Of a stretch of DNA of 64,000 nt, positions 1 through 64,000 are shown one piece after another; positions within the stretch are counted from its first letter, which is position 1; each line of letters begins with the position of its first letter. Below the pieces are notes generated by a model. That model was not told where the DNA came from and ran no database searches. It was given only the letters and a program-made list of their open reading frames with translations. This stretch comes from a virus. The stretch lies in the IMG/VR virus record IMGVR_UViG_3300021085_000009, positions 64,001 through 128,000 of that record, one strand, 5' to 3'. A program made the translations under genes and the position numbers.

Positions 1-1826
1 CTATCTTTTACAGTTAGTCCATCTGTTGAAGAGTCACTTGTAGTACCTTTAATTACTAAATTTCTAATATTACTTGCACCGGCTGGATTCACAAAATACG
101 CTGTATCACTTCTATCTTTATATGAAGCAAATCGAGCATTCATTTCTGATATTACATCATAACTTGCATTATTATACCAACCAAGAAATAGGTGTTGATT
201 CTGTGTAGAATCTATGTATAATTGGCCAGTACTAGATGCTGTAATTCTTGCAGGAGATGAAGTGTTATGACCAGGAATAGCTTTTCCAAAATCTATATCT
301 CCGATACCACTTACGGTGCTATTAACTGTTAAGGTTCCATCTACTGTAATTAAACTATCAGATATTTTTAGGGTTGGTGTTGTTTCATTGTATGGAACAT
401 GAAAATTTAAACTTGGAGAATCTGGATTGTATTTAATATCAGCGTAGGATTGTGTACCGCTAGAATTTTTAGCGTTCATTCTAAGTACTGGTTTGTGACT
501 ATTTGTATTTGTATGTAGTCTTAAGGTTGCGTCTTCATCATCAACATCAAGGATATTTAAAACAGTTCCTATATGACTATTTGTGTTTATGCCTACTCTG
601 TTTTCTGTTGCATTGACATGCAGTGTTCCACTTCCTATAGAAGAAGCTCCTGTAGAAGTTATTGCAGCACTAGAGATAGTTCCACCTACTTCTAGACCAG
701 CTGTTGTAAATTTGTGTATTGTATAATTAGTGTTATCGCTTTTATAAACTCTTAAATTAAGAACTTTATTTGTGCTTCCCGCAGCCGATCCAACGTGCCA
801 ATATACATTAGTTCCATCGTGTGTGTTTGAATAGGCATGCGCTGGCAGCATAGTGCTACTGCCTCGCATATCTAAATTATTAAGTATTGAACCAGTGGCT
901 GGATTGACGTAGTATGCAGTATTATTTGAATCGTAATATATTGGAGCTGATACTTGTCTAACTACATTAACATCTCTACCAAAGTTCGCATCATTATCTG
1001 CAGTAAGAGCCATGGCTCTATTCGCATATGATGTTCCTCGACCATTTGTACCAAATATAAAGTATCCACTTGTTTGGTCTGCCCAGATATAATTTGCACT
1101 AGGTCTCTTAAATATAAGATTACCGGCACTTGAATTACCAACATTTAAATTACCTTGTACTGATACATGCCCAGTAAATGTTGGCGATTCTTCAAACGTA
1201 GATGATATAACACCTGTAGAAGAATTGTAACTTATTGCATTACCTGTTGCACTTATCGCTGCTCTTGCTCTTGCAGTTGTATGATAAAGGTTACTACCTT
1301 CTGTAATATTAGAAGTGTTCTGTGCTGGCATCGTGAATGACATAACACCAGTTGTTGAGTTATATGATAGTGAACCTGTTGCACTTATAGCGCTTCTAGC
1401 TCTTGCAGTTGTATGATAAAGATTTCCGTTTTCGGCTATGTCACCTGTATCAAGTACGACTGAACCAGTTGCGCTATTAACGCTTATAACTGGAGAAGCA
1501 CTAGCACTAAACGATATAACACCTGTGGATGAATTATATGATAAATCTCCAGAAGCACTTATAGCTGCTCTGACTCTTGCTTCAGTATAATATTTGTAAT
1601 TAGTGTGTTCACTAATATCACCAGTATTAAGAGTTACAGAACCACCAAGCGATGTACTATGTCCAGCAATAGAAATACTACTGTTTTCTAATTTACTATT
1701 AGGAAGAGTTGGAATATCACTAGGCGCTAGTTTACCTCCAGAGATATCTAGTGCACTTTTGCTTTCTTTTACTTTACCGTCACTAGCTAGTAGTTCTGCT
1801 AATAGTCTACCTTTGGATTTAGCCAC
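1..1826 (-). CDS. Tail fibre/virion structural protein, runs off the left edge (not in ORF track)
   Basis: GTG at 1826 after AGGAG; my translation MAKSKGRLLAELLASDGKVKES...; three YH/YTxARxRxAISAxG..SYNSxTGVxS repeats; frame also open at the left edge. Confidence 0.8.
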   Translation of the reverse strand, partial: MAKSKGRLLAELLASDGKVKESKSALDISGGKLAPSDIPTLPNSKLENSSISIAGHSTSLGGSVTLNTGDISEHTNYKYYTEARVRAAISASGDLSYNSSTGVISFSASASPVISVNSATGSVVLDTGDIAENGNLYHTTARARSAISATGSLSYNSTTGVMSFTMPAQNTSNITEGSNLYHTTARARAAISATGNAISYNSSTGVISSTFEESPTFTGHVSVQGNLNVGNSSAGNLIFKRPSANYIWADQTSGYFIFGTNGRGTSYANRAMALTADNDANFGRDVNVVRQVSAPIYYDSNNTAYYVNPATGSILNNLDMRGSSTMLPAHAYSNTHDGTNVYWHVGSAAGSTNKVLNLRVYKSDNTNYTIHKFTTAGLEVGGTISSAAITSTGASSIGSGTLHVNATENRVGINTNSHIGTVLNILDVDDEDATLRLHTNTNSHKPVLRMNAKNSSGTQSYADIKYNPDSPSLNFHVPYNETTPTLKISDSLITVDGTLTVNSTVSGIGDIDFGKAIPGHNTSSPARITASSTGQLYIDSTQNQHLFLGWYNNASYDVISEMNARFASYKDRSDTAYFVNPAGASNIRNLVIKGTTSDSSTDGLTVKD

Positions 1827-1834
1827 ATAAACTC

Positions 1835-4800
1835 CTATTTAATTTGCTCTTTGAGATCTTTGATGTCTTGTACCAATCTATTTATAACACTTTGTTGTTC
1901 TTTCATGCCTTCTATAAGTAATCCCACCATGTTACCATAAGCTACATTTTTAGGATTAATATCGCCATTCCCGTCTTCAGGAGTTTCTGATACAAGACAC
2001 TTAGTTTCGGCTATAGCTTCTACTTCCTGTGCTATAACTCCCATGCTGTCATCGCCAGACTCTTTCCATTTAAATGTAACACCTCTCAATTTACTAATAG
2101 TATCAAGTGGATTTTCAATTGTTTTTATTTCAGTCTTTAATCTTTCATCAGAATAAGCAGTTACGTTACCAGCAAATGTAACGTTACCTGACCTATCCAT
2201 CGTCATTAATGAAGTTCCCCAACCACCATTTCTATGGCCGTGATCTTTCTTAATTCTAAAGTTACTGTCTGTGTAACCAAAACCTACTGTATATGTTTCA
2301 GTATTATTAACATGAGAAAATATAATTGAAGGTTTATCAGTACCAGCTGTTCCATTGATTCTATACTCTGCAATACAACCCCATGCAAAGTTTCCTGACG
2401 AATTCTGGAAAAGAGAGCCAATATTATTTCCCCCTCCGTTTGTTTGCGTAACCTTTAATGCTGGAGTTGATGTAACACTTTGAAGATTTGTTGAACTAGC
2501 AGGGTCTACATAAAAGCCACTACTGTTCTGATCGTAAAAACCTGAAGCTGAGCAGGTACCAACAAGGGCCAAATTACCTGTAGTAGCGTTTAGTGACATT
2601 TTCGATGTTGCAGTCGCACCACCACCACCGCCAGTACCAGTTTCCCAGTTCCACCCATAAGTAGCTACGCCTTCCATTCTTGAACGTAATGCCCAAGATG
2701 TTACACCAGCCAATCCAGTAGGAGGTGTTAAGTTTCCATTTGGTCCACAGCTACCTTGTCCCGGCGCTCCCATGTAATCTTGCCAGTTATAATATGATTC
2801 GTTATACCAGCTGATTCCAGTTGTCGCTGTCGATACTCTCATCAACGATAAGCCATGAGCTTTAACAGAAGCAGTGCCATCTCTTTTTACAATACTATTA
2901 TTTACTGCACTTTCTTCTGCGTTATAGCCATCAAGCAAATCAGCATCTAATCCTGAACCTGAACCATCATTATTATCACTCCATAACTTATTCCAACTAA
3001 AGAAAGTTCCAGACTGATGCCATCCTCGTGCATATAATGAAGTGCTGTTGTACCCTCCATATATTTGAAGCCCCGTATCTATACCCTTAGCAACAATTAA
3101 CTGAGCGTAATCAGGTGCACCAGAAGGTTTATTTGAATTGGTTCCGGATCCAGTATTGTAAAAACCACTGGTTAAATATGAATTAAGATTTGTTGCGTTA
3201 GTTCGTGAACCATCCATGTGTTCAACAAACTCAGAGGCGTGTTTTCCATCAAGTAAATCTGCATCTAGACCAGAACCTGAGCCATCATTACCTGCATGCC
3301 AGGCCACATTAGCTCCACCGATATAAGTTGTTCCGCCTCTATAATAGTTTAGGTATAAATTACCATCTGCTGCCGAGTCAATGTGTAAGTTAGAAGAAGA
3401 GCTAATTCTGTGAATGCCATTTGAGTTTGTTCCGGTTGACCACCCACCTACATATAGAGACGCTCCTCCATTTCCTCTAGTAGATATTATGGCTGGAGAG
3501 TCACTTGCTGGGAAAGTGTAAGTAGTTCCTGCAGTTACTGTATCATCAGCGTCGCTTCTTAGGAATGAAGCAGCATGTAATCCATCAACAGTATCAGAGT
3601 TACCACCATTTGCTGGAAGAGAAGTAGGATTAGTATAGTATGAACCTTGTTGACCATCAAGTAAATCTGCATCTAGTGTTGAACCTGAGCCATCGTTTGA
3701 ACTATTCCAGAATTTATGGTTATACGCGCTTGTAGCAATTCCGTATACAGCAGGTGTTCCAGCACTGTTATACGATACTGGCATATTAAGATATACTTCG
3801 TTAGCAACTCCACTGTCAGCTTGTGCTGATGTTCTTTCCGAAACAGTAACATCATAAGCGGCGTTTGAATGATCATACGAATACCATTTGTGTGGTGAAG
3901 CAGATACATAGTTTGAGGCTGATGTACTGTCATTTACTTCAATACTAATATCAGCATTTGACCATATATGATATGTTGCTGTACCACCTCTAAGCCATAC
4001 AACGTGTTTCATCGTATGTGCTGTAAACGCAATACCACCAAAGATTCTACGATAGACTTCACCAAATTCTTGAACTCGTATTCCAGTAGGATAACCACCC
4101 CACCCAGATGATCCCATAATTTTATAGTTAAAAGTAAGTCCACCCATGTGAGTAGAACTACCCCATGAAGATGGAGCAGTTTCACCATAACCTCTAAAAA
4201 TTTGGAAATCAGTTACTCTATCACCACCTCCACCACTTATAACTACAGGGTAGTAAGTAGCGGCATCACCATTAACAGTAAAGTCTATTCTTTCACCAAC
4301 ACCTAGCTGGTTGTGAAAATGCATATTATCAACAGTATCAGAGTTACCACCATTTGCTGGAAGAGAAGTAGGATTAGTATAATAAGAACCATGTTGGCCA
4401 TCTAATAAATCAGCATCTAATCCTGAACCTGATCCATCATTACCAGCGCCCCATAAGTTTCCTTGGCCTGCTGTAACCATCAACCCGTTTGTTCCAATAC
4501 TCATTCTAGGTACAGTAGTACTTGAAGACCAACCCCCAAGAACCATCGTATTAGAAGTATCTAAGCCCCAGTTAATAGCATACGCCCCACTTCTATGGAA
4601 AGCCATATATGCAGCCGTAGTACCAGTAGTATATGCTTGTAAAGAAGCACTTCCACCTCCACCAAGAGGTGACGTAGCAGTTCCCGCAGGTTTGAAGTAT
4701 TTCGTACCTGTAATAGTTACTGCATTTGTAGATGAGACTGTTTCTGCTGTTAGAGTACCTGTGTTAGTTGTATATCCAGAAGGATTACTTGCAGGGTAAT

Positions 4801-7800
4801 AGTAAGAACCTTGCTGTCCATCGAGAAGATCAGCATCTAAGCCACTACCTGAACCATCGTTGCCAGAATCCCAAATTTTTCTCCAGCCTGAATATTCATC
4901 GTTATTCCAGCCAGTTTGGTAGTGTAGTTGACCCGTATGAGGTGCGTATAATTTAAAAGTAGAATTATCTAATTGCCATGACAAAACTCCACCATACGAA
5001 TAAGCTGATGTTGGGTAATTGCTGTGTCCACTTGCAGTATTTTGTACTTCATATACACCCATGTGCCCGTCAGTCTGACTGAAAATAGTATCCCAGTTTC
5101 CAGAAACTAGACCTTTATAATGCATTAGGTAATCTTTGTGCTTACCATCAACAGTATCAGCATCTAGACCTGAACCTGATCCATCGTTTCCAGCATGCCA
5201 GACAAGATTTGATGTACCTTGATAAATTCCTGTGCTAGTCATTTTTGCCCAGTTACCTGTTCCACCATCACCAAAATTAATTGGTCCATTTGATGCTGGA
5301 GATAATTCTATTCTCGCCTGAGAACTTCTTAATGTAAGCCCCCAATAAAAAGCTATCTGAGCTTTGTTGTGTGTGCTATGATATCCCGCTACATTTGTAC
5401 GACCTATACCATACCAAGGAGAGTCATTGTATGCATCAGCAAAATTTGTTGTCCCTCCTGCAATAAGCAATTTAGTATTATGAAGATATCCTAGAGTTAA
5501 ATAATTTGCGGAACTTGATGCACCACTATCTGAGGCATCACTTCTTAGGAATGAAGCAGCATGTAATCCATCAACAGTATCAGAGTTACCTCCATTAGCT
5601 GGAAGTGAGGTAGGATTAGTATAATAAGAACCATGCTGTCCGTCTAATAGATCAGCGTCTAATCCTGAGCCAGCCCCGTCTGATGAAGAGGTCCATATAG
5701 TCTGCCATGCTCCTCTACCTCCTCCTGTTGCTGGTCTTAAATAAAACTTACTCGTCGTAGAGTCGTTAGCCGCTAAATCAAACCCAGCTGTATTTCCTTC
5801 AACATTGTAAGAGGTGTGCAGTACAAAGTTTACTGATGTAGCATTTGGTATAGTTGAACTGGAAGATGCTACTCTATAAAAGCCGCTTTTTAGATGTCCA
5901 CTTGGATTTAAAGCCGCACCACTTATTGAATTTGTTGCTGTGCCGTTATCTCCGTAAACAATTCTCGAAGCCTGTTTGCCATCAACAGTATCTGCGTCTA
6001 ATCCTGAACCTGAACCATCGTTACCTGTATGCCATAGCTTGTACCAAGAAGTCCAACTATTTGTCGCACTCCAAGCCTCCGATCTTACATAAAATGCTGC
6101 AGTATTATTACTACCTCCAGAACCCGCGGCAAGTTGGGACCTTGCGCTTGAATCATAGTAAGCAAAATCTAAACCAGTTGCGTAGTTTCCAGTATCTGGA
6201 CGATTTGATACTCCTCCGACATTAGCAGTATGGAAAGCAGTAACCCCTCTAGGACCTCCAATACTATTTAAGTCTGAAGTTTCTCCATATTGAAGTGTAA
6301 TTCTTCCGGAAGCTATGTCTGCAGTATCACTTCTTAAGAATGAAGATGACTGTATTCCATCAACTGTGTCAGCATCTAATCCTGAGCCTCCGCCGTCATT
6401 AGATGTTGTCCATACTTTACTATTATTTACTCTTAATTCTGTAGCATTTGCAAAGTTCATTATTGAATCTGTAGAATCATCTATAGCATATAAAGTAACT
6501 CCAGCTGAGCCAGCAAAATTAATACCTTCGCCTGGATCATTCATGGAAAGTTGATTTACACCAGTAATATTATAGTTAGACCCTGTAATACCACCGGTTG
6601 CCAAATCACCTACATTAATACCAGCACTAAATGTAATTGTTCCTGTTGCAGTATCAGCGGCGTCGCTTCTTAAATATTTTGTTTGCGTAGGTAATCTAGC
6701 TTCTGGAACTGTTCCACTTGAAAGATTTGAAGCATTTAAAGTATTTAGACCAGAACCATTTCCTTGCCATTGACCTGTAGTGTACACATTCTTGTTAAAT
6801 TCAAATCTGTTATCGCCTTCGTCCCAAAGCATTTGGGCACCTGAACCATCAACAATTAAACCTGATCCTCCAGAGTTTGCTTCTGTTTGCCCTGCACCTA
6901 CTGTAATTGTTTTATCTGTAACATCTAAATCTGTGACATTATAAGAATTAATGTCACCTGTAATACTAAGATTACCTTGTACTGTTAAATCTTGGAAAGT
7001 TGGAGAATCAGAAGTCCTAACATTTTGGTTCATGGCATAGAGCTCATTAGCTCCGTGACCAGTATTTACAGTAGTTGCTGTAATTGCACCACTATTAATA
7101 GTTCCATTTATAGTCCAGTTACCTGAAGTGGATAAAAGCGAAGCATTTGTTCCACTTCCAAATGGTCTAAATTGTAAAGCAGAAGAACTATCACTAGGGT
7201 TGGCTGCAATATCCCACATGACATTACCACCATTTTTTAACCTTGTATATGCCCAACCCCCATTCCCTTGTATTTCAGCTCTTGTAACCATTCCAACTAC
7301 ACCTGAAGATGTAATAGCACCACTAGAGATAGTTCCTATGTTTAATAAATTCCTAGAATTATCAATAACAGTAGATGCTCCAACCTTATAAGAAGAAGAT
7401 GTAACTACGCCAAAAGTAGATGTTCCTGTACTTGTAATAGCACCACTAGAGATAGTTCCTATGTTGGTTAGATTACGAGACGAGTCTATTACATTGGTAT
7501 TATTAACTCTATAACCTGCAGTATTTAAGAAAGATAAATTGCCTGACATTTCAGGTGAACCTGAAGAAGTCCATTCACCTAAGGTAAAATTACCATCGCT
7601 AGTCATCGTTAAACTTCTTGATACTACACTTGCCCAATGGAAGTTTAAGTTTGGAGAATACTGATTATTGGTTGAGTTATTGGTATTTAATCCTCTTTCT
7701 CTTATAGAGATAGGTGACACCTGCCAATCATCATGACCAGTAGTATGGTGCGAATGAAATTGACTTACATTTGCTCCTGAATTTACAATAAGTCTAGCAC

Positions 7801-8236
7801 TAGAGATAGTTCCTACATTTGTGGCTGGGTTATTTTTAAAATCTACTGCACTTCCAGTTAACGCAAACTCTACGCCGCCACTAGCTCCGTGCGTGTAAAA
7901 ATTTAAGACATTACTATTAGCTGCAATTAAAGGTTTATTAGAACCATATCCACCTGCCCATTGGATATCTGCACCATCATTTAGTTGTATTTTACCTGTT
8001 ACTGCAGTATTAGAACCAAGTGTGATTAGTGAACCAGTATCTGTAATGTTTGAATCGTCTAATATTGTGCCATTGAATTTGACTACTTTATTAGTAACAA
8101 TATTTGTGACACCGATAGATGTTGCCGATATTGCACCAGATATTGTGGTTGCTTGAAGTTGTCCGCTCGAATTGACTATAAGAACACCGCCCACTTCGAG
8201 GCCGTTCTTTATTCTGAAATTATGATGTGTTGCCAT
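1835..8236 (-). CDS. Giant modular tail fibre with knob-like modules and C-terminal S74-type intramolecular chaperone
   Basis: Nine W..xNDGSGSGLDAD(L/T)(L/V)DG linkers; C-terminal YSDERLKTEIKTIENPLDTISKLRGVTFKW motif. Confidence 0.88.
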   Translation of the reverse strand: MATHHNFRIKNGLEVGGVLIVNSSGQLQATTISGAISATSIGVTNIVTNKVVKFNGTILDDSNITDTGSLITLGSNTAVTGKIQLNDGADIQWAGGYGSNKPLIAANSNVLNFYTHGASGGVEFALTGSAVDFKNNPATNVGTISSARLIVNSGANVSQFHSHHTTGHDDWQVSPISIRERGLNTNNSTNNQYSPNLNFHWASVVSRSLTMTSDGNFTLGEWTSSGSPEMSGNLSFLNTAGYRVNNTNVIDSSRNLTNIGTISSGAITSTGTSTFGVVTSSSYKVGASTVIDNSRNLLNIGTISSGAITSSGVVGMVTRAEIQGNGGWAYTRLKNGGNVMWDIAANPSDSSSALQFRPFGSGTNASLLSTSGNWTINGTINSGAITATTVNTGHGANELYAMNQNVRTSDSPTFQDLTVQGNLSITGDINSYNVTDLDVTDKTITVGAGQTEANSGGSGLIVDGSGAQMLWDEGDNRFEFNKNVYTTGQWQGNGSGLNTLNASNLSSGTVPEARLPTQTKYLRSDAADTATGTITFSAGINVGDLATGGITGSNYNITGVNQLSMNDPGEGINFAGSAGVTLYAIDDSTDSIMNFANATELRVNNSKVWTTSNDGGGSGLDADTVDGIQSSSFLRSDTADIASGRITLQYGETSDLNSIGGPRGVTAFHTANVGGVSNRPDTGNYATGLDFAYYDSSARSQLAAGSGGSNNTAAFYVRSEAWSATNSWTSWYKLWHTGNDGSGSGLDADTVDGKQASRIVYGDNGTATNSISGAALNPSGHLKSGFYRVASSSSTIPNATSVNFVLHTSYNVEGNTAGFDLAANDSTTSKFYLRPATGGGRGAWQTIWTSSSDGAGSGLDADLLDGQHGSYYTNPTSLPANGGNSDTVDGLHAASFLRSDASDSGASSSANYLTLGYLHNTKLLIAGGTTNFADAYNDSPWYGIGRTNVAGYHSTHNKAQIAFYWGLTLRSSQARIELSPASNGPINFGDGGTGNWAKMTSTGIYQGTSNLVWHAGNDGSGSGLDADTVDGKHKDYLMHYKGLVSGNWDTIFSQTDGHMGVYEVQNTASGHSNYPTSAYSYGGVLSWQLDNSTFKLYAPHTGQLHYQTGWNNDEYSGWRKIWDSGNDGSGSGLDADLLDGQQGSYYYPASNPSGYTTNTGTLTAETVSSTNAVTITGTKYFKPAGTATSPLGGGGSASLQAYTTGTTAAYMAFHRSGAYAINWGLDTSNTMVLGGWSSSTTVPRMSIGTNGLMVTAGQGNLWGAGNDGSGSGLDADLLDGQHGSYYTNPTSLPANGGNSDTVDNMHFHNQLGVGERIDFTVNGDAATYYPVVISGGGGDRVTDFQIFRGYGETAPSSWGSSTHMGGLTFNYKIMGSSGWGGYPTGIRVQEFGEVYRRIFGGIAFTAHTMKHVVWLRGGTATYHIWSNADISIEVNDSTSASNYVSASPHKWYSYDHSNAAYDVTVSERTSAQADSGVANEVYLNMPVSYNSAGTPAVYGIATSAYNHKFWNSSNDGSGSTLDADLLDGQQGSYYTNPTSLPANGGNSDTVDGLHAASFLRSDADDTVTAGTTYTFPASDSPAIISTRGNGGASLYVGGWSTGTNSNGIHRISSSSNLHIDSAADGNLYLNYYRGGTTYIGGANVAWHAGNDGSGSGLDADLLDGKHASEFVEHMDGSRTNATNLNSYLTSGFYNTGSGTNSNKPSGAPDYAQLIVAKGIDTGLQIYGGYNSTSLYARGWHQSGTFFSWNKLWSDNNDGSGSGLDADLLDGYNAEESAVNNSIVKRDGTASVKAHGLSLMRVSTATTGISWYNESYYNWQDYMGAPGQGSCGPNGNLTPPTGLAGVTSWALRSRMEGVATYGWNWETGTGGGGGATATSKMSLNATTGNLALVGTCSASGFYDQNSSGFYVDPASSTNLQSVTSTPALKVTQTNGGGNNIGSLFQNSSGNFAWGCIAEYRINGTAGTDKPSIIFSHVNNTETYTVGFGYTDSNFRIKKDHGHRNGGWGTSLMTMDRSGNVTFAGNVTAYSDERLKTEIKTIENPLDTISKLRGVTFKWKESGDDSMGVIAQEVEAIAETKCLVSETPEDGNGDINPKNVAYGNMVGLLIEGMKEQQSVINRLVQDIKDLKEQIK

Positions 8237-8283
8237 AAGGTTTCACTCTCCACCGTTTAGCGTTAATAAATTTATTATACTTC

Positions 8284-8291
8284 TATTTATA
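8284..8291 (-). promoter_or_regulatory. T4-type late promoter TATAAATA
   Basis: Exact consensus upstream of the 2133-aa fibre gene. Confidence 0.75.
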
Positions 8292-8297
8292 CATTTA

Positions 8298-11200
8298 CTA
8301 AACTAAGATGGAATGTCTAACAACCTTAAATTGCATTGAATCTGCAGATGCTGGAGTTGCAAGAAGTCTTATATTACCCGAAACTATATCAGCATCGAAT
8401 GTGGCCTCTGCAGCACTACCTGTAAATATTGTACCGTATTCTGTCATTGATGGAGTTGTACCATCATGTATTAAAAGTATTTCTGTAATCTGATATGTGC
8501 TATCAGTTGTGTTAGTAATTTGTACTGTAAATCTAGCTGATCTAAAATCGGCTGCAGGGAATGTATCTACCTGAGCCGCACTAGTCGCTGAAGTGTTAAC
8601 AGCGTATGTATCGATACCAGCATGATCCACTTGAAATTCTGATTTAACATTAGTGGAATTAAATCCATCACCTACTGCAACTCGGCCGGTTGATGTGTCC
8701 ATGTACATAAGACCAGTGTTTGTTCCACCAGTATTTCCACGGAACTCAAAGTCACCAGCTGCTGTACCCGTTGTTGCTTTCCAAGTTCCACCATAGTTTC
8801 TAAATTCACCAACTGATGCTGTATATACGTTAGAAGCAGATGTAATACCAGCGGTATTAAGATACATTCTTTGAGCACCGCCAGCAGAAAATCTTAACGT
8901 ATCTGCCTGGCTATCAATATACATTCCAGTATTTTGATCACTATCAAAAGTATAAGTTGGAGCAGCAGGAGTACCATTACTTGCTTTTATAGTATCCGAA
9001 TATACACTTAACCACTTCTTACCAGAAGAACCTAAATTATAATAACTATCTGTAGAAGATTGAAAAGACCTTTGAATTTCAATATGGTCTAGTGTATTAT
9101 TATATGCTATCTGAGCCCAAGCATTTCCTGCCGAGTTATAAAGTTTTAATGCGCTACCGTTATCAATTCTAATATCACCAGCAACATGTAGTTTATGAGT
9201 AGGAGCAGTCGTTCCGATTCCAACCTTACCGCCCCAAAGAGATATAGTCTCTAATGAGCCGGCGCTCATAAGCGCCATACGAGGACTGCCAGTGCCGTCT
9301 ACTCTAAGTTTTATACCTGCATAGTCCCAACCTGCGTTATTTGAAGCACCAAGTTTTAATCCCCAATTATCTTGGTTAGCTGCATAAGTGATAGGAGTAG
9401 AATATATTCCTCCAGCATGAATATGGAGTTTTTCAGTTGGCGAAGTTGTGCCAATTCCAACCTTGCCATCGCCTTTTATCATCATGTCTGTGCGATTGTC
9501 TGTTACGTTATGAAATCCTAAACCAACTGCACTTTGTAGTCCTATTCTAAATGTATCATGGTTGGTTCTTTCTAATCTTATTTGGTCTGCACTTGTGCCA
9601 GATATATGAAGCGCTGCTGATGGATTATTTGTACCAATTCCAAGATTTCCAGCTTCTGTAAGACGCATTAGTTCTGTACCAGAACTACTATTTCCGTTTA
9701 TATTCCATTCAAAAGATCGGTTTGTATCATCGTTATCACTATCAATATTAAATGTCATATTCTCAAAAGCATTGATATGACCACTGCTTGAATCAGCAGT
9801 ACCTAGGTATATTTCTCCGCCTAAAACACTAACAGTTCCAGAAGCAATAGTATTACCACTTGAATTTACATTTAATTTAGTAACACCACCAACTCTGAAT
9901 TCATGACCAGATACTGTTCCACCTAAAGAGCTTCTACCATAAGCTACAGCGGAACCGTTCCAATACATTAACTGAGTATCTCCGCCCGTTGCACCACCAC
10001 CAACAATAGCAGCACCAGAATTAATTTTAACCCCGGATCCTGCTGCACCACTTACATGAATACTTTTATTAATGTCCCATTCATCAGTTGTGCTTGCATA
10101 TGTGATTCTGGCATCTGTGTCAGATCCACAATCAACTGTAATCCCTGCACTATTTGCTGCTGCTTTGTTTGCAGATCCACTTGCAAGAGTAATATTCTTA
10201 TCGTCTACCGTTAATGTAGTAGAATTAATCGTTGTGGTAGTACCATCTATTTGTAGATTACCTGCTATAACGACAGTTCCTGTATCATCCCCATGAGCTG
10301 CAGGGTCAATCGTAAATGTGGAAGGACCTCTTAGGTATCCAGTTGTTGTGATATTGGCCGCACTAATATTTCTACTTGCATCGACAAAAGCAGATCCGCC
10401 TACTTCTATTGCTCCTCCTGCCGCTACTCTAAAGTAGTGGCCAGAACTATTCTCTGCTCTAATAGCATATCCTGAATCTTGTCTAATATCGAGTTTTGCA
10501 CCAGCAGTAGTATTTCCAATTGCTACGTTACCGTCTCCAGTAACTCGCATACGCTCAGAAGGTTCAGCAGAAGGGCCTGAAGTAGCAATAATTAAATCAT
10601 GGTCATTTGCTGTACTTTGAATCTCTGCCGCAAGGTAAGCACCTCGTACGGTATTTTGAATACCCCCTAAGAAAATACTACTTGCTTCTCCAGTGGAGCC
10701 AGAGTCATTTCCTCGTACAACTAGACCGTAAGCTTTATTTGCTGTTGCTTGAACTGAATACTCTATGTACTGGCGACCAAAAGTGTGTAGAGCAGGATTC
10801 GTTGATCTGTTTATTCGTACTAGCTCAGTGTCTGTACTTCCAATAAGCCCTCTAAACTCTAGTCTATCATTCTGCCCATTGTAATTAATTTTAAAGTTAC
10901 TTGTACCAGAGACTTCGGAAAATATAATTGTGCCATTCGGATTTGTGTTTGCTCCAGAATTATCAAGCAGAGTAATTGTTGGATCTGTTTTTGAAATAAG
11001 TAAATCACCGGATGTGGTAATAGCACCACTAGAGATAGTTCCAACTGAAATATTATCACCCGATTGGTAATATGTGGAATCTAAAATACCAGTAAAATTA
11101 CCTGCAGTAACAATTTTACTTCCTCCGGTTAGGTTTGCGGAAGTGGCCCAGTATGGTTCGTCATCTGTACCTTTACCAAAATACCTTGAGTTACCTGCAC

Positions 11201-12305
11201 TAAATTGTATACCAACTTGATTACTAGTAGGACTAGCTCTTTCTAATGTAAGAGGTGTTGCATTATTATTAGATGTTAAAACTGATAGACCATCAATATC
11301 TAATGAATCAGCTTGTACTTCTCCTGTTATGTCTATACCTAAGCTGGTTGTTGCTAGTTTTTGGTTTGCATTGTGATATAGATTTACACTACCACCATCA
11401 TAAGCTACCAAATAATTAGCACCCACTGAATTACTTACAACCAGTGACGTACCTTGTAAATACAAATTACCTGTGCCATTTTCTTTTATGTAACTATTAC
11501 TGCCATCATGGTAGATTTGTAAATCTGAAGAGTTACCAAATACTGCTTTGTCACCATCGCCGAAGTTTAAGTTAGCAGATGTAGTACCACCATCAAAAGT
11601 AATTGTTCCTGTAACATCTATACCTGTTGAGGTTGTTTCTAGCTTTTTAGAATTATCATAGAATAATTTAACTGCACCATTTTGTGTTGCAGTAAGCATA
11701 TCTTCATTTAATGCCACATTTCTTATAGCAAGTACATCTGAACCTATTAATAATTTACCAGTACCTGCATCTTTAATTACGCTATTGCTACCATTATGAT
11801 AGATTTGTAAGTCTTGAGAATCACCAAACTGTAATTTTTGATTATCATTAAAGTTTAAATTGTTTACAATAGAGACATCTGATTTATAAGCATGAATTTG
11901 AATTAAGTCGCCAGCATCTGCAGCAGTAGTTAATACTACCGATGTTCCATTAGTGCCAGTGTAATCTTGAGAAGAACCTTCATCAAGAAGAATACCATTC
12001 ATAAAGACTTGAACGGAAGGAGGAGTGCCTGTGTTATAGGCTAGAGTATTTGAATTATTGTCAGTACCAGAAAACGTTGTTTGGTTAGCAGTTGCTGTAT
12101 ATTCATACGCAATAAAGCTGGATGCTATTCCTGAGGCACTACCTCCAACCTCTACAATAGTATCAGTACCGCCTACGCTCTTCTTCATGTAGACTTTACC
12201 GTCTGCAGTATTAAGTGCGAGTTCCCCTAGGTTTAAATTAGATGTGCTGGGTATAGACCCACTGACGGCTGAGCGTCGTAAACGAATGTCTGATAATCTG
12301 GCCAA
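8298..12305 (-). CDS. Tail fibre/structural protein (TTG start)
   Basis: N-terminal IRLRRS..GELALNTADGK motif; repeated G(N/K)(V/L)GIGTxxP beta repeats; AGGAG RBS. Confidence 0.82.
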   Translation of the reverse strand: MARLSDIRLRRSAVSGSIPSTSNLNLGELALNTADGKVYMKKSVGGTDTIVEVGGSASGIASSFIAYEYTATANQTTFSGTDNNSNTLAYNTGTPPSVQVFMNGILLDEGSSQDYTGTNGTSVVLTTAADAGDLIQIHAYKSDVSIVNNLNFNDNQKLQFGDSQDLQIYHNGSNSVIKDAGTGKLLIGSDVLAIRNVALNEDMLTATQNGAVKLFYDNSKKLETTSTGIDVTGTITFDGGTTSANLNFGDGDKAVFGNSSDLQIYHDGSNSYIKENGTGNLYLQGTSLVVSNSVGANYLVAYDGGSVNLYHNANQKLATTSLGIDITGEVQADSLDIDGLSVLTSNNNATPLTLERASPTSNQVGIQFSAGNSRYFGKGTDDEPYWATSANLTGGSKIVTAGNFTGILDSTYYQSGDNISVGTISSGAITTSGDLLISKTDPTITLLDNSGANTNPNGTIIFSEVSGTSNFKINYNGQNDRLEFRGLIGSTDTELVRINRSTNPALHTFGRQYIEYSVQATANKAYGLVVRGNDSGSTGEASSIFLGGIQNTVRGAYLAAEIQSTANDHDLIIATSGPSAEPSERMRVTGDGNVAIGNTTAGAKLDIRQDSGYAIRAENSSGHYFRVAAGGAIEVGGSAFVDASRNISAANITTTGYLRGPSTFTIDPAAHGDDTGTVVIAGNLQIDGTTTTINSTTLTVDDKNITLASGSANKAAANSAGITVDCGSDTDARITYASTTDEWDINKSIHVSGAAGSGVKINSGAAIVGGGATGGDTQLMYWNGSAVAYGRSSLGGTVSGHEFRVGGVTKLNVNSSGNTIASGTVSVLGGEIYLGTADSSSGHINAFENMTFNIDSDNDDTNRSFEWNINGNSSSGTELMRLTEAGNLGIGTNNPSAALHISGTSADQIRLERTNHDTFRIGLQSAVGLGFHNVTDNRTDMMIKGDGKVGIGTTSPTEKLHIHAGGIYSTPITYAANQDNWGLKLGASNNAGWDYAGIKLRVDGTGSPRMALMSAGSLETISLWGGKVGIGTTAPTHKLHVAGDIRIDNGSALKLYNSAGNAWAQIAYNNTLDHIEIQRSFQSSTDSYYNLGSSGKKWLSVYSDTIKASNGTPAAPTYTFDSDQNTGMYIDSQADTLRFSAGGAQRMYLNTAGITSASNVYTASVGEFRNYGGTWKATTGTAAGDFEFRGNTGGTNTGLMYMDTSTGRVAVGDGFNSTNVKSEFQVDHAGIDTYAVNTSATSAAQVDTFPAADFRSARFTVQITNTTDSTYQITEILLIHDGTTPSMTEYGTIFTGSAAEATFDADIVSGNIRLLATPASADSMQFKVVRHSILV

Positions 12306-12386
12306 TGTTGGCTCCTATGTTTCAACTCTTATATAAGAGATATTAATTAAAAATAAAATTTCTGCTAATATATATTAGCGTATATC

Positions 12387-12394
12387 TATTTATA
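12387..12394 (-). promoter_or_regulatory. Late promoter TATAAATA
   Basis: Exact consensus in intergenic gap. Confidence 0.75.
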
Positions 12395-12420
12395 ATGTTT
12401 AGGAAGCCAATTGCTATGTT

Positions 12421-14034
12421 TTAGTAAGTTCCGCCATCTATTACATCAGAAGCGAATGGAACACCTGAACCATTAAACTGAATCAGATCTCCTTGAGTAC
12501 CAGTTACTTGCGATAAAGCAGTACCTGCACCGTTTGATATAAATACACCGTTACCTGTAAAGCTTGATACTCCAGTACCACCGTGAACAACTGCAAGGTC
12601 ATTACCAAGTGTTACAGTTCCTGATACATCTAGGTTACCATTAAGATCAAGGTCTGCATTTACTTCAACTTCATTAGTAGCTGAATCAAGTACTAACTTA
12701 CCAGCCGTTGTGGTAATAGTTTGGTCATCAGCAATACCAACTGTGATATTACCAAGATCAGCACCTGTACCATAAATGTTTCCAAATTCAGCATCACTCC
12801 ATGGTGCGGAAGCGTCTTCTCCACCACTTAAATCTTCGTCTTTAGTAAATACAAATCTTTCTGTTTGTATATCAAATCCAAAGAATCCAGTAGCAACTGC
12901 AGAACCAGTTCCCCATTTAAATCTTACACCACGATCAAGACCATCTGATGTATTTGAAGAAGTGTTATCTGCTAATGCGATTACTGGGTCGTCTAATGTT
13001 ACAGTTGTTGATTCAACTGTGGTTGTTGTACCTTGTACTGTAAGGTTACCCGAAATAACTACGTTATCTGTAAGACCATTACCAAGATTAATAGAAGAGC
13101 CATTGACATTTAAGTTGCCATCAATAACTGTATTACCAGTAGCACCTGCGACTGTTAATTTGTTTGAACCTACTACTAAATCTGTTGTTACTGTTAAATC
13201 GTTTCCTACAGTAACATCATTAGGTAATCCAACTACGACTTTTACATCTGTACCTACTTTAGTTACAGCAGTTTCAATTTCATTAGTTGTTCCAAGTATC
13301 TGTAAATCATCTGTTAGAATATCTACATCTTGTGCACCAGTATCACCGTCAACTGTTAATGCTGTTGCAACAGCAACTTGGTTAGCAGCTATTAAACGAC
13401 CTTGTTGGTCAACTGTAAAGGTTGGAATTTGTGTAGCTGAACCATAAGACCCTGGAGTTACTGCAGTATCATCTAGGTCAATTTCAATTGTATTACCTGA
13501 ACCGGTTGTTGTAATACCAGTATCACCTGAAATAGTAAGTGTTTCTGAATCAAGGTCAATAGATAATGCACCACCATTATCACCTTGGAAGTCTAAGTCT
13601 TGTGCTGTAACAACACTATCAATATATGTCTTAGCGGCTAGTGCTGTAACTAACTGAGAGTTAGTAGCACCTGCTAAAGTTGTTGATGTTGATATGCTTG
13701 TTACTACTTGACCTGAACCTCCAGTTGCTTCAAGAGCAAGAGATCCAATATTTAATTCTGTTACATGTTTATTAACATCTACGATTAACGCTTTATTGGC
13801 TGTTGTAGCACCATGTACATGATCGAGTAATCCTACAAAATACTTACCGCCAATTAAATCGACACTAGAAGCAACCCCACCAGATTCTGTTCCAGTACCA
13901 ATATATAATCTATCACCATTGTTTGCTTGTGTACCAGCTACATATGAGTATGCTAATTCACCTGTTTTAATATTACTAGGGGCATTGGTGGTTGCACCCG
14001 TAGTTAAGATTTTTATTCTTGTTAAATTAGCCAC
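12421..14034 (-). CDS. Fibre-like virion structural protein (GTG start)
   Basis: GELAYSY N-terminus, GNLTVQGTTTTVEST repeat, C-terminal IDGGTY. Confidence 0.75.
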   Translation of the reverse strand: MANLTRIKILTTGATTNAPSNIKTGELAYSYVAGTQANNGDRLYIGTGTESGGVASSVDLIGGKYFVGLLDHVHGATTANKALIVDVNKHVTELNIGSLALEATGGSGQVVTSISTSTTLAGATNSQLVTALAAKTYIDSVVTAQDLDFQGDNGGALSIDLDSETLTISGDTGITTTGSGNTIEIDLDDTAVTPGSYGSATQIPTFTVDQQGRLIAANQVAVATALTVDGDTGAQDVDILTDDLQILGTTNEIETAVTKVGTDVKVVVGLPNDVTVGNDLTVTTDLVVGSNKLTVAGATGNTVIDGNLNVNGSSINLGNGLTDNVVISGNLTVQGTTTTVESTTVTLDDPVIALADNTSSNTSDGLDRGVRFKWGTGSAVATGFFGFDIQTERFVFTKDEDLSGGEDASAPWSDAEFGNIYGTGADLGNITVGIADDQTITTTAGKLVLDSATNEVEVNADLDLNGNLDVSGTVTLGNDLAVVHGGTGVSSFTGNGVFISNGAGTALSQVTGTQGDLIQFNGSGVPFASDVIDGGTY

Positions 14035-14282
14035 TAGTATGTGCCTCCAATTATATTGAGATTTTGATTCTCTAAACTTGTTATGACTTCGTATTTACCC
14101 GAAGATCCATTTCTTTGTAGCATTCCGCCATCAGGATTTCCATTAACAGTTACGTCTGTTAGATCTCCTAGCGTTAATTCGAAATTACCAACCGTTACAG
14201 ACTTAGCTTGTATTTCTTGTTGAGCTTTAGATTTACCTTTAACTCTTCCGCCTGTCTGAATTTTTGCTTTCATGTTAGCCAT
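14034..14282 (-). CDS. Small virion-associated protein
   Basis: LGDLTDV motif and C-terminal IIGGTY shared with neighbour; translationally coupled. Confidence 0.6.
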   Translation of the reverse strand: MANMKAKIQTGGRVKGKSKAQQEIQAKSVTVGNFELTLGDLTDVTVNGNPDGGMLQRNGSSGKYEVITSLENQNLNIIGGTY

Positions 14283-14294
14283 TTATTCTTTACC

Positions 14295-14627
14295 TTATCT
14301 TGTTACACCTGGTGAAACTTCTACTTGTCCTTCTAAAACTCTTGTAACGACTCCTGTAGATGATGTAATTTCGACATCATATACATATCGTCCAGCCTTC
14401 ATAGCATTAGTAGTAGAAGCATCTAGAAGTAACTTAATAGTTCCAGCACTTGTATTAAATACCGTTGCAACAAAGGCTACAGCTGTAGAGGAACTAAAGT
14501 TTTTTCTAATCTGTCCTGCTACAGTGTAATTCGTTAAATTTAATATAGCATCTTCCGCATCAGTAATATCTACTTTTATATCAAAGGTACTACCTTGGTC
14601 AATATTTAAATTTGAGTATATAGCCAT
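14295..14627 (-). CDS. Conserved T4-like phage structural protein (baseplate-upper/Ig-like fold)
   Basis: NLNIDQGSTF...AGRYVYDVEIT...RVLEGQVEVSPGVTR pattern common in T4-like cyanophages. Confidence 0.65.
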   Translation of the reverse strand: MAIYSNLNIDQGSTFDIKVDITDAEDAILNLTNYTVAGQIRKNFSSSTAVAFVATVFNTSAGTIKLLLDASTTNAMKAGRYVYDVEITSSTGVVTRVLEGQVEVSPGVTR

Positions 14628-14637
14628 TAACTTTTAC

Positions 14638-17600
14638 CTATCTATTTATACTTTTAAGATTTTCAATCTCATCTCTAAGATATTTATTTTCTTCTTTTAA
14701 TTCTTTTATTGCTTCAATAAAGAATGCAGATAGTTGGTTATAATCTACAACTTTATGTGTCTCATCAGTACCAAGTGTTTCTACTTCTTTAACAGCACTT
14801 GGGATTACCTTTTCCATGTTTTGAGCAATTACACCAGCTGAAGCTTTACCATCTTTCTTCCAATTAAATGTTACACCATCTAATTGTGAAACTAATTCTA
14901 AGGCACCTTCAACTTTTTGGATGTTATCTTTTAGTTTAGCATCTGATGCAGTAGTATTTGAGACTGCAACAATATCGTCGGAAGCATGAAATGTTCCATC
15001 ATTGCCAAACCTGAATTCTTCTCGCATACTGCCACTTACTTCAGCATTAATACTAATCCTAGAATTGCCCGTCCCGCCGGTGCCAACAATTTCAATAGCT
15101 GGGCCCATACTGTGATCCCAATGGAAACCGCCGCCACCACTTCCCATTGAAAGTTTGGATAATCCCTGAGGATACATGTAGTAACTAGTAGTACCGATAT
15201 ATGATACATCACCTCTTAGATCGCTCTCTACACTAAATACTGTACCATTAAGATCTAATCCGCCACCTGCAGAATATGTTGTATTACTGTCTACTAAAGT
15301 AATTGTTGTATTACCTGATTGATCAACTGTAAATGCTTGATTAGATATTCCAGGTTGGACTATAGTAATTGTACCATTATTTGCCGCACTTGGTATACTA
15401 GGTTTACTCGTTAAATCACTGTAATCATAACCAGTACACCTTGATAAATCCCCTTGGAAGTTAAAGTTAACATCACCTAAGATATTTGTGCTTGGATCAT
15501 ACATCATACCAGGATCGTATTTTAATGATTTGTTTCCTGATGAGTTAACGCTTACAAACGTAGGGTAATGTACTCCAGCTGTTCCTGCAGTTTGCGTGGT
15601 ATATATGTTTGAGCTATTAGTTGCACTTGTTGCTGTAGATGCATGTGTTGCGGTATCGGCATTTCCTTCTAGATCACCATCAAATTTTGTTGCTGTAATT
15701 TCAGCAAAACCATGAAGATGAGCTGTATGTGGATTATAATTAAAGTGAGAATTGTCAGTATCAATATAAGGCCTTTGATATGATGAACCATTGAGTGTAC
15801 CAAAGTATACTTGATAATTAGCATTAGTATTTGTTTCATCAACATTAATGTTATGAGCATTTGTTGCTGTCGTTGCTGTCGTTGCTGTTGTAGCATTACC
15901 ACTTAAAGCACCACTAAATGTTGTAGCATATAGAGTATTTGTATCCATCCTTGCAGTTATTCCTGAAGTTGAATAAACATTACCCTGGGTATTAATACCA
16001 TTATGAGAACCTAAAATTCTCATAACAGTGGTACTATTATATTGGTTTACATACACCTTATCAGAATTAGTAGCATTAGTAGCATTAGTAGCACTTCCAG
16101 CTGTTGTAGCTGTTGTAGCACTTCCAGCTGTTGTAGCAGATGTGGCTGTTGTAGCATTACCTGATAAAGCACCAATAAATGTAGTCGCAGATATTGTATT
16201 ATCATTCGGCTGAAATGTTATTCCAGCAGTAGAATATAGAGTATCACCACTATGCCAAACTGCGCGGTAATTGCTGTTTGCATTTGAATCATTAACATCT
16301 ACTGTATCAGCCCAAGTAGCTGTATCAGCATTTCCTTCTAGAGCACCATCAAATTTTGTTGCTGAAATTTCAGCAAAACCATGAAGATGATTTGTGCTTG
16401 GATTATAGTTAAAGTGGCCATTATCAGTATCGATATATTGTCTATTATATCCAGCATTGTTGTTAGCACTAAATGTTACTTGGTAGTTAGTATTACCATT
16501 TGCTTCGTCAATATTAATGTTATCAGCATTTGTTGCATGACCAACACTTGTAATATCTTTACTAACAAGATCAGTAATATGTCCAAATCCATCAAGAGTA
16601 ATATCTTGGATAACATTGTTACCGCTATTATTAACACTGGCTTGACTTGAAGTATCTGCGTGAGATACGCTAAAAGTACTAGCGCCCGATTGATTAGCTG
16701 ACCAGTTAGTATCACCACCAAGAGATATACCACTGCCAGATGCTGTTGTAACTGTGGTAGTTCCGTCACCTATTACAACAGCAGCACTAGTTGCACCAGT
16801 TACGTGACCGTATGTATCAAAGGTTAAATCTTGTATAAATGTATTACCAGAATTATTAATATCAGCTTGACTTGATGTATCAGCATGATTAATAGAAATA
16901 TGATCTGATGATGCACTAACCGATAATGTAATACCAGAGTTTCCAGCATCAAGATAAAGAGTATCATTGTTATTATCTGCTACTACTGTTCCTAGTACGC
17001 TATCTGCTAAATTCCTAACTACGATATTCTTAAAGATATTCTGTGATGAACCTTTATCTGTATTTGTAACAGCAAAGGTAAGATCGAATGGATCTGCATC
17101 TGAACCAGGAGAAGTGTCTGTCCAATTAATATCAATGGATGCACCTGAACCAGCACCTTCAACGAATTTCCATTCTTTACCTTGAGTAATAGATAGTTCA
17201 GTACCATCTCCGTCTTCTACTTGGAATGATTGAATATATCTAGTATCGAAGTTTCCAGTTTGAATATTTGTTAAATGACCTCTGTCATCAACAACAAGTC
17301 CTGAAACATATATACCATTCTGTGTTGAAAGGTTACCGTATGCTCCGTTTAATGTGGAAGTATCAGAGTGATTAATTGTAATCGTATCGCCAGATCTTGC
17401 TGACTCTAGCATCGTGCCGCCATGAATAGTTAGTGTATCATTATTACTATTTGCTACAGCTGTACCGCTATCAGTTGCAATATTTTTCCAGATATACTGT
17501 GATGAACCTCTATCGGTATTATTATATGTTACAGCAAATCCTGATACGCTTTCGCTTAATCCAGCTCCTGCACTAAATGTTAAATTATCACCAGGACCAA

Positions 17601-20600
17601 AAGAAACACCCTCAATATTAGGAGTATCTAGTGTAGCAGTAGAAAGAATTAATGATCCATCTGCTTCCCATCTATCAGTTGCAAAGTTATATACAATTGA
17701 GTGAGCACCTGTTACTCCACCAGCCGCGTTACTATGAACACCAGCGAATGGTTTTGTTTCGAGTCCAAATCCGCCAGTTGTTGGTTCAGTTGAACCTAAA
17801 TTGTTACCTGCTAAAATTAAAGTATCTTCTACTTCTAGTGTTGAAACATTTAATTTAGTTTCAGTTCCATTAACATATAGATCACCTGTAACTGTTAAAT
17901 CATTTGCGATTGTTACATCATTCGGTAATCCAACAGTAACAGCTCTTCCTTCTGTTCCTGAACCAGTTACCTCAACTTCATTTGCAGTTCCTGCTATTGT
18001 TGCAACATAATTACCAGATGTTTTAGTTCCTAGTGTTACAGCATTGGTCGCAATCTTTCCAGTAGTAACTGCAAGGTTTGCAATCATTCCAGTCGCAACA
18101 CCAAGTGCTTTAACCTTTAAACCGTCCGAACTAATTTCAAGTGAAGTACCATTGAGGTTAACATCAAGATCCCAATAACCAGATAGGTCTGGTGATGTAC
18201 CAGTTTGTACCCAAGTAGTAGTAAGTCCATTACTAGCACTACTGCTAATTAAATGCCTAGCATTATAGAAGTTAACAAGAGGTGATGTTACTGTAGTACC
18301 ATCGTTCTTCATTCCAACCACTGTCCATGCTCTTGATGGATCAGCTGATACTTTTGTTTCGTCCCATTGCAGTTTAACATCGTGATCGTTACTACCAGAA
18401 ATATGATCTCTATCTACTTGTAATCCCATTTGAGTACTAATGTTAGCATCTAATTTTAAGAATGCTGATCCGAAGTTTGCAACTCCACCTGCTGATGAGA
18501 ATAACACAGTAGCATCTGAGAAATCAACCTGTGTTCCATTTCTATATTTTATTAGATCAGATCCACCATCTTCTCCGATGTTCATATTACCAGTAAAATC
18601 TATTGTAGTAGCATCGACTGATAAATTGTTATTAACTGTCATTGCATTACTGAAAGTTTTAGCTCCAGCAATTGTCTGTGCACCTGAAGTTCTAACAACT
18701 GTGCTATCAACTGATATTGATCTATTCGCTGTTAGGTTTCCAATAGTAGTAGTAATACCGCTACCGCCAGATAAAGTAATTGCTCTAAGAGTATTAAGTT
18801 CTCCATCGTTAGAAACAATAGCACCACTTAGGTTATCTAATACTCCGAATATTGTAGCAGATTTATGTGCGTGAGTTCCGCCACTGTGTGTAATACCATT
18901 TGTCGTATTAACTGGTCCAAGGTCTGCTACGATAGCTTGGATTGCGTTTGTAATATTTGTCTGTCCGTTTGTTGAGTGATCGGCAAGTGAACTAAATGCG
19001 TTACCACCAACTCCAACTTCGTCATGTAACTCGTTAAGTGCTAACTTAATATTATTAGTATTTGTAAATTTACCATTAAGGTTTCCAATATCTAATACAC
19101 CACCAATAGTAGTATTACCATCAACCTGTAGCGTAGAAGCCATATCTACTGCGCCATCAATGTCAACAACATCTAGGTTAGAAACACCATCAACATCTAA
19201 GACTCCATGAATAGTCGCATTAGTAGAAACATCTACTGAGCCGTTTAAATCTAAGTTGCCATCAATGGTTGTACCATTTAATGTTGTAGTACTATCTACG
19301 TTAAATGTTCCAGCAACTTGTGTGTTACCATTTGATTCGTCTACCTTGAAAGTAGCATTACTATATTGAGTACCACCAACTCTAAAGTTACCGTCGACAC
19401 CAACTGTTCCGTCTACTTCTAAATTTCTATCAATTTGTGTATCACCGGTTGCAGCATCAACATTGAATTTATTAGCACCTACTCTTAGGCTACCATCTAT
19501 TCCTGCTGTACCATCAACTTCTAAATTATTTTCTACTGTTACATTATTAGCAAATGTTGCATTAGCACCACTACCTGTAAGCATTGTAGTAGTACCAGAT
19601 TTAATAACTAGATTAGTACCAGAACTAGTTAAAGCACCATATTGACTAGCACCAGGACCATCATTTAATTTTATATCACCACCATCAGCATCTAATACAA
19701 TATCACCTGATGAGTTAATTGTAAATGCACCTGAATTAATTGTAAATGCATTTGAACCTGCACTAATCTCATGTGTTGATGCGTCGAATACTGATTCAAT
19801 TTCATTAACTGCACCAATTAATCCGTGAGTAGTCTGTGCAGTTGTTAATGTATAGTTACCTAAACTACCTCTTACTGCAGTTTCTATTTCGTTAATAGAT
19901 CCAACCAATGTAGATTTTACTGTTGTTCCTAATCCAGTAATATCACCAATGTCGCCTTGAATTTCTTGAATACCGGTAACAGCTGTTGTTGAAGAATACC
20001 CTGCAGCATTATTAATATCATTGTGATCACCAAGTTCAGCTCTTAATTCTTCAATAGCATCTTGGAATCCACCAGAAGATAATCCAGTAAATGATACATT
20101 AGTAGTACCATATAAATCTGTTTCGTGTTCGTTAATTGATAATACTAAATCATTAGCAGATGTAGCTAAGTTTTCAGTAACACCAACATCATCTTGAAGT
20201 TCGTTAATAGCAGCAATAACGTCCATACTAAATATTTTAATATCGTCATTGGCTGCAGCTGGTGTATTTAATTCAATACCATTTCCGTATGTTGTATCAT
20301 AGTTAACAACAGCACCATGCTTATTACCAGCAATTACTGATGATTGTCCAAGAACTCTTATATCATCACTATCAACAAATGAACCACTACTTACTTTAAG
20401 TAGCATTTCGGTTGCAGTAGTTCTTAAAATAGTACCATACCAAGCAGAAGTTGATTCTACACTTGCCTGTGTAGATAATTGGCTGCTGTGAATATAAACA
20501 GTACGGCCTTCAACAAATTCTGTTACAGTAGGATTTCCAGTTAAAGGAATCCTAGCTCTTAAATTAATACCGTGGAATCCATTTACTGCAGTTGTGCTTT

Positions 20601-21105
20601 GTGTAAGTTCAGTTCCATTTTTATAAACTCTTACAACACCTAAAGGATATGCTTCACCAATTCTACTAACAATTTTAGATGCAACAATATCTGATCCACC
20701 AGCTGTAAGTTTACTTGAAGCACTAAATGTGCCAGTAGTATTTTTAACTAAGATCTTAGTGCTATCGATAGATACGATTGTACAAGCGAATCCACCAGTC
20801 TGTGTCATCTCTACGCCAGATACAAATGATGATGGAATAGTAGGATTTCCTTTAAGAATAATATAACCACCAGTATTGTCAACTGTTTCCTGTGGTTTAA
20901 TTTCAAACCTTACAGTTTTACTGTCGTCATCGTTTCCATAGAATACTGTATCACCTGCAGTAACATTATCAAATAGATATGTTTTATCTTTTAAATTAGA
21001 ATTAAGCTGTTCATTATCGCCTAAGTGAAGAGATACTTCGTTACCCTTCTGTCTTAAACCTTCTAATGAATCTGATTGTAATACTCTAGTTTCTTTATTA
21101 GCCAT
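14638..21105 (-). CDS. Giant tail fibre with C-terminal S74-type chaperone
   Basis: AINEL coiled repeats, HADTSSQA repeats, ATTAT low-complexity tracts, SDAKLKDNIQKVEGALELVSQLDGVTFNWK. Confidence 0.85.
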   Translation of the reverse strand: MANKETRVLQSDSLEGLRQKGNEVSLHLGDNEQLNSNLKDKTYLFDNVTAGDTVFYGNDDDSKTVRFEIKPQETVDNTGGYIILKGNPTIPSSFVSGVEMTQTGGFACTIVSIDSTKILVKNTTGTFSASSKLTAGGSDIVASKIVSRIGEAYPLGVVRVYKNGTELTQSTTAVNGFHGINLRARIPLTGNPTVTEFVEGRTVYIHSSQLSTQASVESTSAWYGTILRTTATEMLLKVSSGSFVDSDDIRVLGQSSVIAGNKHGAVVNYDTTYGNGIELNTPAAANDDIKIFSMDVIAAINELQDDVGVTENLATSANDLVLSINEHETDLYGTTNVSFTGLSSGGFQDAIEELRAELGDHNDINNAAGYSSTTAVTGIQEIQGDIGDITGLGTTVKSTLVGSINEIETAVRGSLGNYTLTTAQTTHGLIGAVNEIESVFDASTHEISAGSNAFTINSGAFTINSSGDIVLDADGGDIKLNDGPGASQYGALTSSGTNLVIKSGTTTMLTGSGANATFANNVTVENNLEVDGTAGIDGSLRVGANKFNVDAATGDTQIDRNLEVDGTVGVDGNFRVGGTQYSNATFKVDESNGNTQVAGTFNVDSTTTLNGTTIDGNLDLNGSVDVSTNATIHGVLDVDGVSNLDVVDIDGAVDMASTLQVDGNTTIGGVLDIGNLNGKFTNTNNIKLALNELHDEVGVGGNAFSSLADHSTNGQTNITNAIQAIVADLGPVNTTNGITHSGGTHAHKSATIFGVLDNLSGAIVSNDGELNTLRAITLSGGSGITTTIGNLTANRSISVDSTVVRTSGAQTIAGAKTFSNAMTVNNNLSVDATTIDFTGNMNIGEDGGSDLIKYRNGTQVDFSDATVLFSSAGGVANFGSAFLKLDANISTQMGLQVDRDHISGSNDHDVKLQWDETKVSADPSRAWTVVGMKNDGTTVTSPLVNFYNARHLISSSASNGLTTTWVQTGTSPDLSGYWDLDVNLNGTSLEISSDGLKVKALGVATGMIANLAVTTGKIATNAVTLGTKTSGNYVATIAGTANEVEVTGSGTEGRAVTVGLPNDVTIANDLTVTGDLYVNGTETKLNVSTLEVEDTLILAGNNLGSTEPTTGGFGLETKPFAGVHSNAAGGVTGAHSIVYNFATDRWEADGSLILSTATLDTPNIEGVSFGPGDNLTFSAGAGLSESVSGFAVTYNNTDRGSSQYIWKNIATDSGTAVANSNNDTLTIHGGTMLESARSGDTITINHSDTSTLNGAYGNLSTQNGIYVSGLVVDDRGHLTNIQTGNFDTRYIQSFQVEDGDGTELSITQGKEWKFVEGAGSGASIDINWTDTSPGSDADPFDLTFAVTNTDKGSSQNIFKNIVVRNLADSVLGTVVADNNNDTLYLDAGNSGITLSVSASSDHISINHADTSSQADINNSGNTFIQDLTFDTYGHVTGATSAAVVIGDGTTTVTTASGSGISLGGDTNWSANQSGASTFSVSHADTSSQASVNNSGNNVIQDITLDGFGHITDLVSKDITSVGHATNADNINIDEANGNTNYQVTFSANNNAGYNRQYIDTDNGHFNYNPSTNHLHGFAEISATKFDGALEGNADTATWADTVDVNDSNANSNYRAVWHSGDTLYSTAGITFQPNDNTISATTFIGALSGNATTATSATTAGSATTATTAGSATNATNATNSDKVYVNQYNSTTVMRILGSHNGINTQGNVYSTSGITARMDTNTLYATTFSGALSGNATTATTATTATNAHNINVDETNTNANYQVYFGTLNGSSYQRPYIDTDNSHFNYNPHTAHLHGFAEITATKFDGDLEGNADTATHASTATSATNSSNIYTTQTAGTAGVHYPTFVSVNSSGNKSLKYDPGMMYDPSTNILGDVNFNFQGDLSRCTGYDYSDLTSKPSIPSAANNGTITIVQPGISNQAFTVDQSGNTTITLVDSNTTYSAGGGLDLNGTVFSVESDLRGDVSYIGTTSYYMYPQGLSKLSMGSGGGGFHWDHSMGPAIEIVGTGGTGNSRISINAEVSGSMREEFRFGNDGTFHASDDIVAVSNTTASDAKLKDNIQKVEGALELVSQLDGVTFNWKKDGKASAGVIAQNMEKVIPSAVKEVETLGTDETHKVVDYNQLSAFFIEAIKELKEENKYLRDEIENLKSINR
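14643..14650 (-). promoter_or_regulatory. Late promoter TATAAATA
   Basis: Exact consensus just upstream of the ATG at 14627. Confidence 0.7.
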
Positions 21106-21338
21106 TATTTACTCGCTATACTTTTTAGTAATTTCTTTATTTCTGCCATATCAGCTTTTAATGAATCGATGTCTTTACTTTGCTGAAGATCTATTTCAGC
21201 CTTTTTGGCTTTACGATCTCTTGCTTCGATTCTTGCTTCATATGCCGACCTATTAGTATTTATAACTGCACCAGTGGATAGATCTTTAACTAGGTTAGGT
21301 TCATCAACTATTTTTACTGTTTGTTTTTTTCTTGCCAT
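21105..21338 (-). CDS. Conserved hypothetical protein
   Basis: LVKDLSTGAVINTN plus coiled coil; typical follower of the DUF4815 gene. Confidence 0.65.
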   Translation of the reverse strand: MARKKQTVKIVDEPNLVKDLSTGAVINTNRSAYEARIEARDRKAKKAEIDLQQSKDIDSLKADMAEIKKLLKSIASK

Positions 21339-21342
21339 AATT

Positions 21343-24300
21343 TTATGCCGTCGTTGCTATTGCTCTAAAGTCTCCCAACATTGGAACATTAGAGCTGTTA
21401 CGTGATCTTAGTACTACCTTAATTGCAAATTTTGAGAATGCTCCATCTACTACGCCACCTGCTAAACTATTTGCAACTGTAGGATTAATTTCAAAATGTG
21501 CTTCACTCATTCCACTATCAGATACTGGAATTGTGTTTACTGGATTAGCTGGTCTCCAATTTAACTGTGTAAAATCTGAATCGTCTGCACCTGATTGTAC
21601 TTTATAATATAAGTCAACTGAAGAATCAGCTGGCCTTGCTACTGACATATAAACATCGATTAAATCAGCTTCGTTTTCTAATTCAATTTTCTTAGTTATA
21701 TATTTAGCTAAGTTTGTAGTACCAGAAGGTTGTGTCTCAGCTACTAATCTACTATTGGTAGCATAATAAGGTGCAGTAGCGTCATTGATTCTATTTTGAA
21801 TAGTAAACAATGAAGTTCTTTCCAAATCAATGGTTGGAGATATTCTATCGTTTCCATTGTTATTTAATGTACATTTAATTTCTGTAAGTGTTGTAGCTCC
21901 ACCATTTGCATTAGGTGACATAACCATATATGGTTTTTCTGGAACAAAGTTACTATTAGGTAATATTTCAATTTGAGTTTGAGCAGTATATGATTGTTGT
22001 GTTGTACTATCTTGAGATGCTGCTGAAATACCAGTTAAATCTGTTTGTATTGAAGTTCCAGGAACTTGAGTGTTTTCCATTTTTAATACTAATGTATTAT
22101 ATAACATATTTTCAGTAGCAGTAACATTATCTCCACCGCCAAATATTCCAACTGTAGTAGCAGTTCCTGCATGTGTTATAACATATGAGTCATGTTCTAT
22201 CTCTGTAATAGTGTGAGCTTTATTGATGTGTGCTACATTAGTAATACCATTACCAGCAACATAACCAGCAATTATAACTTGATGAGATCCACTACCATAG
22301 TGTCCATGGTTAGAATGATAAACTCTAATTTTATTTGTAGCAATATATTCTAATGAATCTGGATTAAGCTTCTTAGGTTCTATTGAGTCATTGACTAATG
22401 TAACAAATTGATTAGCCGTAGTACTAAATTGGCATCTATTAAGTTTAAATTTAAGATCCTTAGTTTGCTCTGCTGTCCATGTTGAAGCATTAGCTGATGT
22501 AAAGAATACACCGTTATATGGTTGTTTATTAACTCTTTTATTTGTAATGGTTAAATCCATTCCGCCAACTTCTGATACATATACTTTATAATCAGCTGAG
22601 TTTGCAATTAATACAATAGAATACTCAGAGTCTCTTTCCAAATAAACTGGATGTTTAAATCTTATAACAGTTCCTGCTGATGCATCACTTGATATATTAA
22701 TGTTAGCTGGATAAACTGTTACGTCAGAGCCAGGTATAACCTTTTGTGTTGGATAACCATTATCAACAGATCGTATAGAAACTTCCAATGGAATGTTAGC
22801 ATCTATAGATTCAAAGAATAATTCTATCTCATTTAAAAATACACCAGCTCCTGTAGAGTCTGGATCAGTAATTGTAAATGTTTGTGCTACTGGATCTGTC
22901 CATCTGATTAGTTCAGTCGATCTTTCAAATGTAGTTCGACTAACTGCTTTACTTGCTGAACTAACTTCCCTAGTAACTAACCTTGGAACCTTAGTAGCAA
23001 TAATTGTTTTCTGATGAACTTCTAGTAATCCTTGTGCATAATAATTTGCTGATGCATAAGTATCAGCTTCTGATGAATCGTTTGTAGGGCTATCTGTTAG
23101 TTTAAATTCTCTAGTACCAGTTTTAAATTTTAGTACATCGTTTCTAGGAATAATAAATGATCCTATGCATCGACCAGCAGCATCAGTTACTAGTGCACCT
23201 GAATTAGAATCGGGATGTGCACTTTCTCCTGTATGACTTTTAACATTGCTTCTTGTTGAAAATTTAACAAATGATGATTCTTGTCTACAATAGGATGTTA
23301 CTTTAGTACCATTGAAGAAAGCATCTAGCTTTGAATTCGGCTTAAGAAGTTCTGCGTTAAAGAATATTTTTCTTGATCTAATAAATGGTATAAAGTTTGT
23401 TTCTACTACGTAATCGCCAACTTCTTTAAATTGTGTATCTGATGCAACTGAAGTTGTTAGCCCAGATCTTGATTGAGAACCAGTTTCAGTTATAGCTTTT
23501 TGAACATCTTGAACTTCAGCTCTACGGCCACCGTTTCTACCTGGTGCTACAAAACCCATAGCCTCAGCTTTGTTTCTGCTAACTAATCTTTTATTAGATG
23601 TGGTTTCTGTTACTTCTCTACCAGTCCAGTTAGTTTCCCATTCGTTCCATACTGTTCCTAATATGCCTTCTTGCTTAGCCATAGCAACGAACTGATCATA
23701 AACACTAGTATCATCTATGATAATATCTGGTCTTACATCTACTTCTTTCCATTCATCCGATGCAGGAGATAGTTCAATCTTTCCTTCCCATACAAAGATA
23801 TCATATGGATTTACAAATTCAGCATAAGTAGAAAATGGTTGATCGATATAATTAGCTGTAGTATATGGTAGTGTAACCATATCACCTGAACCAGCAAGTG
23901 TGTTTCCTTTTACTCCACTTTCGACTGAAGAGTTAACACATGTACCAGTATCATTAGACTTTCTTACAAGGTTAACGCCTCTTTCATCAAATGATGGTCT
24001 AGCAATTCCAGCATCTTTGTCAACTGAAATTTGATAATCAGGATCATTTGAATTACCAATGTTATGTCCTGTAAAGTTATCTACTATAAATCCGTTTTTA
24101 ATTCTTGGGTTTCCATCGCTATCTAGTAAAGGTGTTCCTTGTGCTGACTTTTCTAATAAAGAAAGCGATGTATAATATTCTAGTGTTTTAATTCGTTTAT
24201 CTAGCTTGCCAATATCTCTCATTGTGTATCGTTTGTTGTCAAATGGTACTGGTTTAATATCTAACTTATTGAATACGTATGGTGATATGTTTAATGTATA

Positions 24301-26829
24301 TAATGGCATTGCATCTTTAACATTTTCAGGAGCTACTGGATTAAGATCTGATACACCAGTTATATACTTATATGCACCTTCCTTAGTTATAAATAATTTA
24401 TCTTTTCTTGGAAGGAATATTGTAACATCATTAGTAGCAATATTGTTTGGAGCTATTGGAGAACTAAGTGATGATATTCCTCCAGCAAAATCTCCATCTA
24501 AATCTTTAACTGGTCTGAAGTCTAAACAATCTCTTAAATCTACAACTCCGGTTGAGCTTTTAAAACTTGGAATCTCTTCGTACTTAGCAGCTTCAAGAGC
24601 TGAAGGTGTAGGATTACCAGGTGTGTAATATGAATCAACTGAGAAATAATCTCCGCCAGTATGTGTATAATGATCTAAGATAATAGTCATATTACCAGGA
24701 GCTATTGATTCGCCACCTTTTAATATGATTGAAGCCTCGTCATAAAAGTTTGCTCTTTGGCCATTGTCAACAACAAATTTATCTGTTACCAGAGTATTTG
24801 CTCCATCTATAATTGAGGTTACTCTAATTACATCAGCTACTCCTAACTCGTAAGTAGAAGTTCCAGCAGAATATGCAATAGTTTTTGTAACGGTTTGTCG
24901 AGATTTAGTTTTAGGTTGAAAGTTAGTTCTTAACACTGTAACAATAGCTGAAATTTGTATTCCAGAAGTCATTGTTTGGCCAGTTTCTGTAGCAGTTAAA
25001 GTAAACTGTGAGTTATTAACACCACCAGATGTAGAATCAACTTCACTTATTTCAAATGTTCTTCCTGAATTATGATTAGCAATTGATATTTGAATATCGT
25101 CGTCATTTGCTAAAACTCCATTAGTAATAGTAAATACCGCTTCTCCAGTACCACCAATAGTAGTATTAACTCTTTGTCTAACTCTATAAGCACCTGTAGT
25201 AGAACCACTAGTTTCTAAAGTTTTTACTGTGTCATAAGGTAACTTAAATACTAATGTGTTATTAGATGTATCAAACAATGTTGCACCAGCAGTAATATTA
25301 CCACTTGCTCCAGTTCCTAAGTTTCCTTTAAAGTCAACGCCAGATAATACTTGTCCTACGCTTTTTACAGAAGAAAATATATTAGTGCCAGTCATTTGCA
25401 AGTCAAATAAGTATAATCTGTAATGGGCTGGATTAACACCGATATATTCAAGTCCTCTAGCTCTTGCTGTACCTATTGGTGTCGATTGATTTACTGCACT
25501 ATATAAAGTTACAGTTGCTAAATTATTAATGTCTGGAATACCTGTTGTACTATCAGTAGTTAACTTAATATAATTGCCTAGTGGAGTTGAAGTTGTAGCT
25601 CCAGCTGCAGTAGCTGTATCGCTAATGCTTCTTGGTTTATCAATTACAATAGGATCCGATGCAGTCTTTTCGACTCGGTATCCTTGGACATAAGCCACTG
25701 AAGGCTCAACAGTAATAGCCATTTTACTAGAATCACCACCGTCAGCAGCTGATAAGTAACCATTGTTTCCAGCTTCATCATTTAAATGTTCGTTAATATC
25801 TAGGATGAATGGTCTTACTGCATAGTTGCCAGACTCTTCGAATGTTCTTGTAGCAAATCGATCCGATAATGTTGTATCAATTGGATCAGTTGATGTTGTT
25901 TGTGTTACACCATTTTTGACGAGGACTAATGGTATAAAGTTAGTAGTTGTTTGTGATGCTACTACAACATTTTCTTTTATTAGTGTAGCAACTATTTTTA
26001 GTCTGTCTGCGCCTGGCGCTGTATGATTAGGTGTTCCTGACGCGTTATCATTAAGTGATTGGTCAGAGCCAGAAGTAACTATTGATTGAACGACACTCAG
26101 TCCGATTGAGTATGAAGGAGTATTAGTATACTTATCTAATATCAAAGTACTTGTTGGAATATGCACAAATGATCCATGTAAGAAATACACGCCTTCTTCT
26201 ATACTTACACTAGAACCAGTTCCAACTGAATCGCCAGTTATTAATGAGTCGCCATTATTAACATCAGCTCCAACATATTCAGTTGCACTTCCTGTACCAC
26301 CGCCAACTTTACCATACCTGGATCCAGTATTAGTAACAAAAACTTCTCCAGTACCAAATGCTTTTACATTTTTATCTGGGCCTCCAGAACTTAAGTATTT
26401 AATAAACAGCGTTATTGGTTCTCCTGGACTAACGTAAGTGCTTACTGCAATAACCTTTGCTTGAACTTGGTTACCAGTATTACCTGTACCAGTAATTGTT
26501 TTACCTACAAAATCATTTAGGTTTGTAGAAGTAGTATATGTTGCTGCACTGCCAGTAGCAATTGTAGAATTAAATACATCTTCTACTTTTATAAAATCAT
26601 AATCGATATTTACTGTGACCTTACCGCCTATAACTCTTGAGCCATTATTAAAAGCCCATTGACCATACTTATCAATCTGTGCTTGTAGCGCTGTTTGTAA
26701 CTGAGTAAGTTCTCTAGCTTGAACTGAATAGCCAGGCTTAAATAAGATTCTATGATAATTTTTTGACTCATCAAAATCATCATGATATGGTTTATCTGGA
26801 TTGTTATAAAGGCTTTTACTTATTGTCAT
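21343..26829 (-). CDS. Large virion structural protein (DUF4815/VrlC-like)
   Basis: PYHDDFDESKNYHRILFKPGYSVQARELTQLQ N-terminus; APGADRLKI; RTFEESGNY. Confidence 0.85.
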   Translation of the reverse strand: MTISKSLYNNPDKPYHDDFDESKNYHRILFKPGYSVQARELTQLQTALQAQIDKYGQWAFNNGSRVIGGKVTVNIDYDFIKVEDVFNSTIATGSAATYTTSTNLNDFVGKTITGTGNTGNQVQAKVIAVSTYVSPGEPITLFIKYLSSGGPDKNVKAFGTGEVFVTNTGSRYGKVGGGTGSATEYVGADVNNGDSLITGDSVGTGSSVSIEEGVYFLHGSFVHIPTSTLILDKYTNTPSYSIGLSVVQSIVTSGSDQSLNDNASGTPNHTAPGADRLKIVATLIKENVVVASQTTTNFIPLVLVKNGVTQTTSTDPIDTTLSDRFATRTFEESGNYAVRPFILDINEHLNDEAGNNGYLSAADGGDSSKMAITVEPSVAYVQGYRVEKTASDPIVIDKPRSISDTATAAGATTSTPLGNYIKLTTDSTTGIPDINNLATVTLYSAVNQSTPIGTARARGLEYIGVNPAHYRLYLFDLQMTGTNIFSSVKSVGQVLSGVDFKGNLGTGASGNITAGATLFDTSNNTLVFKLPYDTVKTLETSGSTTGAYRVRQRVNTTIGGTGEAVFTITNGVLANDDDIQISIANHNSGRTFEISEVDSTSGGVNNSQFTLTATETGQTMTSGIQISAIVTVLRTNFQPKTKSRQTVTKTIAYSAGTSTYELGVADVIRVTSIIDGANTLVTDKFVVDNGQRANFYDEASIILKGGESIAPGNMTIILDHYTHTGGDYFSVDSYYTPGNPTPSALEAAKYEEIPSFKSSTGVVDLRDCLDFRPVKDLDGDFAGGISSLSSPIAPNNIATNDVTIFLPRKDKLFITKEGAYKYITGVSDLNPVAPENVKDAMPLYTLNISPYVFNKLDIKPVPFDNKRYTMRDIGKLDKRIKTLEYYTSLSLLEKSAQGTPLLDSDGNPRIKNGFIVDNFTGHNIGNSNDPDYQISVDKDAGIARPSFDERGVNLVRKSNDTGTCVNSSVESGVKGNTLAGSGDMVTLPYTTANYIDQPFSTYAEFVNPYDIFVWEGKIELSPASDEWKEVDVRPDIIIDDTSVYDQFVAMAKQEGILGTVWNEWETNWTGREVTETTSNKRLVSRNKAEAMGFVAPGRNGGRRAEVQDVQKAITETGSQSRSGLTTSVASDTQFKEVGDYVVETNFIPFIRSRKIFFNAELLKPNSKLDAFFNGTKVTSYCRQESSFVKFSTRSNVKSHTGESAHPDSNSGALVTDAAGRCIGSFIIPRNDVLKFKTGTREFKLTDSPTNDSSEADTYASANYYAQGLLEVHQKTIIATKVPRLVTREVSSASKAVSRTTFERSTELIRWTDPVAQTFTITDPDSTGAGVFLNEIELFFESIDANIPLEVSIRSVDNGYPTQKVIPGSDVTVYPANINISSDASAGTVIRFKHPVYLERDSEYSIVLIANSADYKVYVSEVGGMDLTITNKRVNKQPYNGVFFTSANASTWTAEQTKDLKFKLNRCQFSTTANQFVTLVNDSIEPKKLNPDSLEYIATNKIRVYHSNHGHYGSGSHQVIIAGYVAGNGITNVAHINKAHTITEIEHDSYVITHAGTATTVGIFGGGDNVTATENMLYNTLVLKMENTQVPGTSIQTDLTGISAASQDSTTQQSYTAQTQIEILPNSNFVPEKPYMVMSPNANGGATTLTEIKCTLNNNGNDRISPTIDLERTSLFTIQNRINDATAPYYATNSRLVAETQPSGTTNLAKYITKKIELENEADLIDVYMSVARPADSSVDLYYKVQSGADDSDFTQLNWRPANPVNTIPVSDSGMSEAHFEINPTVANSLAGGVVDGAFSKFAIKVVLRSRNSSNVPMLGDFRAIATTA

Positions 26830-26851
26830 CTTTTTTCTCTCTTCTTACTAT

Positions 26852-26859
26852 TATTTATA
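26852..26859 (-). promoter_or_regulatory. Late promoter TATAAATA
   Basis: Exact consensus in intergenic gap. Confidence 0.75.
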
Positions 26860-26866
26860 TAGTATA

Positions 26867-28384
26867 TTAGAATTCAATTATGAGTTTAATATCTTCAATC
26901 TGTGTAGCTGTTCTACTAATAGGTGCTCTGTTTTCTAGGAATACCATTTCGCCGCTACCTTTATGTGCTTCTGCTGTAAAATTAAATCCACCGTTTCCTG
27001 TAGTATCTAATGATGCTGAACCTGCTCCGCCATCAGCTGTAGTACTAACTGTCTCACCTGTAGTGAACTTAGTATAACCAGTCTTTTCATTTTGGTGGTA
27101 ATAAATTCTGCCAGCCTGTGCACCGGTCTGCGGTGCTTCTACGACGAATGCTCTAGCTCCACTTGCTCCACCTACAATAACTTGATCAGCATTGAAGTTT
27201 ACTGAGGATTGACCAGATGCGATTTTTAAAAACTGTGTTCCTTTTAGAGTAGTTGCTGTGGCAGGTGTAGTTAAATTTCCTGCTACAATAGCTCCAACAG
27301 AAACTCCACTAGCAATTGATGATGGATTCTTAATTAAACTAACTTGTCTAAAATCTTGATTAATTGTAAGATCATTACCAGATCCTTCATTACCTGTAAG
27401 TAAACTATTAATACCAACATAGAAAGCTCCAAGTTCTGCTACTGGATCTACACCATGTCCGCCTGCAGGAGCAAGGACTGCTCTAGCTTCTGCAATAACT
27501 GGAGTTCCACTATCACTTGTGTTTTTTGTTATAACAACATCTGCTACTGTGTAATTGCTTCCTTTATTAGTAATAGTAATACTAGTAATTCTACCACTAG
27601 AATCAATATCCTGTGCAGTAATATCAGCAGCAGCATTAATTCCGTCACCCGTAATAGTAACAGTCGGCCTATTAGTTGTACTATAACCAGAGCCTGAAGT
27701 AACGCTATCAACGCCGTTAGTAACAAGAACTAATCTTTCAATTCCTTCGCGGTTAGCACTAGCATTTGAAGCTATCTGCGCAGCTTGTTGAGGCTGATTA
27801 GGATCAGTAGCTGCAAGAGCTGGAGTTAATGCTAAAGTTTTAACTGGCATGTATGAAGTGGTTAGGAATTTTTCTGAATCAGCAACGGTAACTGTATACA
27901 TATATTTCCATTGGTAACCATCCTCTGCAGCACCTATAGGTTGTTCTGACGTATGTACAGGTTCAACTGAAACACCTGCAGGGCCAGCAATAATACATTT
28001 ATAAACTTTAAACTGAGAAGTCATAACATAGAACGGGCTTTGAGAATCAAAGATAGATGTAGGTGTTATTACACCACTAACAGATTCTTTATAATTTGAA
28101 TCCCATGGTTGATAACTATCTCCTGCAGTCCAATTATGTCTTGGTACTACGTGTGATACATCACCGGCCGCAATCTTTTTAAGACCGATCATGTTCTGCC
28201 AAGCTTCTGCTACGTTTGTTTGGTTGTCGTATGGAGTAAAAGCATCAGTGTCTGTTTTATCGGATGTGCTGTTTGACCAAACGTCTGCTTTACCGATGCC
28301 AACATATACACTACTAGTTTCTACGTCCTCTTTAAAATTTTGAGCATTTACTACTCTAAATTGTGAAGTTACTATTGCTGTCAT
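26867..28384 (-). CDS. gp8: Baseplate wedge subunit gp8
   Basis: VPRHNW, FYVMTSQFKVYKC, DGYQWKYMYT, ENRAPISR...EDIKLIIEF. Confidence 0.88.
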   Translation of the reverse strand: MTAIVTSQFRVVNAQNFKEDVETSSVYVGIGKADVWSNSTSDKTDTDAFTPYDNQTNVAEAWQNMIGLKKIAAGDVSHVVPRHNWTAGDSYQPWDSNYKESVSGVITPTSIFDSQSPFYVMTSQFKVYKCIIAGPAGVSVEPVHTSEQPIGAAEDGYQWKYMYTVTVADSEKFLTTSYMPVKTLALTPALAATDPNQPQQAAQIASNASANREGIERLVLVTNGVDSVTSGSGYSTTNRPTVTITGDGINAAADITAQDIDSSGRITSITITNKGSNYTVADVVITKNTSDSGTPVIAEARAVLAPAGGHGVDPVAELGAFYVGINSLLTGNEGSGNDLTINQDFRQVSLIKNPSSIASGVSVGAIVAGNLTTPATATTLKGTQFLKIASGQSSVNFNADQVIVGGASGARAFVVEAPQTGAQAGRIYYHQNEKTGYTKFTTGETVSTTADGGAGSASLDTTGNGGFNFTAEAHKGSGEMVFLENRAPISRTATQIEDIKLIIEF

Positions 28385-28409
28385 TTTTCTAATTCCCGTT
28401 GTTTATACA

Positions 28410-30755
28410 TTATGTTGTAGACTTATATGTTATGCTACTCATACCGTTATATCTATTTATATTAGTTATAGATGTAGTTGTAAGTAAATTTGCACCATAT
28501 TCTTTTAATGGCACATTATCTCTAAATTTTCTGGTTGGAAACCAGTTGTTCTTTTTAATATTATAAAAATTATTATCATGATTAATTTCAAAGGTATCTT
28601 CAAATAGATTCATTACTAATTGTAATATCATAGTAGTGTCTTTAGCTCTTACTTCGTCTTGAACACCAGAGCCAAGTCTTACCTCAGGTTCAAATATATA
28701 TCCGTTACCAGCATTAGTAGGAGTTATAATCGTGGTATCTGCTAATGATGAAGGAACTAATTCAGCTCTTAATATACCATTACCAGTAACTGTTACTGTT
28801 GGAACTGATGTGTAACCACTTCCATGGTTCGTCATAACAATTCTACTTATATTACCATTATCCATCTGTGCTACTGCAGTAGCATTGGATCCGCCGCCGC
28901 CACTTATTGTTACTGTCGGTGCTGATGAATAGCCACTACCACCATTTACTATTTGTATATTATTAATCGTTGTTGGCTGAAGTAAAAGTGATGCTGTTGC
29001 TTGAACGTTAGTTGATAGTGGTTGTCCTAAAGCATTCTTTGCTGTTGGCGCATCTATAACTACCTTAGGTGCAATTCTGTATTTATGATTAACGTCTGAA
29101 AGACCATGTAAAAATATTTTACTTATACTTCCAGGATTACTTACTGCTGGTATTGAAGCCGCAATTTCTGTGTAACCTGATCCTACATTAGTAATAACAA
29201 ATCCATCTGGTGATAATGAACCAGATGCTGTAACCTTACATGTAACAGCTCCGGCCGATCCACCTGCTCCTGTTATAGTAACAGTTGGCCCAGCATAAAG
29301 CTTTTCGCCATTAACTATTGTTTCAGTGCTAAGATTTATTGGATAACCATAACCTGCTTTAGCAATTTCAGCTGAAAGAATTTTACCAACATTTGGATTA
29401 GCTTGCCCATTCGGTAATGTGGTTGGTTGTAAATTAATACTAATTTGTCCACTTCTTTTAATAAATGCAGATGGTCTTGGTTCAAACATTGACGCAAACA
29501 TTTTAACTAGAACTGGAACATCTTCTATTCCAATCACACCAGGCTGTCTGTCAGGCATAGATGATAAAGTTAATCTATTAATTCTAGGATAACCATAAAA
29601 GAATTGCCCTGTGCCCTGACCATGTTTTGGTCCACCAATATGAGGAACCTCGTACATAGCTTTGGTGTTATCTCCTAAAGCCTTTCTAGTTAATTGTAGT
29701 AATATTAGAATCTCTCCAAAGAATTTAAATCCTGCAGGGTGAACTAATTTACTAAATGCTGATGACCAATCTGTTACGTTCCTACCAGTTCTAATAAGGT
29801 ATGAAAACTTTTGATAAAAGTCGCTGTCTTGTATTTTGATTTCGTCTGATAGCCAACCTTTATGATCTAGGTACTGTCCTTGGGATGCATCCCATGCACC
29901 TGACGAAGGTATTAAAGTTTTATCCCATGGTCTTTCTACTTCAACTTCCTCGTTAAACAATAACCTAAAGAATATTTCAATAGAATCTGAAGAACCTCTA
30001 ACTTTATAGAAGTCAACTATCTTTTTATAAAGAGACCTTTTATCTACATTAGATAAGTCTCTAGGAATAGCAGCTGCTACTTCTTTCTGCATCATCTCTA
30101 AATAATCTTCTGTGTTCGCATCGATGTCTAACGCTTCTTCAATTGCGTTCAGCACATATGATGGACCAGGTCCTACCCAATATGTAATTACAGTTGTAAA
30201 GGTAGCTTGTAAACCATCAAAGGTATCATCGCCAAAAACAATTCTAAAGGTTTTGCCGTGAGGGTTAGTATTATTTTTAAGCGAGCCAGGAAGTTCGTTA
30301 CCATTAGTAATATTAAGCTGTGGTGCATTAGCGCCAGTAAATGATATTGGTATACTTTGTCCTGGGTTATATACAACATTGTCAACTGTCATATCAGCAT
30401 CAGTAGTATTCTTAATTAGTAATGTACTACTTGCTCCCTGAAAGTCTGAAAAGAAATGATCATTAGAATTCTCAGGATCCTTAACTCTAAAGATAGCTTG
30501 CTTACTTAAAATAGTATCAAGGAAGACTTCGGTCTCTTGATATATAAACTCTTCCATATTATTAAATTCATAATATGATTTAAGTAATTCTTTAATGCCT
30601 CTTTGATTAGACTGATCTCCACTACCAACTTGGTCCTGAAGAATATTAGTAGGGATAAGTTCATCAAGTCTAAGATTTTCTTTTGTCTTACGCTTACTCG
30701 AAGCAACTGATTCGATATAACCAGGTGTTTGTGCTTCTCCTCCATATCGAGCCAT
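28410..30755 (-). CDS. gp7: Baseplate wedge initiator gp7-like
   Basis: IQDSDFYQKFSY..LVHPAGF motif; GSGYxxxPTV repeats; lies between gp6 and gp8. Confidence 0.75.
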   Translation of the reverse strand: MARYGGEAQTPGYIESVASSKRKTKENLRLDELIPTNILQDQVGSGDQSNQRGIKELLKSYYEFNNMEEFIYQETEVFLDTILSKQAIFRVKDPENSNDHFFSDFQGASSTLLIKNTTDADMTVDNVVYNPGQSIPISFTGANAPQLNITNGNELPGSLKNNTNPHGKTFRIVFGDDTFDGLQATFTTVITYWVGPGPSYVLNAIEEALDIDANTEDYLEMMQKEVAAAIPRDLSNVDKRSLYKKIVDFYKVRGSSDSIEIFFRLLFNEEVEVERPWDKTLIPSSGAWDASQGQYLDHKGWLSDEIKIQDSDFYQKFSYLIRTGRNVTDWSSAFSKLVHPAGFKFFGEILILLQLTRKALGDNTKAMYEVPHIGGPKHGQGTGQFFYGYPRINRLTLSSMPDRQPGVIGIEDVPVLVKMFASMFEPRPSAFIKRSGQISINLQPTTLPNGQANPNVGKILSAEIAKAGYGYPINLSTETIVNGEKLYAGPTVTITGAGGSAGAVTCKVTASGSLSPDGFVITNVGSGYTEIAASIPAVSNPGSISKIFLHGLSDVNHKYRIAPKVVIDAPTAKNALGQPLSTNVQATASLLLQPTTINNIQIVNGGSGYSSAPTVTISGGGGSNATAVAQMDNGNISRIVMTNHGSGYTSVPTVTVTGNGILRAELVPSSLADTTIITPTNAGNGYIFEPEVRLGSGVQDEVRAKDTTMILQLVMNLFEDTFEINHDNNFYNIKKNNWFPTRKFRDNVPLKEYGANLLTTTSITNINRYNGMSSITYKSTT
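28454..28461 (-). promoter_or_regulatory. Late promoter TATAAATA for gp8
   Basis: Exact consensus within the 3' end of gp7. Confidence 0.6.
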
Positions 30756-30758
30756 GTG

Positions 30759-32639
30759 TTATCCTCTAAGTCTTGATGTTGTGTTATATGATATAGTACC
30801 AGTACTTCCTGATACAGCGATTGAATCAATCTCTGGATTAATAGAAGTCTTTAATGGATCGATTGCGATTAGCTGATCTCTCTTAGGAGCAATGTCTAAA
30901 GAAGCTGGTGTCGCCGTAATTTTAATTCCACCTGTTGGAAGAACTGAAGGAGCAAAGTTATTTAATACAACTTTACCTGTAGTAGAATTTACAGTACCTG
31001 CATCAGCAACTACAATATTTTCTTTACCACTTACGATTTTATAAACATATACTCTACGTTCGTCTTGTCCTTCCACTGCTTCATCTCCAAAGAAGTGATC
31101 AACTCCACCAACTTGGAATCCTGATGATGTAATAACTGAATCAGTACTACTACCAGTGACATAGAAAGAACCTGTAAAGAATAAAGTAAAACTATTTTCT
31201 GCTCGATTTAAACTAGGTGTAATTGTTTTGAATAACATAGGACGTACAGTAGAGTTAACAATTGATGGATCAGCGTTATCGATTGCTTTTAATAGCTGTG
31301 AATGTCTGAACACTCCATCAAATTTGTTAAGGTTATTAAAGTTATAATCTTCTACTGTATCACTGACCACGCTAAGTAGATCACTTGCACTTCTGTCAGT
31401 CAGGTTATTATTATATTTAAAGAATACATCTAACTCTAGGTAAGTATAGTTAGGATCAACCATGACCGGAGTAATAGAGACCACGTTCTTACCTTTAAGG
31501 ATAGTATTCTTAATTGTATTCTTTTGAGCGTCTGTTAGTTTTTCGTTCTGTACTGGTTTAACACAGACATATACGCTACCATAATCTGGTGGATCATTAT
31601 CTTCACCACCCCAGGTACTAATCGCATCGATGTCTGAGAACTCTCTTTGAATAATAGCACGATAGTCATCTGTGGTTACCGCTCTGTTCTGAGAAGTAAA
31701 TGTTAGCGGAGCATTATATCGTATTGACTCTAATGTCTCTCTGTCCGCGCCGCCAGTAGACTTACTGACCAGGCTTATTGCGACTGATGATGCACTGAAT
31801 GGTCCGATATTAATATTAGATCCCATTCCGAAATTTGTCGCACCATTTACATCCTTACCATTTGTATACACATAGTCGAGCGTTACGATATTATTTGACT
31901 GAGGACGAGCACCAATGACACCATCGCCAAAGAACACTTCGTAATATTCATTTGCATTCTCTTGTAGATGAAAGATTCGAGTTGCAGCGTCGACATTCAG
32001 TAGCGTAGTATACTTAGTATAGATATCGAATGCAGAAGATAAATCGTTAGCCTGTACACGAACGCGCATTGTAGATGTATCTGCATCCTTATCTGATATC
32101 TGATACTTCTGATTCGTTAAATCATTGTCTACTCTAAACTTTAAAGTCTTTAATGTACCTTCTGCGATCTCCACATTATTAAAGGTATATACATTTGTGG
32201 CTGAATCGATTGTAGCGTTATCTGCAGAGAGGACGACGAACGAAAATTCTCTACCGCCAACAGTTGTGACTAACTGCGTTCCTCGTGCGAGTGTTAGGTT
32301 TGCAGGATTATTCGAAGCCTGATCACCAGTGAATCCTGTGACCGCAATATTAACAACTGCACGAGAAGCGAGTTTAGACCTTGGAGTATATCCAAGCAAC
32401 CTTGCCCGAGAGACTACATTACCACGTATCTGTGCTGAGTCTAAAAAGGCCTCGTTTAAACTGAAGTGAGCAGCCATTGCATTATAGTGTGTATTATATG
32501 CTAATACATCTAAGAGTACACTCATACCACTTCCTTCGAAATCATAATCATTAAATGTCGACTGTGTCTTCAGATAGTTCTTAAGATTCTTTTTAATTTG
32601 GTCGAAATCTAATTCCGTTACTTTAAAATTTGTTGCCAT
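30759..32639 (-). CDS. gp6: Baseplate wedge subunit gp6
   Basis: LDFDQIKKNLKNYL..DYDFEGSG..LAYNTHY; QNRAVTTDDY. Confidence 0.93.
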   Translation of the reverse strand: MATNFKVTELDFDQIKKNLKNYLKTQSTFNDYDFEGSGMSVLLDVLAYNTHYNAMAAHFSLNEAFLDSAQIRGNVVSRARLLGYTPRSKLASRAVVNIAVTGFTGDQASNNPANLTLARGTQLVTTVGGREFSFVVLSADNATIDSATNVYTFNNVEIAEGTLKTLKFRVDNDLTNQKYQISDKDADTSTMRVRVQANDLSSAFDIYTKYTTLLNVDAATRIFHLQENANEYYEVFFGDGVIGARPQSNNIVTLDYVYTNGKDVNGATNFGMGSNINIGPFSASSVAISLVSKSTGGADRETLESIRYNAPLTFTSQNRAVTTDDYRAIIQREFSDIDAISTWGGEDNDPPDYGSVYVCVKPVQNEKLTDAQKNTIKNTILKGKNVVSITPVMVDPNYTYLELDVFFKYNNNLTDRSASDLLSVVSDTVEDYNFNNLNKFDGVFRHSQLLKAIDNADPSIVNSTVRPMLFKTITPSLNRAENSFTLFFTGSFYVTGSSTDSVITSSGFQVGGVDHFFGDEAVEGQDERRVYVYKIVSGKENIVVADAGTVNSTTGKVVLNNFAPSVLPTGGIKITATPASLDIAPKRDQLIAIDPLKTSINPEIDSIAVSGSTGTISYNTTSRLRG

Positions 32640-32645
32640 AATTCT

Positions 32646-33098
32646 TTACCTTAGTCTTCGAAGTACTAATTCAACTTCTTGTTCTATATCGTACTCCTTT
32701 ATATTATAGTGTGCGGTTATTCTATATGCGTTATCATCTGCCAGATCATCAATAAACACATTATATAACTCAATCCTTCCCTCATGTATATTCAACACAT
32801 TCTCTATATTCTCTTTTAATGCTATCTTAGTTATCGTATCAGCAGGTTCAAATAACAACCCTCTCATATTCGCACCAAGTGTAGGAGCAAAAGGTCTATC
32901 ATAGAAGTTAGATAACAATAAGTTCTTTACTGCATTACGTATCGCCTGTTCATCCTGTGGTATATAAAGATCTTTTGTTTTATCGTTTATATAGAGAGAT
33001 AGATCAAGGTCAGCCCATCCTTTCTTACGAGAGGTACGCGAAGAGGTCTCACTATCTGATATAACGAATCCTGAATTGTGTCTATTAACTGTTCCCAT
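32646..33098 (-). CDS. gp25: Baseplate wedge subunit gp25
   Basis: DLDLS..DEQAIRNAVKNLLL..RPF.P; start moved to ATG 33098 just below the late promoter. Confidence 0.85.
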   Translation of the reverse strand: MGTVNRHNSGFVISDSETSSRTSRKKGWADLDLSLYINDKTKDLYIPQDEQAIRNAVKNLLLSNFYDRPFAPTLGANMRGLLFEPADTITKIALKENIENVLNIHEGRIELYNVFIDDLADDNAYRITAHYNIKEYDIEQEVELVLRRLR

Positions 33099-33103
33099 GT
33101 ATC

Positions 33104-33111
33104 TATTTATA
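33104..33111 (-). promoter_or_regulatory. Late promoter TATAAATA
   Basis: Exact consensus 5 nt upstream of the gp25 ATG. Confidence 0.75.
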
Positions 33112-33312
33112 TCCTTTGTGTTATAGTTGACAAGGTTCTGGAAAGAAATTTTTCTCGAGAAATTTTTTTTATATAATGCATATCGAAGCAAAACTCAGAT
33201 TCATATCGAAGAACATGCATGTACTAGCCCCCCGCCACCCCTGCATGCATTTCCCCTAGTATATAATGGCCAATATGCGTACACAGATGCCTCATATATT
33301 CTCCGGAAACAC

Positions 33313-33341
33313 TGTACATTTGCTCGAAAGTATGGTATAAT
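33313..33341 (+). promoter_or_regulatory. Early-type sigma70 promoter, antisense to gene 5
   Basis: TGTACA-17 nt-(TGG)TATAAT, same motif as the early-region promoters. Confidence 0.7.
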
Positions 33342-33376
33342 ATAATAGGTTCTATGGGGGGCAGAGGTAGTACTCA

Positions 33377-34099
33377 TTATGTACCTGCCTTTGGACTACT
33401 TGTCTGTGCCGTTGATGGTGTAGGAGAACTTGCCCCACCTGTACCTGGCACTTCTGTATGTGTATGTCCTGTTAGTGTAACACTCTCATCGCCTTCACTC
33501 TTCGCTGTAATCTCTTCTGCACAAGTAGTAGCCTCTGTTACATGCAGTGTACCAGTGATTGTAGTGTTCCCGTCTATACTAACCACATCTGATATACTAT
33601 TGATCTCTACATCTCCTGCGTTATTAATATTAATAGTCGTTCCGCTAGAGTGCGTTATATTAATACGATTGTTATTAGGAGTGTTATCATACTCTATTAG
33701 ATGACCTGCCTCTGTTCTATGTACATGATTTGTGTTACCATCGACATGCGCCTCTGGTGGAATATCGGATACGCCTCCTGTGCTACTTGTTATCGTCCCT
33801 AATATGATTGGATCCTGTGCGCTTTTGCCATCTCGGAAGAAGCCTAGGATCCATGAATTGACCCGGCAACTATGGTTTTTTCCGACCCCTGCAACACTTG
33901 CAACGTCATTACCCATCATCACTGTAGCCCATGGTAGTTTATCTGTAGGTAATACTCCCTTGTCAGTTGTATGGTAACCAATGCACCTAACACGTACTCT
34001 ATTCATGTATAATGGATCACTTACGTCTTCTACTATACCTGTAAACCATACAAAGTTGTTATTTGGTGATATGAATTGATCTTCTTTACGGCTAATCAT
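33377..34099 (-). CDS. gp5: Baseplate hub/central spike gp5 (OB-fold plus beta-helix, no lysozyme domain)
   Basis: WFTGIVEDVSDP..RVRVRCIGYH..LPWA; GHLIEYDNTP..RINITHSSGT; HTH tip motif. Confidence 0.88.
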   Translation of the reverse strand: MISRKEDQFISPNNNFVWFTGIVEDVSDPLYMNRVRVRCIGYHTTDKGVLPTDKLPWATVMMGNDVASVAGVGKNHSCRVNSWILGFFRDGKSAQDPIILGTITSSTGGVSDIPPEAHVDGNTNHVHRTEAGHLIEYDNTPNNNRINITHSSGTTININNAGDVEINSISDVVSIDGNTTITGTLHVTEATTCAEEITAKSEGDESVTLTGHTHTEVPGTGGASSPTPSTAQTSSPKAGT

Positions 34100-35403
34100 T
34101 ACTCTGTCTCTCCATTCATGTCCATTATATAAGAATCTTTATTGCAATATACGGTCATGTTATACTCTTCGTCAAAAGAATGTTCTATTTGTGTTACTAT
34201 ATGTCTACCGCTTAGCATTTTATCCATCTTTATGTTACCTTTTATTTCACTTGGATCTTGTGTACGAGGAATCTCAAGGTATATGATACTACCAACAGTA
34301 AGATTTAGATCGCCAGCCAGTGTAATCCGTTGCGTTAATGCATCTAAAGTTTGTAGCGTTGCCTGTTGATTCATTACGGTCGGTGATGATGCATTTGAAT
34401 AGTTATCTCCCTGAAAGGCTTTACTATTAGATGATACATAATGGTGAAATGAATCAGTGGCTTCTTTTAATAATACGGATCCAAAGGTAGATGCATCGGC
34501 ATATACAGGATGTGCATTTAAACGTGTTGCATTATCGTCTGCCTTCATGACATGTGTTGTTACAGTCTTTGTAGCAATATCAATATCTGTTAATGTAGAG
34601 GAATAACCGCCGGAAGCCAGTGTTGCAAGTTGCGATAGATCTAAATCAGATGAAAGCTTTTGTATCTTTTTACGTGCTTCTTCATAATACTCTTCATCTC
34701 CTATCTGCGATTTAAAGTATGGAAAATGATTATAGGTATCGTACACTTCGTCATTTAACAAAGATGCATATGAACGTAGACTGACACCATCTTTTGCAGT
34801 CTCATAAAAGAAATAAGGTGTTCCTTTATCGTATGTATTACGCATTAACCAGGATATCGCCTCTAATGGATGTAATCTAGGGTATATACCTTCAACAGTA
34901 CTCTTTGAATCTGTCTCTACAATATGAGTTCTTGACACTCCAGCGTCTCGCATTAACTCTTTGATTGATGATGCAAGTGTTCCTCCAAAGGGTTTAACCA
35001 TTCGTTTTGTATGTGAAATGTACATGTGTTCAGAGAATGCTTCTATCTGATATACCTGTAACCCTGGCTTAGGCTTGGAATGATTATAGATCTCAGAGAT
35101 AAACACTGAGAAATTGAATTGTTTTTTCTTATTATCGTTTAAAGAAGTATGCGTTACACCTAATATAATCTCTTCGCTACCTGTTATCTTTGCAGCTTCA
35201 AGGAATGAAACCCCATCTGCAATCACTAGATTGACCGTAATAGACGATTGATAGAGTGATTCTAGGACCTTAAATGAATCGACAAGATCGATTATATTGA
35301 ACTCTTTACCGCTATTTGATACAATTGTTGCAGTCTTTAACTGATATGAAGAGGGTATAATACTCTTACTTGTACCTGGCTGTAGGAAATGTTGATTACT
35401 CAT
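34099..35403 (-). CDS. Baseplate hub/tail protein (gp27-like position)
   Basis: YFFYET..G, GDLNLTVG, LSGRHIVTQIEH; lies between gp53 and gp5. Confidence 0.65.
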   Translation of the reverse strand: MSNQHFLQPGTSKSIIPSSYQLKTATIVSNSGKEFNIIDLVDSFKVLESLYQSSITVNLVIADGVSFLEAAKITGSEEIILGVTHTSLNDNKKKQFNFSVFISEIYNHSKPKPGLQVYQIEAFSEHMYISHTKRMVKPFGGTLASSIKELMRDAGVSRTHIVETDSKSTVEGIYPRLHPLEAISWLMRNTYDKGTPYFFYETAKDGVSLRSYASLLNDEVYDTYNHFPYFKSQIGDEEYYEEARKKIQKLSSDLDLSQLATLASGGYSSTLTDIDIATKTVTTHVMKADDNATRLNAHPVYADASTFGSVLLKEATDSFHHYVSSNSKAFQGDNYSNASSPTVMNQQATLQTLDALTQRITLAGDLNLTVGSIIYLEIPRTQDPSEIKGNIKMDKMLSGRHIVTQIEHSFDEEYNMTVYCNKDSYIMDMNGETE

Positions 35404-36223
35404 TAATCATAGTCTCAAAATCTTCTACGAATCTATCGATATATTGTGGCGATATGACTCGAATGCTAGATCTTTTCTCGTTTAAATCAAATACAAATGA
35501 TTGATTGGATTGGTATGTAATATCGTTTATAGATGCACCACCGCTGACGTATACACCATTGTCTGTTGGCCTTTTCTCTAGATCGGTGATCAAATGCCAA
35601 TGATGTGGTGCATCTCTGTAGGGATATACTTTATATGTATCAACACTATCGTTAGAAAGATTACCAGAAATTGTTTCAGAATTGTTAGATACAAGGTCAG
35701 GATCGCCAAAAAATGTACCTGTTACGTCCTTTAATACTAATTGATTAAGGTCAATATCCTTTTTAACTAATGTACCTGATGGCGTTGTGGCGCGATTTAA
35801 AGAAGCCTGGCCTGTGATTGTTTCATTTAATCTAAATCTACCTGCAAGTGAGTCTCTGAATGTTGTTATACCAAGGTCAGTATTGGTTACTGTAACAGGG
35901 TTTGTTGTAATAACGACACCACTATATTCTTCTGCAAGGTAATCTTCCATTACAGTACGGCTCATTGGCCATGCTCTCATGCCATCATGCAACATATCGT
36001 TAATTACAAAGAATGTCCAGTAATATTCTGGTGTATTATACAACCTTTGAGATACAATATCAGGTCTTTCACCATCTTTAATATTATAGTTTAGGTATAA
36101 CGAAGGGTTATCAACACTTGAACCTTCAATTCTGACTGATCGATATATGTCAACTACCTGTTGTATAATACCATCACGGTTAAAATCATAGCTTTGTGTT
36201 GGAAATTGTTTAAAGAATGACAT
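35396..36223 (-). CDS. gp53: Baseplate wedge subunit gp53
   Basis: YNIKDGERPDIVSQRLY..YYWTFFVIN; HHW; NEKRSSIRVI. Confidence 0.85.
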   Translation of the reverse strand: MSFFKQFPTQSYDFNRDGIIQQVVDIYRSVRIEGSSVDNPSLYLNYNIKDGERPDIVSQRLYNTPEYYWTFFVINDMLHDGMRAWPMSRTVMEDYLAEEYSGVVITTNPVTVTNTDLGITTFRDSLAGRFRLNETITGQASLNRATTPSGTLVKKDIDLNQLVLKDVTGTFFGDPDLVSNNSETISGNLSNDSVDTYKVYPYRDAPHHWHLITDLEKRPTDNGVYVSGGASINDITYQSNQSFVFDLNEKRSSIRVISPQYIDRFVEDFETMINE

Positions 36224-36225
36224 GA

Positions 36226-36966
36226 TTATTTACCTCGTACCTGATCGTATCCTTCACCTGTACCATATAGGTCATCACGTGTAAGGTTCTTTGTTTCCTG
36301 GAATGATAATGCAATGGATGTTTCAACCGGTGCACCATCTGCGTGGAATATGTTTGCAGTTTCGTTATATGAAGTTGTTGCATTTACTAGATAACAATCT
36401 TGAATAAATGGTAAGAATTTAGATTCATCTGCACCTGATGTATAGAATCTAATCTTAAATGTTGGTGGATATTGTAATGCAAACACTCCTAACTTCTTAG
36501 GGTATAGATTCTTTCTAAAAAAGTTTTCAATCTGTCGTGCTTCTTCAGCTTCATCTGCAGATTCTGATACTAATTTAAATGTAAATGCAAATGTACGAAC
36601 AGTTGTAGATTGAAATGCAATATTAGTAAATGGATTAGATACAATACCCTTTTCCAAACCAGCAGTTGTTGAAAATGCTTCTGCAGTTCCGCCTTTACCC
36701 TTTAGTAGATTTAGGCCACCAATTGCAACATCAGCCTCAGTCATTTCAGCTTCTCCAGTACCTGCAGATTTTGCAGCACCAATTGCACCAAGATCTACTG
36801 ATGTATAACCTGCAGAATCTGGTACTGATATACCAGTTGGCATATAGAGATGCACCTTTGCACCTCCTTCAGGATTATCTTTAGGAAACACCTGGAAAGA
36901 CATATGTGCTGCAGTACCATCATCGATCTGCTTTCTTAAATGTTTTGGAAACGTTAAAATTTTCAT
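36226..36966 (-). CDS. gp48: Baseplate tail-tube cap gp48
   Basis: LYMP, NPF..RTFAFTFKL, YPPTFKI, LSFQE motifs. Confidence 0.75.
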   Translation of the reverse strand: MKILTFPKHLRKQIDDGTAAHMSFQVFPKDNPEGGAKVHLYMPTGISVPDSAGYTSVDLGAIGAAKSAGTGEAEMTEADVAIGGLNLLKGKGGTAEAFSTTAGLEKGIVSNPFTNIAFQSTTVRTFAFTFKLVSESADEAEEARQIENFFRKNLYPKKLGVFALQYPPTFKIRFYTSGADESKFLPFIQDCYLVNATTSYNETANIFHADGAPVETSIALSFQETKNLTRDDLYGTGEGYDQVRGK

Positions 36967-36977
36967 GTTTTTATCCG

Positions 36978-37019
36978 TATAAATAGTAGTAAATAACTTA
37001 TTTGGTATATCTATTTATA
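36978..37019. promoter_or_regulatory. Pair of opposed late promoters between the divergent genes gp48 and gp4
   Basis: TATAAATA on + at 36978-36985 (gp4) and on - at 37012-37019 (gp48). Confidence 0.75.
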
Positions 37020-37462
37020 TGGCTTACAAGGGTAAATACACAGTAAAGAACAAATCAAAGTATGTTGGTGATTCAACCAAGGTAACATACCGCTCTATGT
37101 GGGAACGCCAGGCCATGAAATGGTGTGAAAGCAATCCTAGAATAGTAAAATGGAACAGTGAAGAGGTTGTTATACCCTATAAGTGCAAGACAGATCAAAA
37201 ACTACATCGATACTTTATAGATCTCTTTATTGAAATGGACAATGGTGAATGTATATTGGTTGAAATAAAGCCAAAGAAACACACAGTTGCACCTAAGAAA
37301 CAGAGAAAAACTAAGAAGTATATCAACGAGGTCACGACCTATATCAAAAATACATCCAAATGGACTGCAGCTGATAAGTTTGCACAAAGGAAAGGATGGA
37401 AATTTCAGGTATGGACTGAGGACACTTTAAAGAATTTAGGCATAAAACTACTGAAGAATTGA
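37019..37462 (+). CDS. gp4: Head completion nuclease gp4
   Basis: YRSMWER..WNSEEVVIPY..HRYFIDL..EIKP. Confidence 0.92.
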   Translation: MAYKGKYTVKNKSKYVGDSTKVTYRSMWERQAMKWCESNPRIVKWNSEEVVIPYKCKTDQKLHRYFIDLFIEMDNGECILVEIKPKKHTVAPKKQRKTKKYINEVTTYIKNTSKWTAADKFAQRKGWKFQVWTEDTLKNLGIKLLKN

Positions 37463-37470
37463 TATAAATA
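37463..37470 (+). promoter_or_regulatory. Late promoter TATAAATA
   Basis: Exact consensus upstream of gp2. Confidence 0.75.
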
Positions 37471-37475
37471 GTATT

Positions 37476-38066
37476 ATGGCTAGTTTATTTAACACATTAC
37501 AAACAGGTGCATTCAGGGCAGGAGTTCAAGCAAGGACTAAAAAATCGAGTCAATGGTTTGAACGTAAGGTAAAAGAATTAGGAGATGTATCACCAAGGAC
37601 GGTCCTTAAAGATAAAGCTCTAGACCCTACAACAAAGCCACAGATTGGCGATATGATGATGTACTTCTATGATCCTAAGACCAAAGCAACCCTACCATAT
37701 TACGATAGATTTCCTCTAACTATTATGGTACAACCAGCTAAAGGTGGATTTCATGGTTTAAACCTACACTATCTTTCACCAAGAGTAAGAGCACAATTCC
37801 TTGATGAGTTGATGGAATTAGCACCAAAGAATATGACAGACAGTAGCCGTTTAACCAAAATGAGGTATAAACTACTGACCGGTGTTGCAAAATATAAAGA
37901 GTTTCAACCATGTTATAAACATTATCTTATGGGCCATGTTGCATCTAGGATGTCAAGAGTGCCAATGCCAGAGTGGGAAATCGCAGTATTCTTACCAACT
38001 GAACAGTTCATGAAAGTTAAGAAAGAATCAGTATGGAGATACTCAAGGAAACAATACGCAGGATAA
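37476..38066 (+). CDS. gp2: DNA end protector gp2
   Basis: YFYDPKTK..LPYYDRFPL..GLNLHYL. Confidence 0.92.
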   Translation: MASLFNTLQTGAFRAGVQARTKKSSQWFERKVKELGDVSPRTVLKDKALDPTTKPQIGDMMMYFYDPKTKATLPYYDRFPLTIMVQPAKGGFHGLNLHYLSPRVRAQFLDELMELAPKNMTDSSRLTKMRYKLLTGVAKYKEFQPCYKHYLMGHVASRMSRVPMPEWEIAVFLPTEQFMKVKKESVWRYSRKQYAG

Positions 38067-38069
38067 CAT

Positions 38070-38696
38070 ATGTCAATTGATCAATTAAAAGCTACAATAA
38101 GCAAAAAGGGTGGATTATCACAGGCCAATAGGTTTAATGTTATGTTTACACCCCCACAAGGATCTCTTTTAAACAGTGACCCTGCTACTCTCATTGGAGG
38201 ATTGGTTTCTGGTGGTGGACTCTCAAACGTTATAAACGATCCTAGGGATATATCACTACTTGCAGAATCAGTTAATTTACCAAGCTCACAGATAACTACA
38301 CTTGACCATATTGCAGAAAAGCAAACCGTTAAGATACCATACGCAGTAATACAAGAAGAGGTCACTATGACATTCTTGCTTACCAACGATTATTACATTA
38401 AGAACATGTTTGATAAATGGGGACAATCAATCGTCGACCTAGAAACATACAGAGTTGCTTATAAAAAAGATATTGTTACAGATGTTGTAATACAGCAACT
38501 GAACAAACAGAACATTCCTATTTATGGAGTGAAGTTGGAAAATGCATTTCCAACAACAATTGGAGGTATCGCTCTTTCAAATGAATCAGCTGATACACCA
38601 AACAAACTGACCGTGACATTTTCATATGACAAATTTGTTGTAGAGGATGGGTTAACAAGTGCTATATCCGGAGCCGGTGCTGCACTTGGATTATAA
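38070..38696 (+). CDS. Tail-tube-fold protein (gp54/gp19-like)
   Basis: GGLSQANRF; LENAFPTTIG..LS..LTVTFSY. Confidence 0.75.
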   Translation: MSIDQLKATISKKGGLSQANRFNVMFTPPQGSLLNSDPATLIGGLVSGGGLSNVINDPRDISLLAESVNLPSSQITTLDHIAEKQTVKIPYAVIQEEVTMTFLLTNDYYIKNMFDKWGQSIVDLETYRVAYKKDIVTDVVIQQLNKQNIPIYGVKLENAFPTTIGGIALSNESADTPNKLTVTFSYDKFVVEDGLTSAISGAGAALGL

Positions 38697-38718
38697 TTTA
38701 TATTAGGAGAAATATATA

Positions 38719-39423
38719 ATGGCTTTACCAAAACTGAATAGTTCTAGGTATGAAACAATTGTTCCATCCACAGGACAAACTATAGAATACAGACCATACT
38801 TGGTTAAGGAAGAAAAGATTTTAATGATAGCATTAGAATCCAGCGATTCACAACAAGTAATGAGAGCTGTAAAAGATGTAATTAGGGCATGTGTACTTGA
38901 AGATATTGATATGGAAAAACTAGCTATATTTGATATAGAAAGTTTATTTTTAAATTTAAGAGCTAAATCTGTAGGAGAAATAGTATCACTTAACTCTAAA
39001 TGCAGTGAATGTGAAACAGTAAACCCTTACAGAATTAACTTAAGTGATATAAAACCACCTGAGGTTAACACTAATAGGATGGTGGAATTAACTGATACAA
39101 TTAGTGTTAAATTTAATTACCCTAAGGCTGCTGATTTAGAGAAATTTAAAGAAGGCGAATTAGAAACTGTTGATGGTGCTTTTAAATTAATTAAAAGTTG
39201 TATTGATGGTATATACGATGATGATAAAGTTTACCCAGCTAAGGATGAAACGGATAAGTCGTTAACAGAATTTTTAGATGGATTAAACAATGTGCAATTT
39301 GGTGCACTTACAGCGTTCTTTGAAAATCTACCAGTGTTAAAACATATGATAGAATTTAATTGTATTAAGTGCGATAAGAAGAACGAAATCGAGTTGAGAG
39401 GACTGCAGAGTTTTTTTACATAA
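38719..39423 (+). CDS. gp26: Baseplate hub assembly chaperone gp26
   Basis: MALPK..YRPYLVKEEKIL..LRAKSVGE; CxxC pairs; GLQSFF end. Confidence 0.9.
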   Translation: MALPKLNSSRYETIVPSTGQTIEYRPYLVKEEKILMIALESSDSQQVMRAVKDVIRACVLEDIDMEKLAIFDIESLFLNLRAKSVGEIVSLNSKCSECETVNPYRINLSDIKPPEVNTNRMVELTDTISVKFNYPKAADLEKFKEGELETVDGAFKLIKSCIDGIYDDDKVYPAKDETDKSLTEFLDGLNNVQFGALTAFFENLPVLKHMIEFNCIKCDKKNEIELRGLQSFFT

Positions 39424-39614
39424 GCCTCTCTCACGATAGTTTAGTAAACCATTATAAAACTAACTTCGCGATGATGCAACATCACGGATATAGGTTAAGT
39501 GAACTTGACGATATGGTACCGTGGGAACGAGAGATATATGTCGCTCTTCTACAGGAACATATTAAGGAAGAAAACGAAAGGTTGCAAAAAGAGCAACAAA
39601 AAAGGAACCGATAA
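39417..39614 (+). CDS. gp51: gp51-like hub assembly catalyst, in the -1 frame of gp26 (first ATG 39471)
   Basis: My translation YISLSHDSLVNHYKTNFAMMQHHGYRLSELDDMVPWEREIYVALL; not in ORF track. Confidence 0.8.
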   Translation, partial: YISLSHDSLVNHYKTNFAMMQHHGYRLSELDDMVPWEREIYVALLQEHIKEENERLQKEQQKRNR

Positions 39615-39937
39615 TGGAAGAAGAAATTAAGAAAAGTGGCCATCATCCCGCTGATGTAAATGGCGATGGATATGTTACACCAAATGAACAGGAAATGTAT
39701 TTAGAATTTAAGCGTAAAGAGCTTGAAGACCAAGATGCAATGAGAGATGCTCAACGAAAGATGGCATGGTTCTCTTTAGGTGGTATGTTACTATACCCAT
39801 TTGCAGTTGTATTGGCATCATTAGCAGGATTAGATGAAGCACAAAAGACTCTTGGAAGTATGGCTCCAACATATTTTGTAGCTGTTGCAGGTATTGTTGC
39901 AGCGTTCTTTGGTGCACAAGCATTAGGTAAAAAATAG
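39614..39937 (+). CDS. Two-TM membrane protein with an EF-hand-like loop
   Basis: DVNGDGYVTPNE then two hydrophobic helices. Confidence 0.65.
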   Translation: MEEEIKKSGHHPADVNGDGYVTPNEQEMYLEFKRKELEDQDAMRDAQRKMAWFSLGGMLLYPFAVVLASLAGLDEAQKTLGSMAPTYFVAVAGIVAAFFGAQALGKK

Positions 39938-39946
39938 GAATAAAAA

Positions 39947-41641
39947 ATGGCAGAAGATACCGGTAAAACAGTTCCAGGATTATTAACCGAAGTTGTTAAA
40001 AAACTAGAAGCAGTTGATAAGACTCAAGACACTACTGATAAATCCATTAAGGATGAATCGGCTAAGCAACAAGCATTGTTACAAGTAGGGTTAAACATGA
40101 GTGCTGAACAAGTTTCAGCTGCCGAGGCTTTAACCACTGCTTCTGAAAAGAGTGTACAAATTCAAGATCAAGTTAGAGATGCAGACCTGGCTAAAAAAGG
40201 TAAAGATGCAGAAAACGATAGAGAATCTGGAAATATCTTTAGCAGAATGCTTGATTACCTTGAAGGTATATTCGATAACACTATTCCTAAAGCAGAAAAC
40301 ATTAAATTTGATGGAATTGGCCAAGCTGCAGGTGGATTTATTGCTGCTATTGGTGGTGCACTTATTGGATTAGGCGTAGGTATCGCAGCTGGTCTATTAG
40401 GTAATGTTAAATTAATTCTTGGTGGTTTTACTAAAGTACTTAAACTTGGATTTACCAAGCTCGGTGCTTCTTTGGCCAAAGCCTTTCCTAAAACAGCCAA
40501 TCTATTAAAGGGTATTAGAACTTCCATTAGGGCTGCTGCTAAAACATTTAAAAACTTCTTTAAAGATATACCTAAAGCCTTTAAGGCTGGATTTGCTGGT
40601 TTAAAAACATTTAGAACTTCAGTAGGTCAATTTGGTAAGTTAGGATTCTTTGGTAAGTTAGGTGCTCTCTTAGGTAAAGGAGTTACAGCACTTAAAGCAG
40701 TAGGTAAATTCACTGGTATTACTAAAGGATTTGCAGCTATTTCACAGGCTTTTAAATCATTTAAAGGCGCGGTCGGTGGTATTTCCAAAGGTGCTAAACT
40801 ACTTGATCCTATAAAGAAATTCCTTAAGCCTATAACAGCAACATTCAAAACATTCTTTACTGCCTTTAAATCATTTGGTAGTGTTATTGGTAAACTATTC
40901 TTACCAATACAAATTATAATGGGTATTGTCGATACTGTTAAAGGTGCTATTAAAGGGTTTACAGAACAAGAAGGTGGTCTTGGTAAAAAGATCATGGCTG
41001 GTATATTCGGTGGATTCAGTGGACTACTACAAGGATTAATTGGTATGCCTTTAGATTTACTTAAAGATGGTATTGCATGGTTAATGGGTAAGTTTGGATT
41101 TGATGATAGTGCTGAAGCTCTTAAAAGCTTTTCCTTTAAAGATATGATCGGTAAACTCTTTGATAAAATTAAAGAAGCAGTATTTGGTATTATAGATTGG
41201 TTTGGAACACTATTTAGTAATCCAATGGGTGCACTTAAATCGTTGGTTAGTGGTGTAGGTAATATAATGAAAAAGTTTTATGCTAGCATACTTAGACTTA
41301 TTCTACCTGACCCTAAGGGAGAAGGTGCATGGTATAATCCAATGAATCTTATTTCAAACGTTATCCCTGATAGTGTATACGAATTTGCTGGCCTTGATCC
41401 AGAGACAGGTGATAGGATTCCAGAGCCAACTGATCAAATCGAAGGAGCTGGTCCTCAAGTTATGACAGGTGAACAGATTGGTGAGACATCTACTGAGAAC
41501 CAAACTATTAAGGAAGAGTACACTAAAGAAATAGTAGTACAACAGGTTAATAATCAATCTAATACAACTACTACTACAACCTCATTCAGTAATACTACAA
41601 GTTCTAGAAAGCGTAGAGATCTAAACCTAGCCAATCAGTAA
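39947..41641 (+). CDS. Putative tape-measure protein (gp29-like)
   Basis: Helical G/A/K/F-rich repeats with a hydrophobic segment; follows gp26/gp51. Confidence 0.65.
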   Translation: MAEDTGKTVPGLLTEVVKKLEAVDKTQDTTDKSIKDESAKQQALLQVGLNMSAEQVSAAEALTTASEKSVQIQDQVRDADLAKKGKDAENDRESGNIFSRMLDYLEGIFDNTIPKAENIKFDGIGQAAGGFIAAIGGALIGLGVGIAAGLLGNVKLILGGFTKVLKLGFTKLGASLAKAFPKTANLLKGIRTSIRAAAKTFKNFFKDIPKAFKAGFAGLKTFRTSVGQFGKLGFFGKLGALLGKGVTALKAVGKFTGITKGFAAISQAFKSFKGAVGGISKGAKLLDPIKKFLKPITATFKTFFTAFKSFGSVIGKLFLPIQIIMGIVDTVKGAIKGFTEQEGGLGKKIMAGIFGGFSGLLQGLIGMPLDLLKDGIAWLMGKFGFDDSAEALKSFSFKDMIGKLFDKIKEAVFGIIDWFGTLFSNPMGALKSLVSGVGNIMKKFYASILRLILPDPKGEGAWYNPMNLISNVIPDSVYEFAGLDPETGDRIPEPTDQIEGAGPQVMTGEQIGETSTENQTIKEEYTKEIVVQQVNNQSNTTTTTTSFSNTTSSRKRRDLNLANQ

Positions 41642-41661
41642 AGCCATCCTTGGCAGTAATT

Positions 41662-41868
41662 CTATTCCTCTTCTGGTTTGGTTGCATCTGTGCCAGTCTT
41701 GTCTGCAACATCTTTAATAAGATTAGATGTTACATCCAATACACCTGCGGTTACACCAAAGACATCTGAACCGACACCTTTAATAACACCACCAGTACCA
41801 TCGATAGTTGCATCGACAGTTGAACAAGCAGACAAAACTAATGCGAATGCAATTGCAATAAAACGCAT
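41662..41868 (-). CDS. Small lipoprotein
   Basis: Lipobox LSAC after a signal peptide; AGGAG RBS. Confidence 0.75.
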   Translation of the reverse strand: MRFIAIAFALVLSACSTVDATIDGTGGVIKGVGSDVFGVTAGVLDVTSNLIKDVADKTGTDATKPEEE

Positions 41869-41955
41869 AATATTCTCCTGTTTTCTATATTACTGGATAA
41901 CCAGACACCACGGTAATACCGTCTCATACTTCTATGTTCAGTTCGTGAACAAATT

Positions 41956-41963
41956 TATTTATA
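41956..41963 (-). promoter_or_regulatory. Late promoter TATAAATA for the lipoprotein
   Basis: Exact consensus. Confidence 0.7.
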
Positions 41964-41968
41964 CGCAT

Positions 41969-41992
41969 AAAAAAAGGGACCCGAAGGTCCCT
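41969..41992 (-). terminator. Intrinsic terminator after gp32
   Basis: GGGACC-TTCG-GGTCCC followed by a T run on the - strand (C-UUCG-G tetraloop). Confidence 0.9.
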
Positions 41993-42026
41993 AAAAATGT
42001 GGTCTGGTTATAACCAAACTTTCTTT

Positions 42027-42932
42027 TTATGAGTTTGCCAATTTAGCAAAATAGCTGAGTGTATCTTCATCATCAGAAGACGCTTCTGCTGTAGGTGCTT
42101 CAGTGGCTGGAGCCTCAGGTACAAACTCATTTGTTGTAACTGATGGTGCTGTTTCCATATAGGATTCAGCAGTTGCTCCGGCAGTAACTCCAAGAACTTT
42201 ATTCAACTTGGCTTTTAGCTCATCGTATGTTTTATAGTTCTTGACGTCAAGGAAATCACCTAGTGAATGTAACTGTCCGTATACATCCTCTAGCATTCCT
42301 TCATCTCCACCGTGTAGTGCAGCTGGTGATGCAAACTCTGACTTATCATAGTTTACCCAACCTTCTACTTTACGAATCTTAATTTTAAAATCCGCACCTT
42401 CCCAGAAATCGTATGGATTTACTGGTTGCTCATCTTCAAATTGTGGTTGCATAACATCCATAATCTTATCAAAGATTTTCTTACCAAATTTATAAAGGAA
42501 TACTTTACCTTCATTCTCTGGGTTAGATGGATCAGACACGACCATAATGTTTGACACATAATGTAAACGTCTTTTTCTATCACGAGCGGTAGCTTTATCT
42601 TCATCTCGACCAGTATTCCACAGCTCTGAATTCATTTCAGATACTGGATCTTGCTGACCAACAGAAGTTAAAGAATTTTCGATATACCAGAGACCAGTAG
42701 GGCCTTTAAAGCCATGATCCCAATATCGTACCCAAGGTAAGTCCTCTCCCTCTTTCTGAGGTAGGAACCTGATAACGGCATAACCATTACCTGCTTTATC
42801 CCTTTGGGGTGCCCAAAATCTATCGTCGCCGTAACCCTTTGATTCTGACTTTGGTGATGACACAGCTTCAGCTGCTTTAACGAGTTTGTCGATTGACGAG
42901 CCTCGTGAGCTCTTTAAGTTTGCAAATGACAT
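42027..42932 (-). CDS. gp32: Single-stranded DNA-binding protein gp32
   Basis: DDRFW..DKAGNGYAVIRFLP..HGFKGPTGLWYIENSLT; acidic tail LSYFAKLA. Confidence 0.96.
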   Translation of the reverse strand: MSFANLKSSRGSSIDKLVKAAEAVSSPKSESKGYGDDRFWAPQRDKAGNGYAVIRFLPQKEGEDLPWVRYWDHGFKGPTGLWYIENSLTSVGQQDPVSEMNSELWNTGRDEDKATARDRKRRLHYVSNIMVVSDPSNPENEGKVFLYKFGKKIFDKIMDVMQPQFEDEQPVNPYDFWEGADFKIKIRKVEGWVNYDKSEFASPAALHGGDEGMLEDVYGQLHSLGDFLDVKNYKTYDELKAKLNKVLGVTAGATAESYMETAPSVTTNEFVPEAPATEAPTAEASSDDEDTLSYFAKLANS

Positions 42933-43008
42933 AATATTTCTCCGTATTGCGTTGTATTAAGGTCTAAGACCTTTTCTGTTTTATCCACGTTATTCATAAT
43001 ATAGATCT

Positions 43009-43037
43009 ATTATACCATATTTCTATGGTTTTGTAAA
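43009..43037 (-). promoter_or_regulatory. Sigma70-type promoter for gp32
   Basis: TTTACA-17-(TGG)TATAAT. Confidence 0.7.
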
Positions 43038-43631
43038 GGACTTTCTGATTAAATTTGTACATTTACCAGAGTCGTACTTTACGAAGGGTTGATACTTGGT
43101 AACCTTTCGGAATATACCAGGCCATGAAATGGTTTCTGTTATACTCTTATTGGCACCTTGCATAAACCCAGTTAAGGAATTAAGAATAACTACCGTTTGT
43201 AACGATATCTCTTCTTGCATCCAAAGCGTTATAATCAGAGGAGGTTGATTATGCTCTTTAACGATTAATAAATCATCAAAGGTTAAACCATTGCTCTCTG
43301 AATATTCTGCAAGTGTATTTATATCAATTGAAAACACACGATGCAGTGATTCTTTTATTCTTTTATGCTCAAGGTAGTTCCTTTCACCGTCAGTATTAAT
43401 CATATCACCAACGTATGATACATCATTAACAAAGTTTGCAATGAGGTATTCAGTGATATCTTTACCGTAGTGTTTACCTAATTTTGCAAAGAAGAATTTG
43501 TCTCTTCGTTTAAAAAATGATTGAGGTTTAACTGAGGTTTTAAAATTATACTTTATAGCATCATAGCCATCTGTCTCAAAGTGTAATTTTAAAGACTGAT
43601 ATAGTTTATAAACGTCGTATGGATCATTCAT
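43023..43631 (-). CDS. gp59: Helicase loader gp59
   Basis: YKLYQSLKLHF..YDAIKYN..FFKRRDKFFF; likely start MNDPY. Confidence 0.88.
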   Translation of the reverse strand: MNDPYDVYKLYQSLKLHFETDGYDAIKYNFKTSVKPQSFFKRRDKFFFAKLGKHYGKDITEYLIANFVNDVSYVGDMINTDGERNYLEHKRIKESLHRVFSIDINTLAEYSESNGLTFDDLLIVKEHNQPPLIITLWMQEEISLQTVVILNSLTGFMQGANKSITETISWPGIFRKVTKYQPFVKYDSGKCTNLIRKSFTKP

Positions 43632-43632
43632 T

Positions 43633-43872
43633 CTAGATAGGTAGTTTATTTCCCTTCTCCGCTTCAATGAGGTTTAAACCTGATGCCTCGGCCTCTAATT
43701 TGGCCTTAAGTGCATCACTTAGTAATCTCTTAATATTACTATAGTCCATTCCTCTTTCCTCTATTACATAAGTCATAGCGTCTATATAACTCATATTGTT
43801 TTTTGCGACTAACGATTCAACTGCTGTAGTGAATCGCTTTTTAGTCATTATTTTTTGTTCAAGATCTATCAT
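43633..43872 (-). CDS. gp33: Late transcription coactivator gp33
   Basis: F...VE..V....SYIDA....LKAKLEAEA..LN. Confidence 0.85.
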   Translation of the reverse strand: MIDLEQKIMTKKRFTTAVESLVAKNNMSYIDAMTYVIEERGMDYSNIKRLLSDALKAKLEAEASGLNLIEAEKGNKLPI

Positions 43873-45035
43873 TATACATTGATGTCTCCCACCTTTAACA
43901 GTATGCAGTCTGCATTAATTCTACCGTTAGGTTCTTTAATCACTGTAGTAAAAGTATCCCACACTTTCCTTGACTGAATGATTGTTTTGTTTATAATAAG
44001 AGGTAATACCTCATCTGGTTTTCTAAGTTTTGTCTGTTTACTTAGTGCGGGATTAAAATTCTTAATCGATGTACCTTTAACCTCAAATCCTTTAGGAGAG
44101 TCGGTTATATACATTGCTAAAGCTCGTGTCTTAGTGTTAAATACATACAGTATATTCTTACCTGGTATCATTACTGGATTAAGTGATGTGCACTTGTAAT
44201 CGATATCAGATGGTTTATACTTAAGTTTAGCCACCTGTTGATCAGACGCCTTTGGCTTTTTGGCCCTTGGTATCTTAATAGTTTTATTGTTAGCTTTAAG
44301 TCTATCAATATCTTCAATAGTCTTTTCAAGCAAGGTAATCATTTTCTTTTTATTACCTTTACTGATATGTGAATAAGCCTCTTCAGCCTGTTCGCATGTT
44401 TTATTATATGCATCACTAATACAGTCAAGTTCAAACTGCATTTTTTCTCTAAACATCTTTATTCCTGCACCTTTAATTTTATGTGTGGATAATAAACTAT
44501 ATGCAGGGAATTTAATATTATCAAACTCTCCTTCCATCCATTTATCAACGACCATCTCATCAAAATCACCCATAATAGTTTGAGCGATTTTAGATTTCAT
44601 TCTTTCTGCAGGTGATATAACAACTTTAGCAGGTTCAGCTTTTTGTATAGCAACTAGTTCTTTACCTTCTTTAAGAAGTTCATCTAGCTTTAATTTAATC
44701 CTATCATAAATGTTTGAGTCAGGATTGACTTTATCTAGTGGTATACCTGCGTTATGACACCTAACGTTATTGCCAATACCTTGATTAAGCTTCCAGTTTT
44801 CAACCTTTTTAAGAGCTTGAATGTCGCTCTTTGAATAACCTAATTCCTTTTCTGCGTATATTAATACTGCAGGTGCATTAGTTTTTGCATTATTGAAATA
44901 GTTAAAATAATTGGATGCTTTATGATAAGCACTCTTTAACTCTTCTGTTGATTTAAATTCTTGACCGTGATAACTAGGTGCTGTACCTAAGTACTTATCC
45001 TCTAGTGAAGGTCCTCTACGTTTTGTTTTAGCCAT
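43872..45035 (-). CDS. Conserved hypothetical T4-like protein
   Basis: 387-aa ORF; FNTKTR, KGTSI, LRKP, NGRIN motifs; own promoter and RBS. Confidence 0.7.
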   Translation of the reverse strand: MAKTKRRGPSLEDKYLGTAPSYHGQEFKSTEELKSAYHKASNYFNYFNNAKTNAPAVLIYAEKELGYSKSDIQALKKVENWKLNQGIGNNVRCHNAGIPLDKVNPDSNIYDRIKLKLDELLKEGKELVAIQKAEPAKVVISPAERMKSKIAQTIMGDFDEMVVDKWMEGEFDNIKFPAYSLLSTHKIKGAGIKMFREKMQFELDCISDAYNKTCEQAEEAYSHISKGNKKKMITLLEKTIEDIDRLKANNKTIKIPRAKKPKASDQQVAKLKYKPSDIDYKCTSLNPVMIPGKNILYVFNTKTRALAMYITDSPKGFEVKGTSIKNFNPALSKQTKLRKPDEVLPLIINKTIIQSRKVWDTFTTVIKEPNGRINADCILLKVGDINV

Positions 45036-45056
45036 ATTATACTCCTTATATAAACT

Positions 45057-45085
45057 ATTATACCATACTTTTAATATAATGTACA
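45057..45085 (-). promoter_or_regulatory. Early promoter
   Basis: TGTACA-17-(TGG)TATAAT. Confidence 0.75.
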
Positions 45086-45088
45086 GTG

Positions 45089-45143
45089 TTAGATTGATCT
45101 ACCTCTGATAAGGATAAGAAATTGGCGAGGTAGATCAATCTAA
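45089..45143. repeat. Perfect 17-bp inverted repeat with a 21-nt loop
   Basis: TTAGATTGATCTACCTC (45089-45105) / GAGGTAGATCAATCTAA (45127-45143). Confidence 0.9.
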
Positions 45144-45374
45144 ATTCTCTGGTCGCTCATAGTTCTTAATACCAAGAACATAGTTTTCAGCTGCATTTGC
45201 AGCATACTCTTCAGTATGTTCAGGGTACCATTCAATACCTAGAGCGTTATCGTTAATTAGCATTCTAATTCCGAATGCGCGGTTTCCACCAACAGTTCTA
45301 AGAACTTCTGCTTTACGATTTGCAAATTTCTTTTCACCGAGGTAATAGCTTAATAGCATATACTCATGTTTCAC
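45135..45374 (-). CDS. Hypothetical protein
   Basis: HTEEYAANAAENYVLG motif; coupled to upstream ORF. Confidence 0.65.
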   Translation of the reverse strand: MKHEYMLLSYYLGEKKFANRKAEVLRTVGGNRAFGIRMLINDNALGIEWYPEHTEEYAANAAENYVLGIKNYERPENLD

Positions 45375-45577
45375 TTGGTTGTCTCCATCATTTCTTTTAG
45401 TTTGATGTATGTTAGTACTCTAATTTCATCCCTTGTTAAATCTGGATATTTTTCTCTTAGTTCTTTACGAACTTTATGCTTTACGTCCGAGTCTTGAATT
45501 AATAAGACAGCACCTGCGCATAAGTATATGAAAAATACTACTCCTACTAATGTTAATACAGTTGATATTACTTCCAT
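45371..45577 (-). CDS. Hypothetical membrane protein
   Basis: N-terminal TM helix. Confidence 0.6.
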   Translation of the reverse strand: MEVISTVLTLVGVVFFIYLCAGAVLLIQDSDVKHKVRKELREKYPDLTRDEIRVLTYIKLKEMMETTK

Positions 45578-45578
45578 T

Positions 45579-45887
45579 TTATTTCCCTATGTGTTTAACG
45601 TCACCCTTTGGTATGACTTGATATGCACCTTTATTATATGCCGGTGCGATTGTGAATTTTTTACTTTCTTCGAGCTTCCAGCTTTGGTCTTCTGCCTTAT
45701 AGTTTACTGGAGTTAATGGTGCAGAAGGGTAATGTTTTGTTTCCCTTACTGCTGAATTTTGTTTTGGTGTTGACCAATCAAAGTCGGCCATTGTTTTTGT
45801 TTTAGGCTTAGACATGGATTTGGTCTTACGCTTTTTGCCATTAGGTCCATATCTAAGTGAACCTGCATAAAAATTAGTTACTGCCAT
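45579..45887 (-). CDS. Conserved hypothetical phage protein
   Basis: TIAPAYNKGAYQVI motif. Confidence 0.7.
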   Translation of the reverse strand: MAVTNFYAGSLRYGPNGKKRKTKSMSKPKTKTMADFDWSTPKQNSAVRETKHYPSAPLTPVNYKAEDQSWKLEESKKFTIAPAYNKGAYQVIPKGDVKHIGK

Positions 45888-46105
45888 TACACATCTCCTG
45901 GTGCTTCATTAAGCAACTGTGCCATTGGTTTTTCTTCTGACACTACTACAAAAGTACCATCTCGGAATTCACGTGTAACCAATCCTGAGTTATATGCCTT
46001 TTCGACATATCCATCTTGCCCGAGAATGTACTCAATTTGACCTGCCCATGACTCTACAGCCATTTTACGTCTTTGGTACTCTACTGCATCAGTGTACTGT
46101 GTCAT
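45887..46105 (-). CDS. Hypothetical protein
   Basis: AGGAG RBS, coupled ORF. Confidence 0.6.
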   Translation of the reverse strand: MTQYTDAVEYQRRKMAVESWAGQIEYILGQDGYVEKAYNSGLVTREFRDGTFVVVSEEKPMAQLLNEAPGDV

Positions 46106-46247
46106 ATGAACTCCTTCCTAATTCTGCCATTCTTATTAGCTCTCTTAACTTCTGATCCCAGAGTCGTTTAAACTCTGGATTTTGTGCTCTATCCCGAGCT
46201 TCTCTGAGAGCTATAACTCTCGCTATTGTTCTATTAATCCCAGTCAT
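46089..46247 (-). CDS. Hypothetical 52-aa protein (not in ORF track)
   Basis: MTGINRTIARVIALREARDRAQNPEFKRLWDQKLREL..., fills the gap in the operon. Confidence 0.6.
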   Translation of the reverse strand: MTGINRTIARVIALREARDRAQNPEFKRLWDQKLRELIRMAELGRSSYDTVH

Positions 46248-46542
46248 TTTTCATCTCATTATATACGTCCATATAAGAAGATCCTGCGATATAGCTTTGA
46301 GTGTTTTCTTCGCTGTAATACATATTTTCTGGTGTATTACACTCGAAGGATGATGGTGCTTTATCACCAGCTTTTAATACTTGCCTAGTGAGCTTTTTGT
46401 GCAACTTCATAGCTGCTTTTGTTTCGGCTTTAATTTGAGCTTTACGAAGATCCATGGTGTGTATTACACGTTTGATCTCTCGTTTTTCCCGAGCCTTTTC
46501 TGCTGCAGCTTTGATGAGTGCGAGTCTGTTAGTGTCTTTCAT
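46234..46542 (-). CDS. Hypothetical protein
   Basis: ORF with RBS in the early operon. Confidence 0.6.
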   Translation of the reverse strand: MKDTNRLALIKAAAEKAREKREIKRVIHTMDLRKAQIKAETKAAMKLHKKLTRQVLKAGDKAPSSFECNTPENMYYSEENTQSYIAGSSYMDVYNEMKNDWD

Positions 46543-46552
46543 TATATATTCC

Positions 46553-46825
46553 TTATACTGCTTTTAACATTGATAGAGGACAGTTCCAAAGACGACCGTT
46601 GATTTCAACGACTGCTTTAGTACGTTTGATTTTAGTAACAATACCTTTTTCAGCACCTGATCTTGAGTCAACGATTACTGGAGCTCCTACGCTGATACTG
46701 TTTTTAACATTAAGTGCCTTTACTGCACGTAATTGTTTTTGTTTAATTTTGATTAATTCAATAACCTCGTTCATTTCTGAAGTTGAAGTGATTGAATCGA
46801 TTGCGTTAATAATAGTTTTTTTCAT
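46553..46825 (-). CDS. Hypothetical protein, SH3/KOW-like C-terminus
   Basis: VGAPVIV..GIVTKIKRTKAVV..WNCP. Confidence 0.6.
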   Translation of the reverse strand: MKKTIINAIDSITSTSEMNEVIELIKIKQKQLRAVKALNVKNSISVGAPVIVDSRSGAEKGIVTKIKRTKAVVEINGRLWNCPLSMLKAV

Positions 46826-46862
46826 AATGTAGTTTCCTTATCAAGTTTTATTTTATATGTAT

Positions 46863-46891
46863 ATTGTACCAGGTCTTCATGTAAATGTACA
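46863..46891 (-). promoter_or_regulatory. Early promoter cassette
   Basis: TGTACA-17-(TGG)TACAAT with upstream GCAGAAAACAC. Confidence 0.75.
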
Positions 46892-46915
46892 GTGTTTTCT
46901 GCATTTATTTTGCAA

Positions 46916-47275
46916 TTAAACAACACTTTTTATTACTTCTACGATTACTTTACCATATTTGGCAAACCAACCTTGTTCTTCTGTTAGTGCAATACCATAA
47001 TCATTTGCAATTAACATTGCGGTTTCTGTGTCTAAAAATGAGTTACCTACCAATACAAACCCTGCACTTGAAACTAATAGAAACATATGATCATTAGCCC
47101 TAAAGCTGTGGATCATTATGAATAGAGTACCTAAAAACAATAGAATATATGCATATAATTCCATGTGGGGATTAGTGTTTATACCTAACGCCATTGTCAT
47201 GCCTAAAAACAACAAAGAACAACCAGAGACTTTAAAGGTCCCTTGTATCATATTGTTTATGTGTTTCTTAGTCAT
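46916..47275 (-). CDS. Hypothetical membrane protein (three TM)
   Basis: Hydrophobic helices. Confidence 0.6.
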   Translation of the reverse strand: MTKKHINNMIQGTFKVSGCSLLFLGMTMALGINTNPHMELYAYILLFLGTLFIMIHSFRANDHMFLLVSSAGFVLVGNSFLDTETAMLIANDYGIALTEEQGWFAKYGKVIVEVIKSVV

Positions 47276-47276
47276 T

Positions 47277-47492
47277 TTAAATTTCTTCTACAGTAATTCT
47301 GTAGCTTTTTCCATTGACGTCAGTGCATTCAATAGTCTTCGTGGTTGTTTGCATCCAACCTTCTTTATGAAGATCCATCTTTACTCTGTCAACACTATCA
47401 ATTAATCCATTAAACTCGCCACAATCTTTGTCGAGTCCAGGTTTGATTATAGTGTGTGCGATGTAGTCGCAGTAAGCCATTGACGAAGCCAT
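47277..47492 (-). CDS. Hypothetical protein
   Basis: Coupled ORF. Confidence 0.6.
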   Translation of the reverse strand: MASSMAYCDYIAHTIIKPGLDKDCGEFNGLIDSVDRVKMDLHKEGWMQTTTKTIECTDVNGKSYRITVEEI

Positions 47493-47701
47493 TATGATTC
47501 GTCCTCAGTTCCAAACATCGATGCCCAGCACGATGGTGTACAACCAGAGATCAAAAACTCCCTTTGATCCACTGTCGCTTCAGGCATTGCGTCCTGAATG
47601 AGAGTACCATCCTGCCATAGAGCAACTTGCTCTAAAGTAGCATTAATACCCATGGTGTTGGTTTGACCAGTGACGGGGCTTAGTTTTTCGCATAAAATCA
47701 T
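47492..47701 (-). CDS. Conserved hypothetical phage protein
   Basis: LIQDAMP...QREFLISG.TP..W motif. Confidence 0.65.
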   Translation of the reverse strand: MILCEKLSPVTGQTNTMGINATLEQVALWQDGTLIQDAMPEATVDQREFLISGCTPSCWASMFGTEDES

Positions 47702-47734
47702 AATATATTCCTTGTTTGATTAATTTATATGTAT

Positions 47735-47764
47735 ATTATACCATAGTTTTTGGTTAAATGTACA
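47735..47764 (-). promoter_or_regulatory. Early promoter cassette
   Basis: TGTACA-18-(TGG)TATAAT. Confidence 0.75.
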
Positions 47765-47793
47765 GTGTTTTCTGCATTTATTTGCAATTAATT

Positions 47794-48207
47794 TTACCAA
47801 CATGTACCAAATAGATACTCTTCTCTGGCATAAGCTTCCTTTTCCCAGGGTTGATTGTGGTACTGATAGTTACGTGGTTTACGACCCTTCCAGGATCCAC
47901 TGTAGCCGTCGAGTTCCCCTCGTAAATATTGTTTGGCATGAACCATCTCATGAGCTAGAGTTTGCATCATCTCGGCCGTTGAGTAAGGTTCTCCTTCACA
48001 GGTTTTGGCTATGTTAATAGTTATATATCCTTCCTTACGATCACCCCAGCAATTACCCTGGTTACCATCGTCGAGCTCTTTACTAAACCTAACGATAATC
48101 GCTTTAGATCTCAATCTGTGTATGTTTAACGACCTAGATAGATTCTCTAAGTAGCCGTATATGTACTTTTTGTTCTTTATTTGACCATTAATCTGTAAAT
48201 AAATCAT
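47794..48207 (-). CDS. HExxH zinc-metallopeptidase-like protein
   Basis: TLAHEMVHAKQY...PWEKEAY. Confidence 0.75.
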   Translation of the reverse strand: MIYLQINGQIKNKKYIYGYLENLSRSLNIHRLRSKAIIVRFSKELDDGNQGNCWGDRKEGYITINIAKTCEGEPYSTAEMMQTLAHEMVHAKQYLRGELDGYSGSWKGRKPRNYQYHNQPWEKEAYAREEYLFGTCW

Positions 48208-48235
48208 AGATTTCCTGATTGGTTAATATAGGTAT

Positions 48236-48264
48236 ATTCTATCATAGCTGGATCCAAATGTACA
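48236..48264 (-). promoter_or_regulatory. Early promoter cassette
   Basis: TGTACA-17-(TGA)TAGAAT. Confidence 0.7.
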
Positions 48265-48309
48265 GTGTTTCTTTATACTTTTTTGTTATATCCTTATAAC
48301 TCTTTATAA

Positions 48310-48849
48310 CTAAAACGCCGTAGCGAATACGTACATTTCCTTCTCTGTATCGTACACTTCCTTACCATTTGGTAACCACACCTCACGGTTCTCACAGTCG
48401 ATTCCGACCTCGTATCGCCTACTAGCCTTACTTTTGGCGAATAACTGAAGGTCCATAATTTGTGCTAAATCATACCACAATTTACGACCACCCTTACTCT
48501 GGCATTCTCCGGCTTGTAGAGTGATTCCTAACTTCTTGATTATATAGCGATATGCCTGAGCCGCTATCCCTCTACCTGCATAAGATTTATCCAATTTGGT
48601 GATATCTACATGCCAGGCCTTAAATTTGGTCCTTGAGAGATTGATATATAGAACCCTTTTTAGCCGTTGTGGTGACCTTCCATGGGTTACAGTTGGATCA
48701 ACTACCTCTATTTCCATAAAACCGTCCATAGAACGGTCTACGTATACGTGGAGACGCCTAAAAGATCCTATTTTTTCCCAATCTTCGTAGGTAGGCCTAC
48801 TGTCGAAATACCCGAGCTTTTCGCTCTTTTTCATGTGGATTCGATCCAT
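48310..48849 (-). CDS. GNAT-family acetyltransferase-like protein
   Basis: YAGRGIAAQAY (motif A-like), QSKGGRKLW. Confidence 0.6.
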   Translation of the reverse strand: MDRIHMKKSEKLGYFDSRPTYEDWEKIGSFRRLHVYVDRSMDGFMEIEVVDPTVTHGRSPQRLKRVLYINLSRTKFKAWHVDITKLDKSYAGRGIAAQAYRYIIKKLGITLQAGECQSKGGRKLWYDLAQIMDLQLFAKSKASRRYEVGIDCENREVWLPNGKEVYDTEKEMYVFATAF

Positions 48850-48878
48850 TCCCTTTCCTTATCATTTAATATAGGTAT

Positions 48879-48907
48879 ATTCTATCATGGCTGGATCGAA
48901 AAGAACA
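48879..48907 (-). promoter_or_regulatory. Early promoter cassette
   Basis: TGTTCT-17-(TGA)TAGAAT; near-duplicate of 48223-48254. Confidence 0.65.
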
Positions 48908-48946
48908 GGGTTTTCTGCCGTTTTTTTATACTTTTTAGTTATAAGG

Positions 48947-50785
48947 TTATAACGAGGGGGAATATATGGTTATAAGGTCCTTTTTACCTTTTACGGTAAT
49001 TTGGCCAATTTTTGTGCATTTTAGGCTAGAGGGTAACCTGGCGTAGGTATCCCCAGAAATGATGGTTTTATTATCGATATATTCCTTTCTGGCCGCTGTG
49101 GCCTCTAATCTCGCGGCCAGGTTTACGGCGTCTCCAATGACCGAATAATCGAATCTAGACTCACTACCCATATTACCTACAATACAGTCACCCGTATTAA
49201 TACCAGTTCCGACGTTAATAGGGGGTAAACCCTGCTCACTATATTTCTTTCTGAGCTCGTCGGTTTTCTTTTCTATATCTATTGCTGCCCTTACTGCCAT
49301 TTCGGCGTGCCTTTCACATTCCAAAGGAGCATTCCAAAAGGCCATAATACAATCACCCATATATTTGTCTATGGTTCCGCCATGGCTCAAAATTATTTTG
49401 GTCATAGCATCAAGGAATTCGTTAATTAATACTACTAATCCTTCTGGATCATTCTTATTTTTATAGTGTTCTGATATAGGAGTAAATCCTACAATATCCA
49501 TAAAGAGGAACGACATCTGTCTTCGCTCTCCACCAAGCTTTAATAGGCCTGGATTTTTCTGTAATAGGTATACTTGTTTAGGATCTAAATATGTCTCAAA
49601 CTGTTTCTTAATTTGTTGCCTTAACATATATTGTTTATAAAAGTTATTAAAACTAGCTGATGAAAAGACTGTTATATATAGTAATAGAAAATAACTAATA
49701 TCAAGGAGAATTCCCCATTCATTCCAGACGTATGCAACAGAAGCTCCGGTCGAGATCGCAAGCCCAGCGAAGAGCATGGCTGATGAACGAATCGAACGAT
49801 AATATACAATATAGACCAAGAGTCCCGAAGCAATTAGCATTGCCAGGATTTCAATTAAATCCGCCCAGAGAGGACGAGATATCGATATTTCATCCATTAT
49901 TGACTGGATGGACGCAGCTTGAATATGATGAGCTGATTGAAGACCAGCAGGAGTTGGAATCTGAGCCGCTAATCCCTTCGCCGTCAGTCCAATTAGAACT
50001 GTTCGGCCCTGAAGATCAGGCAGCTTGGTCCCGACCTCTATTTCCGTAAAGGTATAATTATGGTTAATCCAGAATGACCCATTAGGATCTGTAGTAATTC
50101 TAAATGGCCTAATAATTATTTCTTCTATACCCACTTCGTTAACTTTTACCGTATAAGATAATCGTTCATTAGATACTCTAAGAAGTTCTAGTGCAAACGA
50201 TGGGTATAGTTCCTTATTAATTTGACTTAATAGAGGTATTCTACGCACTAATCCATCAACTTCTGGCATGCCATTTATTAATCCAGTACCCCATGCACCT
50301 TGTTCTATTTCAGTTATATTTGTAACCAATCCTTTATATCTTATAGCCCAATCTAATGGATCACCTGTACCAAATGTTGCTGAACCTACATAAGGTGCTT
50401 TAGTGCTTCTTCCTCTTTCATCTGCATCTTGAGATAATATAATACCATTATCGTTTACCCAAGAAGCAAACACCTCGTCTCCACCAAATCTATCAGCCTC
50501 TGGAAACATTAGTGTAAATCCAATTAAGCCAGCATTAGCGTTTCTTAGATCAGATATTAATTGTGCATAGGTTTGACGAGGGAATGGGTATTGTCCTAAT
50601 AGACCTAAGGATTCTTCTCCTATATTCAGTAGAACTATATCTGATTTCTTTTCTGGAATTGTAGAGATATATTGATCAAAAGTGTTTAATCTTAACTGCT
50701 GAACAGGGCTAGGGTCTATTACTCTTATGGTTATAAGAATAAGCGATAATATTATAGTTGTCCATATCGATGTTAAGTATTTCAT
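48947..50785 (-). CDS. CHASE2-domain class III adenylate cyclase
   Basis: N-terminal TM; CHASE2-like YPFPR..EVDGLVRRIPL; three TM; FMDIVGFT, DKYMGDCIMAFW, DYSVIGDAVNLAARLE. Confidence 0.93.
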   Translation of the reverse strand: MKYLTSIWTTIILSLILITIRVIDPSPVQQLRLNTFDQYISTIPEKKSDIVLLNIGEESLGLLGQYPFPRQTYAQLISDLRNANAGLIGFTLMFPEADRFGGDEVFASWVNDNGIILSQDADERGRSTKAPYVGSATFGTGDPLDWAIRYKGLVTNITEIEQGAWGTGLINGMPEVDGLVRRIPLLSQINKELYPSFALELLRVSNERLSYTVKVNEVGIEEIIIRPFRITTDPNGSFWINHNYTFTEIEVGTKLPDLQGRTVLIGLTAKGLAAQIPTPAGLQSAHHIQAASIQSIMDEISISRPLWADLIEILAMLIASGLLVYIVYYRSIRSSAMLFAGLAISTGASVAYVWNEWGILLDISYFLLLYITVFSSASFNNFYKQYMLRQQIKKQFETYLDPKQVYLLQKNPGLLKLGGERRQMSFLFMDIVGFTPISEHYKNKNDPEGLVVLINEFLDAMTKIILSHGGTIDKYMGDCIMAFWNAPLECERHAEMAVRAAIDIEKKTDELRKKYSEQGLPPINVGTGINTGDCIVGNMGSESRFDYSVIGDAVNLAARLEATAARKEYIDNKTIISGDTYARLPSSLKCTKIGQITVKGKKDLITIYSPSL

Positions 50786-50870
50786 ACGTATATATCTATA
50801 AAGTTTCCCTTTAGTGCTTCAAGAAATCTATACCTTCGATAGTAATTAAACTTTTTAATATTACAGTATG

Positions 50871-51587
50871 TCATTCTTGAGTTACAGATGTAGAGCAACC
50901 ACCAAAAGTCATACAGTCAACACTTAATGTATATGTTTGATTAGTTCCACTCATTTGCTTTAATATTAAATCAGTTCCGTATAAACCATCAAGTGTAATA
51001 TTTGCGTTATGGGTAGCACCATTACCCTTTTGACGAATAAACACGTCGTTATTATCATTGTAAATTGTAAGGTCTATATTCTTTGCACCATTACTTTGTT
51101 GCTTTATTTTAACCTCGTTATAATCTCCAGCTAGATGTAAATCAAAGTCGTGGCCATCAAGTGCACCTGTTTGGTTTGTTTGTTGAACTGCTAATTGATT
51201 GTTGTCGCCATATAAGGTAATATCTATTTCGTGTCCACCACTCTCATAGTTATCTACCCACCAAGTTAAATCGGTATCAGAATCAAGTGTAGTCCATGCA
51301 GCACCTTGAGCAAGTTTCATCTGATTACCAGTACCACTTATTTCGTCAAAGGTAATTTTATTAGGAAGTCCACCTGTTGTTGTATTAACCTGCACTAAAT
51401 ACATATCTAAATTAGATGCTGTAATGTATGAATTAGTGTCTAACATCTCAACGTTATTATTAAACCCATATTGATCAATGCCTAATTGAAAGTTATCTCC
51501 AGATTGTTCTAATGATATTAGGTTATCATCAGCAAAACAAATTGCTGGAAGTAATAATACGCTTAAAATAAATATAATTTCTTTCAT
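50871..51587 (-). CDS. Secreted curlin-repeat protein (CsgA/CsgB-like)
   Basis: Signal peptide; EQSGDN..IDQYGFNN, LYGDNNQLAVQQ, LAGDYNEVKIKQQ repeats. Confidence 0.7.
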   Translation of the reverse strand: MKEIIFILSVLLLPAICFADDNLISLEQSGDNFQLGIDQYGFNNNVEMLDTNSYITASNLDMYLVQVNTTTGGLPNKITFDEISGTGNQMKLAQGAAWTTLDSDTDLTWWVDNYESGGHEIDITLYGDNNQLAVQQTNQTGALDGHDFDLHLAGDYNEVKIKQQSNGAKNIDLTIYNDNNDVFIRQKGNGATHNANITLDGLYGTDLILKQMSGTNQTYTLSVDCMTFGGCSTSVTQE

Positions 51588-52697
51588 TTAATTCACCTGA
51601 TTTATATAGATGAGAATGTCGTCACCCTCATTTCCTGTAATTATTCCGTCCCATGTTGGTGTGTATGCATCTATTGTAAAATTACCACCAGCACCAATTT
51701 TTAATCTTATAGAACCATTTATATTTCTATATAATACTAAAGAACCATCTTGTAAAAATACATTAAACTGTGATTCATCATTAAATCCTCTTGTTGCACC
51801 TTTAATATCAAATTCGCCTAATGTGTCGAAAAGATCAGAACTATCTATAATATCTAATACATCAACTAAAAACTCTACATCTAATTCGTCAATATCTAAT
51901 TCACTGAATTCGTCCAATTCATCTTCTTCAAGCTCATCTTTTTCTAATTCAGTAAACTCTAAAAAATCTATATCTAATATGCCTTGATCTTCATTAGCGT
52001 CATCGGCCATTTCTTCTCTTATCCTCTCCTTTACTTCTGGAGGAGGTGATACAATAAACATGTTATCAATTAATGATGGTGTAATACCATTTACTTTAAT
52101 TGCTTGTGTTGGTGATGAATCTAATGTTGCTACCATTGTTGCGGCATAGGCTTCGTTTAATGTAACTACTCCACCTTCATTAGAAACTACTATTTCGCCA
52201 GATGGGTCACCGTTTTCATCTGGTAGTAATATGATTAGGCTTCTACCTAACTCATCTACTGTTGTTGTAAAATCAGTACCCCGTACAGCTATTGAGGCTG
52301 TAGGAGTTTTAATATCAATATTGGCTTTATTCACTAATCCTAATCTTCCAGATGCGAATCTTGCCGTTCCCATTGTAAACTTCATACTCATCTTTGAGAG
52401 TGAAGGATCAGGGTCATAATATATTTCGTCTATTAGTACTTCAGAATGTTCCTTTAAAGATAGTTGAGCTTTATCTAAAAACTCAATAAGCATTCTTCCG
52501 TTACCAGTTTTTGCTTCATCATTTAATTCAATAGGTATCTGATTAGATACTTTTATCTCTTCATTGTTACGTACAATCTGGCTTACACCAGTCGACTCTA
52601 CTATATCACCAATGGAATCTGCTTCAACCCCACTGGCGAATAGTATAAGACTAACTATCGTTAGCTGCGTCTTTCTGATTAATTTGTATGGTAGCAT
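51588..52697 (-). CDS. FecR-domain periplasmic protein with an acidic tract
   Basis: KTGNGRMLIEFLD..LKEHSEVLIDE, IKTPTASIAVRGTDF. Confidence 0.85.
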   Translation of the reverse strand: MLPYKLIRKTQLTIVSLILFASGVEADSIGDIVESTGVSQIVRNNEEIKVSNQIPIELNDEAKTGNGRMLIEFLDKAQLSLKEHSEVLIDEIYYDPDPSLSKMSMKFTMGTARFASGRLGLVNKANIDIKTPTASIAVRGTDFTTTVDELGRSLIILLPDENGDPSGEIVVSNEGGVVTLNEAYAATMVATLDSSPTQAIKVNGITPSLIDNMFIVSPPPEVKERIREEMADDANEDQGILDIDFLEFTELEKDELEEDELDEFSELDIDELDVEFLVDVLDIIDSSDLFDTLGEFDIKGATRGFNDESQFNVFLQDGSLVLYRNINGSIRLKIGAGGNFTIDAYTPTWDGIITGNEGDDILIYINQVN

Positions 52698-53388
52698 TAT
52701 CTGACGTAATATCTAAATTAATGATAGCATTAGGAGTTGCACAAGGTGAACCTCCAACACAAGTACCTGAAATTTGATTAATATCAACGTCACCACTATC
52801 TCCATTCCACTCTACAGTTAATGATTGAGAACCATCGTTTTGTAATGTGTTAAAGTTATTGCTGTCGCCAGTAATATCAAAATTCCAAGTTATATCATCA
52901 GATTCAAAATCTAAATCAAATACGTTTGAACTACCTAATAGAATTAAATCAGCATCTAGTCTTTCTGCACTTGCTCCAACTTTACCTTGATCTATATCAA
53001 ATGTATTACTGTCTCCAGTAATAGCAAAGGCGTAATTAGAAGAATCTGAACTTCCGGTATCTCCAATATTCCAATCAACTTCGTTTGAATCTCCAGTTAA
53101 TGAAAATGTCAAAGAAGATGAATCTAAGACTAAAGGTCCGAAGATTAAATTCTGATTACCAATCATATCTAAATCAAAAGTTAAAGATGAACCCACTACG
53201 GTCATATCAGACCCACTTGATGAAAAATCATCTAGACCAATTTTGTTACCATAACCCACTTGATCTATAAATAATGTTAAAGTATCACCTGTCTGATCTA
53301 TTCTAATTTCGTTATCATCTGTAGCTTGTGCGAAAACAAACGGTGTTGATAACAATCCAAGGATAGTTATACTTAAAAATTTATTCAT
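52651..53388 (-). CDS. Secreted curlin-repeat protein (CsgA/CsgB-like)
   Basis: Signal peptide MNKFLSITILG..VFA; repeated hxhxGDSN units, IDQxG; start moved to 53388. Confidence 0.75.
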   Translation of the reverse strand: MNKFLSITILGLLSTPFVFAQATDDNEIRIDQTGDTLTLFIDQVGYGNKIGLDDFSSSGSDMTVVGSSLTFDLDMIGNQNLIFGPLVLDSSSLTFSLTGDSNEVDWNIGDTGSSDSSNYAFAITGDSNTFDIDQGKVGASAERLDADLILLGSSNVFDLDFESDDITWNFDITGDSNNFNTLQNDGSQSLTVEWNGDSGDVDINQISGTCVGGSPCATPNAIINLDITSDNATIQINQKDAANDS

Positions 53389-54340
53389 TTTCGTTTTCCT
53401 CTTTATGTGTATGCCTTTCGTTTTTCCCATCAACTTGATGAGGATGTCTATGGCCTACGGTTAAATTCCAGAACTTACGGTCGTGACCCTGGTAGATTAA
53501 TTCCAAAACTGCAGCTTCGATAGCAGCTCTAACTGCATATGTAACTGACTCATTATTACCCACGCCGTCCTCGTATTCTATAAGTTGTGTTCCTTGTTCA
53601 ATAAACCTAAACAAGTCTCCACCACTTCCGTAAGATAATACCGATTTCTTACTTTGGACGTTTAACAAAACTTCACCTGTTAATACTGACACCGCTCTCA
53701 CAGATACAGTAACAACATCTTTACGATACATTTTACTAAAACCTATACCAAGTGTTCGTGCACCACGACCACCTGTTTCAGTGTTAGTATCATAACCAAT
53801 AATACCCCCTTCTATAATCATTCCGGCGAATAGAAGAGGTCCAACTCCTTTGGCAGCCTCAGCCCCTGTGGCTTTAGCTACTTCTTGTCGGGTAGATCTT
53901 ACAATTTGTCTTTCCCTTACAAGATTATCAATCCCTTGTCTTTCTACTACTCTAAACCAAGTTCCGCCACCTGCAGTTTTGAGTGCATCTATTAGTAATT
54001 CAGTACCACCTTGGGTAACTGCAGTAGAGAACGATGCTATATTATCTACTGATTTTCTTTGACCTGTTAAATCTTTAAATCCATATACTGCAACAATAGG
54101 TTTATCTTTTGCTGGAGGTAAATTTAATAAATCTACATATGCTGGTAATCTAACTGCAGTTGGTTCATCAACGCAGATATATTTCCTAGCCATGGTTTTT
54201 TGTAGACCCATTTGTAAATGTCTATTAAAACCTTCATCATACTTACCTGCTAAATCATTACAATCTTGGTAGTTATCACTCCATTGAGGCACTGATGCGC
54301 ATCCACTAAGCATTAATAATACTATTAGATACTTACCCAC
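53381..54340 (-). CDS. csgG: Curli secretion channel CsgG lipoprotein
   Basis: Lipobox LSGC; VAVYGFKDLTGQRK, FSTAVTQG, WFRVVERQGIDNLVRERQIVR, EGGIIGYDTN. Confidence 0.93.
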   Translation of the reverse strand: MGKYLIVLLMLSGCASVPQWSDNYQDCNDLAGKYDEGFNRHLQMGLQKTMARKYICVDEPTAVRLPAYVDLLNLPPAKDKPIVAVYGFKDLTGQRKSVDNIASFSTAVTQGGTELLIDALKTAGGGTWFRVVERQGIDNLVRERQIVRSTRQEVAKATGAEAAKGVGPLLFAGMIIEGGIIGYDTNTETGGRGARTLGIGFSKMYRKDVVTVSVRAVSVLTGEVLLNVQSKKSVLSYGSGGDLFRFIEQGTQLIEYEDGVGNNESVTYAVRAAIEAAVLELIYQGHDRKFWNLTVGHRHPHQVDGKNERHTHKEENENE

Positions 54341-54827
54341 CGTCAGAGTCCTGTCCAAAGTTTCCAGTTCCTACTGGTATTTCAATAACTGTAGTAGTTC
54401 CATCAGAATCAACTATTGTCATTTTAATATATTCGGATCCATCCTCATTTGTTAATACTTCGTATGTTACTACATTACCTTCTAAAGTAAATGAACCAAA
54501 TCTTACAGAACCATCATTACTAAACATAGATTCAACAAGCTGCTTAGACATTTGAGCATATATTCTACTTTCTAAGTTACGAATAAACTTAGCCATAGTA
54601 CTATTTGCTTCTTCTCTCTCAGCGGCTTTTCTTGCAGCCTCTAAAGCATCTTGTATTGCCTTTTTTCTTGAATGCTCTTGGTTCTCAATTGTTAAATAAT
54701 GTGCTCCAGTTCCAACTCCGCTAAAAGATGGATTTTTAAATCCAAATTTAATTTCGTCTGCTTCTACAACTAAACTCTGTGTAGAAAATATTGCTGTTAA
54801 TAGTATAATTTCAAATCGTTTTTTCAT
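54333..54827 (-). CDS. csgF: Curli assembly component CsgF
   Basis: Signal peptide then FKNPSFSG..G; LESRIYAQMSKQL; TTTVIEIP. Confidence 0.85.
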   Translation of the reverse strand: MKKRFEIILLTAIFSTQSLVVEADEIKFGFKNPSFSGVGTGAHYLTIENQEHSRKKAIQDALEAARKAAEREEANSTMAKFIRNLESRIYAQMSKQLVESMFSNDGSVRFGSFTLEGNVVTYEVLTNEDGSEYIKMTIVDSDGTTTVIEIPVGTGNFGQDSDGG

Positions 54828-55083
54828 TTTCCTTTTCTAACTCCAAGACCTTTTGTCTTTCTTTATATTCAAGTACTACTTTTATCTTTTCTTGTAATCT
54901 TATCATATCTTGATCAAGCATTCGAACCTGATCAATTAACCGTATTAAACCCATATGCATTTCTTCAAGCTTTGGCTCTAATTCAGAAGACACAAACTGC
55001 CATACATAAAATACAAAATAACCAAGTCCTACTAATGCCACTGTCTCAAATCCAAATTCGATAATTAATCCAGCTATATCCAT
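54811..55083 (-). CDS. Small single-TM coiled-coil protein
   Basis: FGF..VGLGYFVFYVW then LIRLIDQVRMLDQD. Confidence 0.7.
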   Translation of the reverse strand: MDIAGLIIEFGFETVALVGLGYFVFYVWQFVSSELEPKLEEMHMGLIRLIDQVRMLDQDMIRLQEKIKVVLEYKERQKVLELEKENEKTI

Positions 55084-55379
55084 TAGTCTCTTCTTGTGTC
55101 TATTTTTCCATCCTCTGCAAAATTTTCAGCTCGGGCCACTCTGTCAATAGGAGGGGTTAACTCTAATGCACTAGATACTAATAAATCAATTTTAATAATT
55201 TCATTATTCATAGATCTAGCCCTATTTTCTAAAGATTTAGTAAATATTGTTAAGGTACTTATTTGATCTAATACGCCACCAAATATTTGTTTAATTACTA
55301 TAAATACAAAGACGCCACATGCTATAGCAGCTGCTATAGGCACGCCCACATCTTTAATTAAAGCAAACAAATCTTCCAT
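55083..55379 (-). CDS. Small single-TM coiled-coil protein (probable paralog of neighbour)
   Basis: DVGVPIAAAIACGVFVFIVI then LENRARSMNNEIIKID. Confidence 0.7.
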   Translation of the reverse strand: MEDLFALIKDVGVPIAAAIACGVFVFIVIKQIFGGVLDQISTLTIFTKSLENRARSMNNEIIKIDLLVSSALELTPPIDRVARAENFAEDGKIDTRRD

Positions 55380-55385
55380 ATAATC

Positions 55386-55393
55386 TATTTATA
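55386..55393 (-). promoter_or_regulatory. Late promoter TATAAATA heading the curli operon
   Basis: Exact consensus 6 nt upstream of ATG 55379. Confidence 0.8.
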
Positions 55394-55404
55394 AGATTAA
55401 TTGT

Positions 55405-55722
55405 TTAGAACGATATTGATTGTCCACAGCCGCAGGACGCGACTTCATTTGGATTTAAGAATTTGAATTCTGAATTTAGACCCTTGGTTTGGTAATCAAG
55501 GGTCATATTCATAAAATTGTGTAAATGGCCTGTTTCAATAACCAAGACATAATCGCCATAATCGATTATGTGATCGTCTGCATTACTGTCAGTAACAAAT
55601 ACAAACTCGTATTTCCAACCGTTGCAACCAGCAGGAAGAAGCCCAATTCTGATAATATTTTCACCAGCCTTACGTGTCTTTTCGACGAGTTTTTCATGTG
55701 CTTTCTCGGTTATATCTATCAT
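55405..55722 (-). CDS. iscA: HesB/IscA A-type Fe-S carrier
   Basis: ITEKA, GCNGWKY, FLNPNEVASCGCGQS. Confidence 0.9.
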   Translation of the reverse strand: MIDITEKAHEKLVEKTRKAGENIIRIGLLPAGCNGWKYEFVFVTDSNADDHIIDYGDYVLVIETGHLHNFMNMTLDYQTKGLNSEFKFLNPNEVASCGCGQSISF

Positions 55723-55733
55723 ACGGCATTAAA

Positions 55734-55982
55734 TTAATTGCTGTAAGCGACTTTAACTACTTTAAATCCTGCACCACCTTCTAAAGTATTATCAGGTGCT
55801 TTGGATAATACAATTTCTGTATTAGCTAACATCTGTATAGTACCTACGGTAGCTCCACCAGCTGACTTCTGTGTTACAGTTCCAGCTGCAGTTGCTAATA
55901 CTCTAACAACTGTTGCAGAACCTACTGTGGTAGCTGATGTAAGATCTGTTTGTGATCCTAAAAGTTTAATTATGCTTGCCAT
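55734..55982 (-). CDS. Small probable virion protein
   Basis: Beta-rich; AGGAG RBS. Confidence 0.6.
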   Translation of the reverse strand: MASIIKLLGSQTDLTSATTVGSATVVRVLATAAGTVTQKSAGGATVGTIQMLANTEIVLSKAPDNTLEGGAGFKVVKVAYSN

Positions 55983-55995
55983 TTCTTTTCTCCTA

Positions 55996-56187
55996 TTATG
56001 AACTGATTAAATTAAGTTCATTTATTGATTTATGCCAGTCTGAGTATCTAAAAAGACCTTGCTTTTCATGACACCAATACCAACCTTTACTTTCTTGTTC
56101 CTCTTGTGGAATACTAGATTCGACCTTTAAAGGGCCTCCAGTCTTCCCATAAGTCTTTCTGCTCTGTTCGTTACTTGCTTGTACCAT
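55996..56187 (-). CDS. Hypothetical protein overlapping the 3' end of the lysozyme; start uncertain
   Basis: GWYWCHEK..FRYSDW fills the gap in the operon. Confidence 0.4.
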   Translation of the reverse strand: MVQASNEQSRKTYGKTGGPLKVESSIPQEEQESKGWYWCHEKQGLFRYSDWHKSINELNLISS

Positions 56188-56597
56188 CTTGAATCTCTCC
56201 CTTCAACAGCCGCTACCGGCCAATCACCACATTGCAGCGCTGCGTTGTGTTTTTTAAATTTACTTAAGCGCGTAAGTCCCATGTTGAACATCATGTTCGC
56301 AATGACTTGTTTCACTTCTTGTGGATATCCATCCCACCCGTCGTGTAATTTTTTACAATCCTCGATTACTGTTTCTACATCCTTGGCAAAACATTCAATG
56401 ACTCTATCCTCTGCCACTGCAGTACCGACCTCCAACCCATGTTCTGGGTCTCCTTCAAGTACCAAGTGTCCAATGCCAAATGTAGCATAACCGAGGTGAT
56501 CATGATAAATTTCATTTACTTGTCCCTCGTCTATAATTAATTGTTCTCTTAACTGATCTACATCAATCACCGTTTTTTCTTCTTTATTCCAAAACAT
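56127..56597 (-). CDS. T4-type lysozyme (GH24) endolysin
   Basis: E-x8-D-x5-T triad in DEGQVNEIYHDHLGYATFGIGH; NMMFNMG; DSRWYKQVTNRA. Confidence 0.93.
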   Translation of the reverse strand: MFWNKEEKTVIDVDQLREQLIIDEGQVNEIYHDHLGYATFGIGHLVLEGDPEHGLEVGTAVAEDRVIECFAKDVETVIEDCKKLHDGWDGYPQEVKQVIANMMFNMGLTRLSKFKKHNAALQCGDWPVAAVEGRDSRWYKQVTNRAERLMGRLEAL

Positions 56598-56598
56598 T

Positions 56599-56961
56599 TT
56601 ATTCTCCTGTTACTAATTCCAAATGCTTTGTTTGGAATTCATCTGAGCTTTTTAATCCAGCCCACCATTTAACAAATAGCGCTTGGTATGCTAATTCGTT
56701 TTCAGCATTATGAGGATGGGTACCTACAAGCACATCTGTCTGTTCGTCATCTGGTATAGTAAACACCATTGACTTTGTAGTAAGAATAGTATCATCAACA
56801 TAACCGTGATATGTATGAGATATAAGATCTCCGTCATCATTTGTGTATGTGCCATTTATTACACTCGTATCAGAATGTTTTTCTAGTGTAACATTAATTG
56901 ATTTTGTTACATCAGATTCATCTCTTACAACGTCTGTTTTTATATGTACGTGTATAGTCAT
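56599..56961 (-). CDS. Hypothetical acidic protein (paralog of 56974-57291)
   Basis: Shared IP.D.Q..PH..ENE.A(Y/F)QA...W pattern. Confidence 0.65.
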   Translation of the reverse strand: MTIHVHIKTDVVRDESDVTKSINVTLEKHSDTSVINGTYTNDDGDLISHTYHGYVDDTILTTKSMVFTIPDDEQTDVLVGTHPHNAENELAYQALFVKWWAGLKSSDEFQTKHLELVTGE

Positions 56962-56973
56962 ATTATTTTCCTT

Positions 56974-57291
56974 TTAAATATATTCCAATTCAGCAGATAC
57001 ACACCAAGTTTGGTATGCAGCTTGAAATGCCATTTCATTTTCATGAACATGTGGCTCTTCATGTGTTGCTGTCGTTCTTTGATCTTCAGGTATACTATAA
57101 ACTTTTGTATATGTATCGATTAGATCGCTTTCATTAGCTACTGATACCTCAAACTCTTCGGTATTTCCATCACTATCTACGACATGGCTTTGAACCTCTA
57201 TAGTACTTGTGGAATATTTTTTAAAATTCCACGTAATAGAAGTACTTTCGCCTGCTTCATTTCTTTCAACTGTATATGTAGATGTTATCAT
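56974..57291 (-). CDS. Hypothetical acidic protein (paralog of 56599-56961)
   Basis: IPEDQ..PHVHENEMAFQAAYQTW. Confidence 0.65.
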   Translation of the reverse strand: MITSTYTVERNEAGESTSITWNFKKYSTSTIEVQSHVVDSDGNTEEFEVSVANESDLIDTYTKVYSIPEDQRTTATHEEPHVHENEMAFQAAYQTWCVSAELEYI

Positions 57292-57303
57292 TTTAAATTC
57301 TCC

Positions 57304-58083
57304 TTAGAAACAAGCGGTGGATGTAGCGACACCACGTGCATATAGTAAATAACTGCCTAAAACGCCATCAGCATATCCAGACTTTCTCGCTCTTGCAGTA
57401 ATAAAGGTATAAGCATTTATAGTATTGCTGTTGTAACATTCAGCATTTGCATTTGCTTTAAATTGAAATCCTACTGATTGGTTATTACTTACATTCTGAT
57501 ACGTGTTATCCGCGGCAGCGTAAGTTGCTCCTGTTGGTGTACTAGTTCCACTAGCAGCGGCCGATCCAAAAGTACCAGTTGTAGTAGGAGTAGTCCAATC
57601 TAATGCAATAGAAGTAACGCCTGTTACATTAAATCTTCCCATCGTTACGTAAGTTGTACTTAAAGTTGTACCACTTCCAGATGTATTATAATAAGTTGAA
57701 GAGTTAACAGATGCTTGTTCTTTTATTTCTAAGTAAACATAAGGATCTGCTCTTCTCAATCTTACAAAAAATCCACCACCAGCGTTAAATACAATAGAGC
57801 CAGAAATCGACCTAGTTGAATAAGCAGCATATTGCGTGGTACCACTAGAGGCTTGTCGCATATAGTTAGTAGTAGTCATTGTAGACAATGAAGATGCTCC
57901 ATAGAAATCAGCAAAATCTATCTCTGTACCTAGTGTACTATTAATAGTTCTACCAGCTGCAGCCGTTAAATTTCTAATATCAGTATCATTTAACGAAGAG
58001 ATTGATGTGGCCGCATAACCAGACCCTGCAGCCTCCACGTGAATATCTGCTAATGATATTGGTCCTGATGTTTGTAATGCCAT
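57304..58083 (-). CDS. Putative fibre-tip adhesin-like virion protein
   Basis: MALQTSGPISLADI..DFYG N-terminus; S/T/G/Y-rich beta domain. Confidence 0.6.
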   Translation of the reverse strand: MALQTSGPISLADIHVEAAGSGYAATSISSLNDTDIRNLTAAAGRTINSTLGTEIDFADFYGASSLSTMTTTNYMRQASSGTTQYAAYSTRSISGSIVFNAGGGFFVRLRRADPYVYLEIKEQASVNSSTYYNTSGSGTTLSTTYVTMGRFNVTGVTSIALDWTTPTTTGTFGSAAASGTSTPTGATYAAADNTYQNVSNNQSVGFQFKANANAECYNSNTINAYTFITARARKSGYADGVLGSYLLYARGVATSTACF

Positions 58084-58093
58084 ATATTATCCC

Positions 58094-58822
58094 CTATTCA
58101 CAAGCCGTTGCTGTTGCTGACGTTTCTGCACTATAATCGTGCTCTGCAACTAAAGTATCTTGAAAACCACTACCTCTAAGGTAGATTTGAACATTTCCAG
58201 TTGCTTCTCTTATAGATGTATTAAAACATTCTGCAGATGCTTGAACATATAACGTAGCTGAATGCGAAAAGTTTGTTCCAGTAGTTGCTATCCAGCCAGT
58301 AGATCCATTTGATAAAAACCCGGTTGGCCCTGATGCAAGCAAAGAAGCAGTAAAGTTTATTTTAATATGACTAATTTGACTTATTGTATTCGTGCTATAC
58401 GACATTAATTTCTCTGTGGTACTTAACGTGTAATTTACACCATTTTTACGGTATAGACTGTTTGAACTACTATAAGCTTCTTTTACATAGTAATATGATC
58501 CATATGCATTAGTATTTACTCTAACGGTAAATCCAGCTTTAGGAGCAGCAGCATTTGGTGGAATACCGCTACCTGTGCTAAACTTATAACTATACAGACT
58601 AGTACCACTAGCACTTGCAAACTGAACAAGACTTGATGTAGCAGCTGGGTATGGAACAGCGTGTGTATAACCACTAAACTCTTTCACACCATACTGCGCG
58701 CCGTCAGCAGGATCAGAACCAGCTGTAGCATTATTGGACAATGTTTCTAATGAATGACTATCAACACTAGTAACTTCAGTATTAATTGCTTTCATAGATA
58801 TATTTGAACTTGGTATTGGCAT
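58094..58822 (-). CDS. Putative fibre-tip adhesin-like virion protein (paralog)
   Basis: MPIPSSNISMKAINTE..EFSGY; AECFN and terminal ATACE mirror the neighbour's AECYN/STACF. Confidence 0.6.
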   Translation of the reverse strand: MPIPSSNISMKAINTEVTSVDSHSLETLSNNATAGSDPADGAQYGVKEFSGYTHAVPYPAATSSLVQFASASGTSLYSYKFSTGSGIPPNAAAPKAGFTVRVNTNAYGSYYYVKEAYSSSNSLYRKNGVNYTLSTTEKLMSYSTNTISQISHIKINFTASLLASGPTGFLSNGSTGWIATTGTNFSHSATLYVQASAECFNTSIREATGNVQIYLRGSGFQDTLVAEHDYSAETSATATACE

Positions 58823-59088
58823 TACTTAATAATCCCCGTAATTAAATCCTCGAATTGTTCTATTTTGTCAACTCTATTGGGCCATAGAATATATTCTTTT
58901 TCAGGATTTTTCTTTAAATTTGTTAACAAAGGCAATATAGCATTATATAATTTATTTAGTTTTTCTTCGGTTTCTTGTAAACTAGCTGATGTATCAGAAG
59001 CCGCTGTTGTAACCTTTTGTACTGCTTCTAATTCATTTTCATCAACAGCTGTAAAGCCAAAATCGAAATCTAAATTTATATCTGCCAT
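58822..59088 (-). CDS. Conserved hypothetical phage protein
   Basis: FDFGFTAVDE..LPLLTNLKKNPEKEYILWPNR. Confidence 0.7.
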   Translation of the reverse strand: MADINLDFDFGFTAVDENELEAVQKVTTAASDTSASLQETEEKLNKLYNAILPLLTNLKKNPEKEYILWPNRVDKIEQFEDLITGIIK

Positions 59089-59090
59089 TT

Positions 59091-59231
59091 TTATACCTCG
59101 TAACTATTTATATGCTTATGCTTCTCTTTCCTAGGAATTTTCTTAGTTTTATCTTCCTGGATTTTGGTTAAAGCATGCAGTGGAACTATCTTCCTAACTT
59201 TTATATTTCTATTATTAAACGTCAGTTTCAT
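59091..59231 (-). CDS. 46-aa basic protein, ArfA-like tail (not in ORF track)
   Basis: MKLTFNNRNIKVRKIVPLHALTKIQEDKTKKIPRKEKHKHINSYEV. Confidence 0.5.
   Translation of the reverse strand: MKLTFNNRNIKVRKIVPLHALTKIQEDKTKKIPRKEKHKHINSYEV
59105..59112 (-). promoter_or_regulatory. Late promoter TATAAATA
   Basis: Exact consensus upstream of ATG 59088. Confidence 0.7.
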
Positions 59232-60639
59232 CGTTCTTTCTTGTCCAATCACTAATACCAAACCTTAAGCTTGGATTAATTGCTATTCTCATAAGTGTCA
59301 TTAATTCTCTATTAACTAACATTTCACTTGCTGAGTCTTCTACAGTTAAACCGATAAATGCATTATATGATCTACCATTAAATTTAACTGTAAGTTCTAC
59401 CTTAGCTCTTTCAATTTTATTATTAGGACCTCTAACACCTACTGATTTACCAAGGTATTTGTTAACGAATTTTTCACCATTCTTTTCCCAATAAACTTTA
59501 CCATTCTTTATTTCTACTTTATCAACATGTAACATGGAAGCGTCTGTTCCATTACCTGTATCAAATTTAGCTCTAATCGGTAGTTTATAACCTTCAATAT
59601 GAACTGTTTCTATATATCCAGCTTCTTGTCTAAACCAAGTTTTTCTATTGTACGGTTCTAATATATGTTTAATCATTAAATCAATTGCTTTCTCAGCAGT
59701 TAAAGGTTTAGTAGGTTTATTAGTTTCTAAATCATAACCCATAAAGTGTGATTTAGCACCAGGCGAACCGTTTACTTCAACAACATATATTTCACCATTA
59801 ACTACTGTATGATCAACTCCACAATAATATGCACCAGTTGCTCGAGCAGCATTTAGTATTATTTCTACTTCCTCTTCAGATAGTTTATATGGAATTGCTT
59901 CTGCACCCCTATGAACATTTTTTCTAAAGTCTTTAGATTTTTTAGTTTGTTTTCTTTCAGCTGATGCCATAATATGACCATTTATTACAAGTGTTCTAAT
60001 ATCAGATTTCATTTCTAAATATTCTTGCAATAACAACTGTGCTTCAAACTTCCATAAAGATTGGCATACTGAGATTAACGAATCATATGATTCTACCTTA
60101 GATACGCCAATACCTTGTGTTCCTGTAAGTGTTTTTATGATTAATGGATATTTACCACCAACGCTTTTTACAGCTAAATCAATAGATTCTTCATTGTTTA
60201 AAATGGCTGTTTTAGGTATCTGCACATTATTTCTTTGTAGTGCAATACTTGTTGCCATTTTATTATTACATAATAACATAGATTCTAAATCATTTATTAA
60301 AAAGAATCCAGCTGTCTGTAATGATGATACTAATGCTTGCCCTACTAAGGTTCCTACAGCACCAGCCCTAACAAAGATGATAGTATTATCAATGTCTAAA
60401 GATACAAGTTTACCTTTACCATCAATATTATGTATCTCAACCTTCCTTAGTTCTACATCGCTATCCGCTAGGAATGCTTTGTTGGTGTGTATAAGTGTGC
60501 ATTTAACATCGTTAAACTCACAAACATTAGAGATTATGTCAGCGGCAGTTCCTTCATCAGCATCTAGTGCCAATATAGCAACTTCCGTGACTCCTCGTTT
60601 TTCTATCTCTTCCGTGATGTAGCCATTAAAATTAATCAT
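59215..60639 (-). CDS. rimK: RimK-like ATP-grasp ligase fused to a RimB-like (retropepsin-fold DTG) protease domain
   Basis: CNNK, PLIIKTLTGTQGIGV, LLQEYL, DIR, GVD, VVEVNGSPG; C-terminal IRAKFDTGN..LVNRELM. Confidence 0.85.
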   Translation of the reverse strand: MINFNGYITEEIEKRGVTEVAILALDADEGTAADIISNVCEFNDVKCTLIHTNKAFLADSDVELRKVEIHNIDGKGKLVSLDIDNTIIFVRAGAVGTLVGQALVSSLQTAGFFLINDLESMLLCNNKMATSIALQRNNVQIPKTAILNNEESIDLAVKSVGGKYPLIIKTLTGTQGIGVSKVESYDSLISVCQSLWKFEAQLLLQEYLEMKSDIRTLVINGHIMASAERKQTKKSKDFRKNVHRGAEAIPYKLSEEEVEIILNAARATGAYYCGVDHTVVNGEIYVVEVNGSPGAKSHFMGYDLETNKPTKPLTAEKAIDLMIKHILEPYNRKTWFRQEAGYIETVHIEGYKLPIRAKFDTGNGTDASMLHVDKVEIKNGKVYWEKNGEKFVNKYLGKSVGVRGPNNKIERAKVELTVKFNGRSYNAFIGLTVEDSASEMLVNRELMTLMRIAINPSLRFGISDWTRKNDETDV

Positions 60640-60644
60640 ACTAC

Positions 60645-60652
60645 TATTTATA
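60645..60652 (-). promoter_or_regulatory. Late promoter TATAAATA for the RimK fusion
   Basis: Exact consensus 5 nt upstream of the ATG. Confidence 0.8.
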
Positions 60653-60659
60653 AGATTTC

Positions 60660-60917
60660 TTACTTAGTAGCTTCCATTAATGCCTCAATATCCTCAACTT
60701 CTGTAACAATTTCAGATATATTTTGCTTATGAAAAGCCTTTGACATCTTCCTTAGAATTTTCTTTGGGATTTCAACATCGTCTTCCAATGCCTCAATAGC
60801 TTCTTTTACAAAAGCCCTTTCACTTTCCATTCTAATATAAGAGTTACTAATCTCTTGCATTGCTTCTCTGATACGTTTTTTGTCTGCATCCGACGATGGT
60901 ATAATAATACTGCTCAT
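60660..60917 (-). CDS. dsbA: T4 DsbA-like dsDNA-binding protein
   Basis: IREAMQEISNSYIRMESERAFVKE..IPKKILRKMSKAFHKQ; start moved to MSSIII after AAGGA. Confidence 0.7.
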   Translation of the reverse strand: MSSIIIPSSDADKKRIREAMQEISNSYIRMESERAFVKEAIEALEDDVEIPKKILRKMSKAFHKQNISEIVTEVEDIEALMEATK

Positions 60918-60977
60918 TTCACTTTCCTTTTTAGTTAATAAATTATATATTCTAATATACATTTAAGTATATATTTT

Positions 60978-61054
60978 TGGCGCACCCTCCAGGATTCGAA
61001 CCTGGGACCCACAGCTTAGAAGGCTGTTGCTCTATCCAGCTGAGCTAAGGGCGC
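60978..61054 (-). tRNA. tRNA-Arg(UCU) with encoded CCA
   Basis: GCGCCCTTAGCTCAGCTGGATAGAGCAACAGCCTTCTAAGCTGTGGGTCCCAGGTTCGAATCCTGGAGGGTGCGCCA. Confidence 0.97.
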
Positions 61055-61191
61055 TGCACCTCTTTTTTATCCTGATCTTTCTTTTCGTCTTTCTTCTTTT
61101 TACCAAAGATAGATTCCCAGTTATCAGAATATGCTTTACTTGGACCCTTACTTTTAATAGAGTCGCCTGTTATTTCGTTTTTCGTTGCCAT
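61045..61191 (-). CDS. 48-aa hypothetical protein overlapping the tRNA 5' end
   Basis: MATKNEITGDSIKSKGPSKAYSDNWESIFGKKK... Confidence 0.6.
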   Translation of the reverse strand: MATKNEITGDSIKSKGPSKAYSDNWESIFGKKKKDEKKDQDKKEVQRP

Positions 61192-61210
61192 AAGTCTTAT
61201 AAATAGTTAT

Positions 61211-61321
61211 ATGATTAAATTATACTGGAAGAAATTTCACAGGATGATGAAATCTGGAAGGATGCACAAGGTAGTCAGAAAATTCTGCCCTATTACCAAT
61301 GACGTATCACACCAGAAATAA
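61211..61321 (+). CDS. 36-aa basic peptide behind a late promoter (61198-61205)
   Basis: TATAAATA then MIKLYWKKFHRMMKSGRMHKVVRKFCPITNDVSHQK. Confidence 0.45.
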   Translation: MIKLYWKKFHRMMKSGRMHKVVRKFCPITNDVSHQK

Positions 61322-61457
61322 TAACTAAATTTGTTATAATATAAATTAAAATAATTATTGTCCTTGCAATCGCTACATGATCGTTTTGGCGATCATCATT
61401 TTTACTTGCCTTTCCACCCAGGGATTTAGCCCATATCTTCCACAGATACCTAAGCAC
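61293..61457 (-). CDS. 54-aa conserved phage membrane protein (not in ORF track)
   Basis: GTG start; LWKIWAKSLGGKAS..VAIARTIIILIYIITNLVIISGVIRHW. Confidence 0.65.
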   Translation of the reverse strand: MLRYLWKIWAKSLGGKASKNDDRQNDHVAIARTIIILIYIITNLVIISGVIRHW

Positions 61458-61632
61458 CGCGCCTTACCAACTCATTGCGTATTTTTTGTTTCTTCTTGTT
61501 AGGCGTATGCTGTCTATCTAACTCTTCTTTCAATTCTGCAATAGGTGTTGACTTCATATAGAAGTTTTCCGTTTTATTCTTTCCCGTTTTTTTATCTCTT
61601 ACGGTTTGAGATTGTTTAAATTTTATTGGCAT
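61450..61632 (-). CDS. Hypothetical basic protein
   Basis: KKKQKIRNELVRRG; coupled ORF. Confidence 0.6.
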   Translation of the reverse strand: MPIKFKQSQTVRDKKTGKNKTENFYMKSTPIAELKEELDRQHTPNKKKQKIRNELVRRGA

Positions 61633-62222
61633 TATACTTCTCCAGTTATATGCTTATATATGTCTTTCCACTTCCAATACCTTGGAATATCTCCTTCATA
61701 ATAAGCGTTATGTTCATGAGCTACAAGAATTGAATTAAGACCAAATCCCTTTCCAACTTCTGCATTCTCTACTTTGTCTTCTACCCAAAAGCATTCTGTA
61801 CCTTCATACTTTTTAAGCTCTTTATCTTTATCAGCACCACAAGGTAGATAAATGTAATCGTCGAATAACTCTTTACCAAAAAGTAATTCAAGATTTTGAG
61901 TTCTTAATCTTTGAGCGTATTTATTATCACTTAAAGATGTAATACAATGGAATCTATAACCATGTAACATATTAAGTCTTTTCATGTAATAAACAGCATC
62001 TCTTAAAGGTGGTAAAAAAGCAATTGCTGCTGATTCATTAAATTCTTGAACACACTTTTTACTAAACTCTGGTGTTAAATTAAATCTTTTAGCAACATTG
62101 TATTGTGTGTAATCACTTGTTGGATAACCCTTATGGTTCATCCACTGCGTAAATGAGTATTCCCAATCACATAGTACTCCATCGCAATCTACTAAAATTA
62201 TATTTTCTTTCATCGTTTTCAT
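61632..62222 (-). CDS. HAD-family 5'-nucleotidase-like protein
   Basis: ILVDCDGVL, WVEDK motifs. Confidence 0.8.
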   Translation of the reverse strand: MKTMKENIILVDCDGVLCDWEYSFTQWMNHKGYPTSDYTQYNVAKRFNLTPEFSKKCVQEFNESAAIAFLPPLRDAVYYMKRLNMLHGYRFHCITSLSDNKYAQRLRTQNLELLFGKELFDDYIYLPCGADKDKELKKYEGTECFWVEDKVENAEVGKGFGLNSILVAHEHNAYYEGDIPRYWKWKDIYKHITGEV

Positions 62223-62251
62223 CTTTCTTTATTTGTTTATTTAATATGTAT

Positions 62252-62280
62252 ATTATACCATTATTATACATATTTGTACA
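62252..62280 (-). promoter_or_regulatory. Early promoter cassette
   Basis: GCAGAAAACCC-TGTACA-17-(TGG)TATAAT. Confidence 0.75.
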
Positions 62281-62292
62281 GGGTTTTCTGCA

Positions 62293-62739
62293 TTATTTCT
62301 CTTGTTTTTTGATTCTTTCGCGTAAGGACGTAGAAGAAAAAGAGTGATCTCTAGTGTTATAAACTATACGAATGTTTCTTTCTTCACATATATTTTTACC
62401 TGTAAAGTCTTTATTAAGGTAATCAGATCCAATAATTCTTACATCGATTGGAAGTGATAGAAATATATCTTTTAACTCTTCTTCTGTATTATAGATAATT
62501 ACATCGTCTACATACCTAACTGCAGCAACTTGTAATTGACGTTCAACTATGGATTGAACAGGTTTGTTTTTTTCTGGTCTATCAAGTGTAGGATCACACT
62601 GTAATGCTACTACTAAATAATCGCATTCATTTTTAGCTTCAGCCAACATTGTAATGTGTCCTGCATGAAGTAAATCAAAGGCACCACATGTAATACCTAC
62701 GTGGCCCTTTGATTCATAATTTTGTAACCACTTTAACAT
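62293..62739 (-). CDS. Cytidylyltransferase (TagD-like)
   Basis: GAFDLLHAGH (HxGH), GSDY, RDHSFSSTSLR. Confidence 0.88.
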   Translation of the reverse strand: MLKWLQNYESKGHVGITCGAFDLLHAGHITMLAEAKNECDYLVVALQCDPTLDRPEKNKPVQSIVERQLQVAAVRYVDDVIIYNTEEELKDIFLSLPIDVRIIGSDYLNKDFTGKNICEERNIRIVYNTRDHSFSSTSLRERIKKQEK

Positions 62740-62948
62740 TATTTAAAATAGTTTTCCAAAACTTCGTATTTGTCGATGTATTCAGCCATTAAACCAAGCT
62801 CTTTTTCAAGTGTTTCCATTTGGTCTGAATGTTCACCAACTGATACTTGATTGCTTAAAATAATATCTGCATTCATCTTATGTTTTGCAGCCTGAGCTTG
62901 CATGTATTCCATCGATGTTTTTACCATCTGATCTCTAAAGTTTTTCAT
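62739..62948 (-). CDS. Conserved hypothetical protein
   Basis: KHKMN..VGEHSD motif; start moved to MKNFRD. Confidence 0.65.
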   Translation of the reverse strand: MKNFRDQMVKTSMEYMQAQAAKHKMNADIILSNQVSVGEHSDQMETLEKELGLMAEYIDKYEVLENYFK

Positions 62949-62949
62949 A

Positions 62950-63633
62950 TTATCTCCCGAAAATCTTACGTTTTTTGTATTCAGCAATTGTCTCTAATAA
63001 CTTATTGCTCCAATTATCGCGATGTTCAACAAAAACTTGTGCGCCTTCGTCTCCTGCGATTACAGTTACCAATTGAGTGATTGGCATTCCTGTTCTTTCT
63101 TCCCACATAATAGCATATGCAGTTTCTTGAATAAAATAGTTTTCACACCATTCTTTTCGTTTATGTTTGGCTGCTGTTTTATAATCTATAATAGAATTTT
63201 TACCATCCCATACACCAACACAATCGACCCTTCCAGCCAATCCTAAGTGTTTAGAATATAGTGCTGCTTCTTGTGCATAAACCAAGCTTAGCCTTTCATC
63301 TAAAATCTTTTTAACTTCAAGAAAATTAGAAGTAACAATTGGATTTGCACCATCTAAATAATCTTTATCGTTATCTACGTATTTCTCTAGTACAGCATGT
63401 ACTTTTGTGCCTCTTGTAGAAGCTCTTCGTGATATCCTATTGGCTTCTTCTTCACCAACACGAGCTCTCCAAGCACGAATATGATCTTCGCTTAATATTG
63501 AAAGTACTGTTGTAACACTAGGATAGCGATTATTATCAGGATCGGCGTATTCTCGCCCAGAGCCAGTAGATTGTGCAGTAAGGTCTGTGTACCCAAGATC
63601 AATCGGTTCATGTTTAAAGTTTCCCATTTTCAT
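62950..63633 (-). CDS. PD-(D/E)XK exonuclease (T4-like phage exonuclease)
   Basis: YPSVTTVL, RGTKVH, AGRVDC, IDYKT, YFIQETAYA. Confidence 0.88.
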   Translation of the reverse strand: MKMGNFKHEPIDLGYTDLTAQSTGSGREYADPDNNRYPSVTTVLSILSEDHIRAWRARVGEEEANRISRRASTRGTKVHAVLEKYVDNDKDYLDGANPIVTSNFLEVKKILDERLSLVYAQEAALYSKHLGLAGRVDCVGVWDGKNSIIDYKTAAKHKRKEWCENYFIQETAYAIMWEERTGMPITQLVTVIAGDEGAQVFVEHRDNWSNKLLETIAEYKKRKIFGR

Positions 63634-64000
63634 ATAATTCCTTTGTCATAATAAAGTCTCTTACGAATCCACTTCGTACGATATCTTCCCATGAAAATTC
63701 GATATGATCAAAATATTTCATGTTTTGAATAATGTTAATAAATTCTTTAATTCCGTCTTTATCACCATTTCTTGTAAAATCGGATTGGTAATAATCACCT
63801 GACATTATAAATCGGCAGTCTTCACCTAACCTTGTGATTACTGAACATAGCTCATGGTAATTACAGTTTTGAGATTCATCAACTATTACAATTGCATTCT
63901 TAATAGTTAATCCTCTTATAAACGAAGTTGTAAGAAACTCTATATTTTTATTTTGGACCATTTTGGACCATCCATCGTTATCTTGAAATAAATCATTAAC
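63614..64000 (-). CDS. phoH: PhoH-like ATPase, partial (begins beyond the right edge)
   Basis: TSFIRGLT, IVDESQN, ITRLG, GDYYQSD, DIVRSGFV. Confidence 0.92.
   Translation of the reverse strand, partial: VNDLFQDNDGWSKMVQNKNIEFLTTSFIRGLTIKNAIVIVDESQNCNYHELCSVITRLGEDCRFIMSGDYYQSDFTRNGDKDGIKEFINIIQNMKYFDHIEFSWEDIVRSGFVRDFIMTKELYENGKL

Follow-up and report, generated by a model that had tools for sequence, protein, structure and literature searches.

Does a phage operon that sets a curli-type secretion apparatus beside a FecR-domain protein and a CHASE2 adenylate cyclase serve only to display a fibre, or might it equip the infected cell with a sensor that spans its envelope? The operon occupies the minus strand from 55393 to 48947 of the window (the whole 64,000-nucleotide stretch of viral DNA that was analyzed), where ORF positions together with Pfam and PHROG searches resolve a TATAAATA box followed by eight packed genes in the order TM1, TM2, CsgF, CsgG, curlin-like A, FecR-domain protein, curlin-like B and CHASE2 cyclase. 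All junctions within the cassette overlap or abut except one, an 85-nt gap ahead of the cyclase gene. A preliminary description of this DNA had given the same gene content and order, an intact CsgG lipobox and a late-type promoter box, and all of these were confirmed, with the eight genes on the minus strand where it had placed them.

Organization of the operon and its secretion genes

The TATAAATA box (55386..55393, minus strand), which we take to be the T4-type late-promoter consensus, lies 6 nt 5' of the TM1 ATG. This octamer occurs 21 times in the window against 12.4 expected, and 11 of the 21 copies have an ORF start no more than 100 nt downstream, as compared with 5.9% of random positions. 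Of 75 distinct relatives, 50 retain the copy upstream of TM1, in most cases 5-6 nt from the ATG, and RNA-library contigs from two studies span CsgG to TM2.

The first two genes encode small paralogous proteins, both matching phrog_18771: in TM1 (55083..55379, minus strand; 98 aa; E 3.4e-22) a single hydrophobic helix at the N-terminus is followed by a helical tail, and TM2 (54811..55083, minus strand; 90 aa; E 5.6e-23) likewise has a single N-terminal hydrophobic helix. Neither matched a Pfam family, for TM1 even at E<=10, and the neighbours of TM1 in the atlas are viral-only clusters. TM1 is probably one of the genes named 'HK' in Wittmers et al. 2022, where (PMC9599517) the small proteins are described as a histidine kinase; a kinase domain was not found here, TM2 giving no match to HisKA/HATPase.

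The CsgF homologue (54333..54827, minus strand; PF10614 E 9.4e-15; phrog_35372) carries a signal peptide. Its mature N-terminus, ...FGFKNPSFSG..., resembles the CsgF plug motif. The CsgG lipoprotein (53381..54358, minus strand; PF03783 E 3.8e-52) has the lipobox LSGC with Cys20, and its residues 69-300 match E. coli CsgG structures (PDB 3x2r/4uv3, E 2.4e-44), preceded by a Cys-containing N-terminal stretch of ~45 residues; against the NCBIfam CsgG model it scores 163.6 bits, under the equivalog cut-off of 505.

In curlin-repeat protein A (52651..53433, minus strand; likely start at the ATG at 53388), the signal peptide ends in AQA and a Cys pair lies at the C-terminus. Its Curlin_rpt score of 18.4 bits (E 0.0021) is below the 20.7 cut-off, and its family profile matches the curlin-repeat structure 8c50 at 1.4e-6 and CsgA 8enq at 1.8e-4. 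Protein B (50871..51587, minus strand), which also carries a signal peptide and such a Cys pair at its C-terminus, scores 21.8 bits, above the same cut-off, and the two profiles are homologous (hhalign 99.7%). Within the cassette, curlin-like B evolves fastest, being the least conserved gene in 37 of 68 identity profiles. With E. coli curli (CsgBAC-CsgDEFG) the cassette shares the CsgG lipoprotein channel, CsgF and curlin-repeat substrates, but it is without CsgE, CsgC and CsgD, and its curlin-like proteins, ~240 aa long, end with a Cys pair and are without the Gly-rich N-terminal targeting segment, which is a feature of CsgA. Searches of the 136.8-kb phage record found no match to CsgE or CsgC and no CsgD-like or cNMP-binding regulator, in keeping with the earlier remark that none of the three Csg accessory proteins was visible.

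A known cassette in pelagiphages

Among viral loci with sufficient flanking sequence, all eight genes are present and colinear in 31 of the 37 that were cyclase-seeded and in 38 of the 39 that were CsgG-seeded. The cyclase and FecR genes accompany csgFG in other phage contigs, the point on which the preliminary description had proposed a synteny survey, and the gene order is far from chance. HTVC008M (KC465899) and Melnitz (MZ577097) have the identical eight-gene order, at 35-51% identity to the window proteins, and uncultured IMG/VR contigs reach 92-99%. Some phage contigs carry a 2.5-3.2 kb insert ahead of the cyclase, and in six contigs FecR and curlin B were not seen in the 2.2-2.6 kb upstream.

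The operon belongs with the pelagiphage 'viral T8SS' cassette and is not new; structurally it does not differ from that module, and only the interpretation does. Wittmers et al. 2022 (mSystems, PMC9599517) describes the cassette, with its curlin-repeat, FecR and cyclase genes, from both myophages and podophages, gives metatranscriptome matches and gene frequencies across the oceans, notes that podophages often have no cyclase or second curlin, and describes FecR as an iron regulator. The word CHASE2 has 0 occurrences in its main text. The pore, its substrates and a signalling output do appear together here, as had been pointed out from the sequence, but this is not a new observation because Wittmers et al. 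already had the curlin-repeat, FecR and cyclase genes. The reading of csgF and csgG as an incomplete pore, also given in the preliminary description, is that of Zaragoza-Solas 2020 and Buchholz 2022, but it is outdated by Wittmers et al. What is added here are the FecR-CHASE2 neighbour counts, the likeness to PupR and 5ix9, the Caulobacteraceae cassettes and the missing cNMP reader.

The FecR-like protein and the CHASE2 cyclase

The FecR-like periplasmic protein (51588..52697, minus strand; PF04773 E 3.8e-8; 369 aa) consists of a signal peptide and periplasmic domains only. Its AF2 model (pLDDT 73.2) has a beta-sandwich N-domain at ~27-225, an acidic linker at 226-295 (42% Asp+Glu, low pLDDT) and a small beta C-domain at 296-369. 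Conservation within the protein is lowest in the C-domain, at 31% versus 57% for the N-domain. The N-domain shares the fold of the PupR signalling domain (6ovk: Z 15.7, rmsd 2.6, 138 residues aligned), and PupR was not among the matches of the FecR-like profile in a PDB sequence search; the same profile matches the MpIBP anchor domain 5ix9 by sequence (E 1.2e-8), with a fold comparison giving Z 6.8 over 73/76 residues, a value that is middling on the tool's scale. With the FecR/PupR anti-sigma regulators the protein has the periplasmic signalling-domain fold and the Pfam FecR domain in common, but it has no cytoplasmic anti-sigma domain and no membrane helix besides the signal peptide, and neither an ECF sigma factor nor a TonB-dependent transducer is found in the operon. 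The cell-surface signalling domain of PupR binds an outer-membrane transducer; the 5ix9 domain of MpIBP has been described as a periplasmic plug that exceeds the pore size, and the LapA retention module likewise as an oversized periplasmic plug. LapA/MpIBP RTX adhesins resemble the phage protein in an N-terminal beta-sandwich followed by a flexible stretch, and in the idea of a periplasmic plug. The adhesins use type I secretion, with C-terminal RTX signals and threading through a TolC-like pore, whereas the protein of the phage, at 369 aa, carries a Sec signal peptide and no RTX repeats, and its gene adjoins that of a CsgG pore.

The CHASE2 receptor adenylate cyclase (48947..50785, minus strand; PF05226 E 4.3e-38; PF00211, Guanylate_cyc, E 1.8e-21) comprises an N-terminal helix, a periplasmic CHASE2 domain at ~24-312, a hydrophobic block at ~310-380 and a class III catalytic domain, for which P. 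aeruginosa CyaB 3r5g is the best solved relative (E 5.9e-36). The catalytic positions D430, K474, D478, S548, N555 and R559 are invariant in 18/18 viral sequences, conservation of the cyclase domain exceeds that of CHASE2 (median 62% versus 49%), and the class III adenylate cyclase domain is, as judged from these residues, intact. A search of the 136.8-kb phage record, estimated to be 76% complete, for cNMP-binding and GAF_2 domains yielded neither, and of 41 genomes in a Pelagibacter-type family that may not be the host's, just 2 have cNMP_binding; the cAMP reader is therefore missing. Class III cyclases are present in 2 of 41 genomes of that family, subject to the same proviso about the host.

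FecR-CHASE2 pairs in bacteria

A CHASE2 gene is present in 19 of 72 FecR-seeded bacterial loci and, where small FecR genes have at least 3 kb on both sides, lies within 2 kb in 13 of 23. An independent sample of CHASE2-seeded loci from Alphaproteobacteria contained a FecR-domain ORF within 3 kb in 16 of 40 cases. Chance adjacency is estimated at ~0.7% (103 FecR matches in ~118.6 Mb), so bacterial FecR-domain genes adjoin CHASE2 genes far above chance. The outputs of the pairs vary among cyclase, HD-GYP and PP2C, and an operon of LysM-FecR and a CHASE2 histidine kinase has been reported in Burkholderiales and PAO1 (PMC5192318). FecR with CHASE2 thus looks like a portable sensor pair rather than an iron regulator. 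At the remaining 24 of the 40 CHASE2 loci there is no FecR gene nearby, implying that CHASE2 receptors work without FecR. Among the 72 FecR relatives, 26 are the N-termini of large proteins; RTX repeats occur in 3 of the 5 such proteins examined, and at two loci (L208, L243) large FecR-headed proteins adjoin CHASE2 cyclases. The FecR-domain tree leaves the viral clade unplaced between CHASE2 partners and RTX giants.

As in the phage, the bacterial gene for a secreted FecR-domain protein adjoins that of a CHASE2 membrane receptor, but the bacterial pairs stand alone or with OmpA/LysM peptidoglycan-binding parts. Linkage to CsgG, CsgF or curlin was found in 0/72 and 0/40 of the bacterial loci besides two, L166 and L167, from Caulobacteraceae MAGs, which read CsgF-CsgG-curlin-curlin-FecR-CHASE2 cyclase and are flanked by bacterial genes. 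Wittmers et al. has FecR and cyclase absent from bacterial T8SS operons, whereas these two loci contain both. The linkage of T8SS and FecR-CHASE2 may be a single historical accident, inherited as a block.

The preliminary description had held that CHASE2 cyclases with FecR partners act in trans-envelope signalling in bacteria. This stands as gene neighbourhood (13/23, 16/40; for CHASE2 histidine kinases also PMC5192318), with trans-envelope signalling a putative role of the pair. In S. meliloti, the only system tested, the CHASE2 adenylate cyclases CyaD1/CyaD2/CyaK resemble the phage cyclase and answer an outside protein signal via an outer-membrane beta-barrel, but the proven partner is NsrA rather than CsgG, the FecR-domain gene smc02177 in the regulon is dispensable for plant-signal perception, and a CRP-type reader, Clr, is present that is missing in the phage.

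Interpretation of the cassette

As an explanation of the whole, we give roughly even chances, on sequence evidence, to a pelagiphage T8SS cassette in which curlin export is combined with a FecR-CHASE2 sensor pair linked to the outer membrane; the trans-envelope sensor itself is a plausible reading of the same evidence. Transcription would proceed from the T4-type late promoter box, and curlin-like A and B would be exported via CsgG/CsgF onto the infected-cell surface. The FecR-like protein and the CHASE2 cyclase would be one sensor pair acquired from bacteria, in which the periplasmic FecR domain signals to the CHASE2 domain and sets cytoplasmic cAMP synthesis. The FecR-like protein would also provide the outer-membrane link: its bulky N-domain may be retained in the periplasm, as the plug of LapA/MpIBP adhesins is, while the acidic linker and variable C-domain may enter or cross the CsgG channel or reach the fibre, so that surface events could pass inward. 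Sensing of superinfecting phage and tuning of lysis, which the preliminary description proposed, would be speculative roles for such a sensor, no cyclic-nucleotide reader having been found.

Wittmers et al. 2022 would instead have curli on infected cells that make them aggregate ('sibling capture') or that keep other phages out, with FecR an iron-linked regulator and the cyclase regulating T8SS expression by analogy with cAMP/CsgD in E. coli. The cassette does encode CsgG, CsgF and two curlin-repeat proteins that carry signal peptides, and the proposal is in print with the ocean-wide frequencies and metatranscriptome matches mentioned above. However, the absence of an anti-sigma part, ECF sigma factor and TonB-dependent transducer argues against the role given to FecR, whose bacterial relatives adjoin CHASE2 receptors or head RTX giants, not iron regulons; the phage record yielded no CsgD-like or cNMP-binding regulator, late genes with a phage promoter box would not need cAMP/CsgD-type control, and clumping was not seen in Melnitz cultures according to Buchholz et al. 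We regard this explanation as unlikely, though it keeps appreciable weight. Far less probable is the proposal, in print in Buchholz et al. 2022, that lysis is timed by a gated pore of the secretin or pinholin-like kind, made of CsgG with or without CsgF, and that the remaining genes are accessory. A phage lysozyme gene ~750 nt upstream of the cassette (PF00959, E 2.8e-6), the late-type box and the lack of a CsgE gate fit such a pore, but the same source states that fibre genes are missing, whereas they are present, and an outer-membrane pore of such size leaves the conserved curlin-like proteins, the FecR-like protein and the receptor cyclase unexplained.

The block could also have come from a bacterium in one piece and been maintained together. 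The CHASE2 cyclase (with FecR optional) would then sense a cue, from the periplasm or the environment, that has nothing to do with the T8SS, and would reprogram or drain the host by turning ATP into cAMP, separately from CsgG, CsgF and the curlins. The six-gene bacterial version in L166 and L167 points this way, as do the commonness of FecR-CHASE2 pairs without a T8SS (CsgG in 0/40 and 0/72 loci), the 85-nt gap ahead of the cyclase and the insert found there in some relatives. We consider such independent cargo improbable, with rather less weight than the fibre explanation of Wittmers et al., given that viral colinearity is very tight (31/37, 38/39) at identities down to ~35-50% and that in every cassette seen the FecR gene lies between the two curlin genes, not adjoining the cyclase.

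Gene content of the cassette and its viral relatives

The preliminary description had read the interval between positions 55393 and 48947 as a single row of genes for two small membrane proteins, CsgF, CsgG, two curlin-repeat proteins, a FecR-domain protein and a CHASE2 cyclase, and ORF calls, Pfam and PHROGs confirm this eight-gene row. The window corresponds to bases 64001-128000 of a 136.8-kb IMG/VR viral record. All eight ORFs are in tandem on its minus strand and overlap or abut, the sole gap being 85 nt ahead of the cyclase gene. The first two encode paralogous proteins of 98 and 90 aa (TM1 and TM2), both assigned to phrog_18771 and without a Pfam family. CsgF (PF10614, E 9.4e-15, 55.4 bits against a cut-off of 25.8) has a signal-peptide-like N-terminus, and CsgG (PF03783, E 3.8e-52, 177.1 bits against a cut-off of 20.8) carries the lipobox L-S-G-C. 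Signal-peptide-like N-termini are likewise found in the two curlin-repeat proteins, termed curlin-like A and B in gene order, and in the FecR-like protein encoded between them; Curlin_rpt scores 18.4 bits in A, below the cut-off of 20.7, and 21.8 bits in B, above it, and the FecR-like protein matches PF04773 (E 3.8e-8, 34.1 bits against a cut-off of 24). The last gene encodes a 612-aa protein with a CHASE2 domain at residues 16-322 (PF05226, E 4.3e-38, 131.8 bits against a cut-off of 26.3) and a class III cyclase domain (E 1.8e-21).

Pelagibacter phage HTVC008M and the Methylophilales phage Melnitz have this eight-gene row in identical order; in the GenBank record of Melnitz, one protein is annotated with a FecR domain, two as curlin associated repeat proteins and one as the cyclase. 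Among viral loci seeded on the cyclase and extending 5.5 kb or more upstream of it, CsgG was present in 36 of 37, FecR in 37 of 37 and all eight genes in order in 31 of 37, and the complete order was found in 38 of 39 CsgG-seeded loci with enough flank; these counts cover the 80 top-ranked cyclase loci out of at least 597 and the 80 top-ranked CsgG loci out of 236, two sets that share contigs and in which near-duplicates were kept. The exceptions were six cyclase loci in whose 2.2-2.6 kb of upstream sequence nothing could be recognised, and two in which 2.5-3.2 kb is inserted ahead of the cyclase.

Published readings of these genes differ in how much of the row they describe. In their available text, Zaragoza-Solas et al. 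2020 (PMC7029224) and Buchholz et al. 2022 (PMC9004378) describe a partial curli system or the pore only, and the words cyclase and FecR are absent from that text. The accessible portion of Wittmers et al. 2022 (PMC9599517) gives the order 'HK'-CsgF-CsgG-CsgA/B-FecR-CsgA/B-adenylate cyclase for podo- and myophages, reports the genes from each of the 65 ocean stations and from metatranscriptomes, proposes an alphaproteobacterial origin with transfer between phage families, and says that bacterial T8SS operons lack FecR and the cyclase. Our literature search found no paper joining CHASE2, phage, adenylate cyclase and curli. The module is genuine, conserved and ecologically widespread; its gene content and linkage are in print, and the copy studied here adds one more member.

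Curli-type parts and small membrane proteins

CsgG residues 69-300 align to the solved E. coli CsgG (E 2.4e-44), with a score below the NCBI equivalog cut-off; phmmer found no CsgF among PDB sequences. The curlin-like A and B families are homologous to each other (hhalign 99.7%), and the A profile matches the solved curlin-repeat protein 8c50 (1.4e-6) and CsgA 8enq (1.8e-4), with B matching more weakly (8c50 at 0.014). The CsgG channel, CsgF and secreted curlin-repeat subunits of a curli (type VIII) apparatus are thus all represented. Compared with the E. coli-type curli operon, however, the phage cassette is without the CsgE gate, the CsgC chaperone and the CsgD regulator: neither CsgE nor CsgC was found in the 136.8-kb phage record or, by Pfam, in the operon, and a Pfam scan of the operon alone found no CsgD.

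TM1 and TM2 each have one hydrophobic helix. Identification of these proteins as histidine kinases was rejected, as neither has a Pfam match at E<=10 or an NCBIfam match, and the printed 'HK' label is unsupported because 90-98 aa is too small for a kinase core. One Atlas cluster for TM1/TM2 was auto-named 'MotA/TolQ/ExbB' without Pfam support, and we treat that name as only a lead.

The FecR-like protein shares a domain with two families and belongs to neither

An AF2 model of the FecR-like protein built from the 84-row alignment A5 (pLDDT 73.2) superseded one from 18 sequences that was unusable (pLDDT 49.8). It predicts a confident beta-sandwich N-domain at about 27-225, a low-confidence linker at 226-295 in which 42% of residues are Asp or Glu, and a small, confident beta C-domain. 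Fold-match lists for this model were filled by the N-domain, which takes the fold of the PupR cell-surface signalling domain (6ovk; Z 15.7, rmsd 2.6, 138 residues) and also matches the Bacteroidales anti-sigma factor 4m0n (Z 14.7). The A5 family profile additionally matches the N-terminal anchor of the giant RTX adhesin MpIBP (5ix9; E 1.2e-8, 37.9 bits), and at the level of fold the two superpose over 73/76 residues (Z 6.8, rmsd 2.9, 22% identity). The MpIBP anchoring domain is described, in the part of PMC5550230 available, as a periplasmic plug too big for the TolC pore and, in the corresponding part of bioRxiv 10.1101/198937, as the template for the LapA retention module; our search found no paper tying the retention module to FecR.

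Each relationship is partial. With the FecR/PupR anti-sigma regulators the phage protein has the periplasmic FecR domain and its fold in common, but it is without their N-terminal cytoplasmic anti-sigma domain and membrane helix, having instead a signal-peptide-like start with the FecR domain from ~27, and neither sigma factor nor TonB-dependent transducer/receptor families were found in the operon or the neighbours examined. With the LapA/MpIBP adhesins it has in common an N-terminal beta-sandwich related to the MpIBP RIN; unlike adhesins secreted by the type I route through a TolC-like pore, it is a 369-aa protein without RTX repeats and with a Sec-type N-terminus. The FecR-like protein is a carrier of a domain common to the anti-sigma and RTX adhesin families and is a member of neither. 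In a quick-method tree of FecR domains (99 rows), the branching around the viral clade was too poorly resolved to name its sister group. Treatment of the C-domain as a curlin-like rung found no support, with hhalign probabilities of <=9.5% against both curlin profiles.

The cyclase appears intact and no cAMP reader was found

Hydrophobic segments at residues 5-23 and 310-377 of the cyclase bracket the predicted periplasmic CHASE2 domain. The closest solved structure to the catalytic domain is P. aeruginosa CyaB (3r5g, E 5.9e-36), and residues D430, K474, D478, S548, N555 and R559, placed by alignment to 3r5g, are invariant in 18/18 viral sequences. We take D430 and D478 to be the metal aspartates, K474 the substrate lysine, S548 the Thr/Ser position, and N555 and R559 the transition-state Asn and Arg. 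Judged from its sequence, the class III cyclase is intact. Median identity is 62% in the cyclase domain versus 49% in the CHASE2 domain. For the CHASE2 periplasmic domain (24-312, alignment A2) paired with the N-domain of the FecR-like protein (27-235, alignment A1), complex prediction without controls gave no answer (score 0.00) and weighs neither for nor against a contact.

The preliminary description had proposed an envelope sensor that signals to cAMP, and the most telling point against that reading is the lack of any apparent cAMP reader. Neither cNMP-binding nor GAF_2 domains were found in the 136.8-kb phage record, cNMP-binding domains occur in only 2 of 41 Pelagibacter-type family genomes against 10 of 14 control genomes, and class III cyclases are likewise present in 2 of the 41. 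PycTM was considered as the missing reader and rejected, being found only in the bacterial locus L166 and not in the phage record. There, a Pycsar-type membrane effector gene (L166:11539-12132, plus strand; PF18967, E 8.8e-25) lies 441 nt downstream of the CHASE2 cyclase of a bacterial six-gene cassette; PF18967 was not found in the related locus L167, the phage record and five other cassette-bearing genomes. The phage cassette thus differs from a Pycsar cyclase and effector pair in having no cyclic-nucleotide effector gene beside the cyclase.

FecR and CHASE2 genes are neighbours in bacteria

Scanning the FecR alignment against 185,579 species genomes yielded 80 loci; in these and in the CHASE2-seeded set below, FecR and CHASE2 were called by our own HMMs at E<=1e-3 with a Pfam check on a subset. 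A CHASE2 gene was present in 19 of the 72 loci without the cassette, nine with cyclase output and ten with other output, and of 23 small FecR genes flanked by 3 kb or more on each side, 13 had CHASE2 within 2 kb. Pfam confirmed FecR-CHASE2 examples with cyclase and with HD-GYP output, an OmpA-family gene lying in between in the HD-GYP case. In G014 (L272:5938-10808), a streamlined 1.2-Mb genome of the Pelagibacter-type family that belongs to the CHASE2-seeded set described next, a CHASE2-SpoIIE protein (PP2C phosphatase), a 435-aa protein without a Pfam family and a 504-aa FecR-domain protein form an operon-like row whose output is non-cyclase.

An independent, CHASE2-seeded set gave a similar association. 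Of 151 Alphaproteobacteria-class genomes 67 were positive, and 40 loci were fetched, taking the best match per genome; nine genomes were left out (G002, whose locus is that of L180; G118, G183, G129, G139, G108, G046 and G185, all with the match <6 kb from the contig start; and G192, omitted in error), and 18 positive genomes lower in the CHASE2 E-value list lay outside the sample. Cyclase output was found in 39 of the 40 loci, and a FecR-domain ORF lay within 3 kb in 16 of 40, often within 200 nt. FecR matches in the background number about 103 over about 118.6 Mb, one genome alone contributing 38; from this we estimate chance adjacency at <1%, and the earlier statement that bacterial CHASE2 cyclases have FecR-domain partners is supported as a gene neighbourhood. 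The 24 of 40 loci in which no FecR neighbour was found count against a sensor pair. No match to CsgG, CsgF or curlin was found among the 72 + 40 bacterial loci.

Of the 72 FecR relatives, 26 are N-termini of large proteins (740 to >2,980 aa), RTX repeats occur in three of the five large FecR-headed proteins examined, with FG-GAP repeats too in two of those three, and two large FecR-headed proteins (L208, L243) adjoin a CHASE2 cyclase in divergent orientation. In a Rhodospirillales MAG (L173:7659-16538), a FecR-like domain heads a giant ORF (>2,900 aa) that runs off the locus; this stretch has no Pfam family at E 1e-3, and related giants carry RTX and FG-GAP repeats. Similar giant FecR-headed ORFs occur in Rhodospirillales MAG loci L175-L179, L200 and L214.

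The available text of PMC5192318 reports FecR-CHASE2 pairing for CHASE2 histidine kinases of Burkholderiales and PAO1. Against the sensor reading, for the one CHASE2-cyclase system that has been studied, in S. meliloti, the portions available describe a signal via the beta-barrel protein NsrA (PMC13001267) and a FecR-domain gene, smc02177, that is dispensable for perception (PMC5498481).

A cellular version of the cassette

Eight of the 80 FecR-seeded loci carry the cassette, six of them with the small membrane proteins, and two of those six (L164, L165) have other phage genes in common with the window; these MAG cassettes look like phage contigs in MAG bins. The remaining two, on Caulobacteraceae MAG contigs (L166, L167) from MAGs that appear to share one sampling campaign, lack the small proteins and have the order CsgF-CsgG-curlin-curlin-FecR-CHASE2 cyclase, located at about 5000-11100 of each locus. 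Genes in their flanks include those for glycosyltransferases, a TonB-dependent receptor, peptidase S9, acyl-CoA dehydrogenase, amidohydrolase, TetR and DsbA. Because the cassette sits between plainly bacterial genes, a cellular cassette exists, and a bacterial T8SS operon with FecR and cyclase is real, contrary to the printed statement. The flanks differ between the two genomes, and in L167 a calcineurin-like phosphoesterase gene lies about 430 nt upstream of csgF.

A putative sensor across the envelope

The sensor idea exceeds the printed reading and gains support from the FecR-CHASE2 neighbourhood counts, from the relation of the FecR-like protein to signalling folds and periplasmic plugs, and from the cassette in bacteria. 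CsgG and CsgF would export the curlin-like proteins, and the FecR-like protein and CHASE2 cyclase would work together as a sensor pair that came from bacteria. PupR binds an outer-membrane transducer; by analogy with it and with the plugs of adhesins, the FecR-like protein may tie the outer-membrane apparatus or fibre to this sensor. In 37 of 68 identity profiles curlin-like B is conserved least of all the genes, and median identity in the FecR-like protein is 31% for the C-domain versus 57% for the N-domain; together with the lower identity of CHASE2 relative to the cyclase domain, this pattern of sequence conservation fits exposure of the outer parts.

In its fullest form this becomes an outside-in sensor, in which the FecR-like protein would plug CsgG or sit at it with its variable C-domain or the curlin-like fibre exposed on the infected cell, and pull, binding or loss of the exposed part would be relayed by the periplasmic FecR domain to the CHASE2 cyclase, whose cAMP would act on an unrecognised reader and alter the course of infection; we regard this complete chain as improbable. 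Its triggers would be contact with surfaces, cells or other phages, and the cAMP would have to act in hosts mostly without CRP-type proteins. Superinfection sensing or lysis timing as roles of the cassette is speculation. The Pycsar-type effector beside the L166 cyclase hints that an ancestral module may have joined surface sensing to a membrane-acting effector.

Phages that carry the cassette are abundant in the sea and have hosts of the SAR11 and OM43 types. A sharp question is raised by the missing cAMP reader where the host is streamlined. If FecR and CHASE2 are a general sensor pair, CHASE2, a domain for which few signals are known, would have a partner that can be tested, 'FecR' as a label in these phages would no longer point to iron, and the phage module would serve as a small, expressible model for signalling through the two membranes.

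Promoter box, expression and neighbouring genes

The box TATAAATA, which we take to be the T4 late-promoter consensus, lies 6 nt ahead of the first cassette ATG. The window has 21 such boxes versus 12.4 expected, and 11 of the 21 lie no more than 100 nt ahead of an ORF start, as do 5.9% of random positions. Of 75 distinct relatives, 50 retain a box in front of the first cassette gene, usually with 5-6 nt between it and the ATG. Scans for sigma-70 promoters and terminators gave the same counts as shuffles. At three genes, 55386-55393 (minus), 60645-60652 (minus) and 37463-37470 (plus), the box ends 5-6 nt before the start codon; since this spacing leaves no room for a ribosome-binding site, such genes may have leaderless late mRNAs or mis-set start codons.

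RNA-library contigs from two studies cover 52.0-55.1 kb, one contig spanning CsgG, CsgF and TM2, and are compatible with cassette expression; such contigs can demonstrate neither absence nor a single transcript, and these are not proof of one. Four RNA runs, whose libraries may hold DNA, gave little or no cover over bins 48807-49207 and most of the cyclase gene.

Adjoining the cassette upstream is a gene for an IscA/HesB-type Fe-S cluster protein (55405-55722, minus; PF01521, E 1.2e-11), with a phage lysozyme gene further upstream (56127-56597, minus; PF00959, E 2.8e-6). Two genes downstream of the cyclase, 47794-48207 (minus) encodes a 137-aa protein with an HExxH motif, no signal peptide and weak matches to the SprT-like, Peptidase_M91 and M76 families. 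Four very long minus-strand ORFs, at 1835-8236, 8298-12305, 14638-21105 and 21343-26829 (2133, 1335, 2155 and 1828 aa), several with TATAAATA ahead, are presumably structural or fibre proteins. A contig from RNA run X15 skips 885 nt of the window at 46844-47730, with 10 other letters instead, and is probably from a strain variant without the small genes of that stretch.
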